Of a DNA stretch of 64,000 bases, positions 1-64,000 are shown piece by piece. The position numbers and the translations under genes are program-made. Source of the DNA: a virus (Duplodnaviria; Caudoviricetes); the IMG/VR virus record IMGVR_UViG_3300027971_000029, positions 1-64,000 of that record. One strand, given 5' to 3'. Below the pieces are notes generated by a model. That model worked only from the letters and a program-made list of their open reading frames with translations, was not told the DNA's origin and ran no database searches. The stretch's first letter is position 1, and each line of letters starts with the position of its first letter.

Positions 1-401
1 CATAGAGGCAAATATTCATATGCGTATTGAAGTCGACCTAAAATCTCACGAGCCAATGCGCCTTTGTTTGCAAGAATTGCAATCTTATAATCAATGTTGA
101 ATAGTACAGTCCAAAGCATGTATCCAACTGTCGTAGTTGTCTTACCAACCTGACGAGGCATCTTTGCAATACAGAAACGATTGTTGTGAAATGTATCAAC
201 CATCTCTTCTTGAAATGGCCACATGTCGAATGGAACAAGACCTTTGTCCACATTGACAATCTTCACATATGTTTTGATGAAGTAAATTGGGTCTTCAGAA
301 CACTTTACAATCTCTGCAACCTGTTCTTCAGTGTAGGATATCTCTACACCTAATCTTTTTAGACTCGCATTACCATTATACCCACCACCATTATCACTCA
401 T
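1..401 (-). CDS. gp17: Terminase large subunit, N-terminal part (runs off window)
   Basis: Not in the ORF track. Manual translation from ATG at 401 gives MSDNGGGYNGNASLKRLG...CSEDPIYFIKTYVKIV...PFDMWPFQEEMV...IAKMPRQVGKTT (Walker A). ATGA overlap with the gp16 stop. Confidence 0.95.
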   Translation of the reverse strand, partial: MSDNGGGYNGNASLKRLGVEISYTEEQVAEIVKCSEDPIYFIKTYVKIVNVDKGLVPFDMWPFQEEMVDTFHNNRFCIAKMPRQVGKTTTTVGYMLWTVLFNIDYKIAILANKGALAREILGRLQYAYEYLPL

Positions 402-811
402 TGATTTTTCTTCAAAAATTTTACCAGTTCTGTTGTTGAGCCAACAAAAACTGCTTTGTCAACATTCACATTTCCGCTTTGTTTTTTCTCTTCTGAACCT
501 TGTAAATCTCTCTTGCGCTTTTGCAATTCAAGTAAGTCTTTATTTAAATCAGATAAATTTTTGATGAATGTTGCGGCAACTTCATATGCTCTTGGTTGTT
601 CAGATTCGTTTGCTACCAACAAAAGATTATCAAAAGCAACACCACCTTTGTTGATTAATTTTTTGATATTCTGTCTGGCAAACTCAACATCTTCTTCAAT
701 GGTTGAATCTTTTATTTCGACAACGGCAGTCTCTTTGACCTCAATTACATTTGTTGGTGTTATTGGGTCTATGTCGAATATGTCTGATAAGTTTTTATCT
801 ATGCTTTTCAT
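398..811 (-). CDS. gp16: Terminase small subunit
   Basis: PRAYEVAA and AVFVGSTTEL motifs of T4-like gp16; lies between gp15 and gp17. Confidence 0.92.
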   Translation of the reverse strand: MKSIDKNLSDIFDIDPITPTNVIEVKETAVVEIKDSTIEEDVEFARQNIKKLINKGGVAFDNLLLVANESEQPRAYEVAATFIKNLSDLNKDLLELQKRKRDLQGSEEKKQSGNVNVDKAVFVGSTTELVKFLKKNQ

Positions 812-1857
812 AATGTATCAGGGTATTCTTTTGACTGAATGGTATATCCAAAATCGTCATTAGTATCCGCAGTGACTGGAGATTGAGTAATCTTTGTGTT
901 TGCTATCAATAATGGTGTAGTCTCTACAGTAGAAACGACATATCTTGCATGTGAATCTGCACCAATAACAATATCGTTTGCAGACAATACACCAGTCATC
1001 GAAGTTGCAATGAGAGTGTTTGAATTTGGTCTCCAGTACAATACTGTGCCAAGAACATCTCTCTTGTTTTCAACATTGATAGTCTCACCTTCAAGATATG
1101 TTCCGTTTCCTGTGTTTGCAGTATTCTGCATAACTACAGTCTGAATTGCTTTGTTATTGGTATCGTAGAACAAGTTTGTTGTAGAACCACCAGTGATAAT
1201 GTTTGCACCATTGGCAACAATACCACTATCGATACCAATAATGATAGCACTGTTAGCAACAGGACCAAACAGATATCCTTTGACAGTGAATGTCAAATCC
1301 CATGTAATGATTCTTTGTGAATCTAAACCACCCTCATATTCTATGTTCTGTGAAACACTATTGAGAACAATAGGAATGTCTTTGATGATATTCAGTGATG
1401 GAACTAAATTGGCAGTGACTGTATAGTCTGGAACAAAATATGGTAGAATTTGCTCAACGATTTGTGTACCATCTTCAATGTTACGAACAAATATGCTTAG
1501 AGTAAAATCAAAATTATATGGTGCACCAACATACTGAGACTTGACTGTTCTTTTGACTGTTGTGTCAGCGGCCGCAATCTTAATAGCCGATTGTTGCTTA
1601 CGGCTAGAATCATATGAAATGTTTGTCATTTCAAAATTAAGTCTAGGTAAACTAATAGCAACTGACTTTGTTAGAGTAGGGTCTTGCTGTAATCTTGTGA
1701 TGAATTTTTCTTTGGCACCATATGCAAGAGGCACTTTAATAACTTCTCTTGCAGTGCCATCATTAGCATATCTTTTGATAGACAAATTATTAAACATCGT
1801 ACCAAAAATTACGACATATTTTCGAAAGCTACGATTGTAAAAATGAGTACCAAACAT
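808..1857 (-). CDS. gp15: Tail sheath stabilizer / tail completion protein
   Basis: FGTMFNN, KVPLAYG.KEKF, QIVEQILPYF.P, WDLTFTVKGYLFGP motifs; synteny. Confidence 0.93.
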   Translation of the reverse strand: MFGTHFYNRSFRKYVVIFGTMFNNLSIKRYANDGTAREVIKVPLAYGAKEKFITRLQQDPTLTKSVAISLPRLNFEMTNISYDSSRKQQSAIKIAAADTTVKRTVKSQYVGAPYNFDFTLSIFVRNIEDGTQIVEQILPYFVPDYTVTANLVPSLNIIKDIPIVLNSVSQNIEYEGGLDSQRIITWDLTFTVKGYLFGPVANSAIIIGIDSGIVANGANIITGGSTTNLFYDTNNKAIQTVVMQNTANTGNGTYLEGETINVENKRDVLGTVLYWRPNSNTLIATSMTGVLSANDIVIGADSHARYVVSTVETTPLLIANTKITQSPVTADTNDDFGYTIQSKEYPDTL

Positions 1858-2768
1858 TACGGTTCACCAAATGGATTGTTTTCAGAGAAGTCGATGATAT
1901 TATCACCCTCTGTTTGAACAATTTTATTATCTGCAATATCTTCAAATGAGAAGTCGAGGTCTTGTGCTTTTGATTCACCACTTGTTGAAAGTATCCAAGA
2001 TGCATTACTTGTGGCACCTTTAATGGCTTGTAAACTTGTGAATGTTCCATTAATCTTAATAACTTCAAGTTTTCTTGTTGTCGAATTAAATGATGTACAT
2101 TCAGCAAAAGCGGTTGCTGTAGCAACATTGCTACCTTGATATACTGTCTCATTATTTGCCGCATCGAAGTTTCCGCTACCTCCAGCATTTACAGACAATG
2201 TTGTTACTGTATAATTGTGTCTAATTTGTTCATCAACTTCTTCAACACCAGTTTCAATAATTTCACTTGAGAATACGAACTGTCGAAGTTTCAATGAATA
2301 CAAATATACATTGTTGTCACGCCCACGACCCAATGGATAGAACATTGCAGGAGTGTTCTCATGCTCAACATGAGCAATTTCAAAGAAGTTTTGTACAAGA
2401 GGAATGTAAACTAAGTCACCTTCTTGCGCCCTAAACAATCCTGGAACACTTGCTTTAAATCTGCGGCGAGAAACAAGCATAGTCATCTCATCACGAATAT
2501 CAAGGCCAAACTTAGAAATGAAATCACCTTCACCTTCCATACCAGATACATTGTTGATGTACATCTCAATTGGGTATGCTGTGACATATTTCTTCAGTTG
2601 GTCTTCACCATACAACTTATCAATACTTGAATTGTCTGTAGTTCTTGGCAAATAGTAAACATCTATACCATAAATTTTCATAGCCTCAATCATCAAATCC
2701 TCAACGAGCAACTGCTCATTGGTTACTTGATTAACCGGAAAATTATTGAAATATAGATTCGTTGCCAT
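1857..2768 (-). CDS. gp14: Neck protein
   Basis: YGIDVYYLPR, SKFGLDIRDE, EGDLVYIP and C-terminal DFSENNPFGEP. Confidence 0.93.
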   Translation of the reverse strand: MATNLYFNNFPVNQVTNEQLLVEDLMIEAMKIYGIDVYYLPRTTDNSSIDKLYGEDQLKKYVTAYPIEMYINNVSGMEGEGDFISKFGLDIRDEMTMLVSRRRFKASVPGLFRAQEGDLVYIPLVQNFFEIAHVEHENTPAMFYPLGRGRDNNVYLYSLKLRQFVFSSEIIETGVEEVDEQIRHNYTVTTLSVNAGGSGNFDAANNETVYQGSNVATATAFAECTSFNSTTRKLEVIKINGTFTSLQAIKGATSNASWILSTSGESKAQDLDFSFEDIADNKIVQTEGDNIIDFSENNPFGEP

Positions 2769-2770
2769 TA

Positions 2771-3724
2771 TTAACCAACTAAAATATCTGGCGGCAATAC
2801 ATTCAGACTTTGAATATCTTCTTCAATCTTTTGAATTTCAACAACAGCCTCATCGTAAATTGCTTGTCCATTCAACATCACACCACCTGGCATTTGAATA
2901 CCTGCAAATTTTTTAAGGTTATTACCCCATTGTTTTTTAATTAATGCAATAGTGTATCTCTTTAAAAATCTATCATTCCAAACATCTGAGATGCCTGATT
3001 TTGAAATTGTTTGTCCAGTTGCTGTACTGGTGAATGCACTGTAAACATTCAATGAAGTTGATGAATTAATTTCAATGATTGTTTGAGTTTGACTGCCAAC
3101 TGTGATATCATCACCAATAAAAAAATCATTGTAGAAGTTTGTTCCAGTACCAGTTACCACAACTGAAGCATTTGCAACATTGGCTGTTCCAGATGCAGTA
3201 AATGTATCAGGGTCTAATTTACGATAACATTCAACAACTACCCAATCATTTTCTTTTATGCTATTATTCCAATCAATATCAAGAAACAATTTGTTGAGAT
3301 GGCGATTGAAACGATATTGTGGTTTACCAGAGAACAACAAATTCAATGTTGCGATATGTTGCATTGTGATTTCATATGGCACATATGACACTGAAGTAAA
3401 GTCATACAAATCATGCAATCTTAATTGATAGCGCAAATCGAACATGTTGATTGATGAGTTTGAATCATCAAACGGAAACACATTCACAACACCAATCACT
3501 GCATCAGGAACATAAATCCATTTTCTTGCAATATCATCTGTTGTAATTTTATGCTTCATGTAAATCTTCTCAACACCATCGAAGTGATAGTCTTGAAAGA
3601 ATTGTAATGCTTCATCTATTCTATCTTCTAATTGGTCATCATCGACATTGATATCGATGACAGGAAAACCCAACTCACGAAGACAGTAGGTTTTAAAAGT
3701 GGATCTTGTTGTTGGTTTAGCCAT
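2771..3724 (-). CDS. gp13: Neck protein
   Basis: YCLRELGFPVIDINVDDDQLEDRIDEAL, KKQWGNNLKKF, MPGGVMLNG. Confidence 0.95.
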   Translation of the reverse strand: MAKPTTRSTFKTYCLRELGFPVIDINVDDDQLEDRIDEALQFFQDYHFDGVEKIYMKHKITTDDIARKWIYVPDAVIGVVNVFPFDDSNSSINMFDLRYQLRLHDLYDFTSVSYVPYEITMQHIATLNLLFSGKPQYRFNRHLNKLFLDIDWNNSIKENDWVVVECYRKLDPDTFTASGTANVANASVVVTGTGTNFYNDFFIGDDITVGSQTQTIIEINSSTSLNVYSAFTSTATGQTISKSGISDVWNDRFLKRYTIALIKKQWGNNLKKFAGIQMPGGVMLNGQAIYDEAVVEIQKIEEDIQSLNVLPPDILVG

Positions 3725-3734
3725 AGTAGTATAT

Positions 3735-4193
3735 TTATCCTAGTGCAATTGCAAGTGCCAATATATCACCAACTGTGGCACCGCCGCCAGCGGCCGCAGT
3801 TGTTTGTCTTGTGTTATCAGGGAATATAATGCCGTCTGCTGTCACATTACCTTTAACACCGATACCACCAGCAACAATTATCGCACCAGTTGTGTTTGAT
3901 GTTGATACCGTTGTACTTGTAACATTAATCTTTGCTACATTAAGTGTCGCTATAGATTTATTGAATGTGAAGGCGGCATTGGCGCCAAAAGAACCAGCGT
4001 CATTGAACTGTACTTCTGTTGTAAGTCCAGCAGGCTGAGTTGTCCTAATCGAACCAAGAGTGTTCGATGAAGTCTTATAGTAAATTATACCATCGGCAAA
4101 ATTGAGAGCAATCTCACCGTTAGCAATAACACCTAAAGAAGGAGTGGCTGCCGCTGTACCCGAAGAACGGACTGCAATGACTGTATTTGCCAT
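3735..4193 (-). CDS. Short fibre-like virion protein with Mtd N-terminal-like domain
   Basis: MANTVIAVR...GEIALNFADGIIYYK N-terminus; GAIIVAGGIGV fibre motif; ends in LALAIALG. Confidence 0.65.
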   Translation of the reverse strand: MANTVIAVRSSGTAAATPSLGVIANGEIALNFADGIIYYKTSSNTLGSIRTTQPAGLTTEVQFNDAGSFGANAAFTFNKSIATLNVAKINVTSTTVSTSNTTGAIIVAGGIGVKGNVTADGIIFPDNTRQTTAAAGGGATVGDILALAIALG

Positions 4194-4195
4194 GC

Positions 4196-4735
4196 TTAGA
4201 AAGTTCCGCCAGCCGATTCAACTTTCAAAATAACATTATTTTCTTTTGCAGAAACTTTCTCTGTAGATTTTACTTCTTCAACTTCTTCTTTGGTAGACTC
4301 AATTATTTCTAAACCTAGTTTTTTTCTTTTTGAATTTGGTAGCATGTCTTCTAACTGTTTGATGTAATTGTTTTTATCAGCAATATCATTTTCAATATTG
4401 GCAACTTTATCATTCAATTTTGCAAGTTCTCTTGCCTGTTCATTCAATGCAGTCTGTAGACGATGTTTATCAGCATCACTATTGCTAGTGTTCTTAATGA
4501 TATTGTCTTTGTTTTCAACTTCAGAAGTTAGAGAAACAATCTTGTTTTGTAATTCATTTTTTTCTCTAACAACAGAATCATATGAATTACCTTTTTCTTG
4601 AAGAACAGGTATTTCTTTTACCTTCTCATCAAGAAATTTGATTTGAGTCTGAAACATAAAATTTTGTTTCAGAACCGCAGTAAAGTTTTCTAGTACTACC
4701 TCATTGTAGACATTTATAAAATTTGCATCGGACAT
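4196..4735 (-). CDS. Charged coiled-coil protein (possible fibre assembly chaperone)
   Basis: K/E/N/Q-rich heptads; ends in GGTF like neighbouring fibre proteins. Confidence 0.6.
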   Translation of the reverse strand: MSDANFINVYNEVVLENFTAVLKQNFMFQTQIKFLDEKVKEIPVLQEKGNSYDSVVREKNELQNKIVSLTSEVENKDNIIKNTSNSDADKHRLQTALNEQARELAKLNDKVANIENDIADKNNYIKQLEDMLPNSKRKKLGLEIIESTKEEVEEVKSTEKVSAKENNVILKVESAGGTF

Positions 4736-4766
4736 AATAAAACCCTTTCATAGTATTAATTATATA

Positions 4767-6566
4767 TTAGAAACTTCCGCCATTCAAATGTGCAAATGTT
4801 GGAACACCAGCAGAACTGATTTGTAGCACATGACCTTCAGTAGCTGAAACTACAGTAGTCAATGCGCTTGAACCTTGACCAAGAACAACACCATTCAATG
4901 TAAGTGCAGTATTACCTGTACCACCATTACCAACTGCAAGTGTACCAGAAATGTGAGTGGTAAGACCAATCTTACCATAGCTAGGCGCAACACCTATACC
5001 ACCAGAGATTAGGGCATTGCCTGTAGCAACATCAGCGAGTGATGCTAGAGTTGTTGCACCAGATGCATAGATGATATCACCAGTAGTATATGATGCAAGA
5101 CCTGTACCACCACGAGCAACAGCAAGTGTGCCAGAAGTAACTTGAGATGCGGCAATTGCAATCTCTGCGGCAGTTACTGCTGAAACTTCACCATACTGAT
5201 TAACAGTTAATGATGTGATTGTATTACCAGCGGCAACACCACCAGTTAATGTGTAACCAGTATTCGCCTGTGATGCAAGTTTAGTGCCATCAAAGATAAC
5301 TCTTTGACTTGATGTGAATGATGTTCCATTTGTACCACCTCTTGCAATAGGCAATGTGCCTGTTGTTACAGCAGATGCATCGATAGCAATAGCAGTATTA
5401 GTAACAGCAGAAACTCTACCATATGCATCTGTAGTGATGACTGGATGATAAGATGATGAACCATATGTACCAGCAGTTCCTGTATTTGCTAATGTTGCAA
5501 GTGCAGTGCCGTTGAATGCAACAATACCATTTGTAAATGATGTTTGGTTTGTACCACCATCAGCAATAGCGATTGCAGAAGCAAGACTAGAGACTGTACC
5601 ACCAGTGATGTTTGCTCTTAGTGTAGCAGTATTAGCGGCAGTTAAAGAACCAGTCGCAAGTGTATTTGATGTTGGGTCTGTTACTAATCCTTTGAATAAG
5701 AAGAAGTTACCTGCGGCTTGTCTGACAAGACCATGATATGTTACAGAAGAACCTGTGTTTGCTTGTCCATAGAAACCAATATCTAAAACATCACCAACTG
5801 TATTATTGGTAGCAAGTTTGATTAGAGAATCGGTTGTTGTTACTGTTGAAGTATTGACTGTTGTGGTAGTACCAGTAATAGTTAAGTTACCTGTAACAGA
5901 CAAGTCGCCAGAAATAGATTGTGCGCCAGATGTACGAACAACAGTATTGTCAACATCAATAATAACTGTAGTATTTGCAGCCGTTACAGCAGTAGTGATA
6001 CCATCACCACCTTTGAATGTGAGAGTATCTGTAGAAAGAGCAACAGGATCAGTTCCTGTATCACCAGCAATGTTTAGTGTAGTTGAAATTGAGACATTAG
6101 CCGCAGAAGTAATACGACCTTTTGCATCAACAGAGAATGTAGGAATCTGTGTAAGACCACCATATGTGCCAGCAGAAACACCAGTCGAACCTAGTGTTAA
6201 TGGAATGTTTGCATTTGCAGAACCGTCAATAGAAACAGTACCATTGGCATCACCAGAGACACCAATCGTTCTTGCAGTTGCCCAAGTAGATGCAGTATTT
6301 GCATTACCAAACAATGATGCATAGATTGCAGTCGCTGAAAAGATACCTGCTGTATCTCTTTTTACAATCGTATTTGCTGTATTAGCAGATGCCGCATTCT
6401 CAAGTAGTTGAGTATAGTAGCGACCACCAATTGCAATAACTTGATTGCCGGCTTGACCTATGAATAACTTACCAGATGTGTTTGAATAAGCAGGTTCAGC
6501 AACATTCAGTGTCGTAGGGGCTGCCGTTGTTTCTGAATATTTCAGTTGAATAACTGTATTTGCCAT
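4767..6566 (-). CDS. Fibre protein with Mtd N-terminal-like domain and GxYG...DAxGRI / GTLxxxxGGTG repeats
   Basis: T/A/G/S-rich; repeated GTLPIARGGT, GTLAVARGGTG, GTLAVGNGGTG; ends in GGSF. Confidence 0.75.
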   Translation of the reverse strand: MANTVIQLKYSETTAAPTTLNVAEPAYSNTSGKLFIGQAGNQVIAIGGRYYTQLLENAASANTANTIVKRDTAGIFSATAIYASLFGNANTASTWATARTIGVSGDANGTVSIDGSANANIPLTLGSTGVSAGTYGGLTQIPTFSVDAKGRITSAANVSISTTLNIAGDTGTDPVALSTDTLTFKGGDGITTAVTAANTTVIIDVDNTVVRTSGAQSISGDLSVTGNLTITGTTTTVNTSTVTTTDSLIKLATNNTVGDVLDIGFYGQANTGSSVTYHGLVRQAAGNFFLFKGLVTDPTSNTLATGSLTAANTATLRANITGGTVSSLASAIAIADGGTNQTSFTNGIVAFNGTALATLANTGTAGTYGSSSYHPVITTDAYGRVSAVTNTAIAIDASAVTTGTLPIARGGTNGTSFTSSQRVIFDGTKLASQANTGYTLTGGVAAGNTITSLTVNQYGEVSAVTAAEIAIAASQVTSGTLAVARGGTGLASYTTGDIIYASGATTLASLADVATGNALISGGIGVAPSYGKIGLTTHISGTLAVGNGGTGNTALTLNGVVLGQGSSALTTVVSATEGHVLQISSAGVPTFAHLNGGSF

Positions 6567-6611
6567 GGCTTCTTACCTTATTGTTATAATTGATGTTCTA
6601 TTTATGATTTC

Positions 6612-6857
6612 TCAAAATGACCCGCCGACAAGAGTGGTTGGTTGACTTGCTCTCACATCATTTGCTTCAAACTTTCCTGTCGCAGAATTATATACCAACG
6701 ATTGACCATTAGTAACATTAAGAACATCCACATTCGATAAACTACCTAATGAAATGTTTGATGAAGGAATTGCTGAAAGTGAAGCAACGGATTTTGTAGA
6801 AGGTCTAATCGAAACCGTTGATGCAGAATTCGTAATTACTGTTACATTCGTTGCCAT
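6612..6857 (-). CDS. Small virion protein
   Basis: LxxLSNVD...GQSLVYNSATGKF motif typical of phage fibre proteins; ends in GGSF. Confidence 0.65.
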   Translation of the reverse strand: MATNVTVITNSASTVSIRPSTKSVASLSAIPSSNISLGSLSNVDVLNVTNGQSLVYNSATGKFEANDVRASQPTTLVGGSF

Positions 6858-7189
6858 TATCGTGTCACTGATGGAAGAACTGTTGCGATACCCTCAACAA
6901 CTCTAGTTTTGATATTTGCTGGACTTGTCATAACCAAATCATAAACATATCTTCCGGGAGTCAAATTTGAAGTGTTTGCTGATGTCATAGTCATTGTTAT
7001 TTCACCATTAAATGCATCTGTGATTGATACTGTGAAATTTGATGATGTTGTTGAGTAATGTGATTTACGCATCTGTGCTGATGCGCTATATGATGTTAAG
7101 TTTTGACCGACACCGGCACCAGTATTCACATTAATTTTTGATGAAAAGTCGGCACCTTGTTCGACCGTAATTTCTGCATAACCAGCCAT
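6857..7189 (-). CDS. Conserved Ig-like virion structural protein of T4-like phages
   Basis: EQGADF...SAQMRKS...GRYVYDL...TRVVEG.ATV.PSVTR pattern. Confidence 0.75.
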   Translation of the reverse strand: MAGYAEITVEQGADFSSKINVNTGAGVGQNLTSYSASAQMRKSHYSTTSSNFTVSITDAFNGEITMTMTSANTSNLTPGRYVYDLVMTSPANIKTRVVEGIATVLPSVTR

Positions 7190-7244
7190 TGCATTCCCCC
7201 GAAAACTTGTTAATACTCTATTTAGTCATTCATGGCACTAATAG

Positions 7245-7270
7245 AAACAAAAAACCCCGCCTTGGCGGGG
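7245..7270 (-). terminator. Rho-independent terminator
   Basis: Minus strand: CCCCGC-CAAG-GCGGGG followed by TTTTTTGTTT. Confidence 0.85.
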
Positions 7271-7290
7271 ATTTGTTATAGTGAATTGTA

Positions 7291-7767
7291 TTATTCTGTC
7301 GGCCAGTTCTGTGCTGTTACAACAGTTACCAAAGCAGGAACATCTGCGGCACCAGCAATTGCAGTCACTAATCGTGTGCATTCTGCAAGCACAGCGGCAC
7401 GATATGTTACTGTTGCTTGTGGAATTGCAACATCTCTCTCTGCCTTGCGAATGACCATCCAGTCAGTTTGTGATAGAAGACTGTTTGCAGTTTGTTTGAC
7501 AGTTGCAGTCCATAGAGTTTTCAAACCGTGTTGAACATATGGCTCACCGGCTGCTGGTGTAACAGTTTCATCATTGAGTTGTTTTGGATTATCAACACCC
7601 CAATAGAATCTGTCATCAAAGGCCACAGTCGTATCTTGTACTTCAGTGATACCAATTGCTTGTTTTTCTGCTAATGTAGTTAATCGTAACCAATTGGCAG
7701 GATACTGAACACCATTATGTTTGAATGGTGCATCCAATGGTAGAGTTTTGTTATCTAGTAAAAACAT
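7291..7767 (-). CDS. Tail fibre assembly chaperone-like protein
   Basis: YPANWLR, LSQTDWMVIRKAE, YRAAV and C-terminal WP; directly downstream of the 822-aa fibre. Confidence 0.75.
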   Translation of the reverse strand: MFLLDNKTLPLDAPFKHNGVQYPANWLRLTTLAEKQAIGITEVQDTTVAFDDRFYWGVDNPKQLNDETVTPAAGEPYVQHGLKTLWTATVKQTANSLLSQTDWMVIRKAERDVAIPQATVTYRAAVLAECTRLVTAIAGAADVPALVTVVTAQNWPTE

Positions 7768-7776
7768 TTTTTTTCC

Positions 7777-10245
7777 TTATCGTGCATTCGAATATTTGAA
7801 TGGGTTCTCGGCAAAAGCGGCATAGATGTAAGTCCATCCACTAAAGTTAGCATACTCAGAATTGCGCTTAGGTTTGAACCCGTTAGAGAGAATGTCGATG
7901 CCATCTGAATCAGTACTTTCTACTGCGGTTTGATTGGCATACAATTCTTTTAATGATGCATTATTTGGGTTACGGCTAGTATCAATTATTGTCCAAACTG
8001 TTGACGCAGTAGAATTGCTAGAGGCTTTTATCAAAATAAATCGTGGACGGAATCCAGTGTACACAAATGGACCGTCTGTAGAGCCATTGCCTGTGTAGCT
8101 ACCGAATGCGCTGTACCCCGGTATTTCAGACCAACAATAAGCAACATTTGTAATTCCATTTTCATTCACAGCAACAACATTGGCAGGACTTCCAGCCGTT
8201 GCAAATCCAAAAGTTGTACTGCTACTTAAATCACTCAACACACCATCACCAACTGATGCGGCTGAAGTTGATGCCGATGTTGTATTCAAGAACAAGTTGG
8301 TATTAGTAGTTGTGCTTTTATGCTTAACATGCCAATAATCTGTACCAGTTCTTTCTTTACATATAATCATTGCAGGAACTGCATTCAATCCATGTCCAAC
8401 AGTTGCGGCAGTAACTCCGTTTCCTGTCCAAGTCACAATGCTAAATCCTGCTGTAGGATTTGCGCTGACTTGTGATGATATAGTGCCACTTGTATTAGTG
8501 ACTGCCGTACCGCCTGCTTTCCAAGCCCAACCAACATAAGTTCTATTTGTATAGTATACCTCACCAGCAGTTGAATCGGTATCTATAATATCAAATCCAG
8601 TTGAACTGAAAACATATTTTGCTGTGGTACTGCCAACAGCATCAGCACCTTCGACTGCGGTTGAATTTGACTTTAACCATTTTGATCCAGAATTATCACC
8701 ACGAACTGAGTCTACCCAATAATGATGTTCTGCATCACTTCTATTTTTACTCCAAACTAAATCTGGTTGAAATCCTAAAGCAATACTTTTTTGACCAGTT
8801 GTTGGGCTTGCAACATTGGCTGTCCATAGGGCAGCGGTCATATTAAGCGCACCATTTTTAATTGCTGGCGCAGGTAAGTTATAAGTGTTTAATGCACTAT
8901 AACCAGTTGGTGGGGTGTATGCGAATGGGCGCTGACCAAAGTTAACTGCGAATGTTACAGCGTATATTCCAGAGGCGCCTCCTGTATCAGAAAATGCTGG
9001 AGAAAAAGTGCCACTCAATCCAGTATATGCAGTACCTTGTGATGAGTTATTTTTATAAAATGTTAATGTTCCAGCATCCATGTCAAGAGCAACACCAATA
9101 ACATCACCATTTGTGAATGATGCTCCATAAGCACTATTCGTTCCGTTGTTATACTTATTACCCGCTATACCATTATAGATATATCCAGTTGACAAGTTTC
9201 CAAGAAAATCAGTGATTCTTGTGGCAGATGATAATATTCCAACGGACCCTCGGGCACTGCCTGCGGTTTGTGTGGCTTCCCAATACCATTTTCCCGATGA
9301 TACACCAATAGTTCCTTTAACGGCTCCTGCACTTCCTGAGCCGGTGGTTGCTATTTGCAAATTGCCTGCTGAAATTGTTGGGTCACTATAATAGTCTAAT
9401 GGATTCAATACTGCATAGTTACTAGCCAAAGGACCAACAGTCGGCGAGTCTGTCATAAAATCGTAAGTAACACCAGCAGTTTTGCTGATGGCATTTGGCG
9501 TCCAGTTGTTGCCGTTACCTGAAGAATCTTTACCTATTGTTGCGGCTGTGTTATCACTTGTGTCTGCAAACTTCAAATAGAAACCGTTTGTGCCATATGT
9601 ACCAGTATATTTTTTCGCAACCCATTGACCAGTAAGAGTATCGGTTTCACCAAATGATGATGGTGTTAGTTGCTGACCATCGACTGAATGAAACTCGGCA
9701 TAATAACCGTCAAATGGAGTTGTTGGAACTACACCTGCATCATTTTCAGTTCCAATGTATTGAGCCGCACTACTAGAGTTCCATTCAAGTGGTTCATTCT
9801 GAGCAATTTGACTGTTAGATGTCCATGTAGTTTGTTCCACACTGTTGACATAAACACGAAAACGATTAGCGGCCGTTGCTTGTGTAGTATCTACTGAAAA
9901 TACAATATGATACCAAGCTGATGGGTCACGATACGCAATCCCACCAACAAGATTCATCCTAACACCACCACCAGCAGATATTTGAAGTGTGTTGCCGGCT
10001 TGAAATCTTGCACCCCAACCAGTACCATTATTTGTTGCTGAGTTACTTCCACCAATAAGTGTTTTACCAGAACCTAATATTCCACGCTTAACCCAAAAAC
10101 TAACAGTCCAGATTGTGCGACTAGTTGTTGTGGCGTGTGTTCTATTCAAATAAGCACTTGCACTACTACGCAAGCGCACACTATTGTTTATGAAGTAACC
10201 ACCTTGACCAGAACCACCAATCAAAGCATTATTATGAATTCCCAT
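7777..10245 (-). CDS. Receptor-binding/fibre protein with LamG/ConA-like and SPRY-like domains
   Basis: RDPSAWYHIV, YGTNGFYLKF, SSGKWYWE, GDVIGVALDMD, GFQPDLVW, YIYAAFAENPFK. Confidence 0.8.
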   Translation of the reverse strand: MGIHNNALIGGSGQGGYFINNSVRLRSSASAYLNRTHATTTSRTIWTVSFWVKRGILGSGKTLIGGSNSATNNGTGWGARFQAGNTLQISAGGGVRMNLVGGIAYRDPSAWYHIVFSVDTTQATAANRFRVYVNSVEQTTWTSNSQIAQNEPLEWNSSSAAQYIGTENDAGVVPTTPFDGYYAEFHSVDGQQLTPSSFGETDTLTGQWVAKKYTGTYGTNGFYLKFADTSDNTAATIGKDSSGNGNNWTPNAISKTAGVTYDFMTDSPTVGPLASNYAVLNPLDYYSDPTISAGNLQIATTGSGSAGAVKGTIGVSSGKWYWEATQTAGSARGSVGILSSATRITDFLGNLSTGYIYNGIAGNKYNNGTNSAYGASFTNGDVIGVALDMDAGTLTFYKNNSSQGTAYTGLSGTFSPAFSDTGGASGIYAVTFAVNFGQRPFAYTPPTGYSALNTYNLPAPAIKNGALNMTAALWTANVASPTTGQKSIALGFQPDLVWSKNRSDAEHHYWVDSVRGDNSGSKWLKSNSTAVEGADAVGSTTAKYVFSSTGFDIIDTDSTAGEVYYTNRTYVGWAWKAGGTAVTNTSGTISSQVSANPTAGFSIVTWTGNGVTAATVGHGLNAVPAMIICKERTGTDYWHVKHKSTTTNTNLFLNTTSASTSAASVGDGVLSDLSSSTTFGFATAGSPANVVAVNENGITNVAYCWSEIPGYSAFGSYTGNGSTDGPFVYTGFRPRFILIKASSNSTASTVWTIIDTSRNPNNASLKELYANQTAVESTDSDGIDILSNGFKPKRNSEYANFSGWTYIYAAFAENPFKYSNAR

Positions 10246-10649
10246 TATGAATACGCCGCAGTAAAGACACAGTGAACATTGCTTGTAGTACGCACAATAT
10301 AATCAATTCTATCAACAGAATTTGCGGCTGTTGACAAAGTTGGTGCAGTACCATTAATAAAATCATAACTTGAACCGTATGCAAGTGTTCTGCTACCTGT
10401 ACCATCTTGAACAACAAAGATTGAACCTGATTGACCAGCAGTTAATGCGCTAGGATTAGCAAGAGTCCTGTTACCACCAAGAGTCACTGTGAAGTTACAG
10501 CTTGTCTGTAAGTTTGGTGTGATGGTTGCGGCATCAGTCAATGTCGTAATTGTTGGAGCCAAAGCACCATCGATTGTGTCGCTCAATGCCAACTCACCTA
10601 ATGAAGTAACATCAGTACTTGTGTAAATTGATTTAACTATTCTAGCCAT
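10245..10649 (-). CDS. Fibre adaptor-like virion protein
   Basis: NFTVTLGGNRTLANP...GQSGSIFVVQDGTGSRTL...APTLSTAANSVD. Confidence 0.7.
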   Translation of the reverse strand: MARIVKSIYTSTDVTSLGELALSDTIDGALAPTITTLTDAATITPNLQTSCNFTVTLGGNRTLANPSALTAGQSGSIFVVQDGTGSRTLAYGSSYDFINGTAPTLSTAANSVDRIDYIVRTTSNVHCVFTAAYS

Positions 10650-10667
10650 ATATTTCTTCTTTTAAAA

Positions 10668-10823
10668 TTAAGACAGTTGAATTGCATCGTATGTTCCATC
10701 ATATTTATAGAATGGAATTTGACCGAGTTGCAGTACAAGTGCAGTGTTTAATGTTCCATCATATTTATAGAATGGAAATATCGCATTAGTTAAAAATGTT
10801 GATTTTATTCTACTTAGTGCCAT
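10668..10823 (-). CDS. 51-aa protein with duplicated PFYKYDGT motif
   Basis: Below the ORF-track cutoff. MALSRIKSTFLTNAIFPFYKYDGTLNTALVLQLGQIPFYKYDGTYDAIQLS; fills the gap between neighbours. Confidence 0.7.
   Translation of the reverse strand: MALSRIKSTFLTNAIFPFYKYDGTLNTALVLQLGQIPFYKYDGTYDAIQLS
10691..10777. repeat. 27-bp exact direct repeat, two copies 60 bp apart
   Basis: atgttccatcatatttatagaatggaa at 10691-10717 and 10751-10777. Confidence 0.9.
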
Positions 10824-10826
10824 TTG

Positions 10827-11063
10827 TTATCCTTGAGGCATTGCAGATTTGATAGCATCAACTGTAGATGCTGAATCAATTGCTGTTTGCATTGTTGAGT
10901 ATTTTGTTCTGATGGCGGCTCTAGCGGCTTCAGCAGCCGTTGCATCGGCACCAGGAATCTGTTTCATAATAACTTCATCGTAAGGTTTGAATTCTTCCGT
11001 TCTGGCTTGACGGCGAATGTCATGTGCAATTGCTTTTGCTTTAGTTACATTGATGGTAATCAT
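10827..11063 (-). CDS. Small fibre-associated chaperone-like protein
   Basis: MITINVTKAKAIAHDIRR...; translationally coupled to the upstream gene. Confidence 0.7.
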   Translation of the reverse strand: MITINVTKAKAIAHDIRRQARTEEFKPYDEVIMKQIPGADATAAEAARAAIRTKYSTMQTAIDSASTVDAIKSAMPQG

Positions 11064-11323
11064 TCAGTCACCTCTTTAGCCGCTTGTTCTGCAAACCATG
11101 CATCAGCACCAATGGCATGACCAGTTGGATTTGTGAAGTCTGTTTCCCATGCATTGAAAAATGTGTAATCTTCAGGAAGTAATGAAAAATCAATGATGTG
11201 ATATGGTTTGCCAACCGGCACATCTTTACGAGCAATTTCTTCAATAGAAATACCACAACTAAGATTAGGCGTAACAATTGACAAGTGTCCTTCATCGTTT
11301 GGGTAAATAATAACTTGGCTCAT
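11060..11323 (-). CDS. Small fibre-associated partner protein
   Basis: IEEIARKDVP.GKPY.I...LP.D..FFNAW pattern. Confidence 0.7.
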   Translation of the reverse strand: MSQVIIYPNDEGHLSIVTPNLSCGISIEEIARKDVPVGKPYHIIDFSLLPEDYTFFNAWETDFTNPTGHAIGADAWFAEQAAKEVTE

Positions 11324-11333
11324 ATTTTCTTTC

Positions 11334-12152
11334 TTACCTGAAAAATATTAAATAAAAATTATTTGGTTCTGTTGGGGTGATGTTACTCATATTTAATACA
11401 TAAAATCGATAAGACCCAACAGCAACACCGCCTCCATTATATCCAGCAACTTGTGCGTTTGACCCGCCTGGACCACTTGCTATTCCTGCAATTGCATAAC
11501 TAGTATCTAGTAAAGCGGATGAAAAATTAATTGTATAATCACCTCCACCATTTCTTGTTACAGAACTAACATTAAAAGAAGCACCTACTGTAACTGTGCT
11601 TGATGCAATGCTACAAGAAACCCATGCTTTTGCTGTTGTTGAAGAATAAACTGGTTTAGTTGCTGTGTTTTGAGTACTACCGCCCACAAACATATTACCA
11701 GAAGAGTCAATACGCATTCTTTCTGTGCTGTTTGTATAAAACAGTTGTGAGTGTGCTGAAAATGTACCAAGAATTCCGGCACCCAAAGTTGCGGATTCGC
11801 AGATAAATCTTGCGTCTGCTGTGTCACCAGTAAGGCGTATGCCCTGCGCTGTGGTAACACTGTTACCTGTAATAACAAATTTTCCATCTGTGGGTGAACT
11901 AGTACCAACCCCCACATTACCAGATGCATCAAGACGCCAACGCTCAACACCTGCTGTGGTAAGTGCAATTGTATTTGCAAGTGGCATGTACATACCAGTT
12001 GATGTGTTACCACTGAAAGCAATTCCTGGTCTGCTCACACTACCAGCATTAAATGTACTAGTATTCGAAAATGTCACCTGCGCCGCAACATTAATCGAAG
12101 ATGCGTATGATGCATCTGATTCTATGCGGTCAACAATTATAGTACCTGCCAT
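11334..12152 (-). CDS. Tail fibre / receptor-binding module
   Basis: ERWRLDASGNVGVGT and ERMRIDSSGN repeats; C-terminal AKAWV...NVSSVTRNGGGDYTINF domain. Confidence 0.75.
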   Translation of the reverse strand: MAGTIIVDRIESDASYASSINVAAQVTFSNTSTFNAGSVSRPGIAFSGNTSTGMYMPLANTIALTTAGVERWRLDASGNVGVGTSSPTDGKFVITGNSVTTAQGIRLTGDTADARFICESATLGAGILGTFSAHSQLFYTNSTERMRIDSSGNMFVGGSTQNTATKPVYSSTTAKAWVSCSIASSTVTVGASFNVSSVTRNGGGDYTINFSSALLDTSYAIAGIASGPGGSNAQVAGYNGGGVAVGSYRFYVLNMSNITPTEPNNFYLIFFR

Positions 12153-12172
12153 TTTTTATCCTAATTCTTTAT

Positions 12173-12439
12173 TTACGCTTTTGGGTATTTGGTTTTGACT
12201 GCTTGGCAGTCAGCAATGTACTTAGCAATCTGTGCTTGGTCACCTTTTACGATACCATCAAGATAATCAGTGATTGGTGGATACTCTGCTTGGCGTTTTA
12301 ATATGTGAGCATGAGCATCAATGTATACTTGAATTGCGGTTTCATTTAATTTAACTACATTATCATTTTCATCATAGGCAACATCGTTACGAATTGTTGC
12401 CACATTAGAATGAGTTTTATATACTGCTTCGTGATTCAT
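12173..12439 (-). CDS. Small partner protein, EYPP family
   Basis: Start reassigned to the ATGA overlap (MNHEAVYK); RQAEYPPITDYLD...VKTKYPK. Confidence 0.75.
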   Translation of the reverse strand: MNHEAVYKTHSNVATIRNDVAYDENDNVVKLNETAIQVYIDAHAHILKRQAEYPPITDYLDGIVKGDQAQIAKYIADCQAVKTKYPKA

Positions 12440-13089
12440 GCCGCTATCTCCATTGCTGTCATTGTACACATTCCAGGAGCACCACCAATGGCTCTTTGGT
12501 TAAAATAGCTTGTTTGCGTTGGTGCATTTCCATTGTAAAAAACTAATTCATATGTTTGTGCAGAAATTGTCCCTGGCGAATATATTTTATTTAAACTTGC
12601 AAAGTACAGAGAATTGGTAGCATTAGTTCCTGACTGATTAAAAACAGTAATATAGCTGTTGGTATCTAATGTTGAATTTACTCTATATGCATAATAGCCA
12701 AAATCAACAGTACTGCAAGACCAACCCCAATTAGAAAATACTAAAATTCTACTTGTCGTGCTGGTTGGAGTTATAGTGACAGATAGCCCCGTAGCAGTTG
12801 GATTATTATTTGAACCATTAGATGCGGATGATGTTACAATTGACTGAACTACTTGCAATACCGAACCAGTTTGTTGCAAAATTGGATTGCCAGAACTGTT
12901 TAATATTTTTGTGTTTGCGGCCGATAAAGTAACATTACCGTTTGCAGAAAATGTTCCGGAAGAAAATGCTCCAGCAAGTTGTAAATTTCCACTTGAATCA
13001 AATCGTGCATACTCAGTACCAGCTGAATTCAGAACGAATACATTTGATGTGGTAGACTGTAGTGTATCTGCTTTAATTGTGCTTGCCAT
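12436..13089 (-). CDS. Fibre module, GSVLQVV family
   Basis: GSVLQVVQ, GLSVTITP, SRILV and C-terminal MEIAA. Confidence 0.75.
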   Translation of the reverse strand: MASTIKADTLQSTTSNVFVLNSAGTEYARFDSSGNLQLAGAFSSGTFSANGNVTLSAANTKILNSSGNPILQQTGSVLQVVQSIVTSSASNGSNNNPTATGLSVTITPTSTTSRILVFSNWGWSCSTVDFGYYAYRVNSTLDTNSYITVFNQSGTNATNSLYFASLNKIYSPGTISAQTYELVFYNGNAPTQTSYFNQRAIGGAPGMCTMTAMEIAA

Positions 13090-13100
13090 AAATTTCTCTT

Positions 13101-13379
13101 TTATCCTTTTGGATACTTGCTTTTGACTGCTTGAACTTTTGCTAACATTTCAGCGGCAGCATCTCCGCCTTTCCATAAAGCATCAAGTTGGTCACCTATT
13201 GGCGGATATTCTACTTGGCGTTTAGATTTATATGCATGGGCATCAATGTAAGATTGAACTGTAGCTTCATTGTAGTGAACTACATTATTATGTTCATCAT
13301 ATGCAATCTCATCACAAATGCTAACGACTGTGGGATATGTTTTGTAAATTGCTTCATGTTTATTCATAATCATGCTCAT
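13101..13379 (-). CDS. Small partner protein, EYPP family
   Basis: RQVEYPPIGDQLDAL...VKSKYPK. Confidence 0.75.
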   Translation of the reverse strand: MSMIMNKHEAIYKTYPTVVSICDEIAYDEHNNVVHYNEATVQSYIDAHAYKSKRQVEYPPIGDQLDALWKGGDAAAEMLAKVQAVKSKYPKG

Positions 13380-14053
13380 GCTGATATCTCCAAAAGAGTG
13401 ATTTGCGCTTGATTACTATCAAGATTTACATAAAAATATCCGCTTGTGTTTGTATTTCCAAATTGTGTTTTGTAAGTGGTTGCAGAAGTAGTTGCAGGAG
13501 AATCAAGATAGCAACAACTCCATTTTTGGTCACCACCAACTGAGGTGGTATCATTTAAACAAACTCTTTGGTCAGTTAATAAATTTGTAGCGCCACGCTG
13601 TAAATAAACAGTTCCGCCTGCACTAGATGCTTGAGTTTTAAAAAAACGCTGACTTACTAAAACTAATATCTTGCTTGTTGAACTTATTGGAGTAATTGTT
13701 GCTGTCAAACCAGTATCAACTACAGTTGTACTTGCCGATGAGACGGTAGAAGTGGTTGTTCCATTTACTACTTGCAATACTGAACCTGTTTGTTGCAGAA
13801 TAGGCTTTCCAGAACTGTTTAGAATTTTTGTGTTTGCATTCGTTAAAGTAAGAGTTCCGGCAACATTCATAGTTCCAGTAACAGTCGCATTAGTGAGGGT
13901 TGCATTGCTGTTCGTTACATTAATGGTTACATTGTTTGTTGGAATCAAAGTCAATCCAGTGCTACTAGCCGTGAGGATAGTAGTGTTACCCACATTCAGA
14001 CTAATCTGCTGTGAGGTCGCTTGAATTGTATCTGCAATAATTGTGCCGGCCAT
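13376..14053 (-). CDS. Fibre module, GSVLQVV family
   Basis: GSVLQVV, GLTATITP, SKILV, LDSPATTSATTYK, ITLLEISA. Confidence 0.75.
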   Translation of the reverse strand: MAGTIIADTIQATSQQISLNVGNTTILTASSTGLTLIPTNNVTINVTNSNATLTNATVTGTMNVAGTLTLTNANTKILNSSGKPILQQTGSVLQVVNGTTTSTVSSASTTVVDTGLTATITPISSTSKILVLVSQRFFKTQASSAGGTVYLQRGATNLLTDQRVCLNDTTSVGGDQKWSCCYLDSPATTSATTYKTQFGNTNTSGYFYVNLDSNQAQITLLEISA

Positions 14054-14061
14054 GTTTTACC

Positions 14062-14484
14062 TTAAAATATTGTCCAAGTGCTGTTGTTCGCTATTGTTAC
14101 AACTACATTATTTGCAACAGTCAATGGACCAGCAGAACTTGCATTATAGCCTGTACTAATTGTGACATTCTCTGTCAGAGTAGCGGCGTTGATTCTAACA
14201 ATTCCATATGTATCTGCACTTAGATATGGATTTGTAAGTATTCTTTGTCCAAGATAAACAACTTCAATATTACCTGTACCAGCTGGTGGTGCTTCAGTAA
14301 ATACTAGTTGCCCATTGATTACTGCATACGAATCTGTCTTCTGCTTAACACCAGAAACGAAAACAAGCACGGATGCTTCGTTACCATATGGGTAAGTTAA
14401 TGTGAATGCAGTTGCTGTACCATCACCAGAATAAAATTCTGAGTTGAATGTTCCTGCTACTTGCTGTTGTCCTAGGTATGCCAT
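14062..14484 (-). CDS. Fibre adaptor-like virion protein
   Basis: MAYLG start; GDGTATAFTL...FTEAPP domain; C-terminal NASSAGPLTV...WTIF. Confidence 0.7.
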   Translation of the reverse strand: MAYLGQQQVAGTFNSEFYSGDGTATAFTLTYPYGNEASVLVFVSGVKQKTDSYAVINGQLVFTEAPPAGTGNIEVVYLGQRILTNPYLSADTYGIVRINAATLTENVTISTGYNASSAGPLTVANNVVVTIANNSTWTIF

Positions 14485-14492
14485 GTTTGTAT

Positions 14493-14654
14493 TTAGTTGG
14501 TTTCTTCAGCAGGTTCAGGAGTATTGCCTTCAGCAAGCCATGCAAGATATTTTTGGTAGTCGGTGTTGGCTGGGTCAAAGGGTATAACCAAATTATCAGC
14601 CAATTTACAAACGCAAGACACTTCATTGTTAGAGTTTTTAATAAGTTTGTACAT
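14493..14654 (-). CDS. 53-aa partner protein, WLAEGN family
   Basis: Below the ORF-track cutoff. MYKLIKN...[30 protein letters not shown]; starts right after the upstream stop. Confidence 0.8.
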   Translation of the reverse strand: MYKLIKNSNNEVSCVCKLADNLVIPFDPANTDYQKYLAWLAEGNTPEPAEETN

Positions 14655-15626
14655 TTACATCTCCGCAGAAAAAGTTAATGTTAGGTCAGTCCTACCATTT
14701 TGATAAAAATTGCCTACATAAGCGGAAGCAGTAGTTATTGTAAAACCAGCAGCGCCTCCACTTACTGACGGGCTTGTTCTCATTGGAGTAGCATATGTTA
14801 GTGAATACCAAGTTGCGGCTGGGTTAACCACAATTCCGGGTAAAACTTGATAGTATCTTAAACACAATACCAACTCACGACCATAGTCACGATAATCGAA
14901 TGCTGTGGCCTGTGGACCTTTTTCCAATTGAACACCAGTGATGTATAAAGTAGCACCACTGGAACCAACTATTGATGTTGATCCTGTGGCTTTTCTATAC
15001 CCACCAGCAGTCCATGTATTAGCAGTTGTTGCATAATTTGATCCTGATCCTAAGTCTATAGTAAACCAAATTCCAGTACCATTTGTTGCACCTACCCATG
15101 TTCCTGTTGTATCTCCTGGAATTGTGATAGTTTTATATTCCCAAGTATTAGAGGAATTAATTGTAAAACTGAAAGCATATGTTCTGCTAAAAGCATCATT
15201 TCCTATTGTGCCTGAAAATGTTCCTGTTAAAGAACTACGCACCCAAAAAGACACAGCAATACTTGAAGCACTTGAAGCACCAAAACTTAAATCTGCTGTA
15301 TTAAAACCTTCAATTGGTTGAGTTAAGTAAAACTGGTCTGTTGATAATGCCGAATAAGAGGATGATGAAGTTACGCCAAGATATTTTGTAAATCCTGCTG
15401 GCGGAGTTACAGAACCAGCATTTTGTTGTGCCGTAAATTTAGATGATTGAGTTACTCCGGCTTTCCATCTATCTACAATAAAACCACCATCCGCAGGAGT
15501 AACACTAGCACCAGCATTTCTCTGGTCAATCACCATGGCACCGTTAATGATTCTATTCTTAAATCCATACGGAGAAGAACCACCATTCTCATTGCTGAGT
15601 GCTTGCGATACTGTTTGAATTCCCAT
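14655..15626 (-). CDS. Fibre/carbohydrate-binding-like module, KNRIINGAM family
   Basis: FKNRIINGAMVIDQRNAGA...ITGVQLEKG...ELVLCLRYY. Confidence 0.75.
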   Translation of the reverse strand: MGIQTVSQALSNENGGSSPYGFKNRIINGAMVIDQRNAGASVTPADGGFIVDRWKAGVTQSSKFTAQQNAGSVTPPAGFTKYLGVTSSSSYSALSTDQFYLTQPIEGFNTADLSFGASSASSIAVSFWVRSSLTGTFSGTIGNDAFSRTYAFSFTINSSNTWEYKTITIPGDTTGTWVGATNGTGIWFTIDLGSGSNYATTANTWTAGGYRKATGSTSIVGSSGATLYITGVQLEKGPQATAFDYRDYGRELVLCLRYYQVLPGIVVNPAATWYSLTYATPMRTSPSVSGGAAGFTITTASAYVGNFYQNGRTDLTLTFSAEM

Positions 15627-15648
15627 TATTGTTCTCTTAAAATTTTAT

Positions 15649-15804
15649 TTATTCGTCAGCAGGAAGCGGTGTGTTGCCTTCAGCAAGCCATGCTTGAAAC
15701 TCTGGATTGTCTTCTGAGCAAGTCACACGACAAATATTGTCATCATCAATACGAGCAAATATTCTTGGTTCGCCTTGTATGGTTGGTAAATATTTGTAAA
15801 TCAT
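15649..15804 (-). CDS. 51-aa partner protein, WLAEGN family
   Basis: Below the ORF-track cutoff. MIYKYLPTIQGEPRIFAR...NPEFQAWLAEGNTPLPADE; ATGA overlap. Confidence 0.8.
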   Translation of the reverse strand: MIYKYLPTIQGEPRIFARIDDDNICRVTCSEDNPEFQAWLAEGNTPLPADE

Positions 15805-17579
15805 AGTTCTGCACTCCATCCAAGATAAACAGAAGTGGCGCCAGCCCTAAGTCCGACTCCTTGACCTGCCGTAAGCCCCGAAGCTACAGTACATTCAACC
15901 CTTGCAGTATTTGTAGAAGCAGTTGTAAAAGCTGGCACAGAAGATAGAACAGCCGCAGATGCCGCAAAAACTAATTGATAATTACCAGCAGTTCCAGATT
16001 GTTCTAATGCGGTAGGATTGGAACGCATTGTTACAGGGAATGGAATACTAATTGCGCCAACTGTACTGGAAACACACCAACCAACACCCATTAAATCACT
16101 GGATGAGTTTACCGTTTGTTTATAGTAGTACCTCTGACAAAGCGCCAACTCAGTACCAAATGGTCGATAATCGAATGCTGTGGCTATGCTACCCTTTTCT
16201 AGCTGTACGCCTGTGATGTAGAAAGTAGCGCCGTTTGTTGCCACAAAATTGGTTGCACCTGTAGCGGCATAGTGAGCGTTGGTTGTCCAGGCGCCAGCAG
16301 TTCCTATATTATAAGTAGAACCTGTACCTAAATTAAATAACACTTGAGGCCCACGACCGTTTGTAGAATTCCATGTGCCTATAGTTGGTCCTGCAATCGT
16401 TACAGTTTTTTGTTCCCATGTATTTGCTGATGAGATTGTGTATGTAAAAGGATAAAACGCAGTACCAGCGGCACCTTCAATTATGCTGCCACCAAATGTT
16501 CCGGTCAACGAACTACGAACCCAAAAAGAAAATGTGACTGTTTGAGCGCCAGAAGCGCCCCAGCCTAAGTCGGCAATGTTGTAACCTTCAATGAATTGTT
16601 GAATGCCAATTACATCAGTTGCCGCCACCGAATATGCAGAAGTTGAAGTAACACCAAGATAGTATTTGTATCCTGTTGGCGGCGTAACCGAGTTCACATT
16701 TTGCTGAACATTGAACCGTGCGGCTCCAGAGTTGTTTTGCACAGTCCAACGGTCAACCGTGTACACCCCAGTAGTTCCACTGACACTCGCACCCGCATTC
16801 CTTTGGTCAATCACCATCGCACCATTAATGATACGGTTCTTAAATCCAAAATCATTTGGTGCATTGATTGCACCAACAAGAGTTCCGTAAATGTTATTAT
16901 ATGTTGCTGTTGGTGAACCTATGTTCGATGTTGCATTAGCAGATGGAACAATAGCGGCAGTTGTTAATGTGCCAATAATTGTCGGTTGACTAATATTTGA
17001 ATTTGCAGCCAGCACTGTTATTGTGCTTGTTGTTCTGAAACCTAAATGACGGATGTGTACATTTGCATTCAATGGAGGTGCAGATGTAAATGTGATTGTT
17101 GTGCCAGATGTTGTATAGTGTGCAGGTGCTCTTTGAACAACACCATCGACAGTAACAAATACTGTGTTTGCATCAGCAGGCGGTTCTGATAATCCGTATG
17201 AAGACACATTACCATTTGCAGTGTAATTGTCTGTAGTAAAAACACGAATATTATTTGCTAACTTAGAATATGTGATAGAACCATCTGGCAATGAAACTTG
17301 AGCAGATGACTGATAGTTTCTGTAAACAACATAGACATTGTTTGTACCAGTTGGTGGTGCTTCTGTGAATATCAAAGAGTTACCATTGACAGTGTATGCT
17401 GTTATTGGTTCTTGTTGAATGTTCTCAACAAAGACTTCAAGGTCAGTTGCGAAATTAACTGAGCGAGTTAGTGTGAATGCTGTTGTTGAATTGTTACCAG
17501 AGAATCGTTCAGCATCCGTTGGTATCGGAGAAGAACGGCTTATATCCCACGGTAAATTATTATTTCCTAAGTATGACAT
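15801..17579 (-). CDS. Fibre module, KNRIINGAM family, with N-terminal adaptor repeats
   Basis: MSYLG start; two FT.APP domains; then FKNRIINGAMVIDQRNAGA...ELALCQRYY. Confidence 0.75.
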   Translation of the reverse strand: MSYLGNNNLPWDISRSSPIPTDAERFSGNNSTTAFTLTRSVNFATDLEVFVENIQQEPITAYTVNGNSLIFTEAPPTGTNNVYVVYRNYQSSAQVSLPDGSITYSKLANNIRVFTTDNYTANGNVSSYGLSEPPADANTVFVTVDGVVQRAPAHYTTSGTTITFTSAPPLNANVHIRHLGFRTTSTITVLAANSNISQPTIIGTLTTAAIVPSANATSNIGSPTATYNNIYGTLVGAINAPNDFGFKNRIINGAMVIDQRNAGASVSGTTGVYTVDRWTVQNNSGAARFNVQQNVNSVTPPTGYKYYLGVTSTSAYSVAATDVIGIQQFIEGYNIADLGWGASGAQTVTFSFWVRSSLTGTFGGSIIEGAAGTAFYPFTYTISSANTWEQKTVTIAGPTIGTWNSTNGRGPQVLFNLGTGSTYNIGTAGAWTTNAHYAATGATNFVATNGATFYITGVQLEKGSIATAFDYRPFGTELALCQRYYYKQTVNSSSDLMGVGWCVSSTVGAISIPFPVTMRSNPTALEQSGTAGNYQLVFAASAAVLSSVPAFTTASTNTARVECTVASGLTAGQGVGLRAGATSVYLGWSAEL

Positions 17580-17587
17580 AATTGTAT

Positions 17588-17746
17588 TTATTCGTCCGCA
17601 GGTAGAGGTTCGTTGCCTTCAGCAAGCCATTTGAGATATGCTTGGTAGTCTGTGTTGGCTGGGTCAAATGGAATACAAGCATTATCAGACAATCGAATCA
17701 CATCTTGTACTTGATTGTTTATAGGATTTTTAAAAAGTTTATACAT
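17588..17746 (-). CDS. 52-aa partner protein, WLAEGN family
   Basis: Below the ORF-track cutoff. MYKLFKNP...[28 protein letters not shown]. Confidence 0.8.
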
Positions 17747-18790
17747 TTACATCTCCGCTGTAGCAACTATTGGAGCAATGATATATGGTCTAGCTGTTGC
17801 TGTAAAACCAGTAGCACAAACTGTTCCTTCAATACTTGATGTACTAAATGTTGGTGTCCATGCTTGACCACCTTCAGAATTACCAGTTCCAGAAGTTATT
17901 GTTGGGGTTGCTCTCTTTGTAACTTTAAAAGGAATATAAAATCTTGCATTATCAGCACTACCATTATCAATGTAAACAGTTTGAGAAGCAACAATTTCAT
18001 AATATCTTTGGCACAATTGTAACTCAGCACCATATGAGCGATATTCAAAAGATGATGCAGTTGAACCTCTTTCCAACTGTACTCCTGTGATGTAGAATGT
18101 GGCGCCGTTTGTGCCTACTACGCTTGTTGCGCCTGTTGCGCTTCTATAATCACCAGCCGCCCATGCTCCAGCCGTTCCGCTAAAAGTAGAGCCTACACCC
18201 AATCCAAAATTAACATAAACCCCAATCCCATTAGTTGCCCCCGCCCAAGTTCCAGTAGTATCACCAGCAATTGTTATGCTGATTGTTGTCCATGTATTTG
18301 CTGAAGAGATGGTGTATGTAAAAGGATATGACCTATTAAAACTTGACCCATTTCCTAAACTTCCACCAAAAGTTCCAGTAAGTGATGAATAAACTCTAAA
18401 AGATAATGTAACTGTCTGTGCGTTTGCAGTACCCCAAGCTAAATCTGCAAAATTAAACCCTTCAATTGCTTGAATAAATGTGTAAATACTCCCAGCAACT
18501 ATTGAAAATGCGGATTGTGATGTTATTCCATAGTAGTTATTAAATCCCGTTGGGGGAGTTACCGAGCCAGCATTTTGTTGCCCAACAACTTTACCAGTTG
18601 TCGGGTATTGAACAACTTGCCATCTGTCAACCACATAACCACTAATAGTATTTGTTGTTGCCGCACCAGCATTTCTCTGGTCAATCACCATGGCGCCATT
18701 GATGATGCGATTTTTAAATTCAGTCCAACCACCAGATTGTACTGAGCCGTCTGCGAATACTATACTATCGCCACCGTATGATACACTCAT
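17747..18790 (-). CDS. Fibre module, KNRIINGAM family
   Basis: FKNRIINGAMVIDQRNAGA...ITGVQLERG...ELQLCQRYY. Confidence 0.75.
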   Translation of the reverse strand: MSVSYGGDSIVFADGSVQSGGWTEFKNRIINGAMVIDQRNAGAATTNTISGYVVDRWQVVQYPTTGKVVGQQNAGSVTPPTGFNNYYGITSQSAFSIVAGSIYTFIQAIEGFNFADLAWGTANAQTVTLSFRVYSSLTGTFGGSLGNGSSFNRSYPFTYTISSANTWTTISITIAGDTTGTWAGATNGIGVYVNFGLGVGSTFSGTAGAWAAGDYRSATGATSVVGTNGATFYITGVQLERGSTASSFEYRSYGAELQLCQRYYEIVASQTVYIDNGSADNARFYIPFKVTKRATPTITSGTGNSEGGQAWTPTFSTSSIEGTVCATGFTATARPYIIAPIVATAEM

Positions 18791-18793
18791 TTG

Positions 18794-19054
18794 TTATACC
18801 TTTGGATATTTGTCTTTAACTGTTTTAATCTGTGCTTTCCATGCATCAAGACCACCGTGATATAGAGTATCTAGTTGGTCTGGAATGGAAGGGTATTCTG
18901 CGGCTCTTTGATACTTGTATGCGTTAGGGTCGACCCAAGCATTGACGGCAGTCATATCAATTTCAATTTTGTTACCTTGAGCATCAAATGCGCCTGTGCC
19001 ATCATCAATCGTAACAACTTGTGGATAAAGAGCATATATTGCTTTGTGGTTCAT
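18794..19054 (-). CDS. Small partner protein, EYPP family
   Basis: RAAEYPSIPDQLDTLYH...VKDKYPK. Confidence 0.75.
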   Translation of the reverse strand: MNHKAIYALYPQVVTIDDGTGAFDAQGNKIEIDMTAVNAWVDPNAYKYQRAAEYPSIPDQLDTLYHGGLDAWKAQIKTVKDKYPKV

Positions 19055-19620
19055 GCCGCTATCTCCATGACTGTGATTGTTGATGTTGCTCTGGCCCCAT
19101 ACTGCGCCGAATCAGTATCACTATTATTTCTATTTACCCAAGCAGTATTACTTTGCACTGCCATTTGTAATTTGTATGTGGTTGCAGAGGTAGTTAATGG
19201 CGAATCTAAGAAAAACAATGGAAGTGAACCCGTGTGTGAAACATAGTCAGAATTTCCATAATACCAAGCAAAACTTACTTGCGCTCTTGAACCAGCAGAG
19301 TCACCAACACATATGGCGGTAGAATTTCTCATTAATCTAAAGAAATGTAATTGAGCACCAGATGTACCAACTGCTATATTAGCATTAATATAAATTTTAC
19401 TACTTGAACTTATTGGAGTAATAGAAACAGAAAGACCTGTAATATCAACAAAAGTGGGTGAAATTGATGCGGTTGAAAATGTATCCGTCTTTATTGATTG
19501 AACCACTTGTAACACTGCACCAGCACCAATTTTTGTAGAAGGTATGGCTGCGTTTGATAAACCAGAAATTGCACCATTACCAAAGGTCATGCTTCCGGTG
19601 CCGTCAAGAACTAATGCCAT
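19051..19620 (-). CDS. Fibre module, GSVLQVV family
   Basis: GAVLQVVQ, GLSVSITP, LDSPLTTSATTYK, ITVMEIAA. Confidence 0.75.
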   Translation of the reverse strand: MALVLDGTGSMTFGNGAISGLSNAAIPSTKIGAGAVLQVVQSIKTDTFSTASISPTFVDITGLSVSITPISSSSKIYINANIAVGTSGAQLHFFRLMRNSTAICVGDSAGSRAQVSFAWYYGNSDYVSHTGSLPLFFLDSPLTTSATTYKLQMAVQSNTAWVNRNNSDTDSAQYGARATSTITVMEIAA

Positions 19621-19892
19621 TATGATACTCCCTTTGGATATTTGTCCTTGACTGCTTTAATCTGTGCCGCTATCTCAGCGGGAAATACTCCAGCTTTATA
19701 TAGAGCATCTAATTGGTCACCTATAGGCGGATATTCTCTAGCACGAAGTTGTTTGTATGCATTGGCATCAATGTAAGCCTCAACTGCGGCTTCATTGTAT
19801 TCAACAATCTTTTCATCTTTGTCGTATGCAACATCACCACGGATTGAGACCACGGTAGGATTGAGTTTATAAATTACATCATGTTTGTTCAT
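19620..19892 (-). CDS. Small partner protein, EYPP family
   Basis: RAREYPPIGDQLDAL...VKDKYPK. Confidence 0.75.
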   Translation of the reverse strand: MNKHDVIYKLNPTVVSIRGDVAYDKDEKIVEYNEAAVEAYIDANAYKQLRAREYPPIGDQLDALYKAGVFPAEIAAQIKAVKDKYPKGVS

Positions 19893-20434
19893 ACGGCCAC
19901 CTCTATCAAAGTAATATATGTGGGCATGGAATCTACATGTGTTCTAACAGTATTACCACTGCCTGCTTTGTTATACAGTGTATATGTAGTAGCAGAAGTG
20001 GTAGCTGGAGAATCTAAAATTTGAAAGTTTATGGTTGTCAAATAATCAGAACTATTATTATTAATATAACCACCAGGATTTCCACTACCACCAGCAATGT
20101 TTGTGCTTCCACGATAAAGTGTAAGATAATGCCATTGGTTACTTCCATTACCACAAGTTACAGACACTTGAGCCAAAATTTTACTTGTAGAAAAAGTTGG
20201 CGTAATAGTGGCAGCGGCTAGTGTAGAAACATATGAAGTTGATGTTGTACTTTGTGCAGTGGAATATACTGCTTGAACCACTTGCAATACTGAACCTGTA
20301 CCTCTGTATGTCAATCCATTTGATGTTATCTTATTAACCAAAACACCATTCTGTTGAATTGTGAGGTCACCAGAACCATCACCATAAAATGTTGAACCAA
20401 GAACACCCGTGGTTGTTGTATTAATTAATGCCAT
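19889..20434 (-). CDS. Fibre module, GSVLQVV family
   Basis: GSVLQVVQ, TITP, SKIL, LDSPATTSATTY, ITLIEVAV. Confidence 0.75.
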   Translation of the reverse strand: MALINTTTTGVLGSTFYGDGSGDLTIQQNGVLVNKITSNGLTYRGTGSVLQVVQAVYSTAQSTTSTSYVSTLAAATITPTFSTSKILAQVSVTCGNGSNQWHYLTLYRGSTNIAGGSGNPGGYINNNSSDYLTTINFQILDSPATTSATTYTLYNKAGSGNTVRTHVDSMPTYITLIEVAV

Positions 20435-20435
20435 T

Positions 20436-20651
20436 TTATAGAACCACCCATTTCTGACCTGTCGGTACTGTAACTGATTTACCAGTTAGAATCGTAACTG
20501 GACCAACAGAGTAACCATTGTTTCCTGTTGTGAATGTATAATTGTTGTAAATGGTGTTTGCACTTTCAATAATAGCGACTCCAAGTTGCATGGCAGTATT
20601 AGCACCGCCACCAGCACCAAATAAGCCGCCTTGGACACGAGTTAGAGCCAT
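20436..20651 (-). CDS. Small adaptor-like virion protein
   Basis: MALTRV start; C-terminal NGYSVGPVTI...VTVPTGQKWVVL, similar to the end of 14062-14484. Confidence 0.7.
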   Translation of the reverse strand: MALTRVQGGLFGAGGGANTAMQLGVAIIESANTIYNNYTFTTGNNGYSVGPVTILTGKSVTVPTGQKWVVL

Positions 20652-20977
20652 TATGAAATCTCCAACAAACTTGCGATTACATCGACAGAGCCATTGGCGC
20701 TGGTTGTGATTTTTAAAACATCGGCGGCTTGCATAACAATTTTCTGGTCACCACCAACAGCAATAAGTGCAGAGCCACTCATAATTGGTGCATTTGCAAT
20801 AATCGTATAGTCTACTGCTGAACGAGTTATGAATGCGTTAGCAGTGACTGTTCCAGCAGACTTATTTGCGATTGAAAGACCAATCAGAGTTGTTGCTGTA
20901 GCAGAAGGGCAAGTGTATACAGTGTTACCACTTGTTACAATATTTGCCGATAAGTTGCTCTTAAAAGTATTTGCCAT
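20651..20977 (-). CDS. Conserved small virion protein (MANTFK type)
   Basis: MANTFK...VYTCP...IGLSIAN...GGDQKIVM...DVIASLLEIS. Confidence 0.7.
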   Translation of the reverse strand: MANTFKSNLSANIVTSGNTVYTCPSATATTLIGLSIANKSAGTVTANAFITRSAVDYTIIANAPIMSGSALIAVGGDQKIVMQAADVLKITTSANGSVDVIASLLEIS

Positions 20978-20996
20978 TTATTTTTCCTAGATATTC

Positions 20997-21004
20997 TATT
21001 TATA
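20997..21004 (-). promoter_or_regulatory. T4-type late promoter TATAAATA
   Basis: Exact consensus on the minus strand, 20 nt upstream of the 20977 start; gp33 is encoded in the window. Confidence 0.75.
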
Positions 21005-21730
21005 TCATCCCAATGCAATTGCTAAGGCAATTGAACTACCATCTACAGTACTTATTGCAGAATAGATAGCAGTATTTGCCGCACCTACAAAACTTGTGAT
21101 GTTTGCAATATTTGCAGTTAGTGTGTTTGCGACAGTTGCATTGCTCATTGTGGTATTGCCTGTAACTGTCAGCGTATTTGCAAAGCTACCTGAACCAGAC
21201 ACAATCAAGTCATCAAACCCGATTGCATCTAATGTAATGTTACCAGATACAGTTAAGTTACCACCAATGACAACATCACTCGAAACATTCAAAGTTGTAC
21301 CTGAGCCAGTCAGGTTAACATTACCTTTGAATGTAGCAGTGTTCGACACATTCATTGTTTCGCCAGAACCTGTCGTATATATTGTTCTGCGAATATTGAT
21401 ATCGTTATTGACTGTTGCGGAATCGTTTACAAAGACATTCTTAGTGATTACTGCGCTATTAGCAACAAACAAAGCATTGGCTGAACCAGTAACATTCAGA
21501 ATTGAGATGTTACCGGTTGCAATTGTTGCAGCCGTATTGACTGTTAAATTACCACCAATGGTAGCATGGTTTGTGACATTTAAAGAAACACCTGTCTTTG
21601 TTAGGCGAAGTTCTGTACATGCAGTGAATGTTGGACCGTCTGTTAAGTTATTGGCCGCAGTAATCAGGCTCTGAGTAGCCGCAAGCCATTGAGCAAATGT
21701 ATTAGCATTTGTGATATAACTAATTGCCAT
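21005..21730 (-). CDS. Fibre/collar-like structural protein
   Basis: NTFAQWL N-terminus; GGNLTV repeats; ends in IALAIALG. Confidence 0.65.
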   Translation of the reverse strand: MAISYITNANTFAQWLAATQSLITAANNLTDGPTFTACTELRLTKTGVSLNVTNHATIGGNLTVNTAATIATGNISILNVTGSANALFVANSAVITKNVFVNDSATVNNDINIRRTIYTTGSGETMNVSNTATFKGNVNLTGSGTTLNVSSDVVIGGNLTVSGNITLDAIGFDDLIVSGSGSFANTLTVTGNTTMSNATVANTLTANIANITSFVGAANTAIYSAISTVDGSSIALAIALG

Positions 21731-21956
21731 TTGTGCCTCTCATAGCAATAACTTGCAATAATTGTTTAATCTCTTGCATATCTTCTTCTAGTTTTTGCAA
21801 ACGAGTTCTAGTGTCCTGTTGTTCATTCTTTTGAGCCAAAAGTCTTTTGCGAGTATTCTGAAATTGTTGGAGACCTTGTCTATCTGTATTTAGAACAGCT
21901 TGTGTAGACATGTCTCTAACATATTCAGTATTTTCTATTTTTACAAAATTTGTCAC
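21720..21956 (-). CDS. Conserved small coiled-coil protein of T4-like phages
   Basis: YVRDMSTQAVLNTD followed by a coiled-coil tail; lies directly after the DUF4815-like gene. Confidence 0.7.
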   Translation of the reverse strand: MTNFVKIENTEYVRDMSTQAVLNTDRQGLQQFQNTRKRLLAQKNEQQDTRTRLQKLEEDMQEIKQLLQVIAMRGTNGN

Positions 21957-24900
21957 GATAATGATGGTATAGCAATGACACGCAAGTCTTTGATTCTTGG
22001 TACTTTTGTAGAAGTAGTGTCGGTTGAAGTCATAACAATCTTAATGGCAAAATACTTGAATGATGTGAAACCATTACCATATCCAACTTTGTTAGAAGGT
22101 GTGCCTGCTGTTCCAGGCGCATATGTGTACTCTTTCAAGTCTTGCGCTGTGATAGACTTCAAGTTAGTGCCTGAAACCAATGTCATCAATTGGTAATTCT
22201 TTGAATCAAAAACATCGGTATCGTCAGCAGAAAGAATCTTGTAATAAACATAAATGTTTGCACTTGCTGGTTTGTATGCAGTAAACGACAGACGGAAGTC
22301 ACCAGCATCTAAACCATCAGCTAATGTTACTTTACGAGTTATATATCTTGCTCTTGCTGGACCACCAGATGGTTGGTCTTCGCCACTTGAAACTGCGGTT
22401 GCTTGAGTTGCTGATGGATTACCACCAGTGATTGTAACTGTTGGTGTGCTGGTATAACCAGAACCACCAGCATCAACAACAATACTTGAAACTTTACCAG
22501 CAGAGAATGTTGCATACGCATTAGCGCCTGCACCGCCACCGCCTGTGATTGATATCGAAACATTGCTGTTTGTGGTATAACCAAATCCTGGATTTGTTAT
22601 GATGATATCGGTATTAGCCAATGACAAATCATCAACATAGTTTTCAATTCCAAGCACACTCAATCTCTCAACATCAACAAGTGGAGAGATTTGTGTATTA
22701 TCAGAAGATAACAACAATCTGACTTTGAACGAGTTAGCATCAGATGTAAGAACACGGCGACCTAGTGTGTCATCAAAGAAAACATTTTCTTCAATGTTGA
22801 ATGAACGCATATTCTGACGCTCACCAGTTGAACTCAATGTTGTTGCATATTGTGTGCCAATCGATGTGTTTGGTAGAATTAAATTCTGTGATGTAACATA
22901 GAATGAGTCAACAGAAACATTTGATGTTGGCAAATCAGTTGAATCTAAACGGAACTCAACATTCGCTGTAACAGGGTCGTATTCTGCTCTCATAATACGG
23001 AACATCAAATCTTCTTCTTGAATTGCTGTCCAAGTAGATGAGTTTTGTGATTTGAAGAATGAACCAAGATATGGTTGAGTAGAAATAATTCTATCTGTGC
23101 CAACAAGTTTCTGACCAACTTCAGACACATAGACTTGATACTTGATAGAGTTGGCAATCAATACAACTGCATATTCAGTACCAGGCTGTAATGTCACAGG
23201 TCCATCAAATGTTACTGTGGTATACAATGCAGTGTCATCTAAAGGCTGTGTCAATGCAGGGTCAGAATATCTTGCTCTCATTGTCTCTTCAGAAACTTCT
23301 TTAATAGTATCTGGATTAACACTGATATCTGCATATGGCAGAATTTGTGAAGAATGTGGATAACCATTCACCACAGGGCGAATTTGAACTTGTACAGGAA
23401 TATCAGGGTCTTTTGTTTTGAACAATAGACGCACAGATGTAATTTGAACACCATTACCATATTGGCGTTGGTCAATAAAGAATGTCTGTGCTAATGGATC
23501 CCAATAGCCAACTCTAGCCCTACCAACAACTTGTTCACGAAGAACGGCATTTGAAGTTACTAATGTTCTATCATCTTGCAAATCGGTTCTCTTAATTACT
23601 GGAACACGAGTAGAAACAATTGTTGATTCTGTTGTCTGCAATAGACCTTGTGCATAGTATGTTGCATCACCATTTGTTGATGAAGAAGCCAATGCACCTG
23701 ATGTTGTGTCAGTGAGTCTGAATACTCTTTCACCAGTTCTGAATCTTGTATCAGTATTACTTGGAATAATGAACACACCAGAAACTTCACCTCTTCTATC
23801 AGAGTCAATTGTGCCGATAGAATATGTTGAAGTAGCGTCAGGTGTTGTTGTCCAATTTGAAGAAACTGTCGCTACTCTTGTAGTTACATTATATGAAGAG
23901 ATTGTTCTCTCTTGGCCAATTCCAGTTCCTGAAGTCACATAGATTGACTTACCAACATAGTTTGTATTTGCTATAGATGTGTTAGCTGTTGTATTGCTAT
24001 TTAATACATGGAAGTCTAAACTAATTGTGCTTGATGTTGCGGCATTCGCTTGACCAGAATAGTGAACAAATCCAGAGATGCGAGTATTAGCACCAGATGT
24101 TGCACCAATCAAGAAAGTAGCATTGCTTGTAACGATACGAACATTACCAACATTTGCATCATCGCCTGTTGAAATATTAACTACGCTTACATTTGTGACA
24201 GTAGCTTCATTGCGGTTCAATACGACAATAGCAGATGCTAAATTTTTGCTTGTTGCAGGTTCGTAAATTCTTACTGCTTCACCATTTTGATATGTGTCAA
24301 TGTATGCGGCAGTATTGCTAGAAACAACAATCTTGTTTGTTTTGTTTAGATAAGATTGAACCGCTTCACCATCAAAGAATCCATATAGTGATGTATTAGG
24401 TTTGAAACCTTTACCAACAAAGACAAGACCACGGGCACGAATGTATGGAATGATAGAAACATCAATAACACGATTACCAATATTCTTAGTGATTGTATCT
24501 GTCGAGAATTGTGTTCTAACACCGGTTCTTGATTGTTTTGTTGTTACATCAGCAACAGTTCTCTTAACAACATCTTCATACACTTCAACATAGTGACCTA
24601 AAGGTCCTAACCAACCTCTGTCTGCCGGAACTACTGTTTCATCTCTTTGATTCGTGATAGATGTTGAAAGAGTCTGCCATGAATTCCAATGAGCACCAAA
24701 AGTTTCAGGTGCAGATTTTTCAACTGTCTGAGCCAAGGCTGCCCAAGCATCATTGTCACCTTCAAGGTTAACAAGAACATCAGGCTTCTGGTCGGTGTCA
24801 ACCCAATTGTCAGATGATGGATCAAGTGAAATTGAGCCGATAAAAGATACAGCATTGAATGGGTTTACATTAACTGCTTTTGATGAGAATGGTTGGTCAA

Positions 24901-27900
24901 TCAATGTTGTTTCAGTATAATTGATTGACACCAACAAACCATTTCGTTTGTAGTTGCTACTGTTTGTTTCGTAAATATCTAATTGAGTATTATCAATTGC
25001 AAATGGTGGGCGAAGTTCTTGCTGTTGGGAATCGATAGATACTTTGTAATCAACATTCAAAACATCACCAATATTATGACCTGTGAATGGGTCAACAAGA
25101 ATACCATTCTTGAAACGAGCCAATCCAGTTTCATCGTCAGTGATTTGTGTTTCTTTAGCCGCTTTTTCAAGCAAGTTTAACGAAGTGTAATATTCAAGAT
25201 TACTAATTCTCTTTTCAAGCAAACCAATATCACGCATTGTGTAGCGGCGATTGTCGATAAACTTAACACGAACATTTTTAATGTTAGCAGTGTATGCAGG
25301 CAATGTAATTGTATACAATGTCATTGCATTTTCTTTATCTGCTGGCGCTGTTGGTGTCAACGAAGGTGTGCCACGAAGAACTTCAAATGTTCTATCTTTG
25401 GTAGCAATAACCTTATCGATTCTTGGCAAATAATATGAGAAGTCGGTTTCTAAATCTGTACCAGATTGTCCAAGAATAATCTCATCATATTGTCCAGTTG
25501 TATCGCCATTCTTACGGCGAGGTCTGAAGTCAATAGAATCAGACAATGCATAACTCAGTCCTGTCTGAGGTGAAGTATACATTGGAACTTCTGAGTAAGT
25601 CAACCCAGCATCGATATAAGAATCAACAGTCAAATAACCTGAACCAGTGTGACCATAGTAATTCAAATATACAACGGTATTACCTGTAGGTCCAGTTTTA
25701 TTTGATTTCAATGTGATTGTTGCATGGTCATAAGCATTATCTCTTTGACCAGAATCAAAATTGTAGTTGGATGTCAAGTCAGTTGCAAATGATAAGTTAG
25801 CTTGTGATGCAACATTCGAACCAAAGTCTTTAACAGCGGCTAACGAAATACCATCAGCAACATATAAAACTTGTGGGCTGTTTGGTGTTCTTAGTGCGGT
25901 TGTTGCTGTATTTGCAAAAACAAGTTGAGCACCATTAGCACCAGATGTTTGTGATGCTGTTAGAGTTATGCCAGTTGCAGGTGAAGTTGAAGAACTTGTG
26001 GTATCATACAATGAAGTATTAGCTAACAGTTTTTGTTTTGATTTACGAAGACTTCCCAATGAATGAGAATATGGTAAACGAACTTTTGTGTAAACTCTAG
26101 CGGATGCATTATTTGCACCATTGACAGTGATTGTATAAGTTGATGTATTGCCAGCAGTAGTCACTGTTACAGAATTGGCACTACTCATTAAATTGATAAC
26201 TGTACCATTAGCATATGTTGTGCCAGCACCAGTTAGAGTAATGAATAAATTATCAATAGCATCAGAAGTTGCTAATGGGCTTCCTGTGACTGCTGAACGA
26301 ATACCGGCGGCAGTTGTGAATGATAGGATGCCAGTTGAACCAAATGTACCAGCATACACTTTGCGCCCATAGTATTCGCTGTTTGTGATTGGTAAAGCAC
26401 CAGATGCTGTAGCATCAGCAATCGCCGCTTGTGGGAATTGGAATATTAACTGATTGAAGTTTGTTTCTGAAATGAATGCACCACGATATGCATCAACAAG
26501 AACATTGTTCTTATTTGCAGAGTTGACATCCATTCTTGTGGTAACAGTTGCACCAGAATTGATGATAAATGATTCAGCATCTTTGAATTCGAAGTCAAGT
26601 GAGAATTGTGTCGCTGTAGTTGGAGTACCAAACACGAAGTTTGGAGAAACTGTTGCGATTTTTGTATCACCACGATAGTTTGTGATTGTGACAATCTCAC
26701 TAACATTAGCACCTACATCTTTTACAATGCGAAGTTTTACACCATCATATGCATTGTTTTGTGTAGCGGCATTTGAATCAAGTGTGATTGTATTTGCTGT
26801 TCCTGATTGTGCATTAGCACTTCTATAAGAAACATTTGCATCAAAAACATATCCACGGAATACACCAGTCTTAATGCTTGTGCTATTTGCACCAGATTGA
26901 TAATCTAATGCACGAAGTCTAATTGTACCAATATTTGTAGCACTCAAAGTTGTGGTGCTTGTGGTATTCAAATTAGCCGTATCGGAACAATGAATGCTTA
27001 ATGGCTCAAATGTTTCTAATGGAATTGGTCCAGAAATATTTGAAACATCAACATAGTTTTGATAGCTGATTGTAACACCATAGTTTGTTACATTGGCAAC
27101 TTCACGAGCCTTTTCGGAGAGAAGAACTGTTGGTCCTTTTGTCTCAAACTCATATCCAAGAATGTATGCTTTACCAGATTCAAGAACAATATTGTATGCA
27201 TTGGCATATGTGTCGTTATCATTCAATGAGATTTGAAATGGGCGAACTGAATAGTTGCCAGACTCATCGTATGTTCTACGAGCAAGAGTCTTTTCAATTT
27301 CAGCGTATGTTGGGTACTGAATTGATTTTGTTAACTCACCATTCTTAACACGAAGCAATTCGATGAAACTTGTATCATCGGTACTTGTCAGAGACCTCTT
27401 AGATAAAGTGAGCGTAATTTTAAAACGAGTAGAACCTGGTGCTTGATAGTTAGATGCATCTTGTGCAGGGTCAAGCAATGAAGTGTCATTACTTTCATCG
27501 ATAACTTCTTCAGTGATTTGAAGACCTACCTTGTAAGAAGGTAGTGCATTATATCTTTCAAGAATGATTGATTGTGAACCAACTCTTGCAAAAAATCCAT
27601 TGACAAAGAATACACCATCATTGATATTGCAAACAGATGCGGAGCCTGTTGGGTCTACGCCAAAAACTGTTGCGAAAAAAATCTCATCTTCAGTTTCAAG
27701 ATTTTCGTTAGCAATGAAAATATCACCAGATGTATATTTTACAACGAGAGTTGGTTGATTGCCATCTTCACCAGCATCAACGGCAATAACATATGCACGA
27801 GTTCCACGACCAGTGGAATCTTGAATCCATTTACCATCGAAGTTTGCTACATCAATAGCATTGCTATTAAAAGTATTATTAACTCTAATAAAACCGACAC

Positions 27901-28114
27901 GCTCAACTTCAAGTGTGGTTTGTCCACCAACAACAAGAGAACCATTTTTAAACACATGCTGACCAAAACGGTCAACTTGTTTTTGAAGGGCTGTCTGTAA
28001 TTGTGTTAATTCACGAGCCTGAACGGCATAGCCAGGACGGAACAAAAGTTTGTAGAAATCTTTCGTTTCATCGAAATCATCATAATAAGGGTTTTGTGAA
28101 ATATCAATAGCCAT
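21953..28114 (-). CDS. Large baseplate/virion structural protein (DUF4815/VrlC-like)
   Basis: PYYDDFD...LFRPGYAVQARELTQLQ, RRYTMRDIG.LEKRI, YWDPLAQTFF, PRIKDLRVIA. Confidence 0.85.
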   Translation of the reverse strand: MAIDISQNPYYDDFDETKDFYKLLFRPGYAVQARELTQLQTALQKQVDRFGQHVFKNGSLVVGGQTTLEVERVGFIRVNNTFNSNAIDVANFDGKWIQDSTGRGTRAYVIAVDAGEDGNQPTLVVKYTSGDIFIANENLETEDEIFFATVFGVDPTGSASVCNINDGVFFVNGFFARVGSQSIILERYNALPSYKVGLQITEEVIDESNDTSLLDPAQDASNYQAPGSTRFKITLTLSKRSLTSTDDTSFIELLRVKNGELTKSIQYPTYAEIEKTLARRTYDESGNYSVRPFQISLNDNDTYANAYNIVLESGKAYILGYEFETKGPTVLLSEKAREVANVTNYGVTISYQNYVDVSNISGPIPLETFEPLSIHCSDTANLNTTSTTTLSATNIGTIRLRALDYQSGANSTSIKTGVFRGYVFDANVSYRSANAQSGTANTITLDSNAATQNNAYDGVKLRIVKDVGANVSEIVTITNYRGDTKIATVSPNFVFGTPTTATQFSLDFEFKDAESFIINSGATVTTRMDVNSANKNNVLVDAYRGAFISETNFNQLIFQFPQAAIADATASGALPITNSEYYGRKVYAGTFGSTGILSFTTAAGIRSAVTGSPLATSDAIDNLFITLTGAGTTYANGTVINLMSSANSVTVTTAGNTSTYTITVNGANNASARVYTKVRLPYSHSLGSLRKSKQKLLANTSLYDTTSSSTSPATGITLTASQTSGANGAQLVFANTATTALRTPNSPQVLYVADGISLAAVKDFGSNVASQANLSFATDLTSNYNFDSGQRDNAYDHATITLKSNKTGPTGNTVVYLNYYGHTGSGYLTVDSYIDAGLTYSEVPMYTSPQTGLSYALSDSIDFRPRRKNGDTTGQYDEIILGQSGTDLETDFSYYLPRIDKVIATKDRTFEVLRGTPSLTPTAPADKENAMTLYTITLPAYTANIKNVRVKFIDNRRYTMRDIGLLEKRISNLEYYTSLNLLEKAAKETQITDDETGLARFKNGILVDPFTGHNIGDVLNVDYKVSIDSQQQELRPPFAIDNTQLDIYETNSSNYKRNGLLVSINYTETTLIDQPFSSKAVNVNPFNAVSFIGSISLDPSSDNWVDTDQKPDVLVNLEGDNDAWAALAQTVEKSAPETFGAHWNSWQTLSTSITNQRDETVVPADRGWLGPLGHYVEVYEDVVKRTVADVTTKQSRTGVRTQFSTDTITKNIGNRVIDVSIIPYIRARGLVFVGKGFKPNTSLYGFFDGEAVQSYLNKTNKIVVSSNTAAYIDTYQNGEAVRIYEPATSKNLASAIVVLNRNEATVTNVSVVNISTGDDANVGNVRIVTSNATFLIGATSGANTRISGFVHYSGQANAATSSTISLDFHVLNSNTTANTSIANTNYVGKSIYVTSGTGIGQERTISSYNVTTRVATVSSNWTTTPDATSTYSIGTIDSDRRGEVSGVFIIPSNTDTRFRTGERVFRLTDTTSGALASSSTNGDATYYAQGLLQTTESTIVSTRVPVIKRTDLQDDRTLVTSNAVLREQVVGRARVGYWDPLAQTFFIDQRQYGNGVQITSVRLLFKTKDPDIPVQVQIRPVVNGYPHSSQILPYADISVNPDTIKEVSEETMRARYSDPALTQPLDDTALYTTVTFDGPVTLQPGTEYAVVLIANSIKYQVYVSEVGQKLVGTDRIISTQPYLGSFFKSQNSSTWTAIQEEDLMFRIMRAEYDPVTANVEFRLDSTDLPTSNVSVDSFYVTSQNLILPNTSIGTQYATTLSSTGERQNMRSFNIEENVFFDDTLGRRVLTSDANSFKVRLLLSSDNTQISPLVDVERLSVLGIENYVDDLSLANTDIIITNPGFGYTTNSNVSISITGGGGAGANAYATFSAGKVSSIVVDAGGSGYTSTPTVTITGGNPSATQATAVSSGEDQPSGGPARARYITRKVTLADGLDAGDFRLSFTAYKPASANIYVYYKILSADDTDVFDSKNYQLMTLVSGTNLKSITAQDLKEYTYAPGTAGTPSNKVGYGNGFTSFKYFAIKIVMTSTDTTSTKVPRIKDLRVIAIPSLS

Positions 28115-28121
28115 GTTTTAC

Positions 28122-29444
28122 CTAGAATTTAACAACGAATTTAATGTTTTCTGCTTGATTGCTTGCACGAGATACCGGTGTTCTATTTTCAACATAAATC
28201 AAATCTCCTGTCATCGGTTCAAGTTCTGGATTTGTTACATTAACAACAGTTCTTGACACAGTAGAGGTGTTTCCTTTTAAATTTAAGCCGGCCTGAATCG
28301 TTCCTCTAACTTCATTTATCTTAACTAAACTTGCTGAGTTATCGACAACATATCCACTGAAGGTGCTGTTTGCCGCATCAGTTCCCTGATATACTAATTC
28401 ATCAATTGTGAAATTTGAACCTGATGTAATCACAATATCTGTCGTTAATGAAACAGCAGAGTTTGCATTTGCGGAACTAATCTCAGTATTCTGTCCATAT
28501 TTATGAGGTCCAACAAGCAAAGATACTTGTCTGAAATCATTATTTATAGTAATTTTACCACCTTCAGTAGCATCTCCGCTACCAACTTTGACGGCAATCA
28601 TCACAGTATTTGCACCCAATTCTCTTGCTGGATTGAATGCATGTCCACCATACGCTGAAATGATTGGTCGAACATTAGCGCCAGTACCAGAACCGACAAC
28701 AGTGATTGTGCAATTTTGGCGAGTGTAATCTGTGCCACGAACAATATTATTAAAACCAACAAGAACACCATTGGCAATATTTGCAGTCACATTAGCGCCG
28801 GCGCCATTACCTGTAATTTTAATTGAGGTGTTTGTGTTTCCATAACCAGAACCACCAGATTCAATTTTGATTCTTGTGATTGCGCCTTCTACAATGTTGT
28901 TTGAACTTCCACTGTATGAATTAAATTGTGCAGTTGGTACTGGAATAAAATCTTCAGTAATAAATTTATTTGATGGTGGAATAGCATACATGTATTTCCA
29001 CACATATCCATCAGCAGTCTCAATGAATCCATTACTGATTGTGTAATCTCCAGTGGGTTCAACTGTTGATAAACCACCGTTTCTATTGTCAAGGCAACGA
29101 TAAACTCCACCAGTGGAAGTATAAACATAGTTTCCGTTTGCCGATGAGTACATTCCATCAGAACGGTCATCGTATGGTGTGTAAACAGAATTTGCTGTCC
29201 AATCAAATCTTGGAATTACAAGACCTACATCATTACCAGTTACTTTCTTTCCACCAATCATTGCACCATAAACATCATAAACAATATTGTCGGTGTCTAC
29301 GATAGCAGGTGGTGTATCAGTGTCATCCCAAGAAACACTTTTTCCTAGAACAACATAACCCACAGTAGCGGCTGGCTCAGAGAAGCCTTCAGCAAACTGA
29401 ACCGCATCATTATATCCTAATCTTCTTGTAGAGAGTGTAGTCAT
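28122..29444 (-). CDS. gp8: Baseplate wedge subunit
   Basis: VIPRFDW, VYRCLDN, DGYVWKYMY, NDFRQVSL, YVENR.P..RA.NQ.ENIK. Confidence 0.9.
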   Translation of the reverse strand: MTTLSTRRLGYNDAVQFAEGFSEPAATVGYVVLGKSVSWDDTDTPPAIVDTDNIVYDVYGAMIGGKKVTGNDVGLVIPRFDWTANSVYTPYDDRSDGMYSSANGNYVYTSTGGVYRCLDNRNGGLSTVEPTGDYTISNGFIETADGYVWKYMYAIPPSNKFITEDFIPVPTAQFNSYSGSSNNIVEGAITRIKIESGGSGYGNTNTSIKITGNGAGANVTANIANGVLVGFNNIVRGTDYTRQNCTITVVGSGTGANVRPIISAYGGHAFNPARELGANTVMIAVKVGSGDATEGGKITINNDFRQVSLLVGPHKYGQNTEISSANANSAVSLTTDIVITSGSNFTIDELVYQGTDAANSTFSGYVVDNSASLVKINEVRGTIQAGLNLKGNTSTVSRTVVNVTNPELEPMTGDLIYVENRTPVSRASNQAENIKFVVKF

Positions 29445-29463
29445 ATCTTTTATTTATGCGTCA

Positions 29464-31482
29464 TTACCAAGCATCAGTAGAAGCAATTCTACTCCAAATA
29501 TTTGTCGTACCATCATAGTTTGTAGAGCAATAATAGATAAAGTTATTTGCAAGAAACACCATACCTTTAGTGTGTCCAACAATACCTTTATTTGTAGAAG
29601 GTACTGTGCCAATATGTGTTAATGTATTTGCTGTAAATGAAATTGAAGTATTGGTGATAGAACTCACACGACCATTTGCGGCTAGTGTAATAACAGGAAC
29701 TATAGTTGAGTTACCATAGACACCAGCAGTGGTAGAGATATTTGTTGTGTCAGTATTAGCTTTATCAAATGCGGCTTGACCCGTAACATTTGCAGTATTA
29801 GCTTTATCAAATGCCGCTTGACCTGTTGTTGTCGCAGTATTAGCTTTATCAAATGCCGCATTGGCTTGAGCAAAGGCAGCCAATGAAGTATTGGCACTAC
29901 TATCATAACTTGCCTGTGCAACTAGTGCAATTGTTAAAGCACTATTGGCAGTATCAAATGCACTGTTGGCATGTGTATATGCGGCATTAGCTTGAGCATA
30001 TGAACCATTACTTGTGTTTGCTGTATTAAATGCGGCCTGTGCAGTAACTGTAGCAGAGTTTGCTTGAGTATATGCGGACAACGCAACAACATTTGAAACA
30101 TTGGCTTGAGTATATGCAGAAGCGGCAACAGTATTTGCTGTGTTAGCTAATGTGTAAACTGTGTTTGAATATGCATATGCAGAATCAACTTTTACATTAA
30201 TTGTGTTCGCCCATGCGTATGAACTTGTTGCAATTGCATTGGCAAGATTTGCTAGGGTGTATGCAGTGCCTGCAAGTGTGTTTGCAGAAAGAGCATTTGC
30301 GTTTGCAGTGGCCGCCGCAGTTACAGCACCACCAGCAGTGATGATAGAATTGTTTGCCGCAGTATATGCAGAGTTTGCACGAGAAAATGCGGCATTGGCT
30401 CTATCGAATGATGCTTGAACAGCAGTAGAGTTTGCAGTTACGGCTACACTATTTGCAAGATTAAATGCGGCATTGGCATGTGCAAAAGAATTCTTTACTG
30501 AATTTGCCGTAGCGGCATTTGAAGTGCTTGTCGAGATTGTGCTATCTTCAAGTTGAACAATACCAGGAACTGAAGTTGTTGAAAGTTGAATGGTAGTGTT
30601 AGTGATTGAACTTACACGACCTTTTGTTGTTGTGGTAATAACTGGAATGCTTATCGCATTACCATATGTTCCTGGAGTGCCAACATCAATCAGACCAATG
30701 TCAATTGTATCGGTTGTTGCATTTGCAGAAACAAAAACACCATTCGACACATTTGCTGTGATTGTCAGTGTATCTGAATTACTTGATGCGACAACGCTTG
30801 TACCATTAGCGGCAATAGTGACATAAGAATTTTGTGCTACTGAGTTTGCTTTATTGAATGCGGCTTGACTGGTCACATTTGCAGTATTAGCTAATGTGTT
30901 TGCGGCATTGGCTTGTGCATATGCCGCATTGGCTTGAGGTCTAGCAAATGTGTCTGTTGTTCCAGATGACAGAGTGTTTGCAAAATTGTATGCATTCTGC
31001 GCTAGAGTTGTGCCTGCGTTAGCTTGTGTGTATCCTGAAGCCGCTACAGTGTTTGCGAGAAGTGCTAATGTATATGCAGAATTGGCTGTACTGAATGCGC
31101 CGTTGGCATAAGTTGTATTAGCAAAACCTGTGATTGCAGTATTGACGATTGAACTTACACGACCATTAGCAGAAAGGGTGACAACTGGAATATAAAATGC
31201 ATTACCATAAACTCCAGCAGTGGTAGAGATTGTGGTGTAATCTATATTGGCTTGATTGTATGCATTCTGCGCTAAAGTATTTGCTGAGTTAGCTTTTGCG
31301 AATGCACCGTCACCGGTACTCTGTGCATTGGCAGATGCGTTACCGATGGCCGTATCAAGAGCCGCAAGAGTGAACTGTTTTGTAGTACCAGATATTTTAT
31401 CCCAAACGACAAATACTGTATTTTGAGTATTCGAGGTTGCGGTCGATAGTACCGGTAAGTCTATAATTGTTTTACTAGCCAT
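29464..31482 (-). CDS. Ala/Asn-rich repetitive fibrous protein
   Basis: Many AxAQANAA/AFDKANT repeats with 7/14-residue periodicity; three GxYGN...IPV...GRVSSI motifs. Confidence 0.7.
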   Translation of the reverse strand: MASKTIIDLPVLSTATSNTQNTVFVVWDKISGTTKQFTLAALDTAIGNASANAQSTGDGAFAKANSANTLAQNAYNQANIDYTTISTTAGVYGNAFYIPVVTLSANGRVSSIVNTAITGFANTTYANGAFSTANSAYTLALLANTVAASGYTQANAGTTLAQNAYNFANTLSSGTTDTFARPQANAAYAQANAANTLANTANVTSQAAFNKANSVAQNSYVTIAANGTSVVASSNSDTLTITANVSNGVFVSANATTDTIDIGLIDVGTPGTYGNAISIPVITTTTKGRVSSITNTTIQLSTTSVPGIVQLEDSTISTSTSNAATANSVKNSFAHANAAFNLANSVAVTANSTAVQASFDRANAAFSRANSAYTAANNSIITAGGAVTAAATANANALSANTLAGTAYTLANLANAIATSSYAWANTINVKVDSAYAYSNTVYTLANTANTVAASAYTQANVSNVVALSAYTQANSATVTAQAAFNTANTSNGSYAQANAAYTHANSAFDTANSALTIALVAQASYDSSANTSLAAFAQANAAFDKANTATTTGQAAFDKANTANVTGQAAFDKANTDTTNISTTAGVYGNSTIVPVITLAANGRVSSITNTSISFTANTLTHIGTVPSTNKGIVGHTKGMVFLANNFIYYCSTNYDGTTNIWSRIASTDAW
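29751..29859. repeat. 42-bp coding tandem repeat (~2.6 copies)
   Basis: cagtattagctttatcaaatgc recurs at 42-bp spacing; encodes QAAFDKANT. Confidence 0.8.
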
Positions 31483-31490
31483 GTTTTACC

Positions 31491-34139
31491 CTAGTTGAAA
31501 AGTAGTGTCTCTTCATTTTCTGTTTGTAAATATTCCAAATTCTCTGTCTGAATTGCCTCAACAACCGTCACGATTGTAACAATTGTGTTTCCGTTCGAAG
31601 TATATGTGAACGGAGAAGTTACTGTCAATGATGTATTACTTATAATGTTATTAACTGTTCGTATTTCATTATTTACAAGAACAGAACATCCAATAGTAAT
31701 TGTACCATTTGTATTTGCCACATTGAACAATGTACCCGTACCAGTCACCACAATACTCGCATTAGCAACATTGACTGTACCAGTAAGAGTTGTTTCACGA
31801 GAAACTTGTCCGGTTTTAGCAGAAGTTGCTCTCTGTGGAGTGACTGTTTTCTGAATCATGTATTCAGCAAACATTCTGGTTCCTGAAGGATGAATCAAAT
31901 CTTTTAAAACTTGACTATATTTATTGAAGTCGGTTTGAGACTGAATCACATATGAATAATTCTGATAATAGTCTCTATCTTGAATTCTTCTGTCTGAACT
32001 CAATAAACCATCAGTTGTTGTGAACTTACCTTCATAGGTAAACTGAGAACTTAACAATATTGCAACAGCATTCGCTAAACCATTACCTAACCCTGTTAAA
32101 TTGATAGTTGGCACAGTCTCATATTGCGAACCAGGATTTGTCAAAAGAATAGACCTGATTTGTCCTGGATCGAATTCAGCATCTGCTAATAGTGATTCAC
32201 CATCACCATATATTGCTTCAGAAATAAGAATTGCATTATTTCCTGTTGCTGTTGTGACTGTGATTGTTGGTAGCAAATGTTGTTCATACAATTCACCACC
32301 AATATATGTTCTATCGTAAATGCCAATCGATGCATTCGATGTTGTTGCTGTCCATTGTACATTCACATTGGCACTTGTTGCACTTGAAATTGCATTGATG
32401 AATCTGGTCTGATTACTGATTTCAATCTTATCACCAATACGCAATTCAGTATTAAAAGCAGTACCAGTACCAACAATTGTAACACCACTTGCAGTCACAT
32501 TAGCACGACCAGTTATTCTTGGCGGTGCAAATTGAATTGTTTTGATTCCATTATTTGAAGAATGAAGTCCGGACACTCTAGCATATGCACCCCAACCACT
32601 GCCACCAACAGGAGTTGCAAACTGCAATTCATCACCTACTGTATAATTTGAGCCACCATTTGCTACATTGATTTTACCAAGAATACCTAATGTGACAATG
32701 CTTGTATTGCCTGTGGCTGAGCCGCCGCTTGTATTTGATGTTGAGAATGAGATAGTTGGTCCAACAGCATTCAATGATGGTAGTGATGCAAACTCAAATG
32801 TACTTGATAGAACAATGACATTGCTGATTGGACCCAAACCAGTGATGCTGGCATATGATAATGCATCTACAATTCTTGTTGCAGAATTTTCGCCTGTTGG
32901 TATAACTGTAGCAGGAAAACCATAATCTGAGTCTGTTATTGTTTTACCTTCATATAGAGAAATGATATCTGAATTAACATTGATTGTGTTTGGATGAATA
33001 TTACTTGTAGAATTTACAGTATTGATAGCCATCGTCAGTCCGGTGTTTGGTGTAGTTGTGATGAGAACTTCACCACCAACTTTGAAGCCAGCACCACCAC
33101 GAACAATAAGTACTCTAGAAATTAATGCACTATAGACTTCATTGATAATAGCAGATGCCGGTGATTCAGGACTACCACCAACGATTGGAACAGCATCACC
33201 AATATTATAACTTGCACCACCAGAGACAATATTAATCTCTTTCAAAACAGAGAGAGACTTAAAGTATAAAGTTAAATAATTAGTGTCTTCATAAAAATAT
33301 TTACCAGTAACATTTTCACCTTGAATGAACGAAACTTCTTTACTGAGATTTGAAATGAAGATTTCATTTACATTTAATAGACCAACAATAATTTCTTCTG
33401 CATTTTCAGATATTGCAGTAGCGCCAGATGTTTCGCCAGTGAAAGAGAGAACTACTTGAGTGCCATCAGTTCTACTAATATTTTCAATAATATTAGATGA
33501 TGTATAATTCAATTTGATTATTGAATTATTTGCTGGTGCTGTATTAAATGTAACAATTGGATCATTTGGAGAAATGGTGTAACCATTTGCTGTGGTACAA
33601 TTGGAAGTTTGCAAAACATCATTGACATAAACTTCAAGGTTTGAAGGGCTTGCGACTTCAAACAACCTAAAAACTTTTGTACTACCATTACCTGTTGCAA
33701 GATGATAAAAGTCAGGTAAGAAACGAATAGATTGTCTCTTAATCCATTTACCTGATGATAGTCTTAGAATGTTATCTTTAGGATAGAAGATTTCAATCTC
33801 TTCACCATATAATGCTCTGAATAGAAAACGATATGCTTTCTCTGTACCTTTGGCACGCCAAAAGTCTCTAATGTGTTTAACTAAAAACGCTTTGTTGGCA
33901 AGTGTTTCAGCAGGAATTGATTGTAAAAACTTGCGGCGAAAGTATTCTTCAAAATCAGTAAGAGTATTATCTACATCGAAATAATTTAAAAGATTTCTAC
34001 CAAAATCTGTTGCCTTGTTTGTTTGCTCCAAATACTCATAGTAGGCTTCAACGAAGGCCACAAATGTATCGTAGTCTGCCCGAATAAATTCAGGCAGTTG
34101 CTCACGAACAACGGTTGATAACTTATTAGTTATTGACAT
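31491..34139 (-). CDS. Baseplate wedge protein (gp7-like)
   Basis: QLPEFIR, YYEYLE, AKGTEKAYRFLFRALYGE, RIQDRDYYQNYSYVI, IHPSG; lies between gp6 and gp8. Confidence 0.8.
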   Translation of the reverse strand: MSITNKLSTVVREQLPEFIRADYDTFVAFVEAYYEYLEQTNKATDFGRNLLNYFDVDNTLTDFEEYFRRKFLQSIPAETLANKAFLVKHIRDFWRAKGTEKAYRFLFRALYGEEIEIFYPKDNILRLSSGKWIKRQSIRFLPDFYHLATGNGSTKVFRLFEVASPSNLEVYVNDVLQTSNCTTANGYTISPNDPIVTFNTAPANNSIIKLNYTSSNIIENISRTDGTQVVLSFTGETSGATAISENAEEIIVGLLNVNEIFISNLSKEVSFIQGENVTGKYFYEDTNYLTLYFKSLSVLKEINIVSGGASYNIGDAVPIVGGSPESPASAIINEVYSALISRVLIVRGGAGFKVGGEVLITTTPNTGLTMAINTVNSTSNIHPNTINVNSDIISLYEGKTITDSDYGFPATVIPTGENSATRIVDALSYASITGLGPISNVIVLSSTFEFASLPSLNAVGPTISFSTSNTSGGSATGNTSIVTLGILGKINVANGGSNYTVGDELQFATPVGGSGWGAYARVSGLHSSNNGIKTIQFAPPRITGRANVTASGVTIVGTGTAFNTELRIGDKIEISNQTRFINAISSATSANVNVQWTATTSNASIGIYDRTYIGGELYEQHLLPTITVTTATGNNAILISEAIYGDGESLLADAEFDPGQIRSILLTNPGSQYETVPTINLTGLGNGLANAVAILLSSQFTYEGKFTTTDGLLSSDRRIQDRDYYQNYSYVIQSQTDFNKYSQVLKDLIHPSGTRMFAEYMIQKTVTPQRATSAKTGQVSRETTLTGTVNVANASIVVTGTGTLFNVANTNGTITIGCSVLVNNEIRTVNNIISNTSLTVTSPFTYTSNGNTIVTIVTVVEAIQTENLEYLQTENEETLLFN

Positions 34140-36180
34140 TTCTTAGTCTAGGAGTTACAACAATAGAATCAGTTGCATCAGTATCAATCAAAAGAATTTG
34201 ATTTTTTCTTGAGTCAATAATTTTTGTTTCAGGTTCAATTGCAATACGAATATCACTGTGGTCCGAATCTAGTGCTTCAATTTTAAAGTTGTTAAGAACA
34301 ATCAAGCCAGTATCATAGTTGATTGTACCTGCTTCTGCATTGATAATAATCTTCTCAGCCAACTCATTGAAATAAAAGGTTCTGAGTGTACCAAAACGAG
34401 CCGCTACAATTGCAGTTCCTTTAGCACCAAAACCATCACCGCCTGTGATAGTAACAATAGCACGACTATAACCAGTGCCACGAGTTATCATAGTAATTTT
34501 TGTAACTTTACCATTTACAATGGTTGCTTCAGCAGTCGCACCAGAACCATCGCCAGTAATAGTTATGGTCGGCGCTTCAAGATAGTTGTAACCAGAGTCA
34601 ATAACAATTACTTCATCGACACCAGTGAATGAATTTGGTGCTTCATCAAGATAAGAAAGACGATATGTACCAGAGGCATCATTAACATAAAATGGAGTAG
34701 AGTCTAATGAATCATACAAGCCACCACCACCACCACGATGTAGTGGCATGGCATAATCGATGTAGTAAGTTTTCAATGCATTTAATTGTGGCATGAACCT
34801 TTTCTCAACACGAGTTTTGATTTCGTTACCAACAATACCTGATGAGACACTATCAATTAAACTTTGTAATTTTGATTGAACAAAAATTACACCAAATTGT
34901 TGTAGATTTGTTTCGTTGTAAGTAACCACTGCGTTTCGAGCCAATGTCGCAATTTGATTCTGAGTTAATGTTGTGAGAGTCAAATCAACTTCAACAGTAA
35001 CATCAAATTTCAAGTAGATGTACTCAGGGTCTACAATTTCTGGTGTGACCGTCACAAGGCATAGTGGTTTAATATACTCATTTACAATTCTAGCCTTTTC
35101 TGTATCGTTGATTAAAACGCCAGATTTTGGTTTGAATGAGATATAAACTTTTCCATAGATTGGTGGTGTGTTTTCTTCTCCACCCCAAACAGAAACCGTA
35201 TCAATAGCAGGATAGTTTTGTTTCAATAGAACTTCAAAATCAGAAGTTGTCACTGCACGGTTTTGTGAACTGTAATAATGTGGCGCATTGAACTTAATCG
35301 ATTGAATTGTTTCTCTTTCAGCACCTGCCGATGCCGCAGTATTTGCGTTGATAACAACTTGATTGTAACCAGAAATAGAACCGGTAGTAAAAGAGTTTGC
35401 TTTGTTGGCCGCTTCTGCACTTGAAGAAACATAAGAAATAATGACAATGTTTCCATTTGCAAGATTGCTACCAACAACACCATCACCGAACTTAATCTTA
35501 TAGGTATCATCAAGTGAGCCTTCTAAGAAATACACTTTTGAATTGGCATTGATTTCTGTAGCATCGGTCGATATTGTATAAGTATGAGAATCAGTATTCG
35601 ATGATGATGCTTGAACTGTAACCAAAATAGTTGAAGTGTCTACATTGATATCACTAATTAGAAACTCTCTCTTTGGATTTAAAGCAGTGTTATATCCATA
35701 ATTCAATACCCTAGGGAATCCTTCTACAATTTCAATACCTTTAATATTGAACACTCCACAATCACGAATTGTGGTATATGATTTTGTTGTGACAAAGTTA
35801 TAATTTACGCCATCGATTGATTCAGAGAAAAATTCTTGAAAACGAGGTATAGTTAATGTGCCAGCATTGTCTGTTGGAATAATACCAATATCAATTGTTG
35901 CAATTGCAGAACGGCGAGATACTGGAGTGTATCCAATATGTTTAGCATGTGACACTACAGAATTTCTAACAACAGCACTATCCAAGAACATCTCATTGGC
36001 AACCATGTTCTGATAGTATGCATTGTAGTGAGTATTGTATGCTAGAATATCCAGCAATACGGAAATACTCGAACCTTCAAAATCATAATCGGTAAATGCC
36101 GATTGATTGCGAAGATAGTTTTTTAAATTGTTTCGAATAGAAACAAAATCTAATTCGGTTATAGTTAGTTTATCTGCCAT
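34126..36180 (-). CDS. gp6: Baseplate wedge subunit
   Basis: FTDYDFEGS, LLDILAYNTHY, NEMFLDSA, QNRAVT, VWGGEE...YGKVYI. Confidence 0.95.
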   Translation of the reverse strand: MADKLTITELDFVSIRNNLKNYLRNQSAFTDYDFEGSSISVLLDILAYNTHYNAYYQNMVANEMFLDSAVVRNSVVSHAKHIGYTPVSRRSAIATIDIGIIPTDNAGTLTIPRFQEFFSESIDGVNYNFVTTKSYTTIRDCGVFNIKGIEIVEGFPRVLNYGYNTALNPKREFLISDINVDTSTILVTVQASSSNTDSHTYTISTDATEINANSKVYFLEGSLDDTYKIKFGDGVVGSNLANGNIVIISYVSSSAEAANKANSFTTGSISGYNQVVINANTAASAGAERETIQSIKFNAPHYYSSQNRAVTTSDFEVLLKQNYPAIDTVSVWGGEENTPPIYGKVYISFKPKSGVLINDTEKARIVNEYIKPLCLVTVTPEIVDPEYIYLKFDVTVEVDLTLTTLTQNQIATLARNAVVTYNETNLQQFGVIFVQSKLQSLIDSVSSGIVGNEIKTRVEKRFMPQLNALKTYYIDYAMPLHRGGGGGLYDSLDSTPFYVNDASGTYRLSYLDEAPNSFTGVDEVIVIDSGYNYLEAPTITITGDGSGATAEATIVNGKVTKITMITRGTGYSRAIVTITGGDGFGAKGTAIVAARFGTLRTFYFNELAEKIIINAEAGTINYDTGLIVLNNFKIEALDSDHSDIRIAIEPETKIIDSRKNQILLIDTDATDSIVVTPRLRNVNN

Positions 36181-36567
36181 TTATCGAATCCGTTCAAGCA
36201 GGAAGTCTGCTGTAATTGGGTTTGTTTTCATATCAATGAAAAATTCAATTCTAACATCATATGCATTATTATCTTCATTAGGAATAACATCAACTCTTCT
36301 CACTCTTGCACGAGGCTCAAAGTTAGCAATTGTTTGCTCAATCATTTTTTGAAGGTCAGATGCTGTAAAAACTGAAACAGGTTCAAACAACAATTTTCTG
36401 ACATTAGAACCTAATTCTGGATTGAAAGGTCTTTCATAGTGATTAGTCAGAATTAAATTTCTGATTGCAAACGCTACAGCATTTTCATCTTTTTTAGTCA
36501 CCAAGTCTTTTTTGACTGGATGAATGCCAAAATTTAAGTCTAAATCCGAATAAGTGTATGTAGCCAT
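36181..36567 (-). CDS. gp25: Baseplate wedge subunit
   Basis: YSDLDLNF, IRNLILT..YERPFNP.LGS, NFEPR. Confidence 0.93.
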   Translation of the reverse strand: MATYTYSDLDLNFGIHPVKKDLVTKKDENAVAFAIRNLILTNHYERPFNPELGSNVRKLLFEPVSVFTASDLQKMIEQTIANFEPRARVRRVDVIPNEDNNAYDVRIEFFIDMKTNPITADFLLERIR

Positions 36568-36576
36568 AGATATTAT

Positions 36577-37344
36577 TTATGTCAACTTTTTCAGAAGAGT
36601 GTCAGTTCCTACTGTTTCCATGATGAACTTTCCGCATGGGTCTTTCACAATAGCACCAATAGCCATTGCAAGAGCCGCAGATTTTAATTGCTCAATAGAG
36701 TTTTCAATAAATTGTGAATCCTTACTTATGATAGCATTCACGATTGTAGCAATTCCTGCAACAGTTGCTGTGATATCTGCAATTGTTGCAATACCTTTAT
36801 TGATTTGGTCTACTATTTTTGCAATATCATTTGCGGCCGCATCGATATCGTCACCAGAGAAAATACCAGTCATACCACCAACAATGTTGAGACAACCTTT
36901 AGCACCATCAATGACATTCGCCATATCGTTCATTGATTTACCAATACTTAAAACTTGTTCAAGTCCTGGCGCATCTATACCTGCACCTTTTAGAGTTCCT
37001 GATAATCTATTTGTGTGTCCCAAAAAGTTGCTCATCGAAGTCTGCAAATTTCCTATTCCGCCGCCAGCCAAATATGCTGTTGCGGCACCAGCACTTATAT
37101 TTGGATTTATTATCGCACCGGTAGAAATTGCAGTTAATGTTGTTGTTAATGAATTGACCTGACTAGTCACACCACTAATTGTATCAGTCAAAGGATTATT
37201 GAACAATGCCGCACGATTTTCTGTGACTGAACTAATCAAATCTTTAGACTGTGCAGTGAGACCAGACACTGGTGGCGCACCCTCAGGCAAATTACGCAAT
37301 GCGGTGATTGCTAAAATTGAAGTTGTATCTAAACTAAAAGCCAT
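36577..37344 (-). CDS. Hypothetical helical protein in baseplate cluster
   Basis: 255-aa ORF tightly packed between PAAR and gp25. Confidence 0.7.
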   Translation of the reverse strand: MAFSLDTTSILAITALRNLPEGAPPVSGLTAQSKDLISSVTENRAALFNNPLTDTISGVTSQVNSLTTTLTAISTGAIINPNISAGAATAYLAGGGIGNLQTSMSNFLGHTNRLSGTLKGAGIDAPGLEQVLSIGKSMNDMANVIDGAKGCLNIVGGMTGIFSGDDIDAAANDIAKIVDQINKGIATIADITATVAGIATIVNAIISKDSQFIENSIEQLKSAALAMAIGAIVKDPCGKFIMETVGTDTLLKKLT

Positions 37345-37347
37345 TAA

Positions 37348-37632
37348 TTACCCCGAAAAAACATTAGGTGAACCTGTCACCATTGTTGAACCACAATCAA
37401 TTGCATCACCGATTCTACAGAGAGGAATACCATTTGCAGAAACAGTAGATGATCCTCCAATTGCACTTCCTGTATGACTTGATGTAGCACTGTGAATATC
37501 CCAAGCATCACCCATTCTGTGTACAGGTATACCATTGACAAAAACATTCGTTGAACCACTCACACTTGGGCGTGGTGAATAGCTGTCATGTCCTGAACAA
37601 CTATCACCTAATCTAACTACAGGCATTGACAT
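37348..37632 (-). CDS. PAAR-like spike tip protein (gp5.4-like)
   Basis: PVVRLGD, PVHRMGD and PLCRIGD repeats with Cys/His; follows gp5. Confidence 0.9.
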   Translation of the reverse strand: MSMPVVRLGDSCSGHDSYSPRPSVSGSTNVFVNGIPVHRMGDAWDIHSATSSHTGSAIGGSSTVSANGIPLCRIGDAIDCGSTMVTGSPNVFSG

Positions 37633-39725
37633 TATAAGGTCGTTGTTCTGGCGCCCGCTGTAAGTCTTACAGCAATAGGGCTATCAAAGTTTGATGAGAC
37701 TGTCCAATCTCTACTAATGTAAGTCACAACCAATTCTTTTCCATCAAATAAAAAATTAGTTAAATTTAAAGTATTGTTTTGATTGCCACCAAGAATTTTA
37801 ATCACTGCTGTTGTAGGATCATACCCACGATAAAATCCAACATGTCCAAATCCTGGTCTTGTTTTTGATGAGAAGACAACAATATCATTCAATCTCCATT
37901 GAGAAGGATCGTTCAATGGTAATGATTTACCATATCCTTTGTATCCTTGTGAAGCTAGAGTTTGTTTTCCTGGAAAGCAATTTGTTTTTAATGCATAGCT
38001 TACAAATCCTGCACACCATGCAGTTTGGTCTGTTGGATCACCCGCTCTACCCACGGCAGAATATAATTTAAGAATTTTAGGATTTCCTGGTTTACCTGGA
38101 CCATTTTCACGCCAACCACCAATTATCAATTCATTATCAAGCCATGCACATAGTTTCTTGTATTTTTCTTGAGGGCTTTGACCAATTGCACAATCTGCTG
38201 GTGGCGTTGTGTCTGGAATTTTAGCAGGAACTTCTGTTCCATCTGGTTTTGTTATTGGCTCTGGAAGAGGAACTGCACCGGCACCTTTCAAAGCAGGAGG
38301 AACATTTGGATCTTTTTTACTTTCTTCTACACCCTTTTTCTCATAATCGGTGAGTGGTGTTTGTTTAGGTTCATCGGTGCGTTCAGCAATTTTAAATGTT
38401 CTTGGGTCAGGATTTTCTCTACCACTTCCTGGATTCAATTGCACTGTTGACCCTTGAATAGTTGTTGTTGAATCTGAATAGAGTTTTGATTCTCCTTTTG
38501 CTTCCATCTTCAAAGAACCAGAAATATTAAAATCAGCATCACCACCAACTTCAAGACAAAAGTTTCCTTTTGCCTTCATGTTAATATTATTTTCAACAGT
38601 GATATTACAATTGCCAGCGACATAGATGTTAGAATCTGCTAATGTTATTTGATAATTGCTTTTTCTTGATTTTATAACTATATCGCCATCAGGATGCATT
38701 TCGATAAATGTTCCCATTCTGTGATATAGATGAACTCTTTCAGCATCCCTAGTATCATCTAATTCAAATACATGCCCAGACTTAGTTTCCATAACCATGT
38801 TATGTGGAAATTTTGCATTGTATTTTGTCTCTGGTTCTGAAAATGAACCACCACACGCAATAGGAACACTTTGAACTTTAGTTTCTTTTTTAGGACCAAC
38901 AATAGTTTCTGCGGGTTTATAGTTACGAGCCAATCGTGAATTGGTTGGTTCATTTAATCTTTTTGGACTTGGATTTGGTTCGGCCGCATCTGCTTCTTTT
39001 TTTTCAACAATTGTTTCTGTTGGGTCGAATATTGTATCTGCTATATTTGCCGTATTGGCTTCAGGATCATCTTCTGGAAGAGGATTCTTTTTAAAGAAGT
39101 AATTGAAAAGGTCATCTATTAATGCAAGACTTGATGCTCCTGAAACACCACCAACAGTGCCATAAAAAGAATTTGTTTCTTTTACTTTGGCGGCCGCAAG
39201 AGGAACAAAAGTTGGACTATTCATTGCCGATGCATAATTTGGCACCGAACTTTTCAGAATCAAGGCTGCCACTGTTGCACTGACATTTGGATTTGTTTTT
39301 AGTGTATCTGGATTATCGACAATATCAATTTTGATACTATCGACTTTAGCTAACTTCTGATATTTGATACGCTCTTCAAGTGTGATGATTGGTAAAATAT
39401 CACCTGTAACACCAACAATAGCAATCAATGCACATTTAGCCACTTTAGTAGTTAAGCCAACATCATCACAAGCATTAATAATTGCGGCGATATTTGTTGG
39501 TGTTAAAACTGATAGATTAATGTCTAAGTTTGTTGGAGGAACTCTCGGAATACTTTCATTGATTTTTTGAATAGTATTGTTGACAGTGATTGTAATATTT
39601 GCAATCAATGGATTACCAAAGCCATCATAAACTATTTCGCCACAATGGTCTCTCAAAAATCCTGTAGTGTTTGAGGTCGGCGCTGTATTAGCAATGATTG
39701 TGTATGGTTGAAAAAGAGTCGCCAT
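37632..39725 (-). CDS. gp5: Baseplate spike, C-terminal part: beta-helix plus TIGR02594/CHAP-like peptidoglycan hydrolase domain
   Basis: ETKSGHVFELDDT...ERVHLYHR.GTFIEMHPDG, then beta-helix, then TAWCAGFV...GHVGFY...ILGGNQ. Confidence 0.85.
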   Translation of the reverse strand: MATLFQPYTIIANTAPTSNTTGFLRDHCGEIVYDGFGNPLIANITITVNNTIQKINESIPRVPPTNLDINLSVLTPTNIAAIINACDDVGLTTKVAKCALIAIVGVTGDILPIITLEERIKYQKLAKVDSIKIDIVDNPDTLKTNPNVSATVAALILKSSVPNYASAMNSPTFVPLAAAKVKETNSFYGTVGGVSGASSLALIDDLFNYFFKKNPLPEDDPEANTANIADTIFDPTETIVEKKEADAAEPNPSPKRLNEPTNSRLARNYKPAETIVGPKKETKVQSVPIACGGSFSEPETKYNAKFPHNMVMETKSGHVFELDDTRDAERVHLYHRMGTFIEMHPDGDIVIKSRKSNYQITLADSNIYVAGNCNITVENNINMKAKGNFCLEVGGDADFNISGSLKMEAKGESKLYSDSTTTIQGSTVQLNPGSGRENPDPRTFKIAERTDEPKQTPLTDYEKKGVEESKKDPNVPPALKGAGAVPLPEPITKPDGTEVPAKIPDTTPPADCAIGQSPQEKYKKLCAWLDNELIIGGWRENGPGKPGNPKILKLYSAVGRAGDPTDQTAWCAGFVSYALKTNCFPGKQTLASQGYKGYGKSLPLNDPSQWRLNDIVVFSSKTRPGFGHVGFYRGYDPTTAVIKILGGNQNNTLNLTNFLFDGKELVVTYISRDWTVSSNFDSPIAVRLTAGARTTTL

Positions 39726-40105
39726 TATTTTTTCGCTACTTGAGTTGTAATAATTTCACTAGGTGGTCTAGGTCTGTCTGCTAATTTTGCGGGTGTTCTT
39801 GGGTCGTTGAAACCCTTACTTGAGTTTGCTGGTTGTTGAGGAATACCAGGAACAATACCAAGCATCATTGGATATTGTGCATCTTCACCATCTGCAAAGA
39901 AACCAAAAACCATATCACCTTCTTCTGCCCTATTGTATGGACCAAAATCTAATGAATGTATTGGATGTGCCCACGGCAAGTCTGTTGTTGGCACTTCTGT
40001 TTTTTCTGCGGAATGATATCCTGCTACACGAACTCGGCAACGAAATAGTTGCAATGGGTCTTCGATATCTTCAACGACACCGAACCAAAATTTAATATCT
40101 TTCAT
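39725..40105 (-). CDS. gp5: Baseplate spike, N-terminal OB-fold part
   Basis: WFGVVEDIEDP...RCRVRVAGYH...LPWA...VFGFFADG..AQYP...GFNDP. Confidence 0.88.
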   Translation of the reverse strand: MKDIKFWFGVVEDIEDPLQLFRCRVRVAGYHSAEKTEVPTTDLPWAHPIHSLDFGPYNRAEEGDMVFGFFADGEDAQYPMMLGIVPGIPQQPANSSKGFNDPRTPAKLADRPRPPSEIITTQVAKK

Positions 40106-41385
40106 TACTTAGGTATCTTTTTCAAGGAGTCTTTCACCAATTCAATAACACACACATGACTATCACGCTTCATTATATGCCTCACAGCAGTAATCAAATA
40201 ATTTCCAGAATTCAAAACATCTTCGTCTTTTATAACTGGCGCCTTATTCAATGAAACTTCAGGTGCTATAAATTCAACAACAGCACCTGCTGTAAATTCC
40301 ATACTTCCTGGAATCGTCAATGATAACTTCTGCATATTTAACCCACCTAAAAACATAGGTCTTTGAAGATACCATTTCTCAATGTCATTGGGTTTTGGAC
40401 CAGGACCATATGTTATCTTATCACAATCTTTTGTAGATAGTTGTAATGATTGAACACTTCTGGTTGGTGTAGATGGACCACTGAATGTGTCACTATGTGG
40501 ATTTATTTTATTCAAATGTTTTGTGCTACTAAAAAATCCATTTGACTCTAAAGTTGTTTCTGCAATTACTTGTGTCAAAGGATTGACTGTCACTAATGTT
40601 GAACCTGCATATCCATTTGATACCAAATTTAAAACATCGAATGAATTTGAAAATCTATAATTCTCTCCACCATCAGATTCTTCTTCAGGTAAAGATGGTT
40701 TTGCTTTTGGCGCCAAAGCCGGCTCAGCAATTTTTTTGATTGTGGCATGTAATTTTCGTACAGCCTTTTTTTGCACCAAATTTTCTAATGATACAAAATT
40801 GAATCCCACGAATGTTTCAAAAAACAAATAAGTTGAGCCTGCACTCAGTGGAGATATCGCTCTCTTTGACAACCAATTGATTGCTTTGAACGGTGTCATA
40901 AATGGAATTACAATATCATAAATTCCTGCGGTAGGTTCAATATTCTTAACTTCAGCACCAAGTCTTTTTTCGGCAACATTTTTTACCATTTCACTTATTT
41001 TTCTACCACTGTATGATTTCGAAAACATCTCAGTCTTGAACATTTCTTCACCGCAAAAATAAAGAATGTAATTTTCATTAGTGTCGCTTTGTTTCACTCG
41101 GTCACTCATTTTATAAATTCGATATTTTTTCTTGTATGTTGTTTTATGAGATGGTTTTGTAAATACAATTGAAATGGATTCATAACCGGCAAGAGGTAAT
41201 TTATTAATCAAATTATTACTGTCACTCAACAGAATATTGCCAGTTAATACATTGTTGTAGATATCTTCAAATATGTTTAACTCAAACAGAATACCTCTAA
41301 CATCAATTTTGCGACCATTGCCTGCTATTAAAATACATTCATTCAATTCAAAGTCATATGAATTGACCATTCCATCAGTTGCCAT
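40105..41385 (-). CDS. Baseplate hub / tail protein (gp27-like)
   Basis: LNIFEDI, PFKAINWL, YLFFET, SGNYLITAVRH, ELVKDS; lies between gp53 and gp5. Confidence 0.75.
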   Translation of the reverse strand: MATDGMVNSYDFELNECILIAGNGRKIDVRGILFELNIFEDIYNNVLTGNILLSDSNNLINKLPLAGYESISIVFTKPSHKTTYKKKYRIYKMSDRVKQSDTNENYILYFCGEEMFKTEMFSKSYSGRKISEMVKNVAEKRLGAEVKNIEPTAGIYDIVIPFMTPFKAINWLSKRAISPLSAGSTYLFFETFVGFNFVSLENLVQKKAVRKLHATIKKIAEPALAPKAKPSLPEEESDGGENYRFSNSFDVLNLVSNGYAGSTLVTVNPLTQVIAETTLESNGFFSSTKHLNKINPHSDTFSGPSTPTRSVQSLQLSTKDCDKITYGPGPKPNDIEKWYLQRPMFLGGLNMQKLSLTIPGSMEFTAGAVVEFIAPEVSLNKAPVIKDEDVLNSGNYLITAVRHIMKRDSHVCVIELVKDSLKKIPK

Positions 41386-41386
41386 A

Positions 41387-42040
41387 TTAAGTGTTTTCCA
41401 ATAAGTCTTCTAATTCTCTAATAATCTGACCAGTGTAGTCTTTCTTTAAAAGATAAATTGTTCGTTTCTCTTCGTTTAGATTTTCTTCATATTCATAAGA
41501 ATAAACAACATTTCTTGTTGTGGTTTGTGTTACTACGGGTCCACCAGGCAAAGTTGCCTCAACAGGAACCATATTGACAAGAGTCGCATATTCAGTAGCA
41601 TCACTTGGTAACACTGTTCGTGAAGACTCTCCAAATGTGGTACTTGTAGTTATGATTTTTTCATAATGATGAACTGTTGTTTTGGATAATTCAATGCTAC
41701 CATATTTTGATTTAATGAATCTTTGGAAACTAATATAGTCTTTAGGCCAATCTAAAACTGGGTCTAGAATATTATTGAACAAAGTTATAAACCAATACAA
41801 ATCGGCAGAGCCATAAAGTTTGTGTGCAATTATTTCTGGTCTGTCACCATCTTTAATTTGATACTTATAAAAGATGTGAGTGTTTCTACGCAGAAAATCA
41901 CGAAAATCAATTCTCTGATTATCATAGTATAGTGTAACTCTGGTAAAGATATTGCTGACAACATCTACAGTTTTCTCTTTTTGGTCTGCGTTTAAATTGT
42001 AACCAATTAGAGGAAATTTTTCGAAATAAGCAATTGCCAT
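41387..42040 (-). CDS. gp53: Baseplate wedge protein
   Basis: YFEKFP, IKDGDRPEIIAHKLYG, NNILDP..DWP, YEYEENLNEEKR.I. Confidence 0.92.
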   Translation of the reverse strand: MAIAYFEKFPLIGYNLNADQKEKTVDVVSNIFTRVTLYYDNQRIDFRDFLRRNTHIFYKYQIKDGDRPEIIAHKLYGSADLYWFITLFNNILDPVLDWPKDYISFQRFIKSKYGSIELSKTTVHHYEKIITTSTTFGESSRTVLPSDATEYATLVNMVPVEATLPGGPVVTQTTTRNVVYSYEYEENLNEEKRTIYLLKKDYTGQIIRELEDLLENT

Positions 42041-43029
42041 TAGTATCCCTCTTTGACTTTTTCTTTGGTGATGAATTCCAACTCTTTGAATGACAGTTGC
42101 AAACGAATGTATACTGGCATACCATCTTTGAATGTTATATAACCATTAGGTGCATAATCGACATTCAATCTGTCTAAAACACAACTTGATATTCTTCCTA
42201 AATTTTTATTTGAAAATCCAATATCAAAAGTAGCTGGTGGTACAAAGTAACGACCACTATATCCACCTAAGATTTCTGGTGCTGAGTGAAATTTTAATGC
42301 ACCAATAATGTCGATAACATTTTTTGCTTCTTTAGATGATTTTGGTGCAAATGTAAAGTCGAATTGAAATGCTCTTAGTTTAGGTGAAACATACAAAACT
42401 TCAATTTGAGGATTTACTGCATAACCAGTAAGACCCATAGCAATTTGTGTTTTGGCACCACCACCCATCGCTTCGCCAGCGGCTTCAGCGGCCGCTGGAA
42501 GTAGACTTGTTAATACTCCACCTTTTTGTCCATTCTGTACATTATCAGTTTTTGAGAATGCGCCTGTGATACCTTGAGCCGCTTGAAGAGCAACACCAAG
42601 TTCGTCAGTCAAACTTACTTCTTTCCAATCTTGTGAAAAATCCCATGTTAGTGTGTCTGGCATATGCAATCTGATTGACTGAGTAATTCTATTTGTCTTC
42701 TGTCCTAAACTTAAAGCGGGAGCCGCACCTTCAACTTTCTCACCATCACCACCACCTTTACTTCCTCCAATTTCAACTACTGTCGTAACATCTCGACCGG
42801 CTGCCGCTGCCGCAACTTTGTTATCACCCGCCTGACCACGACTTCCAGTATATGCAGTTCCTGCACCAGCAGTGAATCTCGACTTACCTTGAATGTTTAT
42901 GCCGATGCTAAAGAAATGAGAGTTACCACCACCGCCCAAATCAGCAGGGTAAGTTTTACTTTCAAAAGCAAAAGGTTGCTCCTCAATCGGAGATGCTGGA
43001 CCTGAGGCTGTAGTTGGTTCAATTGCCAT
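42040..43029 (-). CDS. gp48: Baseplate tail-tube cap
   Basis: IRLHMP, VNPQIEVLY..P.LRAFQFDFTFAPKS..EA, V.YAP.G, LSFKELE. Confidence 0.85.
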   Translation of the reverse strand: MAIEPTTASGPASPIEEQPFAFESKTYPADLGGGGNSHFFSIGINIQGKSRFTAGAGTAYTGSRGQAGDNKVAAAAAGRDVTTVVEIGGSKGGGDGEKVEGAAPALSLGQKTNRITQSIRLHMPDTLTWDFSQDWKEVSLTDELGVALQAAQGITGAFSKTDNVQNGQKGGVLTSLLPAAAEAAGEAMGGGAKTQIAMGLTGYAVNPQIEVLYVSPKLRAFQFDFTFAPKSSKEAKNVIDIIGALKFHSAPEILGGYSGRYFVPPATFDIGFSNKNLGRISSCVLDRLNVDYAPNGYITFKDGMPVYIRLQLSFKELEFITKEKVKEGY

Positions 43030-43072
43030 TTTCTTGTTCTATTAGTAGATATATAAAAGATGAGTGATAAAC

Positions 43073-43080
43073 TATTTATA
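43073..43080 (-). promoter_or_regulatory. T4-type late promoter TATAAATA for the baseplate operon
   Basis: Exact consensus on the minus strand upstream of gp48; shares base 43080 with the ATG of divergent gp4. Confidence 0.7.
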
Positions 43081-43511
43081 TGGCATACAGAGGCAGATTC
43101 TACCCAAAACATCCTTTAAAGTATAAAGGTGATCCAAACAAAATCATATATCGTTCTTCATGGGAAGTTCGAGTGATGAAGTATTTGGATGAGAATGATG
43201 GTGTTGTCTGGTGGGCAAGTGAGGAAATGAATGTCAAGTACATCTCACCTGTTGATGGTCGTGTGCATAGATACTTTCCTGACTTTGTTGTTAAGGTAAG
43301 AAGGAAAGATAACTCTTCTACAATCTTCATGCTTGAAGTTAAACCTGAAGCACAAACTAAGTTAAGACAACCTAAAAGAGTCACTAAGCAATACATTAAT
43401 GAAGCGGCAACATACGCTGTTAATCAAGCTAAGTGGAAATATGCTGAAGAGTTCTGTAAAGACCATGGATGGGTATTCAGAGTGGTAACAGAGAAGGACT
43501 TAGGAATCTAA
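43080..43511 (+). CDS. gp4: Head completion nuclease
   Basis: KYKGDP..IIYRSSWE, HRYFPDF, EVKP, NQAKW. Confidence 0.92.
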   Translation: MAYRGRFYPKHPLKYKGDPNKIIYRSSWEVRVMKYLDENDGVVWWASEEMNVKYISPVDGRVHRYFPDFVVKVRRKDNSSTIFMLEVKPEAQTKLRQPKRVTKQYINEAATYAVNQAKWKYAEEFCKDHGWVFRVVTEKDLGI

Positions 43512-43596
43512 TTAACTTCAAACCGGACACAGTTACTTATAAGATGGGTATCAGTCAGACCAGGCAATGATGTTATCAATGTGGTTACAATGTGAG

Positions 43597-43604
43597 TATA
43601 AATA
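43597..43604 (+). promoter_or_regulatory. T4-type late promoter TATAAATA
   Basis: Exact consensus 5 nt before the ATG at 43610, implying a near-leaderless mRNA. Confidence 0.75.
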
Positions 43605-43609
43605 GTCTT

Positions 43610-44188
43610 ATGGCATATCTAATTGACAGAATCAATCAACAACTAGCAAAAGAGGGTATCAAGCCAAGAACTGATGCCGCTCGGGCATGGTTACGCCAAG
43701 AGGTCGCTAATCTAAATCCTAGTCGTTCAGCAATGATGCGAGACCGTGAAAAGTTGCGTAATAGAACAATGATTGGTAGAATGTACTTTTATTTTTACGA
43801 CCCTAAACATAAAGCTACACTACCATACTACGATAGATTTCCTCTTGTTTTGCCAGTCGAAAGATATGCCGATGGATTCTTGGGATTGAATCTTCATTAC
43901 ATTCACCCAAAACAACGAATCATTTTACTTGACAAATTGAGTGACTTTGCGACAAATTCAAAATACGATGAAACAACTAGATTACGATTGACATATGCCA
44001 CATTGGCAAGTGCAACAAAAGCCTTTGAGGCTACACCGTGTATTAAGAGATATTTGTTTAATCATGTTGAAAGTAGATTTTTAGAAATTACAGCAGACAA
44101 ATGGGACATTGCCGCTCTATTACCATTCGAATACTTTGTTGGTGCAAGCAAGAGTAAAGTATTCAAAGACTCAAGGACAAAATTTTAA
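43610..44188 (+). CDS. gp2: DNA end protector protein
   Basis: GRMYFYFYDPKHK.TLPYYDRFPL, GLNLHY, PCIKRYL; start reassigned to MAYL. Confidence 0.93.
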   Translation: MAYLIDRINQQLAKEGIKPRTDAARAWLRQEVANLNPSRSAMMRDREKLRNRTMIGRMYFYFYDPKHKATLPYYDRFPLVLPVERYADGFLGLNLHYIHPKQRIILLDKLSDFATNSKYDETTRLRLTYATLASATKAFEATPCIKRYLFNHVESRFLEITADKWDIAALLPFEYFVGASKSKVFKDSRTKF

Positions 44189-44922
44189 TGTTATCAGAAT
44201 TCTTAGCAGATATAAATTCAAAAAGTTATTCAAAGGCCAGTCACTTTGATGTTAGATTTCAATTGCCGGGGGCACTTGCATCTGGTGCTGGACAAGGTGG
44301 CGGCGGATTAATATCAAATAGAGATATTGCAATTCGATGCGAATCTGCTGATTTGCCAGGAAGACAATTAGTTACCATAGACAACAAAGTTTATGGACCA
44401 ATTTATAAAACTGCCTATCAATCTCTTTTCACTGATTTGAATTTAACTTTTTTAGAAACTAAAGATATGGATTTCAGATATGCTTTTGAGCGATGGATGG
44501 AATATATTCATCCAACTCTTGGAAGTAACGATGTTGAATACTATGATAGTTACACTGTGCCTATGACCATCACTCAATATGATATAGTTGGTGATATGAA
44601 TATTACAAGATATAAAGATAAATTAGTAGGTACCAAATATAAGAAGACTTTAACATATGGCATTATTGAAGCATTCCCAGTAAATATTAATCAATTGACT
44701 GGTTCATGGTCGGATGATGGTTTTCATAAATTACAAGTGTCTTTTGCATATCGAAGACATGTAATAGTTCAAGAAAAAGTGCCAGGTTTGCAAAACAGAA
44801 TACCACCAGCACCAGTTACTTCAGCACCTATAGCAGGAAGTGGTGCGGCAGGAAAACCACCAATCTTAGCATTCAATTTGCAAGGATTTCAACTTAATCG
44901 AAATATTGAAGATAATGCTTAA
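44188..44922 (+). CDS. Tail tube-like / baseplate-tube initiator (gp54/gp19-like)
   Basis: RCESADLPGR, FERWM, VEYYD.Y, AFPVNI, KLQVSFAY. Confidence 0.75.
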   Translation: MLSEFLADINSKSYSKASHFDVRFQLPGALASGAGQGGGGLISNRDIAIRCESADLPGRQLVTIDNKVYGPIYKTAYQSLFTDLNLTFLETKDMDFRYAFERWMEYIHPTLGSNDVEYYDSYTVPMTITQYDIVGDMNITRYKDKLVGTKYKKTLTYGIIEAFPVNINQLTGSWSDDGFHKLQVSFAYRRHVIVQEKVPGLQNRIPPAPVTSAPIAGSGAAGKPPILAFNLQGFQLNRNIEDNA

Positions 44923-44952
44923 TTATAAACTGAAATGAGGAGACTTTAAACT

Positions 44953-45675
44953 ATGGCTTTACCAAAAATTGATGTGCCTATATTTGAGATGACTTTGCCT
45001 TCAACAGCCAAGTCAATCAGATATAGACCTTTTCTTGTAAAAGAAGAGAAAATATTATTGATTGCAATGCAATCCAAAGAATCGAGTGTGATGATTGAAG
45101 CAGTAAAACAAATCATCAGTAACTGCGTTGTTGATGATATCGATGTCGATGATTTATCATTGTTCGATATTGAATATCTGTTTTTAAATCTTCGTGCGAG
45201 GTCCATTGGAGAAAAGGTAGATTTGAGATATCGATGCAACAATATTGTAGATGATGCTAAGTGTAATTTTGTTTCTGAGTATCAAGTTGACTTGTTGACT
45301 ATCAGACCAAAATTTACTGAAGGTCACACAAACAAAATTCAATTGACTGATAAGATTGGTGTGTTGATGACATATCCGAAATTCACAACATTCTCAAAAG
45401 CAACCAAATTAGAAACTAATGATGAGACTGCTTTCGATATTGTTTTAGATTCTATTGAAGCGGTCTATGATGATGAAGAAGTATATTATGCAAAAGATAC
45501 GAGCAAGCAAGAGATGAGAGAATTTATTGATTCTTTGTCCACAGAGCATCTTGTGAAACTTGAACAATTTTTTGATACTATGCCAAAGATAGAAGAACAT
45601 GTTCATTTCAATTGTCCAAAATGTAACCATGAAGACGATATTATCGTCAAAGGTTTAGAAAGTTTTTTCGTTTAG
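44953..45675 (+). CDS. gp26: Baseplate hub assembly chaperone
   Basis: MALPKI, YRPFLVKEEKILL, FDIEYLFL.LRARSIGE, FF.TMP, CxxC, GLESFF. Confidence 0.9.
   Translation: MALPKIDVPIFEMTLPSTAKSIRYRPFLVKEEKILLIAMQSKESSVMIEAVKQIISNCVVDDIDVDDLSLFDIEYLFLNLRARSIGEKVDLRYRCNNIVDDAKCNFVSEYQVDLLTIRPKFTEGHTNKIQLTDKIGVLMTYPKFTTFSKATKLETNDETAFDIVLDSIEAVYDDEEVYYAKDTSKQEMREFIDSLSTEHLVKLEQFFDTMPKIEEHVHFNCPKCNHEDDIIVKGLESFFV
45663..45669 (+). other. Candidate -1 ribosomal frameshift slippery site T TTT TTC
   Basis: In the gp26 frame, AGT TTT TTC GTT TAG; the -1 frame stays open through the gp51-like ORF to 45866. Confidence 0.65.
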
Positions 45676-45707
45676 CGTTTGGTTATGATACTCTTCAAAA
45701 CTATTTT

Positions 45708-45866
45708 ATGGTAAACTTTGCTATGATGCAACACCACAAATATAGTCTGACTGAGTTGGAAAGTATGTTACCTTGGGAGAGAGTAATATATGTCAGTTTA
45801 CTGAGCCAGCACATTCAGGAAGAGAATGAAAAAATTAAACAACTCAATGCACAAAGAAGAAGATAA
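45708..45866 (+). CDS. gp51: gp51-like hub assembly protein (possibly the frameshifted extension of gp26)
   Basis: Not in the ORF track. MVNFAMMQHHKYSLTELESMLPWERVIYVSLL...; its stop overlaps the next ATG (TAATG). Confidence 0.8.
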   Translation: MVNFAMMQHHKYSLTELESMLPWERVIYVSLLSQHIQEENEKIKQLNAQRRR

Positions 45867-48800
45867 TGGCAGAAAAAGCAATTAAAGTAGAACTATCCGA
45901 AGAAGATAGAAAAATACTTCTCGCCCAGAAAAAGGCGTTATCCGATATTCTGAAACCAGAAAAGAAGAGCAAGGGTATTGGCGCTATGGCTGCCGAAATG
46001 ATTCTTTCTGGAGAAAAGTCTTCTGTCATAGGTGCATTGGGTTCAGCAACCAAACAAAAAGCTACAGAATCTCTCCAAAATAAAACTGAACAACTTAAAG
46101 ATAAATTCGACCCACTAAACATAATTCACAGTATGTTTGGTGGCGGTGGTTTTGGTAGTGTTATGACTGCCGCCATTGGAAAAAGTATGGGTCGAGATGA
46201 AGATGATGTTCGTAAATTTGCAAGATTGGATCCAGCTGAAGATAGACCAGATGATGGTACCCCATCACAAATGCCAAGTGGTGAGGGTGGTGAAAAGAGC
46301 AATACCATGTTATCAGAAATGTTGAAGTATGTTATAAAAATTTCTGAAGACATTAGAGGATTAAAAGATTCTTCAAAAAATCAAGAAGGCCTTTTTAAAG
46401 ACCAAATTGAACTAGATGGAAAACAATTAAATCTAGAAGAGAAACAACTTGATGCCGCCAATGAAGCAAAATATGAGGCCGAGTTTGCAAAGAAAAAACC
46501 TACACCAGTGGGTGAAGATGGAAAAGATAAAAAAGAGACTAAAGAAGAAAAAGGATTCTTATCATCATTGTTAGGATTTGCTAGTGCATTGCGTATGATA
46601 GTAAGTGGTCCTTTCAAAGCCTTTGCCGCAATTTTAGGATTTGCATTATCACCTCTTCGTGCATTAGGAAAACTGCTCGGTGGTCCTTTATTGCGAGGTC
46701 TTGCGGCGGTTGGTGCCGCAGCACTTCCAGCCGCAAGAGCAATTGGTGCAAAAGCACTTGAGTATGGTGGTAAAGCAGTGACTGCCGCAACACCATATGT
46801 AAAAGCCGCAGGAGCAAAAGCACTTGAGTATGGTGGTAAAGCCTTAGAGGTCGGTAAATCAGTTGGTCGTTCAGCATTATCATATGCGGCAGAAAAAGCA
46901 CCACAACTAGTTGAAGGCGCTAAAGCATTTGGTAGTAAAGCACTTGATGTTGGTAAAAACATCGGCGCTAAAGTAGCAGAAAAAGCACCAGGTATTATAG
47001 AGGGTGTTAAGACTATGGGTGGTAAAGCACTAGAAGGTGCAAAATCACTTGGCGGTAAAGCATTGGAATCTGTAGGTCTTAAAGCCGCCGCACCAAAACC
47101 AGGATTTTTAACAGCGTTTGGTGAAGTGGGTGCAAAACGAGCCGCTGCCGCTGGTGCTGAGACAGCAGGTAAAGAAGGTATTGCCGCACTGATTAAAAAA
47201 GCGATTGCAAAAAGAGTTCCTAAAGCAGTTGGTTCTGCACTTGGAAAATCAGTACCATTTTTGGGTGCCGCTATTGGTGTTGGTTTTGCTCTTAGTCGTT
47301 TGATGGATGGTGATGTTGTTGGTGCTGGATTAGAAGCAGTCTCAGGTATTGGTTCTTTTGCTACAGCAATCCCTGCAACAATAGCACTTGTTGCAAAAGA
47401 TATCTATCAAGATGTTTATGGAGTTAAACCAGAATCAGACCCACAGTTTGGTGAGAGAATTGGATTGATTCAATCAGAAACTGAAGCCGCAGTGAAAGCA
47501 GAATTTGCTGGTAAGGTTGGAGAAGAAGAGAAAAAAGGCGGTGATAAAAAAGAGGGTGATAAAAAAGAGGGTGATAAAAAAGGCAATGCACCTGAAGAAA
47601 CAAAAGTTCCAGAAGCGCCTGAATTGAAAGGTGATACAAAGCAACAGGCTCAGCGTAAATCGGCTGAAGATACTGAATCTAGTATGAAACGCAATATGAT
47701 TACGGACAGAATCAACGCCGCAGGTGAAAACGCTAATGATCCTGATGTTCTCGCTGCCGCCGAAGAGTCGCTGAAACCAGGTTCGGAGGATTTTGAGACA
47801 GGATTAAAAAATCGTAGAAAAACAAAAACTGATGGAGGATTTAAACCAAAATCAGCACCATCACAAGTATCAAATTTAATGGACGGTGGTGGAGATGCTG
47901 TTGAACCTTTACCAGAAGAATCATCTGGAACAGGAGAAGACCTTGATGCTGAGTGGAATACAGATAATTATCCAACTATGTTTTATAGTTCATTTAAATT
48001 TGGGCAAGAAGACCCTGAGAATGCTAAAAAATATAACATATATCAAAGAACTCTTTCAGAAGAGTATGCATTGAAACGAGCAAAATCTTATGGTCGTGAT
48101 AAACCAAATCAAGATGATTATGATACAACTGGTGTGAAAGCATACAAAGATTCTTTATTGAAATTTCGTAAAGAACTTACGGCTTCAGGTGCGGCACTGT
48201 TTGGTGATGCACCTGCGGCAGAAGCGGCACCAGCAACTTCGCCATCACCTCCACCAGTAGAAGCACAATCAACACCACCACAAGAATCATCATCACAAGC
48301 GGCACCAACACCATTTGCATATTCAGCAACTCCAGAAGAAGATAACAATGATTATGCGGCGCCAGTAGAACCTGCGCCAGTAGAACCTTTACCAGCTGAT
48401 GCTTTTGAAACTGGTAAATTGGCTATAAAAGGTATGGTCAATAGTGCTGTAGATATGGACAAAGGTGCTCTTGCGCCTACGCAAGAAAAGGGAGAAAGAA
48501 CAGACTTCCAAATATCAACTCCACAAGGAACATTGATATTCCCAGACCAAGCTACTTTTGAGATGTGGAAACAAAAACCACAAAATGTAAGTTTTACTGA
48601 AATCCCTCAAGGGAAGTATGCACAAATAATAGAAGACCTTGGCTCTACAAAAGAAGAAAAGTTCAATGAGTCATTCCAAATATCAACACCACAAGGTACT
48701 CTGATATTCCCTGACCAAGCTACTTACAAAGAATGGCAGACTAATACACAAAATGTAGGGTTCACTCAAGGTCCTGAAGGGAAGTATGCTAAAACATTTG

Positions 48801-49033
48801 AATCTGCTGAATTGACACCAGCACGACCAACAACTGGTGAAAAAATGATGACTCAATCTAATGAAAATACTATGGCTAAGACAGAAGCAATGACTGGTGG
48901 TAACAATACAAACACTTCAATTGTGTCTGCACCAAAAGTTACAAATGCTACTAATGTAACGAATGCTCCAATCAATGTCAGAAACAGTGAGAACACATTC
49001 GTAAGAAATCAAGATAGAGTACACTATTTCTAA
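45866..49033 (+). CDS. Probable tape measure protein (gp29-like)
   Basis: 1055 aa; A/G/K-rich amphipathic ~11-residue repeats (GAKALEYGGKA); KSVPFLGAAIG segment; follows gp26/51. Confidence 0.7.
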   Translation: MAEKAIKVELSEEDRKILLAQKKALSDILKPEKKSKGIGAMAAEMILSGEKSSVIGALGSATKQKATESLQNKTEQLKDKFDPLNIIHSMFGGGGFGSVMTAAIGKSMGRDEDDVRKFARLDPAEDRPDDGTPSQMPSGEGGEKSNTMLSEMLKYVIKISEDIRGLKDSSKNQEGLFKDQIELDGKQLNLEEKQLDAANEAKYEAEFAKKKPTPVGEDGKDKKETKEEKGFLSSLLGFASALRMIVSGPFKAFAAILGFALSPLRALGKLLGGPLLRGLAAVGAAALPAARAIGAKALEYGGKAVTAATPYVKAAGAKALEYGGKALEVGKSVGRSALSYAAEKAPQLVEGAKAFGSKALDVGKNIGAKVAEKAPGIIEGVKTMGGKALEGAKSLGGKALESVGLKAAAPKPGFLTAFGEVGAKRAAAAGAETAGKEGIAALIKKAIAKRVPKAVGSALGKSVPFLGAAIGVGFALSRLMDGDVVGAGLEAVSGIGSFATAIPATIALVAKDIYQDVYGVKPESDPQFGERIGLIQSETEAAVKAEFAGKVGEEEKKGGDKKEGDKKEGDKKGNAPEETKVPEAPELKGDTKQQAQRKSAEDTESSMKRNMITDRINAAGENANDPDVLAAAEESLKPGSEDFETGLKNRRKTKTDGGFKPKSAPSQVSNLMDGGGDAVEPLPEESSGTGEDLDAEWNTDNYPTMFYSSFKFGQEDPENAKKYNIYQRTLSEEYALKRAKSYGRDKPNQDDYDTTGVKAYKDSLLKFRKELTASGAALFGDAPAAEAAPATSPSPPPVEAQSTPPQESSSQAAPTPFAYSATPEEDNNDYAAPVEPAPVEPLPADAFETGKLAIKGMVNSAVDMDKGALAPTQEKGERTDFQISTPQGTLIFPDQATFEMWKQKPQNVSFTEIPQGKYAQIIEDLGSTKEEKFNESFQISTPQGTLIFPDQATYKEWQTNTQNVGFTQGPEGKYAKTFESAELTPARPTTGEKMMTQSNENTMAKTEAMTGGNNTNTSIVSAPKVTNATNVTNAPINVRNSENTFVRNQDRVHYF
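47540..47582. repeat. 15-bp coding tandem repeat (GDKKE, ~3 copies)
   Basis: ggtgataaaaaagag repeated. Confidence 0.8.
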
Positions 49034-49060
49034 AAACAAAAAACCCCGCCTAGGCGGGGT
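49034..49060 (-). terminator. Rho-independent terminator between convergent tape measure and gp32
   Basis: ACCCCGC-CTAG-GCGGGGT hairpin with a T-run on the minus strand. Confidence 0.85.
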
Positions 49061-49080
49061 CAAACTTTTATAAAACTAGT

Positions 49081-49980
49081 TTATTCTTGTCCAGCCAAAG
49101 ATTTGAAATAATCCAAATCATCATCTGCTACAGACTTGCGGTCAATCCGCTCTAAATCATCTTCCGACAATTTGCGAGAGATGTCCGCAGACTCTGCCTT
49201 AGTTTTAGGTGCAACTGCACCACCATCAAAACCGAGGACCTTATCTAAACGAGCCTTTAGAACTTCATAAGACTTAAATTGTTTAGGCTCAAGGAATTCT
49301 TTGAGAGAATATTCTTGCTTCCACAATTCTTCTAGTTTAGAATCATCACCATCAAAAAGAGCAGACTTGTCCGCAAATTCTGATTTATCATAATTACGAT
49401 AGCCCTCGACATTACGAATCTTCAATTTGAAGTTAGCACCTTCCCACATGTCAAATGGATTGACAGGTGTCTCATCAGCGAATTCTGGATTCATTGCCTC
49501 TGAGATTTTATCAAAGATTTTCTTACCAAACTTGTACAGTTTGATTTGACCTTCGTTAGAAGGATTTGTTGGATCGGAAATCACCAAGATATTAGCGATG
49601 TAAGTCAACTTGCGTTTTTGCTTACGAGCAATTTCTTTGTTGGCTTCGATGCCAGAGTTCCAAAGAGTAGAGTTATACTCAGAGACTGGATCTTTTTGGT
49701 TAAGAGTAGTCAAAGAGTTTTCGATATACCAACCACCAGGACCTTGAAAGCCATGATTGAATACACGAACCCATGGCAGACCATCTTCACCATCAATAGA
49801 AGGTGCGGGTAGAAAACGAATAACAGCCATGCCATTACCTGCTTTATCTACTTCGGGTTGCCAAAAACGGGTGTCTTCTTTGGAGCCAGCCTCTACGGAC
49901 TGGTTATTAACTGATTCAACAGCCTTTGTCAATTTGTCGAATTGACTGCTATTGCGTTTGAGGTTTGCAAATGAACTCAT
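49081..49980 (-). CDS. gp32: Single-stranded DNA-binding protein
   Basis: DKAGNGMAVIRFLP, HGFQGPGGWYIENSLTTL, NPFD.WEGANFKLKIR, acidic tail. Confidence 0.96.
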   Translation of the reverse strand: MSSFANLKRNSSQFDKLTKAVESVNNQSVEAGSKEDTRFWQPEVDKAGNGMAVIRFLPAPSIDGEDGLPWVRVFNHGFQGPGGWYIENSLTTLNQKDPVSEYNSTLWNSGIEANKEIARKQKRKLTYIANILVISDPTNPSNEGQIKLYKFGKKIFDKISEAMNPEFADETPVNPFDMWEGANFKLKIRNVEGYRNYDKSEFADKSALFDGDDSKLEELWKQEYSLKEFLEPKQFKSYEVLKARLDKVLGFDGGAVAPKTKAESADISRKLSEDDLERIDRKSVADDDLDYFKSLAGQE

Positions 49981-50039
49981 ATGTATTTTCCTTTTGTATA
50001 ACGGAGTATGTTTGTATGAACGAATTATCCACAGTATGC

Positions 50040-50068
50040 ATTATATCTCATATATAGACAGATTGCAA
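50040..50068 (-). promoter_or_regulatory. Sigma70-type promoter for gp32
   Basis: TTGCAA-17 nt-TATAAT. Confidence 0.7.
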
Positions 50069-50650
50069 GTGGCTTTTTAAAATCTCCTGAAACTTTGCCT
50101 TATCATAATCAATGAATGGGGTATACTTAATTGCAGTCAAGCATACCTCAGGCCATCTAATTGTGTCATCGATTTTTCGACTCCACATTGGAAAGAAGCC
50201 TAGCATATCATTCAATATGCACAATGTTTCAAATTGAGTTTCTTTCCGTAATGTTCTTGTCAATAGAACAGGATATTCTCCATCTTCTACTTTCAAAATG
50301 TCATTGGGATTAGAATAATCAATAAACAATTCACGGCAGTCATTATCAAAGATATAACTGAGTGATTGATGGCTCATCAAAAACAATTTGTATATCGATT
50401 CGGCATCTTCTTCTAAGAGTTTGCCAACCCATATCTTATTGTCGATGATGAAATTTGAAACGAGAAATTTAACAAACTCTTCTCTACTATACTTCCGAGA
50501 AAGTTTGTAGAAATAGTATTTGTCTTTTCTCAATTCAAATGTCTGTACAGAAATGTTTGACTTTCCATTGTATTTGAAATAGTCATAACTCTTCTGTGTA
50601 AAATGTATCTTCAAAGAATTGTATAAAGCAAAGGCTTCATAACCAGTCAT
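50048..50650 (-). CDS. gp59: Helicase loader
   Basis: Y.SLKIHFT...YDYFKYNGK, RKDKYYF.KL, KYTPF; lies between gp33 and gp32. Confidence 0.9.
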   Translation of the reverse strand: MTGYEAFALYNSLKIHFTQKSYDYFKYNGKSNISVQTFELRKDKYYFYKLSRKYSREEFVKFLVSNFIIDNKIWVGKLLEEDAESIYKLFLMSHQSLSYIFDNDCRELFIDYSNPNDILKVEDGEYPVLLTRTLRKETQFETLCILNDMLGFFPMWSRKIDDTIRWPEVCLTAIKYTPFIDYDKAKFQEILKSHLQSVYI

Positions 50651-50663
50651 AATAATTATAATC

Positions 50664-50885
50664 CTAAATTGGTAACTTCGACACCGTAGGCATCATCCTC
50701 ATTTCTTGGGCATCACTTTCAATTTTAGATTTGAGATTAGAGTTTACCAAAGATGCGGCAACTTCAATTTCAAGTCCAGTCTCTCTACAATATTCAACTA
50801 TTGCATCAATGTGATTACACCTATGTCTCCGCATCATCTCTTCAATTGCTTTTGCAAACTTCATCATTTCATCACGAGTAGGCAT
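50664..50885 (-). CDS. gp33: Late transcription coactivator
   Basis: IDAIVEYC.E.GLEIE.AASLV...LKSKI..DA; synteny. Confidence 0.88.
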   Translation of the reverse strand: MPTRDEMMKFAKAIEEMMRRHRCNHIDAIVEYCRETGLEIEVAASLVNSNLKSKIESDAQEMRMMPTVSKLPI

Positions 50886-50887
50886 AA

Positions 50888-51148
50888 TTATTTTTTCGCC
50901 TGAGTTGTTCCAATGATTGATGGAGTGTTATGTGATTGCATTGAAGATGCAAATGCAATACAGATAATGTCTGTGCTAGATGCATATGAGCAACGAACCG
51001 ATAATGGGTCAATACCTTTTGATATTGCACTGTCAACATTCGCCGCCATTAATTTTCTATCATTGGTGTAGAAAAAAGTCATACCACCAATCAAGGCAAG
51101 CAAAATCAAAGTGGCTGAAATTTGTAATGAAATTTTATCGATAGGCAT
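50888..51148 (-). CDS. Hypothetical membrane-anchored protein
   Basis: N-terminal TM segment; KGIDPLSVRC. Confidence 0.7.
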   Translation of the reverse strand: MPIDKISLQISATLILLALIGGMTFFYTNDRKLMAANVDSAISKGIDPLSVRCSYASSTDIICIAFASSMQSHNTPSIIGTTQAKK

Positions 51149-51701
51149 ATTGGTTTTCCTTTAGTGTTTTAAAGTAAAAGATATGTCTACCAATCTGTGT
51201 GGTCTTGACCATATTCTTCCACTTAGGGTTTACATAATCTGCATGATAAAAAAGTGCTCCTGAAGTAGGGTCATCAATCTTTTCATAATTTGCATAGACA
51301 TATGTTGCTAAGTCTCGAATATCATTATATCTTGAATTGTATCCAGTTGTCAATACTTTAGAGGTAGAAATAGAATTATTCTTCTCTTCACACCACCATG
51401 AGAATTGACAAGTCTTTCCCACTTTCTGTTTAACAACACCACAGATGTTGTCTTCAAAATGTCCTGAATTCATTCTGTTGATTGTAACAAATGCTACAGC
51501 AAGTTGACCTTCTCTTGGTTCATATGCCGATTCAAAATAAATGTTTTCTGCTAGGCAATTAACTTGCTCTTTTGCTTTAGCGTTCAAACTAAAATAGTTT
51601 GCTGTGAAAGGTATAGATGTTTGTGAATCAGTAAAAATAAAAACTGATAAAAGTATACCTAACGAAATAATAGTACTCAAAAAGATTGAGTGTTTTAACA
51701 T
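51135..51701 (-). CDS. Cell wall hydrolase (SleB/Hydrolase_2 family)
   Basis: CLAENIYFES, ICGVV.Q, CQFSW, GALFYHADYVNP.W, IGRHIFY; N-terminal anchor. Confidence 0.9.
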   Translation of the reverse strand: MLKHSIFLSTIISLGILLSVFIFTDSQTSIPFTANYFSLNAKAKEQVNCLAENIYFESAYEPREGQLAVAFVTINRMNSGHFEDNICGVVKQKVGKTCQFSWWCEEKNNSISTSKVLTTGYNSRYNDIRDLATYVYANYEKIDDPTSGALFYHADYVNPKWKNMVKTTQIGRHIFYFKTLKENQYAYR

Positions 51702-51720
51702 TGGTTTTTCCTTTCATAGA

Positions 51721-51747
51721 AAAAAAGGGAGACCATTGCGGTCTCCC
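51721..51747 (-). terminator. Rho-independent terminator
   Basis: GGGAGACC-GCAAT-GGTCTCCC followed by a T-run on the minus strand. Confidence 0.85.
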
Positions 51748-51759
51748 ATAACCTTCTCT

Positions 51760-52032
51760 TTAAGAAGATTTCTTAGATACTTTTGGTTGTTCCGCAGGAA
51801 TGTTAGACACAAAACCATTAAGCACTTGTGCTTTGGCTATGATATCTACTTCTGAGGGATATGGCGGAAAACCAGGATGGGCTGGTGGGTCTTCGCCTTT
51901 GCTTTTTGAGGTATCGCATTTTGTGGACCAATCATTACTGATTTGTTCACGCTTACCAAAATAATCATCTGATAACATGTCTCTTGCCATTTTTAATAGT
52001 TCGAGACGGATTTCAAAAGGTGTCATTGACAT
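51760..52032 (-). CDS. Hypothetical protein with its own late promoter and terminator
   Basis: MTPFEIRLELLKMA...YPSE.DII.KA..LNGFVS; AGGAG SD. Confidence 0.8.
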   Translation of the reverse strand: MSMTPFEIRLELLKMARDMLSDDYFGKREQISNDWSTKCDTSKSKGEDPPAHPGFPPYPSEVDIIAKAQVLNGFVSNIPAEQPKVSKKSS

Positions 52033-52100
52033 AGATTTCTCCTTGTGTTGTGTAAAGTGTGTAGTGGATTATTTGAATGGGTCCCACCGAACCCATCATC

Positions 52101-52108
52101 TATTTATA
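52101..52108 (-). promoter_or_regulatory. T4-type late promoter TATAAATA
   Basis: Exact consensus on the minus strand upstream of 52032. Confidence 0.7.
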
Positions 52109-52111
52109 CAG

Positions 52112-52549
52112 TTAGAAACTGTATTTGATGCCAGCAGTGATACGGCTACCGTTTTGTGCGGCAACAGAATCTTGTCCTGAAATGTATGTATAGTCAACTA
52201 GACCAGTAACATTTTTCACGATTGGCATACTGAAAGTAGCACCAGCAAGGGCGGCATAGCCATCAGAACCAGTTGCACTGTCAACATACACACCACCAAA
52301 CTTTACACCAACTCCAACTGGTCCAATTTTTGTGATTTGGATTGTGTCGGTCAAACTGTAAAGGTCTGCGGTTGTACTACGATTGAAGCCTAGTGTCAAG
52401 TCTTGTCCAAAAACTTTATCACCCAATGTTAGACCCCAAGCATTTTCTCTGGAACTCAAATTTGTTCCACCATTAACACCAACTTCAACCGCTTGTGCAG
52501 ATGCTACTGCGACCATTAGTGATGCGATAATTGCAATTTTCTTAATCAA
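52112..52549 (-). CDS. Small outer-membrane beta-barrel protein
   Basis: Signal peptide ending AQA; alternating beta-strands; C-terminal GIKYSF beta-signal; TTG start with AGGAG SD. Confidence 0.8.
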   Translation of the reverse strand: MIKKIAIIASLMVAVASAQAVEVGVNGGTNLSSRENAWGLTLGDKVFGQDLTLGFNRSTTADLYSLTDTIQITKIGPVGVGVKFGGVYVDSATGSDGYAALAGATFSMPIVKNVTGLVDYTYISGQDSVAAQNGSRITAGIKYSF

Positions 52550-52566
52550 AATAAACTCCTTGTTGT

Positions 52567-52607
52567 AAAAAAAATGATAGCTTATTCTGTTACGAGGAAA
52601 GCTATCG
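52567..52607 (-). terminator. Terminator-like hairpin at the end of the tmRNA coding piece
   Basis: GATAGCTT...AAGCTATC stem followed by a T-run on the minus strand. Confidence 0.65.
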
Positions 52608-52875
52608 AAACCCTAGGCCGTGTTTAGGCAGCCAATGCGAACTGTGAGTCGTTTGCGTTTACTTTTTTTGCTTGATTAACGGTCATCGCCTACCGTGCTG
52701 TCCACTCTGTTACTTGTTGCCCTGTCGAAACTAGTCTCCCCCATCAAAAAGAACCTACTGAATTACGATGCAGTGGTGATTAATTATTTCACCCTCTAAG
52801 TTCTTTTTGGTGGAGGAGGGGGGATTCGCACCCCCGTCCAGAACACTTTTCTCTTTACTTCATACAGCAATATCT
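52570..52875 (-). ncRNA. ssrA: Two-piece (circularly permuted) tmRNA
   Basis: Acceptor piece ends GGGGG-TGCGAAT-CCCCC-CTCCTCC-A-CCA (CCA at 52810-52808). After a 65-nt spacer, the coding piece starts GGGGGAGACTAGTTTCGAC (52742), giving a 7-bp acceptor stem with G3-U70. Tag ORF 52656-52624 reads ANDSQFALAA*. Outer ends are approximate. Confidence 0.93.
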
Positions 52876-53537
52876 TGATGTTTCTTCACATAGTAAAGAA
52901 GGTCATCAATGTATTTATGTTTTGTTTCCTCGAATATCTGAGGCAATGTTTCATCATTCACTGCAATAGCTACCACGATTTGTTCGATTGGTAAACCAGT
53001 AATCTCTTCGAACATAATTGCATAAGCACTACATTGCATAAAATAATTTTTGATATGGTCTTTGTCTTTCAACCTGCTTGATGTTTTAAAATCGATGACA
53101 GAAAGTTTTCCTTTCCATTCAGCAATACAATCTACACGACCAGCAACTTTCAATTTATGAGAATACAATGCTTGCTCTAAACAATAGATGTTGCCAATGT
53201 TCTTCATCAATTCAGGTTTCAGTTGAAGAAACATCTCCTTCACATTCGGCATCATCATTTGTATTTTCATATCACTCAATTCATTGAGTAAAAACTTTTC
53301 ACAAACATCATGCACTGAAGTACCACGGCGAGATGCTTGGCTTGATATCTTATTCGCCTGCTCCTCGCCTACTCTCTTACGCCATTCCATGATTGCTTTT
53401 TTATTGTAAGCAGATAGAACAGTGGTGATAGAAGAATACTTCTCACCATTCGGTGTTGTGTATTTTCTTCCAGATTCAGTTGTTACAGCATTTAATTCAA
53501 AATCTAGTTCTGGAAGTTTCACATGGTTAAAAATCAT
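52860..53537 (-). CDS. PD-(D/E)XK exonuclease (phage exonuclease A type)
   Basis: YSSITTVL, RGTSVH, AGRVDCIAE, VIDFKTS, YFMQ..AY. Confidence 0.9.
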   Translation of the reverse strand: MIFNHVKLPELDFELNAVTTESGRKYTTPNGEKYSSITTVLSAYNKKAIMEWRKRVGEEQANKISSQASRRGTSVHDVCEKFLLNELSDMKIQMMMPNVKEMFLQLKPELMKNIGNIYCLEQALYSHKLKVAGRVDCIAEWKGKLSVIDFKTSSRLKDKDHIKNYFMQCSAYAIMFEEITGLPIEQIVVAIAVNDETLPQIFEETKHKYIDDLLYYVKKHQDIAV

Positions 53538-53857
53538 GTAGCGCCAACTCTCTTTGTAATTTTATCAACATGCTTTTTAACAATCTCTTGAGTCCTTGCT
53601 TGTTTAATAGATTTCTTACCATAACGGTGACCATGAGGACTTGCTGGATGCGCCTCTGCAACCTTAGATAACACATCTTTGAAACCATCAGGTACCCGAT
53701 TTTGTGTTGAAGTAGAAACACCAGAAACAATTGCTGGCGCTGTCATTACAGGATGAATGTGTGGATTATTTTTTAGATATTCTTCACGCTCTGAAATTTT
53801 CATAAACGATTCAAACTCTTCACCTGTCTCACTATTCAAAAAATTATATGTTGGCAA
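53534..53857 (-). CDS. FmdB-like small protein (no Cys ligands)
   Basis: Start reassigned to TTG with GGAG SD; MPTYNF...TGEEFE.FM.ISE...NPH...GFKDVL. Confidence 0.7.
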   Translation of the reverse strand: MPTYNFLNSETGEEFESFMKISEREEYLKNNPHIHPVMTAPAIVSGVSTSTQNRVPDGFKDVLSKVAEAHPASPHGHRYGKKSIKQARTQEIVKKHVDKITKRVGAT

Positions 53858-54398
53858 AATTTGTCTCCGGATACCAAAGAGGAACTGGTCTCTTCTTCCA
53901 CTTCGCAAGATGCGATTTGTTGTTTATATAGTAGTTGCGATAGGATGCAATAGAATCACCAACAATCTTCACTTCATCAGGCATTGCAGGTGTTGGCTCA
54001 GTAAAGTTTCCTCTTGGAATATTATTTGGTCGAACCTCTAATGCCCAAACAAGTTTTTCGCAAGCATGTTTTTTACCATAGCGATATGTGTATTCTTCAA
54101 GAAGAGATTCGAACATTTCGAATAACCAAGAATAATTTTTATCGCTTTGCCTTACCCAAACTGCTGAAGGATGATTGATATGAGTGGAAGCATAAAGCAA
54201 CTTATCACGATTATCATAAAGAACATATCGGCTTTGCTTTCGACCAGTGTCAGAATGGCCGACAACGATAGTACCATCAAGCACACGATGAGCAGTAGAA
54301 AGTAATTGAGCATATTCTAAAATCATTTTGACCACATGCTTATCGTTATGCATTTCTGCACACTTAGTCACATCATGGTCGAGGTAAAAAATATTCAC
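53844..54398 (-). CDS. Pyrimidine-dimer DNA glycosylase-like (DenV family) protein
   Basis: MNIFYLD...DKHVVKMILE.AQLLSTAHR, THINHPS..W, EYTYRYGK.H, AMPD. Confidence 0.75.
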   Translation of the reverse strand: MNIFYLDHDVTKCAEMHNDKHVVKMILEYAQLLSTAHRVLDGTIVVGHSDTGRKQSRYVLYDNRDKLLYASTHINHPSAVWVRQSDKNYSWLFEMFESLLEEYTYRYGKKHACEKLVWALEVRPNNIPRGNFTEPTPAMPDEVKIVGDSIASYRNYYINNKSHLAKWKKRPVPLWYPETNFANI

Positions 54399-54401
54399 GG
54401 T

Positions 54402-54761
54402 TTAATCCCATCTGCGGTGGTCTTCTGCTACATGTTCCCAACCATCGTATTCACTGATATGCCATTTAACATTATCAGGAATTTCAACGACAGCAAGTTC
54501 GGATGCCCAATTATTTGCGGCTTCACCCATCTCTTCAACTACAGCAACCAAATCTTCATCGGCACGATTTTCGTAAAGGTCATATGCGCTGATATAGAAA
54601 CTTTCATCACCAACATGTCCTTCTTGGAAATATGTGGAGCCAAAAACTTGAGAATCAGATGTTTTCTTTTCCCACTTCACACCCTTGCGGTCAAGCAATT
54701 TCTCTAAAGCCTCTTCGGAAAGACCAAAGCCGCCATGACATCTATTGATTACTACTTTCAT
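54402..54761 (-). CDS. Conserved phage hypothetical protein
   Basis: MKVVINRC.GGFGLS...R.D..LV.VVEEMG...EYDG.E.V.E.HR.W. Confidence 0.8.
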   Translation of the reverse strand: MKVVINRCHGGFGLSEEALEKLLDRKGVKWEKKTSDSQVFGSTYFQEGHVGDESFYISAYDLYENRADEDLVAVVEEMGEAANNWASELAVVEIPDNVKWHISEYDGWEHVAEDHRRWD

Positions 54762-54765
54762 AATT

Positions 54766-55083
54766 TCATTCCTTCAATGGACAGTGTTCATCATAACACA
54801 TACTATCACCAAGTTCACCTCTTGTCAAGCCACATCTGCCGCAGAGTTCATTAGGACTTTTATATTCTTGATATTCCTCTGTTGGAGGATCAAAGTCAGG
54901 TATCTCACCATAGTATTCTTCATCAGACACAAAATCTAAAGTGCCTGAAAAATGAAAACCAGACCCACGCAAAAACATTTCAAATTGTTCTAAAATATCT
55001 GGAAGATAATCTGCACTGAATTCAACAGTTGTTTCGGCACTGCGACCAGAGATGTTGTCAATTTGTTTAAAGATATATTTCAT
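54766..55083 (-). CDS. Hypothetical protein
   Basis: FE.FLRG.GF motif; C-terminal Cys cluster; GGAG SD. Confidence 0.7.
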   Translation of the reverse strand: MKYIFKQIDNISGRSAETTVEFSADYLPDILEQFEMFLRGSGFHFSGTLDFVSDEEYYGEIPDFDPPTEEYQEYKSPNELCGRCGLTRGELGDSMCYDEHCPLKE

Positions 55084-55099
55084 ATAAATCTCCAAAAAT

Positions 55100-55128
55100 A
55101 AAAAAATAGGTCTACGGTTAGTAGACCT
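55100..55128 (-). terminator. Rho-independent terminator
   Basis: AGGTCTAC-TAACC-GTAGACCT followed by a T-run on the minus strand. Confidence 0.75.
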
Positions 55129-55147
55129 CTAGACCTTGTGAAAAAAA

Positions 55148-55534
55148 TTAAGAGGTCTGTTCTGCCGTAGCAGTTTCAGTAACTGTCTCAACAGTTTCGG
55201 TAGCGGTTTCTTGAGCACCAAGGTCTGCAAGTTTCTTCACAGATTTAGTTTTGGCTTTAGCAACAGTTGTGCTAATACCACGCTTGGCAAGATACTTTGT
55301 CATTTCATCGACATTCATAAGTTGGTATGCAGTTACCTTGCGACCATCTTTAAATGCTTTGATGACACCGCCGCCAAGGGCTTTGATACACCAAATATAA
55401 GTTGAAAGACGATACACTTCAAGTTCATTACTCAAAGTTGCGGCAACTTCTTCTTTAGAAATTTCTTTGCCACTAATCATTGTAACGAGCAATTTCTCCC
55501 AGACTTTGGGATCAGTTTGTTTACCACGAGCCAT
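55148..55534 (-). CDS. Early hypothetical protein, possibly winged-helix DNA-binding
   Basis: Own promoter, GAGG SD and terminator; helix-helix-helix-beta-hairpin pattern (inferred). Confidence 0.65.
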   Translation of the reverse strand: MARGKQTDPKVWEKLLVTMISGKEISKEEVAATLSNELEVYRLSTYIWCIKALGGGVIKAFKDGRKVTAYQLMNVDEMTKYLAKRGISTTVAKAKTKSVKKLADLGAQETATETVETVTETATAEQTS

Positions 55535-55565
55535 TTAGACACCTCACATAGTTAATAATACACAC

Positions 55566-55594
55566 ATCATAACACAACGAAACCGCTTTGTCAA
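55566..55594 (-). promoter_or_regulatory. Sigma70-type early promoter
   Basis: TTGACA-17 nt-TATGAT with extended -10 TG. Confidence 0.8.
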
Positions 55595-55626
55595 CAGTCT
55601 CGCCACAATATTGCCCATTAGAGCAA

Positions 55627-55815
55627 TTACTTAAAGATACCATATTCGATAGCATCTTCATCATACGATTGGCTGGCATACATCATCATGTTATGCTCTG
55701 CCATTGAAATTTCAAACTGTTCAAGTTCGAAAGCATTCCAATAATCTTCAACTGCCTGAGCCTTTTCTGAGGCAGATACTTCATTAAGACATTCATTCAC
55801 TTCTTCGAAAGACAT
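55627..55815 (-). CDS. Small acidic early protein
   Basis: GGAG SD and own promoter. Confidence 0.65.
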   Translation of the reverse strand: MSFEEVNECLNEVSASEKAQAVEDYWNAFELEQFEISMAEHNMMMYASQSYDEDAIEYGIFK

Positions 55816-55844
55816 AATAAACTCCAATCAATTGAACATAGTCA

Positions 55845-55873
55845 ACTATAACACACTTTGGTGCAAATGTCAA
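55845..55873 (-). promoter_or_regulatory. Sigma70-type early promoter
   Basis: TTGACA-17 nt-TATAGT with extended -10 TG. Confidence 0.8.
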
Positions 55874-55876
55874 GCA

Positions 55877-56221
55877 CTATCTTCGCATGTTTGCCTGGTC
55901 TTTTGCATCATCTTTGCTAAAGATTGGCACAGCATTACTTTTGTGCAAAGTGCCAATACCTAGCATGGCATCACCAGTGTACACAGGTTTTGATTTTAGA
56001 GTGCCGCCATTGAATCCAGTGTTCAATGACGGATAACGAGACAAATCACGCTCAGGTGGAATGTAAGTTTTTGGTGGAATGTATGGTGTGAAAGATTTAG
56101 ACTTTTTAGTCTTCACTTTACCATACTTTTTTTCAAGCGATGACAACCACTCTTGGTGTTGTTCAGCTTGTTTTTTCGGTGTCTTTTTTTTCTTAGACCG
56201 ATTGTCAACATAAATCATCAT
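55877..56221 (-). CDS. Conserved basic T4-like hypothetical protein
   Basis: YTG..MLGIGTLHKSNAVP...A.MRR. Confidence 0.8.
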   Translation of the reverse strand: MMIYVDNRSKKKKTPKKQAEQHQEWLSSLEKKYGKVKTKKSKSFTPYIPPKTYIPPERDLSRYPSLNTGFNGGTLKSKPVYTGDAMLGIGTLHKSNAVPIFSKDDAKDQANMRR

Positions 56222-56436
56222 TTTGCCGTGACCTCATATTTTTGATAACCAACAAAATCTTCTTTTGTGTTCAGAATTATATCAGCCTGAAAGCAAAAAC
56301 GCAAGAAGTCTTTTTCAAAATCTTGGTCATCTGCCAAAATAGAAAGTTGTTCGCCCGAATTCATTTTATTGAGTTTCATGCGAACCTTCAGGATGGGAAT
56401 GGGACACTTCAGTCCACGACAATCAATTGAATGCAT
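56218..56436 (-). CDS. tusA: TusA/SirA-family sulfur carrier protein
   Basis: IDCRGLKCPIPIL (CPxP) motif; GEQL.ILADD..F..DF..FC; 72 aa. Confidence 0.85.
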   Translation of the reverse strand: MHSIDCRGLKCPIPILKVRMKLNKMNSGEQLSILADDQDFEKDFLRFCFQADIILNTKEDFVGYQKYEVTAK

Positions 56437-56581
56437 TAGGTTTTGTAACAGACCAGTACATCAATGCAAGACCAACCATGCACATAGCTAGTTCGCCAAG
56501 CAAATTAGAGTCAGCAGGTGCATTGTCGATACCACCAACAGCACCGAAAACAATGAAAAGACCGAGAAAAAATCGTATCAT
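56423..56581 (-). CDS. 52-aa membrane protein
   Basis: Below the ORF-track cutoff. MIRFFLGLFIVFGAVGGIDN...MCMVGLALMYWSV; AGGAG SD. Confidence 0.7.
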   Translation of the reverse strand: MIRFFLGLFIVFGAVGGIDNAPADSNLLGELAMCMVGLALMYWSVTKPNAFN

Positions 56582-56614
56582 GGAAAACTCCTTCTTTATT
56601 CAGATTACAGATAC

Positions 56615-56643
56615 ATTATGACACATCTGGAACCGTTTGTCAA
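56615..56643 (-). promoter_or_regulatory. Sigma70-type early promoter
   Basis: TTGACA-17 nt-CATAAT with extended -10 TG. Confidence 0.75.
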
Positions 56644-56771
56644 GTGCTTTTCCTAAAAAAAGTTGTTTAAAAACAACAACATACAACAGTGGAAATGCGG
56701 TTTTGGGCCGTTTTTCCGCTTGGCTAGGGTCAGAGTCTCAGTGGACAGCTAAAAGCCGCCTAAAAGAGGTT

Positions 56772-56957
56772 CTAGCCGTGCAGGACTTGAGGTTTTGAAG
56801 ATGAATTTGCCGAAGTGTCTTCACGCATATCTTCTTCAAATTCTTGCAATCTTAATTGTTGCAATCTATGTTTGATTTCAGCATTATTTTTTTGCTGAGT
56901 CTCTAACAATTCTTCAAGTTCTCTAATTTCTTGTTTGATTTTAGAAAGAAAGGTCAT
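56772..56957 (-). CDS. Small coiled-coil hypothetical protein
   Basis: MTFLSKIKQEIRELEE...EFEEDMRE...QVLHG. Confidence 0.65.
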   Translation of the reverse strand: MTFLSKIKQEIRELEELLETQQKNNAEIKHRLQQLRLQEFEEDMREDTSANSSSKPQVLHG

Positions 56958-57102
56958 ATGTTTTTTCCTGTTTATAAAGTCTGTATGTGGCTTTATCTTG
57001 TTGCTTTTTATGATTTGTGTTAGGTTTGAATTGTTGACTATCAGAATCATTTTTTCGATTCTTGTTCTTTGGTTTCCTAACAACCTGCTGATTTGAAATC
57101 AT
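56941..57102 (-). CDS. Small basic hypothetical protein
   Basis: Manual 53-aa ORF MISNQQVVRKPKNKNRK...; AGGAGG upstream; start uncertain. Confidence 0.5.
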   Translation of the reverse strand: MISNQQVVRKPKNKNRKNDSDSQQFKPNTNHKKQQDKATYRLYKQEKTYDLSF

Positions 57103-57119
57103 TGAAGTTTTGCGCCTCC

Positions 57120-57695
57120 TTAAAGAATGCTATCCGCCACTCCAAGACTGATTAGTTGTTCGGCTTTGAGCCACGAGTCAGTCGGCGGTAACAATTTATT
57201 CTTGACTGTTTTTACATCAAGACCAGTTGCATCACATAGAATGTCGACCATGCGCTGATTACATAGGTCGGCTTCTTTCATGTGAGCCTTTATGTCATGG
57301 TACTTTCCTTCTGCCTCTTCGGAAAATTGATGACACATAATTCCTGTATTTTTTGAGATGATTCTTTCACCACGAGTTCCTGCTGAGAAGATGAGGAATG
57401 CCGCAGAGAAAATTGAACCAATGCCGATTGTTCTAATTGGGTACTTTGATTGTTTCATAACATCAATCAAAGCAAATGCTTGATACAAGTCACCGCCGCC
57501 TGAATTAACATACAGTGTCAAAATCTTACCTTCTTCTTCTTTGAAGTTCTCATAGGTAATCCATTCGATAGCTTCACGAATGTTAAATTCATCAATCTCA
57601 CCGCTGAGAAAAAAGATGTGGTTTTCAAGTAGACTGTGCCCAATAAGTTCACTTGGGCTGATAACTTCGTTATCTTTCTTTTTAGTTGTCGCCAT
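57120..57695 (-). CDS. clpP: ClpP-family serine protease subunit
   Basis: LYVNSGGGD, Ser in IFSAAFLI, His in IMCHQF, Asp in TDSWL, GVADSI. Confidence 0.9.
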   Translation of the reverse strand: MATTKKKDNEVISPSELIGHSLLENHIFFLSGEIDEFNIREAIEWITYENFKEEEGKILTLYVNSGGGDLYQAFALIDVMKQSKYPIRTIGIGSIFSAAFLIFSAGTRGERIISKNTGIMCHQFSEEAEGKYHDIKAHMKEADLCNQRMVDILCDATGLDVKTVKNKLLPPTDSWLKAEQLISLGVADSIL

Positions 57696-58647
57696 GTTTA
57701 AGGTGCCAATCATATGCAGTTGAAATAATGTTTTCTAAATTAAATTTTGAAGTAAAGTTGAGAAGTTCCTGCGCCTTGCTTATGTTGGATACAAGCATGG
57801 CAGGGTCGCCCGCACGGCGTGGACCGTAGGTGATGTTAACTTTCTGACCTGTCACTTTTTCAATAGTATCTACAATTTGTTTGTTCGAACATCCTGTGCC
57901 CGAACCAATGTTAAAAATATCACTCTTCTGGTTTTTCAAAAGATACTCAGCACTTGCCACATGTGCATCGGCAACATCTGAAACATGAATAAAGTCTCTG
58001 ATGCAAGTTCCGTCCGGAGTTTCATAGTCATCACCATAGAGTGTAAAGTTATTTAGATTCTGAAGAATTCTAGGAATCAAATGCGTTTCTGGTTCGTGAT
58101 TCTCACCCATCTCACCATCAGGGTCTGCACCACCGACATTGAAATATCTCAAGCAAATTGAATTGATATTCTCTTTCTGCATGTCAGTGAGTATTTGCTC
58201 ACACATTAATTTGTTGCGACCATAAACACTTGTTGGATGACATTCATCAGTTTCAAGAAACTTTTGATTGCCGCTACCATAGACACCAGCACTTGATGAG
58301 AACACAATATTTTTTACATGATGAATTGCCATCTCATTTAGCAGATTGATTGTGCCAGCAACATTCACATCATAATATTCACTTGGATATACCTCACTTG
58401 TGCCAACTTCAATCAAACCTGCTAAATGAAACACTGTATCGATTTTAACTTTACCAAAAAGAAAACTTAGTTCAGGCGCACGAATATCACACGGATAAAA
58501 CATATCAGTATATTCATGTGTTTGTGATTTTGATTTTGAATCAACAACGATAGTTCGCCAACCAGCTTTTTTCAATGCTTTGGTTACATGCGAACCGATA
58601 TAGCCGTAACCGCCAGTAATCAGTGCAGTCTTCATTTCTGATGCCAT
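57682..58647 (-). CDS. galE: UDP-glucose 4-epimerase
   Basis: TGGYGYIGSH, FSSSA.VYG, YGRNK, LRYFN, ETHLIP, DGTCIRDFIHV, RRAGDP. Confidence 0.92.
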   Translation of the reverse strand: MASEMKTALITGGYGYIGSHVTKALKKAGWRTIVVDSKSKSQTHEYTDMFYPCDIRAPELSFLFGKVKIDTVFHLAGLIEVGTSEVYPSEYYDVNVAGTINLLNEMAIHHVKNIVFSSSAGVYGSGNQKFLETDECHPTSVYGRNKLMCEQILTDMQKENINSICLRYFNVGGADPDGEMGENHEPETHLIPRILQNLNNFTLYGDDYETPDGTCIRDFIHVSDVADAHVASAEYLLKNQKSDIFNIGSGTGCSNKQIVDTIEKVTGQKVNITYGPRRAGDPAMLVSNISKAQELLNFTSKFNLENIISTAYDWHLKHGDN

Positions 58648-59342
58648 GGATAGTTCCCTTGATATTTTTCTTTTGTGTATTTGTTACCGTCTTCAAAGAA
58701 ATCTTTAGTAACAGAATTTGCATTACCATCTAATCGATAGCAAAGGCTATGCTCTCCTGTGCATTCAAAGTTAGGAAAGAATTTTTTCAGATTGCTGAAG
58801 AATTGTCTATCAGCACCCCATTGGCCATACCACGCATGACCTATGTTAACAGCAACATCACGCCTAACGGCAAAAGATGATGTGTCGATATGATAAGCAT
58901 CATTATTGAAATAGATGGGCCATTTACCCAACGATTCACAGTTGTCATCACATATGTAATTACCGTGTTTATCATAAATCTTCCTTAATGAATATGCCCA
59001 TTGGGCGCCAGTCTCAATTGCTTTTACAAGTTTCTCAACATGGTTTGGTTCATACCAATTATCTTCATCAAGATAACATATGATATCTGCATTCACTAAA
59101 AAAGAACATGCGGCATACACACGATGACCGTACCATCCTTTACCGACATTCTCTTCAAGTTCAACCATTCTTGTCTTAGATGAACCCACAAGAATTTCTC
59201 TTGCCTTTGGTTCATACTGACAACCATCGATGAAGATGTAGTGAGTCAGGTCTTTATATGTTTGATTGTCTACCGATGAGACACACTGTTCCAATAAGTC
59301 AGATGCTATTGTGGGTGTTACTACGGCTACTTTCATTTTCAT
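58632..59342 (-). CDS. Glycosyltransferase family 2
   Basis: VAVVTPT, SV.NQTY, YLDEDNW (DxD), IDTS, GADRQF. Confidence 0.88.
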   Translation of the reverse strand: MKMKVAVVTPTIASDLLEQCVSSVDNQTYKDLTHYIFIDGCQYEPKAREILVGSSKTRMVELEENVGKGWYGHRVYAACSFLVNADIICYLDEDNWYEPNHVEKLVKAIETGAQWAYSLRKIYDKHGNYICDDNCESLGKWPIYFNNDAYHIDTSSFAVRRDVAVNIGHAWYGQWGADRQFFSNLKKFFPNFECTGEHSLCYRLDGNANSVTKDFFEDGNKYTKEKYQGNYPWHQK

Positions 59343-59499
59343 CCTTAAAGGTCAATTTGGCACCACCAATAGTACCAGGCATTTCTAATTTCAATTCATC
59401 TTTAAATTCACGACAAAAAATTGCATCCCATCTATTGTCGTACTCATGTTGTGCAACGCTAAATGGTCTTGGTCTGCTTCCTTTACCACCATCACTCAC
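59299..59499 (-). CDS. Small hypothetical protein
   Basis: MSDGGKGSRPRPFSV...NRWDAIF; AAGGA SD. Confidence 0.7.
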   Translation of the reverse strand: MSDGGKGSRPRPFSVAQHEYDNRWDAIFCREFKDELKLEMPGTIGGAKLTFKDENESSRSNTHNSI

Positions 59500-59516
59500 G
59501 ATTCTTTCCTTTATAG

Positions 59517-59957
59517 TTAATCAACAGTCAATGGGATATCTGGAAATGACTCTTTGATAATTTTTGGTGTGAGAAATTTCACATTCAAATTTTTCTTGAA
59601 CATACCAACTAGCAACAAGGCTTCTTTTGCATGAACCGATTGTAACATGGTTACTGCAATTTGTGCTTGTTTCTTTGGTTCAAGTTTGCCTTTGTACTTT
59701 GGGTGATTTGGCACAAACACATAGAGTCTTTTCATCTCATTGTCGATTGTGGAAAATGTCAAACCTTCAGGCTCAGGCGCCGGTCTGTATTGTGGTACAG
59801 TCTCAACATCAAATTTAATGTCGGGATTGAATGCGTAATTTAAGAATTCACGAAATCTTTCATCACCATGCTTACGCAACACGGTAATTCTTTCTTCACG
59901 AGTTTTTGCATTATCAAACTCTTCGAAAATTTCATGGTATAGTCGTTTAAAACTCAT
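59517..59957 (-). CDS. Conserved T4-like hypothetical protein downstream of rnh
   Basis: EIF...R..VLR, P.I.F, E..RLY.F, ML..VH..EA.LL, FP. Confidence 0.75.
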   Translation of the reverse strand: MSFKRLYHEIFEEFDNAKTREERITVLRKHGDERFREFLNYAFNPDIKFDVETVPQYRPAPEPEGLTFSTIDNEMKRLYVFVPNHPKYKGKLEPKKQAQIAVTMLQSVHAKEALLLVGMFKKNLNVKFLTPKIIKESFPDIPLTVD

Positions 59958-60798
59958 CGATAACCTCAATCAAATTTTTAAGACGATTGGCAATCATGTA
60001 ATTCATAAATTGCTGTCTAGTCTTGGGTTTAGTGTCCTCATACTTAGTCACAATAGTTTCCAGCATTTCTTTTGGAATCTTAGTCAGGTCAATAAGCATT
60101 TCGTTACGGCGATAGTTGCGTAACATTTCATCATTGCAAAATTCTTCAGGTGGCGTATTCAGCCAATTGATAATTTTTGCTTCCGTGATAGGTCGTTGGC
60201 GACCACCTTCAACAAACACACCATCAGGCGATAAGATATTGGGAATGCCATCACCTTTGTCACCACGAATGATTAGTTGTTTTAATTGTACAGCAGGAAA
60301 AGGTTCTTTGATATACTTCTTCAGAATCGGTGAGTACTGTTCGACATTAGGAAACTTTTGCAATTGTGCAAAGTCTTTATCTGAAGAAAGAATCATCACT
60401 TTTTCTGTAGCGGCATACTTCATCACCAATGCGCCAATAACATCATCAGCCTCTGCACCTTGCACATCAATCACCTTGTAAGGCGAATTTTCAGCGAGTT
60501 CATCTTTGACTTTTTTCAGGCACTCGAAAATAGTGTTCCAATCAAATCCAGAATTTTCACGAGCCTTCTTGCGATTGGATTTGTAGTTAACAAAAACATC
60601 ACGGCGCCAGTAATGGCGATTGTCACAGGCGATAACTACTTCAGGACCATGACTGGCCTTGAATCGTTTAATGTATGTTCTCATTGTATTGAGAATCATA
60701 TGCCTCACTAAACTTTCATCGATTGTTGCTTTGGGCGAGGATCCAATCTGTTCCATTAGATTGGATATCGCTACTTGGTTATAGTCAAAAATAATCAT
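59947..60798 (-). CDS. rnh: RNase H / 5'-3' flap exonuclease
   Basis: RHMILN, YWRR...YK.NR, EADDVIG, SSDKDF.QLQ, GDKGDGIPNILS. Confidence 0.95.
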   Translation of the reverse strand: MIIFDYNQVAISNLMEQIGSSPKATIDESLVRHMILNTMRTYIKRFKASHGPEVVIACDNRHYWRRDVFVNYKSNRKKARENSGFDWNTIFECLKKVKDELAENSPYKVIDVQGAEADDVIGALVMKYAATEKVMILSSDKDFAQLQKFPNVEQYSPILKKYIKEPFPAVQLKQLIIRGDKGDGIPNILSPDGVFVEGGRQRPITEAKIINWLNTPPEEFCNDEMLRNYRRNEMLIDLTKIPKEMLETIVTKYEDTKPKTRQQFMNYMIANRLKNLIEVIDEF

Positions 60799-60847
60799 AA
60801 TGAAACCTATTATACTCTCTTTAAGATTTTAGTGGGGCAAACATGCA

Positions 60848-61063
60848 TCAGTCATTTTTATTGAATTTGATGCTTTCACCACGCAGGAATACACCAATCA
60901 GAACAATGGCACACCATGTATCAAAAGTGTATGGAATAGCCAGAGCAGGAAAAAGTATATTCAAAGACCACAGAACAAAAAACGGTGATATAAAAATGAA
61001 TACGATAGCCGCTAGTGCAATCAATGCCATAACAGCAGGCGATTTAACTTTAATATTAAACAT
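60848..61063 (-). CDS. Small membrane protein
   Basis: Hydrophobic; WSLN.LFP.LAIPY.F.TW. Confidence 0.7.
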   Translation of the reverse strand: MFNIKVKSPAVMALIALAAIVFIFISPFFVLWSLNILFPALAIPYTFDTWCAIVLIGVFLRGESIKFNKND

Positions 61064-61069
61064 AGAACC

Positions 61070-62158
61070 TCACTTAATAATTTTCAAAAGGATTGTATCA
61101 TCATTTAGTCGACCTGTCAAGGGCGATTCAACTGCACGAATGTTTGCAATAACATTACGGAGAAAAACTTTGCCACCTTTGATAACTTCAGGCAAAGTCA
61201 CTTCTGGTTTACGCAATTTCTTCTGTACCGATTTGGTATCAACAAAATTCTGTATCGTGGTGCCTTTCAATGAAAGACCTGAAATGTCTTCAGCGATATA
61301 GCAACCAAGTTTACGAGTCTTGATATTGTAAACCCACAGAGTCGATGCACCAATCACCGATTTAGGGTCGATTGATTTTAGACCGAGTTCAGTGTCTTCA
61401 ACGCAATACTTCATCTTACCAATCAGTTCATCGGCAGTCTTGACCTTGCGCTTGCGAGGCTTGCGATTCTGTTTGGCTTCGCCTTGCAGAGTCAATGCAT
61501 CATCAATAATTTTAGAAAGAAACGATTCGAACCTTTTCAGTTCGGTTTTCTTCATATGCGAGTAGCCTTCGACCAATTGGTCATCGGTACCAGCAATTGC
61601 ATCAGAAATTTCACTTCGCACTTTTTTGTAGTGTTCAACGATTGCCTTAACATGCACACCTTTTGTAGACAATTCAGTCATCATGCCTTTTGGTGTTTTT
61701 GTTTCACGATAAGCATTCAGTGTGAAGTCATCGACCAAACCATCTAGTTCAGCAAGGATACGAGAAGTCGAGTCTTTAATCCTGTCTTGAATAGAAGGAT
61801 TCACAGTGGCAACAACCGCAACATCTTCAACCACTTCTTCAACTTTACCATCACCTTTTTTAATGGTAGTCAATGTCTTATCGAAATAGTTTTGATTTTC
61901 AACGGGCAGAGTCGCACCATTGTAGAGAAGTCGGCACACCCAACCAAATGTGGTTGTTTGTTTCTTAATCATACCTTCAGGTATTTTCAGTTTCAGTTTT
62001 TTGTTAAGATAGTCACCAATGTATTTGTGAGCATCCTTGTAGTCCTTGTTTGCGGAATACCAATTCAATGATTGAATCAATTGAATGCGAGTCATCTCTT
62101 CGATGTACTTCGGTTCACCACCAGCAAACACCGCATTAGCATCAAGTACTCTAGCCAT
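61070..62158 (-). CDS. Conserved T4-like hypothetical protein
   Basis: LNWY, QLVEGYS, LWVYN.KTRKLG, QKKLRKP, GRLN.DTILL. Confidence 0.8.
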   Translation of the reverse strand: MARVLDANAVFAGGEPKYIEEMTRIQLIQSLNWYSANKDYKDAHKYIGDYLNKKLKLKIPEGMIKKQTTTFGWVCRLLYNGATLPVENQNYFDKTLTTIKKGDGKVEEVVEDVAVVATVNPSIQDRIKDSTSRILAELDGLVDDFTLNAYRETKTPKGMMTELSTKGVHVKAIVEHYKKVRSEISDAIAGTDDQLVEGYSHMKKTELKRFESFLSKIIDDALTLQGEAKQNRKPRKRKVKTADELIGKMKYCVEDTELGLKSIDPKSVIGASTLWVYNIKTRKLGCYIAEDISGLSLKGTTIQNFVDTKSVQKKLRKPEVTLPEVIKGGKVFLRNVIANIRAVESPLTGRLNDDTILLKIIK

Positions 62159-62432
62159 TTATCACCTCTTCATAAGTTTGGTCAAACACTTCACGGATTG
62201 TGTAGATGCCGTCATCAAGATAACTGTATTGTACACTTAACATTCTAGCGGCCGTTTGGGCTTCAAGATAGTTAACAAAACAAAAACACTCACCGAACAC
62301 ACGATTAACAATCTCGCCATTTAGTTTGTGTCTCATGTTGTTTGCATCATAAGAACCAAGCATAGATTCATACTCGGTTGAATAAGCTACACGGTACCCG
62401 TCTGTAGTTTGTAAAATATAGACACCGTTCAT
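62151..62432 (-). CDS. Hypothetical protein
   Basis: NGVYIL.T.DGYRV; tightly packed. Confidence 0.7.
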   Translation of the reverse strand: MNGVYILQTTDGYRVAYSTEYESMLGSYDANNMRHKLNGEIVNRVFGECFCFVNYLEAQTAARMLSVQYSYLDDGIYTIREVFDQTYEEVING

Positions 62433-62442
62433 ATCATCACCA

Positions 62443-62658
62443 TCACCTCTCCAGAATTACATAATCACCAAAATACTTGTCGAATGTTTGTAAAAGATGT
62501 TCATAGTCACCTTCTCTCATTTCGGATATAATTTTTTCACTGGGAAGTTTCAATTGATTTGCAAACCGATTAGCATAACCCATCAACGCAAATGCATTAC
62601 CATCAGGTCCAGTCAAATCGATAACAATTTCACGAGCAACAGTTTTATCACGAAACAT
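62443..62658 (-). CDS. Conserved phage hypothetical protein
   Basis: IDLTGPDGNAF.L...EM..GDYE.L...FD..FG. Confidence 0.8.
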   Translation of the reverse strand: MFRDKTVAREIVIDLTGPDGNAFALMGYANRFANQLKLPSEKIISEMREGDYEHLLQTFDKYFGDYVILER

Positions 62659-62748
62659 AATAATCCTAAAACAACAATCCATTCAATCAAAGTATAGTGG
62701 CAATACGCTTTGTAGTACCAACCATAACGAGTCAGTCGGTTGTGTAAA

Positions 62749-62937
62749 TCACTCAGGATTTTCAACAGACTTCCTACTGTCTTCCATTTCAAATTTAGTC
62801 ACCAGTATTGAGTACATGGCATAGATTAATGCAACGATACAGAGCCAACCTAGCAACTGAGGACTAACCATGGAAAATAAAACACCAGCACCCATGATAC
62901 CTGCTGTGGCAAGAGCCGCTTTAACTTTGGAATTCAT
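62749..62937 (-). CDS. Small membrane protein
   Basis: Two hydrophobic segments; own sigma70 promoter. Confidence 0.65.
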   Translation of the reverse strand: MNSKVKAALATAGIMGAGVLFSMVSPQLLGWLCIVALIYAMYSILVTKFEMEDSRKSVENPE

Positions 62938-62958
62938 AGAACAACCTTTCAAAAATAC

Positions 62959-62987
62959 ATTATACAACAAACCGTTCACTTTGTCAA
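62959..62987 (-). promoter_or_regulatory. Sigma70-type early promoter
   Basis: Perfect TTGACA-17 nt-TATAAT. Confidence 0.85.
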
Positions 62988-63233
62988 GATGTTTTTTAGT
63001 GCCGCTTTGGCATCGTTGACATGCTCAACATCATCCATCAAACCGAGTTCATATACCATCATTTCATTACGAGCGATACGAATCAGTTCAAGGGCATATA
63101 TGATATCATCTTTATCTGAGTAGTGAAACCATTCATCAATAGTCTCTTGGTCAGACTGTAGCAAAAATTTCAGATTGTCTTTATCCCAATCATTCATTTT
63201 TGTAATTTTTTCAATCATTTCCCAATCATGCAT
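62976..63233 (-). CDS. Hypothetical protein
   Basis: MN..D.DNL.FLL...W...D.DD..YA.EL; GGAGG SD. Confidence 0.7.
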   Translation of the reverse strand: MHDWEMIEKITKMNDWDKDNLKFLLQSDQETIDEWFHYSDKDDIIYALELIRIARNEMMVYELGLMDDVEHVNDAKAALKNILTK

Positions 63234-63552
63234 ATACTGCCTCCTTATTCATTGCGGCAGTCACAACCGCAACAGCATTAGAATCAAAACCACCAATGTG
63301 CCAACGATATTCATTGAATGGTGTATTGTATTGTTTCCAGTCGTATATGGTAACGGTCTCAATCTTTTCATCACCGTCCTCATCGACATAGAAAACATCA
63401 ATTGCCCACTCGCAGGTAGTTTTGTCGCCACCATCATTAGGACCATATTTAGGTTTACCAAAAATGCTCACAAGTTCATCATATGTGGTTTTGATATAAC
63501 CTTGCAGGCTAGTAAGATTTCCACTAGAACAAGACATGAGAACAATATTCAT
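63226..63552 (-). CDS. Conserved phage hypothetical protein
   Basis: TSLQGYI..TY.ELV..FG.P...DKT..EW...TIYDWK...WHIGG. Confidence 0.8.
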   Translation of the reverse strand: MNIVLMSCSSGNLTSLQGYIKTTYDELVSIFGKPKYGPNDGGDKTTCEWAIDVFYVDEDGDEKIETVTIYDWKQYNTPFNEYRWHIGGFDSNAVAVVTAAMNKEAVYA

Positions 63553-63806
63553 TTTAAATACTCCTTTTGAACAATCTTTTTCGCATCACTCAGCGATTTA
63601 AATTTCACTCCGTTGATGATGATGAATTTTGGACCATAGATTCTAGCCTCACCACCATCAAACGGAATACGATAAAATGTTTTGCCACCATCTACGACCT
63701 TCGACCGCTTTTTCTCAAAAAAAGGACCGTAAGTCAGGCCAGCGAACCGAAAGGTGTCTTCGAGTTCGGCGGCCGTTTGTGACCTTGCATAGGCAAGTGG
63801 TATCAT
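63549..63806 (-). CDS. Hypothetical protein
   Basis: Translationally coupled on both sides. Confidence 0.65.
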   Translation of the reverse strand: MIPLAYARSQTAAELEDTFRFAGLTYGPFFEKKRSKVVDGGKTFYRIPFDGGEARIYGPKFIIINGVKFKSLSDAKKIVQKEYLK

Positions 63807-64000
63807 TATGCAGTCACCGCATAAGGCTTATTCCAAGAACCGATGTTGCAGTGGAAATAATAAGCGGTGTCGAAATAATCAGTCATTGCATCGGAACGGT
63901 CGTAGTAATCACCAGCCATCAATGCTTTTTTGATTGCTTGCATGGCTTCGAGAGCCTTGCCACTGTAGTGGTCTTGGATCCAGTAGAGGTTCACTTGTTC
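63806..64000 (-). CDS. Conserved phage hypothetical protein, C-terminal part
   Basis: YYDRSDAMTDYFDTAYY...IG.W.KPY; frame open to the window edge. Confidence 0.75.
   Translation of the reverse strand, partial: EQVNLYWIQDHYSGKALEAMQAIKKALMAGDYYDRSDAMTDYFDTAYYFHCNIGSWNKPYAVTA

What the first reader, a model, noticed from the sequence alone, without database searches (positions are those of the whole stretch)
52570..52875. Phage-encoded two-piece (permuted) tmRNA with an intact ANDSQFALAA degradation tag
Seen: on the minus strand the tRNA-like 3' half comes first (T-arm GGGGG/CCCCC, CTCCTCC-A-CCA). A 65-nt structured spacer follows, closed by AAAAGAAC/GTTCTTTT with two internal hairpins. Then comes the 5' half GGGGGAG. 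The halves form a 7-bp acceptor stem with the G3-U70 AlaRS determinant. The tag frame GCA AAC GAC TCA CAG TTC GCA TTG GCT GCC TAA ends in LAA. The T-loop is atypical (UGCGAAU). Established: permuted tmRNAs occur in alphaproteobacteria, some cyanobacteria and some betaproteobacteria, and C-terminal LAA is the ClpX recognition signal. Inference: the phage supplies its own trans-translation RNA, for example to rescue ribosomes stalled by host mRNA/tRNA-cleaving defences. The tag sequence may point to the host lineage.
Basis: partly seen in the sequence, partly recalled or inferred. Interest (0 to 1): 0.85.

Follow-up and report, generated by a model that had tools for sequence, protein, structure and literature searches.

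The report
Two-piece tmRNA gene in lake phage
An uncultured T4-like lake phage carries a real, intact, circularly permuted ribosome-rescue RNA (tmRNA) gene; this kind of phage gene is already published, so the find is a well-supported new member rather than a new kind of thing.

Summary
ARAGORN calls a permuted tmRNA with tag ANDSQFALAA. Rfam gives tmRNA_permuted 139.8 bits (cut-off 47) and beta_tmRNA 122.9 bits (cut-off 84) at 52552-52920(-). The window belongs to a 124.6-kb T4-like virus record with 29 tRNA genes and no smpB.

I found 101 distinct related tmRNAs in viral contigs. On 40 of them the proposed helices pair in 94.4% of cells, against 47-56% in slid controls. 30 of 36 pairs change on both sides, and G3-U70 is kept in 39 of 40. 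The tag is under peptide-level selection.

The kind is in print. Buchholz et al. 2022 describe the two-piece tmRNA of phage Melnitz and count 53 two-piece forms among 133 unique phage tmRNAs.

Three details I did not find described:
- The odd T-loop (G55) covaries perfectly with a D-loop base (100 of 100).
- The spacer's closing helix covaries.
- A ClpP-like gene is often linked to the tmRNA.

The tmRNA type is a poor guide to the host. Interest is modest.

The parts
52552..52920 (-). Whole tmRNA (ssrA) gene as matched by the Rfam beta_tmRNA model. The structured RNA itself runs about 52869-52567.
   Evidence: RF01850 at 122.9 bits (cut-off 84) and RF04321 at 139.8 bits over 52624-52869. ARAGORN permuted tmRNA c[52533,52900].
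52808..52869 (-). Acceptor piece (3' tRNA-like half). It comprises P2a 5' strand UGCUGU 52869-52864, P2 top 5' strand 52845-52839, T-arm 52835-52819 (T-loop UGCGAAU, G55 at 52829), acceptor 3' strand CUCCUCC 52818-52812 and encoded ACCA 52811-52808.
   Evidence: Coordinates. Helices 1-4 pair in 91.9%, 96.4%, 100% and 97.9% of cells, with changes on both sides in 5 of 6, 5 of 6, 5 of 5 and 3 of 7 pairs.
52743..52807 (-). Intervening segment (65 nt) predicted to be cut out of the precursor. It is closed by AAAAGAAC (52807-52800) pairing with GUUCUUUU (52754-52747).
   Evidence: fold. In one search, helix 5 has all 8 of 8 pairs changing on both sides and 92.5% of cells paired. Length in relatives is 5-237 nt, median 81 (99 of 101 measured).
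52567..52742 (-). Coding piece. It comprises acceptor 5' strand GGGGGAG 52742-52736 (G3 pairs U70), the D-loop analogue ACUAG-UUUCGAC (A at 52732 covaries with G55), P2 3' strands (CAGGGCA within 52718-52730; ACAGCA 52701-52696), PK1 hairpin 52695-52680, tag frame 52656-52624 and terminator hairpin plus U8 52606-52567.
   Evidence: Summed depth of metatranscriptome contigs peaks here in 3 of 4 runs laid.
52624..52656 (-). Tag reading frame: resume codon GCA, peptide ANDSQFALAA, stop UAA.
   Evidence: ARAGORN. In 52 unique 10-codon tags of relatives, Ala9 and Ala10 are invariant with 4 and 3 codons, and Leu8 is kept in 47 of 52 with 5 codons.
52860..53537 (-). PD-(D/E)XK exonuclease gene directly upstream. 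Its stop codon (52862-52860) lies just 3' of the P2a strand, so the gene's last codons overlap the start of the tmRNA. It is the conserved left neighbour of the tmRNA in relatives.
   Evidence: phrog_298 at 4.1e-71. PF12705. Among 80 related loci, 45 have an ARAGORN tmRNA call in the flank. Two of the no-call loci (L123, L126) carry the tmRNA by BLAST.
57120..57713 (-). ClpP-family peptidase gene, 4.2 kb upstream on the same strand. It is a possible partner that degrades tagged proteins; this link is inferred and not shown.
   Evidence: PF00574 at 103.8 bits. Best NCBIfam hits are ClpP subfamilies (94.6 bits), all below curated cut-offs. Ser, His and Asp align with the catalytic positions of chain 3q7h_A.

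Best explanation
This is a working ssrA gene of the circularly permuted, two-piece form, carried by an uncultured T4-like myophage of lakes.

Proposed mechanism:
1. The gene is transcribed as one precursor, laid out as P2 5' strand, T-arm, acceptor 3' strand with CCA, a 65-nt hairpin-closed spacer, acceptor 5' strand, D-loop analogue, P2 3' strand, PK1, tag frame, terminator.
2. Host tRNA-processing enzymes remove the spacer. RNase P cuts at G1 (52742) and 3' trimming stops at the encoded CCA (52808).
3. The two RNAs stay together through the acceptor stem and P2.
4. Host AlaRS charges the complex through G3-U70.
5. Host SmpB and EF-Tu bring it to ribosomes stalled on broken mRNAs.
6. Translation resumes on GCA and adds ANDSQFALAA, which marks the product for Clp-type proteolysis. 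The phage's own ClpP-like peptidase may take part.

Shown here: the gene, its structure, its conservation, and selection on the tag peptide.

Inferred: processing, charging, tagging, and the benefit to the phage. The likely benefit is more ribosome-rescue capacity while host mRNA is being destroyed, alongside the phage's 29 tRNAs.
For: - Two independent detectors are far above threshold.
- The host record is a T4-like phage. It has gp32 SSB, gp59 loader and exonucleases, it is a 124,557-bp virus record, and gp32 is 55.7-66% identical to cyanomyophage homologues.
- 101 distinct permuted relatives occur in viral contigs.
- On 40 relatives below 72% mutual identity: 94.4% of 1408 cells pair, 30 of 36 pairs change on both sides, 0 of 500 shuffles reach this, slid controls give 46.6-56.0%, and G3-U70 holds in 39 of 40.
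- The tag frame shows synonymous turnover with a fixed peptide end.
- The odd G55 in the T-loop is matched by A in the D-loop analogue in 53 of 53. U55 goes with G in 47 of 47 at the same fixed offset (100 of 100 concordant). There are at least 14 changes on a tree built without those two bases. 10 of 10 independent pairs on supported branches go the same way (p 0.002). This means the tRNA-like elbow is kept folded.
- A terminator hairpin plus U8 follows the gene.
- In 3 of 4 lake or freshwater metatranscriptome runs from 4 studies, summed contig depth over 52606-52741 exceeds the flanking genes. X1 reaches 5171 against 6-15, X2 44-47 against 11.5, X6 58.5 against 10.2, and X5 is flat.
- A ClpP-family gene with an aligned Ser-His-Asp triad lies 4.2 kb away.
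Against: - No smpB, ClpX zinc finger or SspB was found in the record, which is only about 76% complete. The RNA must therefore rely on host factors.
- The middle of helix P2 does not pair as either Rfam model expects (pairs flagged).
- Only the hairpin of PK1 was tested, not the pseudoknot itself.
- The RNA evidence comes from assembled contigs. It shows neither ends nor strand, sums relatives at 93% likeness or more, and one of the four runs shows no peak.
- No experiment exists on this RNA or, as far as the papers I read say, on any phage two-piece tmRNA.
Confidence: 0.88

Rival explanations
1. It acts mainly as a decoy. The tRNA-like domain soaks up host SmpB or AlaRS and shuts down host trans-translation, as reported for the tag-less tmRNA fragment of mycobacteriophage DS6A.
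For: The phage has no smpB. PMC4131195 (passages read) says a DS6A-like tRNA-domain-only molecule strongly inhibits tmRNA. About half of the phage family has an altered elbow (G55 with A) that was not seen in real tmRNA T-arms in 401 bacterial genomes of one order.
Against: A decoy needs no message. Yet the resume codon, the frame length, the C-terminal Leu-Ala-Ala and the stop codon are all kept through many synonymous changes. PK1's hairpin and P2 also covary.
Confidence: 0.06
2. It is passive cargo: a host tmRNA gene, or the remnant of an integration site, picked up by the phage or mis-assembled into the contig, with no role in infection.
For: tmRNA genes are common integration sites, and fragments occur in prophages (PMC9004378 section 8; PMC4131195).
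Against: - The gene is complete and flanked on both sides by T4-like core genes.
- A permuted tmRNA lies directly after, or within about 2 kb downstream of, the nuclease gene in relatives whose nuclease is only 45-69% identical.
- The relatives' tmRNAs differ by compensatory changes.
- The best bacterial match among 401 genomes of one order is 78% over about 140 nt.
- Only 1 of 50,697 phage records gave a BLAST match, and that was 70 nt.
Confidence: 0.03
3. It is a selective tagging device. The phage uses its own tmRNA, with its ClpP-like peptidase, to mark and break down host proteins and recycle amino acids. Ribosome rescue is only a by-product.
For: This purpose is proposed for Melnitz in PMC9004378 section 8. 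A ClpP-family gene lies on the same strand as the tmRNA in 18 of the viral loci with a permuted tmRNA call (127 calls in all). It lies within 2.5 kb downstream in 13 of 79 loci that have that much flank. It is also present in the window.
Against: - Known trans-translation cannot choose its targets; it acts on stalled ribosomes (established knowledge).
- Most loci with enough flank lack ClpP nearby (66 of 79).
- 7 of 9 ClpP-anchored loci have no tmRNA within 10 kb, and at least 5 of those sit beside tRNA arrays.
- The linkage may be inherited gene order only.
Confidence: 0.03

Closest known systems
ssrA of Methylophilales phage Melnitz and related pelagimyophage-like contigs (Buchholz et al. 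2022, PMC9004378)
   Same: It is a permuted two-piece tmRNA in a T4-like aquatic myophage (Kyanoviridae by the record) with no smpB mentioned. It occupies the same genomic neighbourhood: PD-(D/E)XK nuclease, tmRNA, then gp33 and gp59 loader. In the window the order is nuclease, tmRNA and, further downstream, gp59 loader and gp32. The tag starts AND and ends ALAA.
   Different: Melnitz scores best as alpha_tmRNA (106.7 bits), carries a glutamine riboswitch at its 3' end (52.8 bits) and has a 14-residue tag. The window's RNA scores as beta_tmRNA, has no riboswitch hit at E up to 1 and has a 10-residue tag. The two share only a 31-nt BLAST match. Melnitz is marine; this phage's close copies were found in lake and freshwater RNA runs.
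Betaproteobacterial two-piece tmRNA (Rfam RF01850). The lineage was described by Sharkady and Williams 2004; that paper was cited but is not held, so its content is recalled only.
   Same: Best-scoring lineage model. Same order of parts, same P2 top, T-arm, acceptor and resume region. The tag ends in F-A-L-A-A, close to the ANDERFALAA found here in Rhodocyclaceae and other MAGs.
   Different: - Bacterial copies are at most 78% identical over about 140 nt.
- The middle of P2 does not fit the model.
- G55 with A in the elbow was not seen in proper tmRNA T-arms of 401 genomes. Of 8 pattern matches, 7 do not end like a tmRNA acceptor and 1 has a mispaired stem. The U55 pattern matched 236 of 401.
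- The carrier is a phage.
Caulobacter two-piece tmRNA (Keiler, Shapiro and Williams 2000; cited, content recalled)
   Same: It is the case in which a permuted gene was shown to give two base-paired RNAs that tag proteins. The mechanism proposed here is copied from it.
   Different: It belongs to the alphaproteobacterial lineage and is chromosomal. Its processing was shown by experiment; here it was not.
One-piece phage tmRNAs (mycobacteriophages of the Bxz1 group, Bacillus phage G) and the tag-less DS6A fragment (PMC4131195, passages read)
   Same: These are phage-borne ssrA genes in large phages rich in tRNA genes.
   Different: They have the standard, unpermuted gene order. DS6A lacks a tag frame altogether.

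Membership tests
Permuted (two-piece) tmRNA, Rfam RF04321 | Covariance-model score above the curated threshold | tested here: met
   139.8 bits against a cut-off of 47, E 2.2e-27, model positions 1-213 of 213.
Permuted (two-piece) tmRNA, Rfam RF04321 | Gene order permuted: T-arm, acceptor 3' strand and CCA lie upstream of the acceptor 5' strand and the message | tested here: met
   Sequence read. ARAGORN labels it 'Permuted', with the 3' tRNA domain at 55-93 and the 5' domain at 159-184 of the gene.
Permuted (two-piece) tmRNA, Rfam RF04321 | 7-bp acceptor stem formed between the two pieces, with the G3-U70 alanine identity pair | tested here: met
   Helix 4 pairs in 97.9% of cells and 3 pairs change on both sides. 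U-G at the G3-U70 position occurs in 39 of 40 sequences.
Permuted (two-piece) tmRNA, Rfam RF04321 | Tag reading frame with an alanine resume codon, a hydrophobic Ala-Ala end and a stop codon | tested here: met
   GCA ... GCU GCC UAA gives ANDSQFALAA. Peptide-level conservation was seen in 52 unique 10-codon tags.
Permuted (two-piece) tmRNA, Rfam RF04321 | Pseudoknot PK1 upstream of the resume codon | tested here: inconclusive
   The hairpin part (52695-52680) covaries: 4 of 4 pairs change on both sides and 85.5% of cells pair. The second PK1 stem was not defined or tested.
Permuted (two-piece) tmRNA, Rfam RF04321 | Precursor processed into two separate RNAs | tested here: inconclusive
   Only assembled contigs of RNA libraries were available, and they cannot show ends.
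Permuted (two-piece) tmRNA, Rfam RF04321 | Charged by AlaRS, bound by SmpB, tags nascent chains | not testable with these tools
   This needs biochemistry or genetics. No smpB is in the record.
Betaproteobacterial lineage of two-piece tmRNA, Rfam RF01850 | Best lineage-specific model above threshold over its full length | tested here: met
   122.9 bits against a cut-off of 84, positions 1-331 of 331. Lower-scoring overlapping matches of the same clan were dropped by the tool.
Betaproteobacterial lineage of two-piece tmRNA, Rfam RF01850 | Lineage-specific P2 middle helices | tested here: not met
   The pairs of the middle P2 segment are flagged as non-standard in the window's alignment to RF01850 and RF04321.
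Betaproteobacterial lineage of two-piece tmRNA, Rfam RF01850 | Close sequence kinship to tmRNAs of betaproteobacterial genomes | tested here: not met
   The best of 401 genomes of the order around an Advenella MAG is 78% over query 157-297. 51 of 401 genomes have any match, and most of the listed ones are short T-arm matches of about 30-45 nt.
Melnitz-type phage ssrA (PMC9004378) | Alphaproteobacterial-type RNA with a glutamine riboswitch at the 3' end | tested here: not met
   Melnitz gives RF01849 at 106.7 bits and RF01739 at 52.8 bits. The window shows no glutamine riboswitch at E up to 1 in 49000-57000.
Melnitz-type phage ssrA (PMC9004378) | Position between the PD-(D/E)XK nuclease gene and the gp33/gp59 genes of a T4-like myophage | tested here: met
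   Melnitz annotation. In the window the nuclease is at 52860-53537, the tmRNA follows, and the gp59 loader is at 50048-50650. gp33 was not identified in the window.

The most novel reading that the evidence does not exclude
The phage lineage has made trans-translation partly its own.

About half of its tmRNAs carry a re-wired tRNA elbow (G55 with A in place of U55 with G). I did not see this in real bacterial tmRNA T-arms. The elbow switched back and forth at least 14 times, always in step.

The genes often travel with a phage ClpP-like peptidase and large tRNA arrays. By an earlier unverified note, a cut-down RNase P RNA that lacks the elbow-reading half also travels with them.

If the altered elbow changes recognition by host enzymes or defence nucleases, the phage would run a private rescue-and-degradation line that stays on when the host's is shut off or attacked.
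Probability: 0.12. Interest if true: 0.6.

Novelty: new member of a known kind. Interest (0 to 1): 0.35.

Why it matters
The result turns an exciting-looking find into a securely annotated one. Permuted tmRNA genes are a regular feature of aquatic T4-like phages, in lakes as well as the sea.

The 101 distinct viral copies gathered here form a natural mutagenesis set for the two-piece tmRNA. It supports every helix of the tRNA-like domain, shows that the spacer is closed by a conserved helix (a likely processing signal), and shows a compensated change in the T-loop/D-loop elbow.

The mix of alpha-like and beta-like forms within this phage group, with both kinds found directly after the same nuclease gene, warns against reading a phage's host from its tmRNA.

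The recurring ClpP neighbour gives a testable idea about why phages carry the gene.

Tried and rejected
Host by tmRNA similarity
Of 120 loci, ARAGORN called 24 permuted, 84 standard and 12 none.
- The best hit, L317 (190 bits, tag ANDEQFALAA), lies among small unknown ORFs and 4 tRNA genes. Its 6.9-Mb assembly has a second tmRNA-like match elsewhere. I take it for a viral contig binned into a MAG and not a host. I never saw its title, because only 80 of the 120 rows were listed.
- The order-wide BLAST gave no close copy, and the tool gives no taxon names for these genomes.
- No host is proposed. No psbA was found in the record.

Similar tmRNA in deposited phage genomes
- BLAST found 1 record of 50,697, a 70-nt match in Xanthomonas phage Rb1.

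Leads from earlier notes
- ArfA-like protein: no PF03889 match at E up to 1.
- RNase P-like RNA: no RF00010 match in the record, and nothing at E up to 1 in the tRNA-cluster locus. I could not reproduce the lead and I do not rely on it.
- ClpX zinc finger and SspB: none found.

Spacer and RNA cover
- No tRNA inside any spacer by ARAGORN, although some relatives' spacers hold T-arm-like words.
- The runs laid left the spacer (52742-52809) with little or no cover, and no contig bridged it. The adapter-like loose end at 52731 (2 records in X1) is 11 nt from the predicted 5' end and is not used.

Promoter
- The sigma-70 scan gave no more sites than shuffles did (7 against 9.0).
- T4 late-promoter-like TATAAATA (up to 1 mismatch) is enriched upstream of the family's tmRNAs: 53 of 134 against 33.7 +/- 4.7 in shuffles, maximum 46. 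The window itself has only CATAAATA at 52919-52912, inside the nuclease gene. This is a hint only.

Papers
- Searches for 'phage-encoded tmRNA' (0 papers), for tmRNA+ClpP+myovir+freshwater (97 papers; the top one read in passages was irrelevant to tmRNA) and for two-piece tmRNA+intervening+RNase P found no description of the elbow covariation, the spacer helix or the ClpP linkage. These searches cover open-access text only.
- Sharkady and Williams 2004 is not held.
- Supplements are closed. Table S1 of PMC9004378, which lists the phage two-piece tmRNAs, may already contain beta-type or closely related examples.

Full report
THE OBSERVATION.
- A T-arm (GGGGG, loop UGCGAAU, CCCCC; 52835-52819).
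- The acceptor 3' strand CUCCUCC with an encoded ACCA (52818-52808).
- A 65-nt spacer (52807-52743).
- The acceptor 5' strand GGGGGAG (52742-52736).
- Further on, the frame GCA AAC GAC UCA CAG UUC GCA UUG GCU GCC UAA (52656-52624).

ARAGORN calls a permuted tmRNA with tag ANDSQFALAA. Rfam at curated thresholds gives tmRNA_permuted at 139.8 bits (cut-off 47) and beta_tmRNA at 122.9 bits (cut-off 84) over 52552-52920. A hairpin followed by eight U ends the gene at 52567. The next ORF starts at 52549 behind an AAGGAG site.

THE CARRIER. The window is the first 64 kb of a 124,557-bp virus record that CheckV puts at 76% complete.
- Around the tmRNA lie T4-type replication genes: gp32 SSB, the gp59 helicase loader and two exonucleases. 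A cell-wall hydrolase and a pyrimidine-dimer glycosylase are also there.
- gp32 is 55.7-66% identical to those of cyanomyophages among the top records listed.
- The nuclease next to the tmRNA is 53.5% identical to that of Phage C48C1 and 46.8% to that of phage Melnitz. Both records are filed under Kyanoviridae.
- The record holds 29 tRNA genes at 76.9-83.0 kb.
- It holds no smpB and no psbA.

A LARGE FAMILY, AND COVARIATION.
- A pattern for the T-arm and acceptor end hit at least 120 viral contigs; the scan stopped at its limit.
- The nuclease protein brought in 80 related loci.
- ARAGORN found a tmRNA in 97 of the 120 and in 45 of the 80. In the 80, all but one extra call were permuted. In the 120, most were permuted and 14 calls were of the standard form.
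- The count is a lower bound. Two near-identical loci without a call, L123 and L126, do carry the gene by BLAST, and L123 has about 110 extra bases in the spacer.
- There are 101 distinct permuted sequences, 67-90% identical to the window's over the parts that BLAST aligns.

I aligned 40 sequences that are below 72% identical to each other. I then counted pairs for a structure projected from the window.
- 94.4% of 1408 cells form standard pairs, against 46.6-56.0% when partners are slid by 1-3 columns.
- 30 of 36 pairs change on both sides.
- No shuffle of 500 reaches any observed measure.
- The T-stem pairs in 100% of cells, with all five pairs covarying.
- The acceptor stem pairs in 97.9%. 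G3-U70 is present in 39 of 40, and the two terminal G-C pairs are invariant.

THE TAG IS READ AS PROTEIN. Among 52 distinct 10-codon tags:
- Codons 9 and 10 are alanine in 52 of 52, while using four and three different codons.
- Codon 8 is leucine in 47 of 52, through five codons.
- Codon 1 is alanine and codon 2 asparagine in all.
- The stop is UAA (48) or UGA (4).
- Positions 4 and 5 vary freely.

This is the pattern of a translated tag whose C-terminal end is under selection.

THE 'ATYPICAL' T-LOOP IS COMPENSATED.
- G at the second T-loop position (tRNA position 55) occurs in 53 of 100 viral tmRNAs.
- Every one of these has A at a fixed place in the D-loop analogue, nine bases before the end of the UCGAC word (52732 in the window). 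All 47 with U55 have G there.
- On a maximum-likelihood tree built with both bases masked, each state changes at least 14 times. In 10 of 10 independent pairs on supported branches the two sites change together (sign test p 0.002).
- I read this as the tRNA-elbow contact, known in tRNA as G18-pseudouridine 55 (established knowledge), being replaced by an A-G contact. That reading is an inference.

In bacteria the variant looks rare.
- Among the ARAGORN calls on loci from the bacterial genome collection, it appears in 1 of 55 that could be parsed. That one is L317, a probable viral contig.
- In 401 genomes of the order around an Advenella MAG, the G55 pattern matched 8 genomes. Seven matches do not end like a tmRNA acceptor, and one has a T-stem that cannot pair.
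- The U55 pattern matched 236 of the 401, and nearly all matches listed look like true tmRNA ends. That tally includes three unpublished genomes.

THE SPACER. Its length varies from 5 to 237 nt (median 81; 99 of 101 measured). The helix that closes it, just after CCA and just before G1, is kept through changes on both sides at all 8 pairs, with 92.5% of cells paired. In the window the fold shows this helix and one firm inner hairpin. A conserved helix that brings the two processing sites together is a plausible processing signal. I did not find it described in the open-access text I could search, and the key 2004 paper is not held.

LINEAGE AND HOST.
- The window's RNA scores best as the betaproteobacterial type.
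- Bacterial permuted tmRNAs from the one genome scan come from Alcaligenaceae (Advenella, Pelistega; tag ANDESYALAA), from Rhodocyclaceae (Dechloromonas, Azonexus, Thauera, Azoarcus, Accumulibacter; tags ANDERFA[ILV]AA) and from a Cupriavidus MAG, by their record titles.
- None is close. The best of 401 genomes is 78% over about 140 nt.
- Among 19 diverse viral relatives plus L317, all 20 match tmRNA_permuted. 15 score best as beta and 4 as alpha. One reaches no lineage model at gathering.
- One alpha-scoring RNA (L191) sits directly after the same nuclease gene as several beta-scoring ones.
- Melnitz, whose host is on the gammaproteobacterial tmRNA branch by the paper's account, has an alpha-type RNA in the same neighbourhood.

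So the type varies within one phage group and, at least in part, at one slot. It is not a safe pointer to the host.

WHAT IS ALREADY KNOWN.
- Buchholz et al. 2022 (PMC9004378; abstract, passages and section 8 read) describe the two-piece tmRNA of Melnitz.
- They count tmRNA genes in 402 of 18,146 phage genomes, with 133 unique forms. 53 are two-piece by ARAGORN, and 50 of those come from marine or aquatic samples.
- They find permuted tmRNAs in 17 of 47 Melnitz-cluster contigs.
- The 2025 tmRNA database paper lists 79 unique phage sequences (PMC11915505, passages read).
- Hudson et al. 2014 list one-piece phage tmRNAs and the tag-less DS6A form (PMC4131195, passages read).

The kind is therefore known, and this is a new member. 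It differs from Melnitz in lineage model, tag length, lack of a glutamine riboswitch and habitat.

EXPRESSION.
- 22 public runs hold part of a 1-kb stretch around the gene. 18 are on record as RNA, from 19 studies, labelled lake water, freshwater or aquatic metagenome.
- I laid the contigs of four RNA runs from four studies.
- In three of them the summed depth over the 5' two-thirds of the coding piece exceeds that over the flanking genes. X1 reaches 5171 against 6-15, X2 44-47 against 11.5, and X6 58.5 against 10.2.
- In X5 the depth is flat.
- These are contigs. They sum related phages at 93% likeness or more and show no ends or strand.

I count this as modest support that the RNA is abundant, and no more.

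NEIGHBOURS THAT MAY BEAR ON FUNCTION. I tested each.

- ClpP is real (57120-57713, minus strand).
  - PF00574 scores 103.8 bits.
  - It matches ClpP subfamilies better than the ClpP-related head protease, 94.6 against 58.3 bits, though all are below NCBI's cut-offs.
  - Ser, His and Asp align with the catalytic positions of a solved ClpP.
- A ClpP homologue lies on the same strand as the tmRNA in 18 viral loci, in two arrangements.
  - It is 1.1-2.6 kb downstream in 16 loci. Two of these are only 26% identical to the window's protein.
  - It is 3.3-5.9 kb upstream in 2 loci, as in the window.
  - Among loci with at least 2.5 kb downstream, 13 of 79 have it there.
- Of 9 ClpP-anchored loci, 2 have the tmRNA within 10 kb. 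At least 5 of the others sit beside tRNA arrays.
- The linkage is suggestive but may be inherited gene order.
- ArfA was not found.
- The RNase P lead did not reproduce with Rfam.

VERDICT. This is a real, intact, conserved two-piece tmRNA gene of a lake T4-like phage. It is very probably functional and dependent on host SmpB, AlaRS and processing enzymes. The category is published. The compensated elbow variant, the conserved spacer helix, the mixed lineage types within one phage group and the ClpP linkage are modest additions worth a specialist's look.

Noticed in passing
window 52829 and 52732; viral loci L003-L202: T-loop position 55 (G or U) covaries perfectly with one base of the D-loop analogue (A or G). 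It is 100 of 100 concordant, with at least 14 switches on the tree. The G55 form was not seen in proper tmRNA T-arms of 401 bacterial genomes.
   Followed up: yes
window 57120-57713 (-); loci L016, L022, L026, L033, L044, L056, L058, L062, L064, L073, L077, L092, L098, L101, L119, L120: A ClpP-family peptidase gene with an aligned Ser-His-Asp triad lies on the same strand a few kb from the phage tmRNA, in two different arrangements. In other relatives it sits beside tRNA arrays.
   Followed up: partly
G000:C1:76898-83025 (beyond the window): A cluster of 29 tRNA genes, all on the minus strand, covers all 20 amino acids. A related contig (L339) has 31 tRNA genes next to its ClpP homologue.
   Followed up: no
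window 52112-52549 (-): The gene just downstream of the tmRNA encodes a 145-aa protein with a signal-peptide-like start. It has a weak, sub-threshold match to the YfaZ outer-membrane family (19.7 bits, cut-off 23) and no PHROG match.
   Followed up: partly
L317 (genome-contig locus) 2224-2627: A permuted tmRNA (tag ANDEQFALAA) with the G55 elbow lies among 4 tRNA genes and small unknown ORFs. Its 6.9-Mb assembly has another tmRNA-like match elsewhere. It is probably a phage contig binned into a bacterial MAG.
   Followed up: partly
L123 1443-1582: In a relative whose nuclease is 99% identical, the tmRNA spacer is about 110 nt longer than in the window, and ARAGORN misses the gene. The spacer is a hot spot for insertions.
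   Followed up: partly
L092 and L108, intervening segments (alignment A1 columns about 130-280): Some relatives' spacers contain T-arm-like words (GGTTCAATTCC, GGTTCGAATCC, GGTTCAAGTCC). ARAGORN finds no tRNA there.
   Followed up: partly
window 52912-52919 (-) and the upstream regions of 134 viral tmRNAs: T4 late-promoter-like TATAAATA (up to 1 mismatch) is enriched within 110 nt upstream of the family's tmRNAs: 53 of 134 against 33.7 +/- 4.7 in shuffles. It clusters 45-50 nt before the GGAC anchor. The window has CATAAATA further upstream.
   Followed up: partly
window 45866-49033 (+): A 1055-aa ORF on the opposite strand has only a weak PHROG peptidase match and no Pfam family.
   Followed up: no
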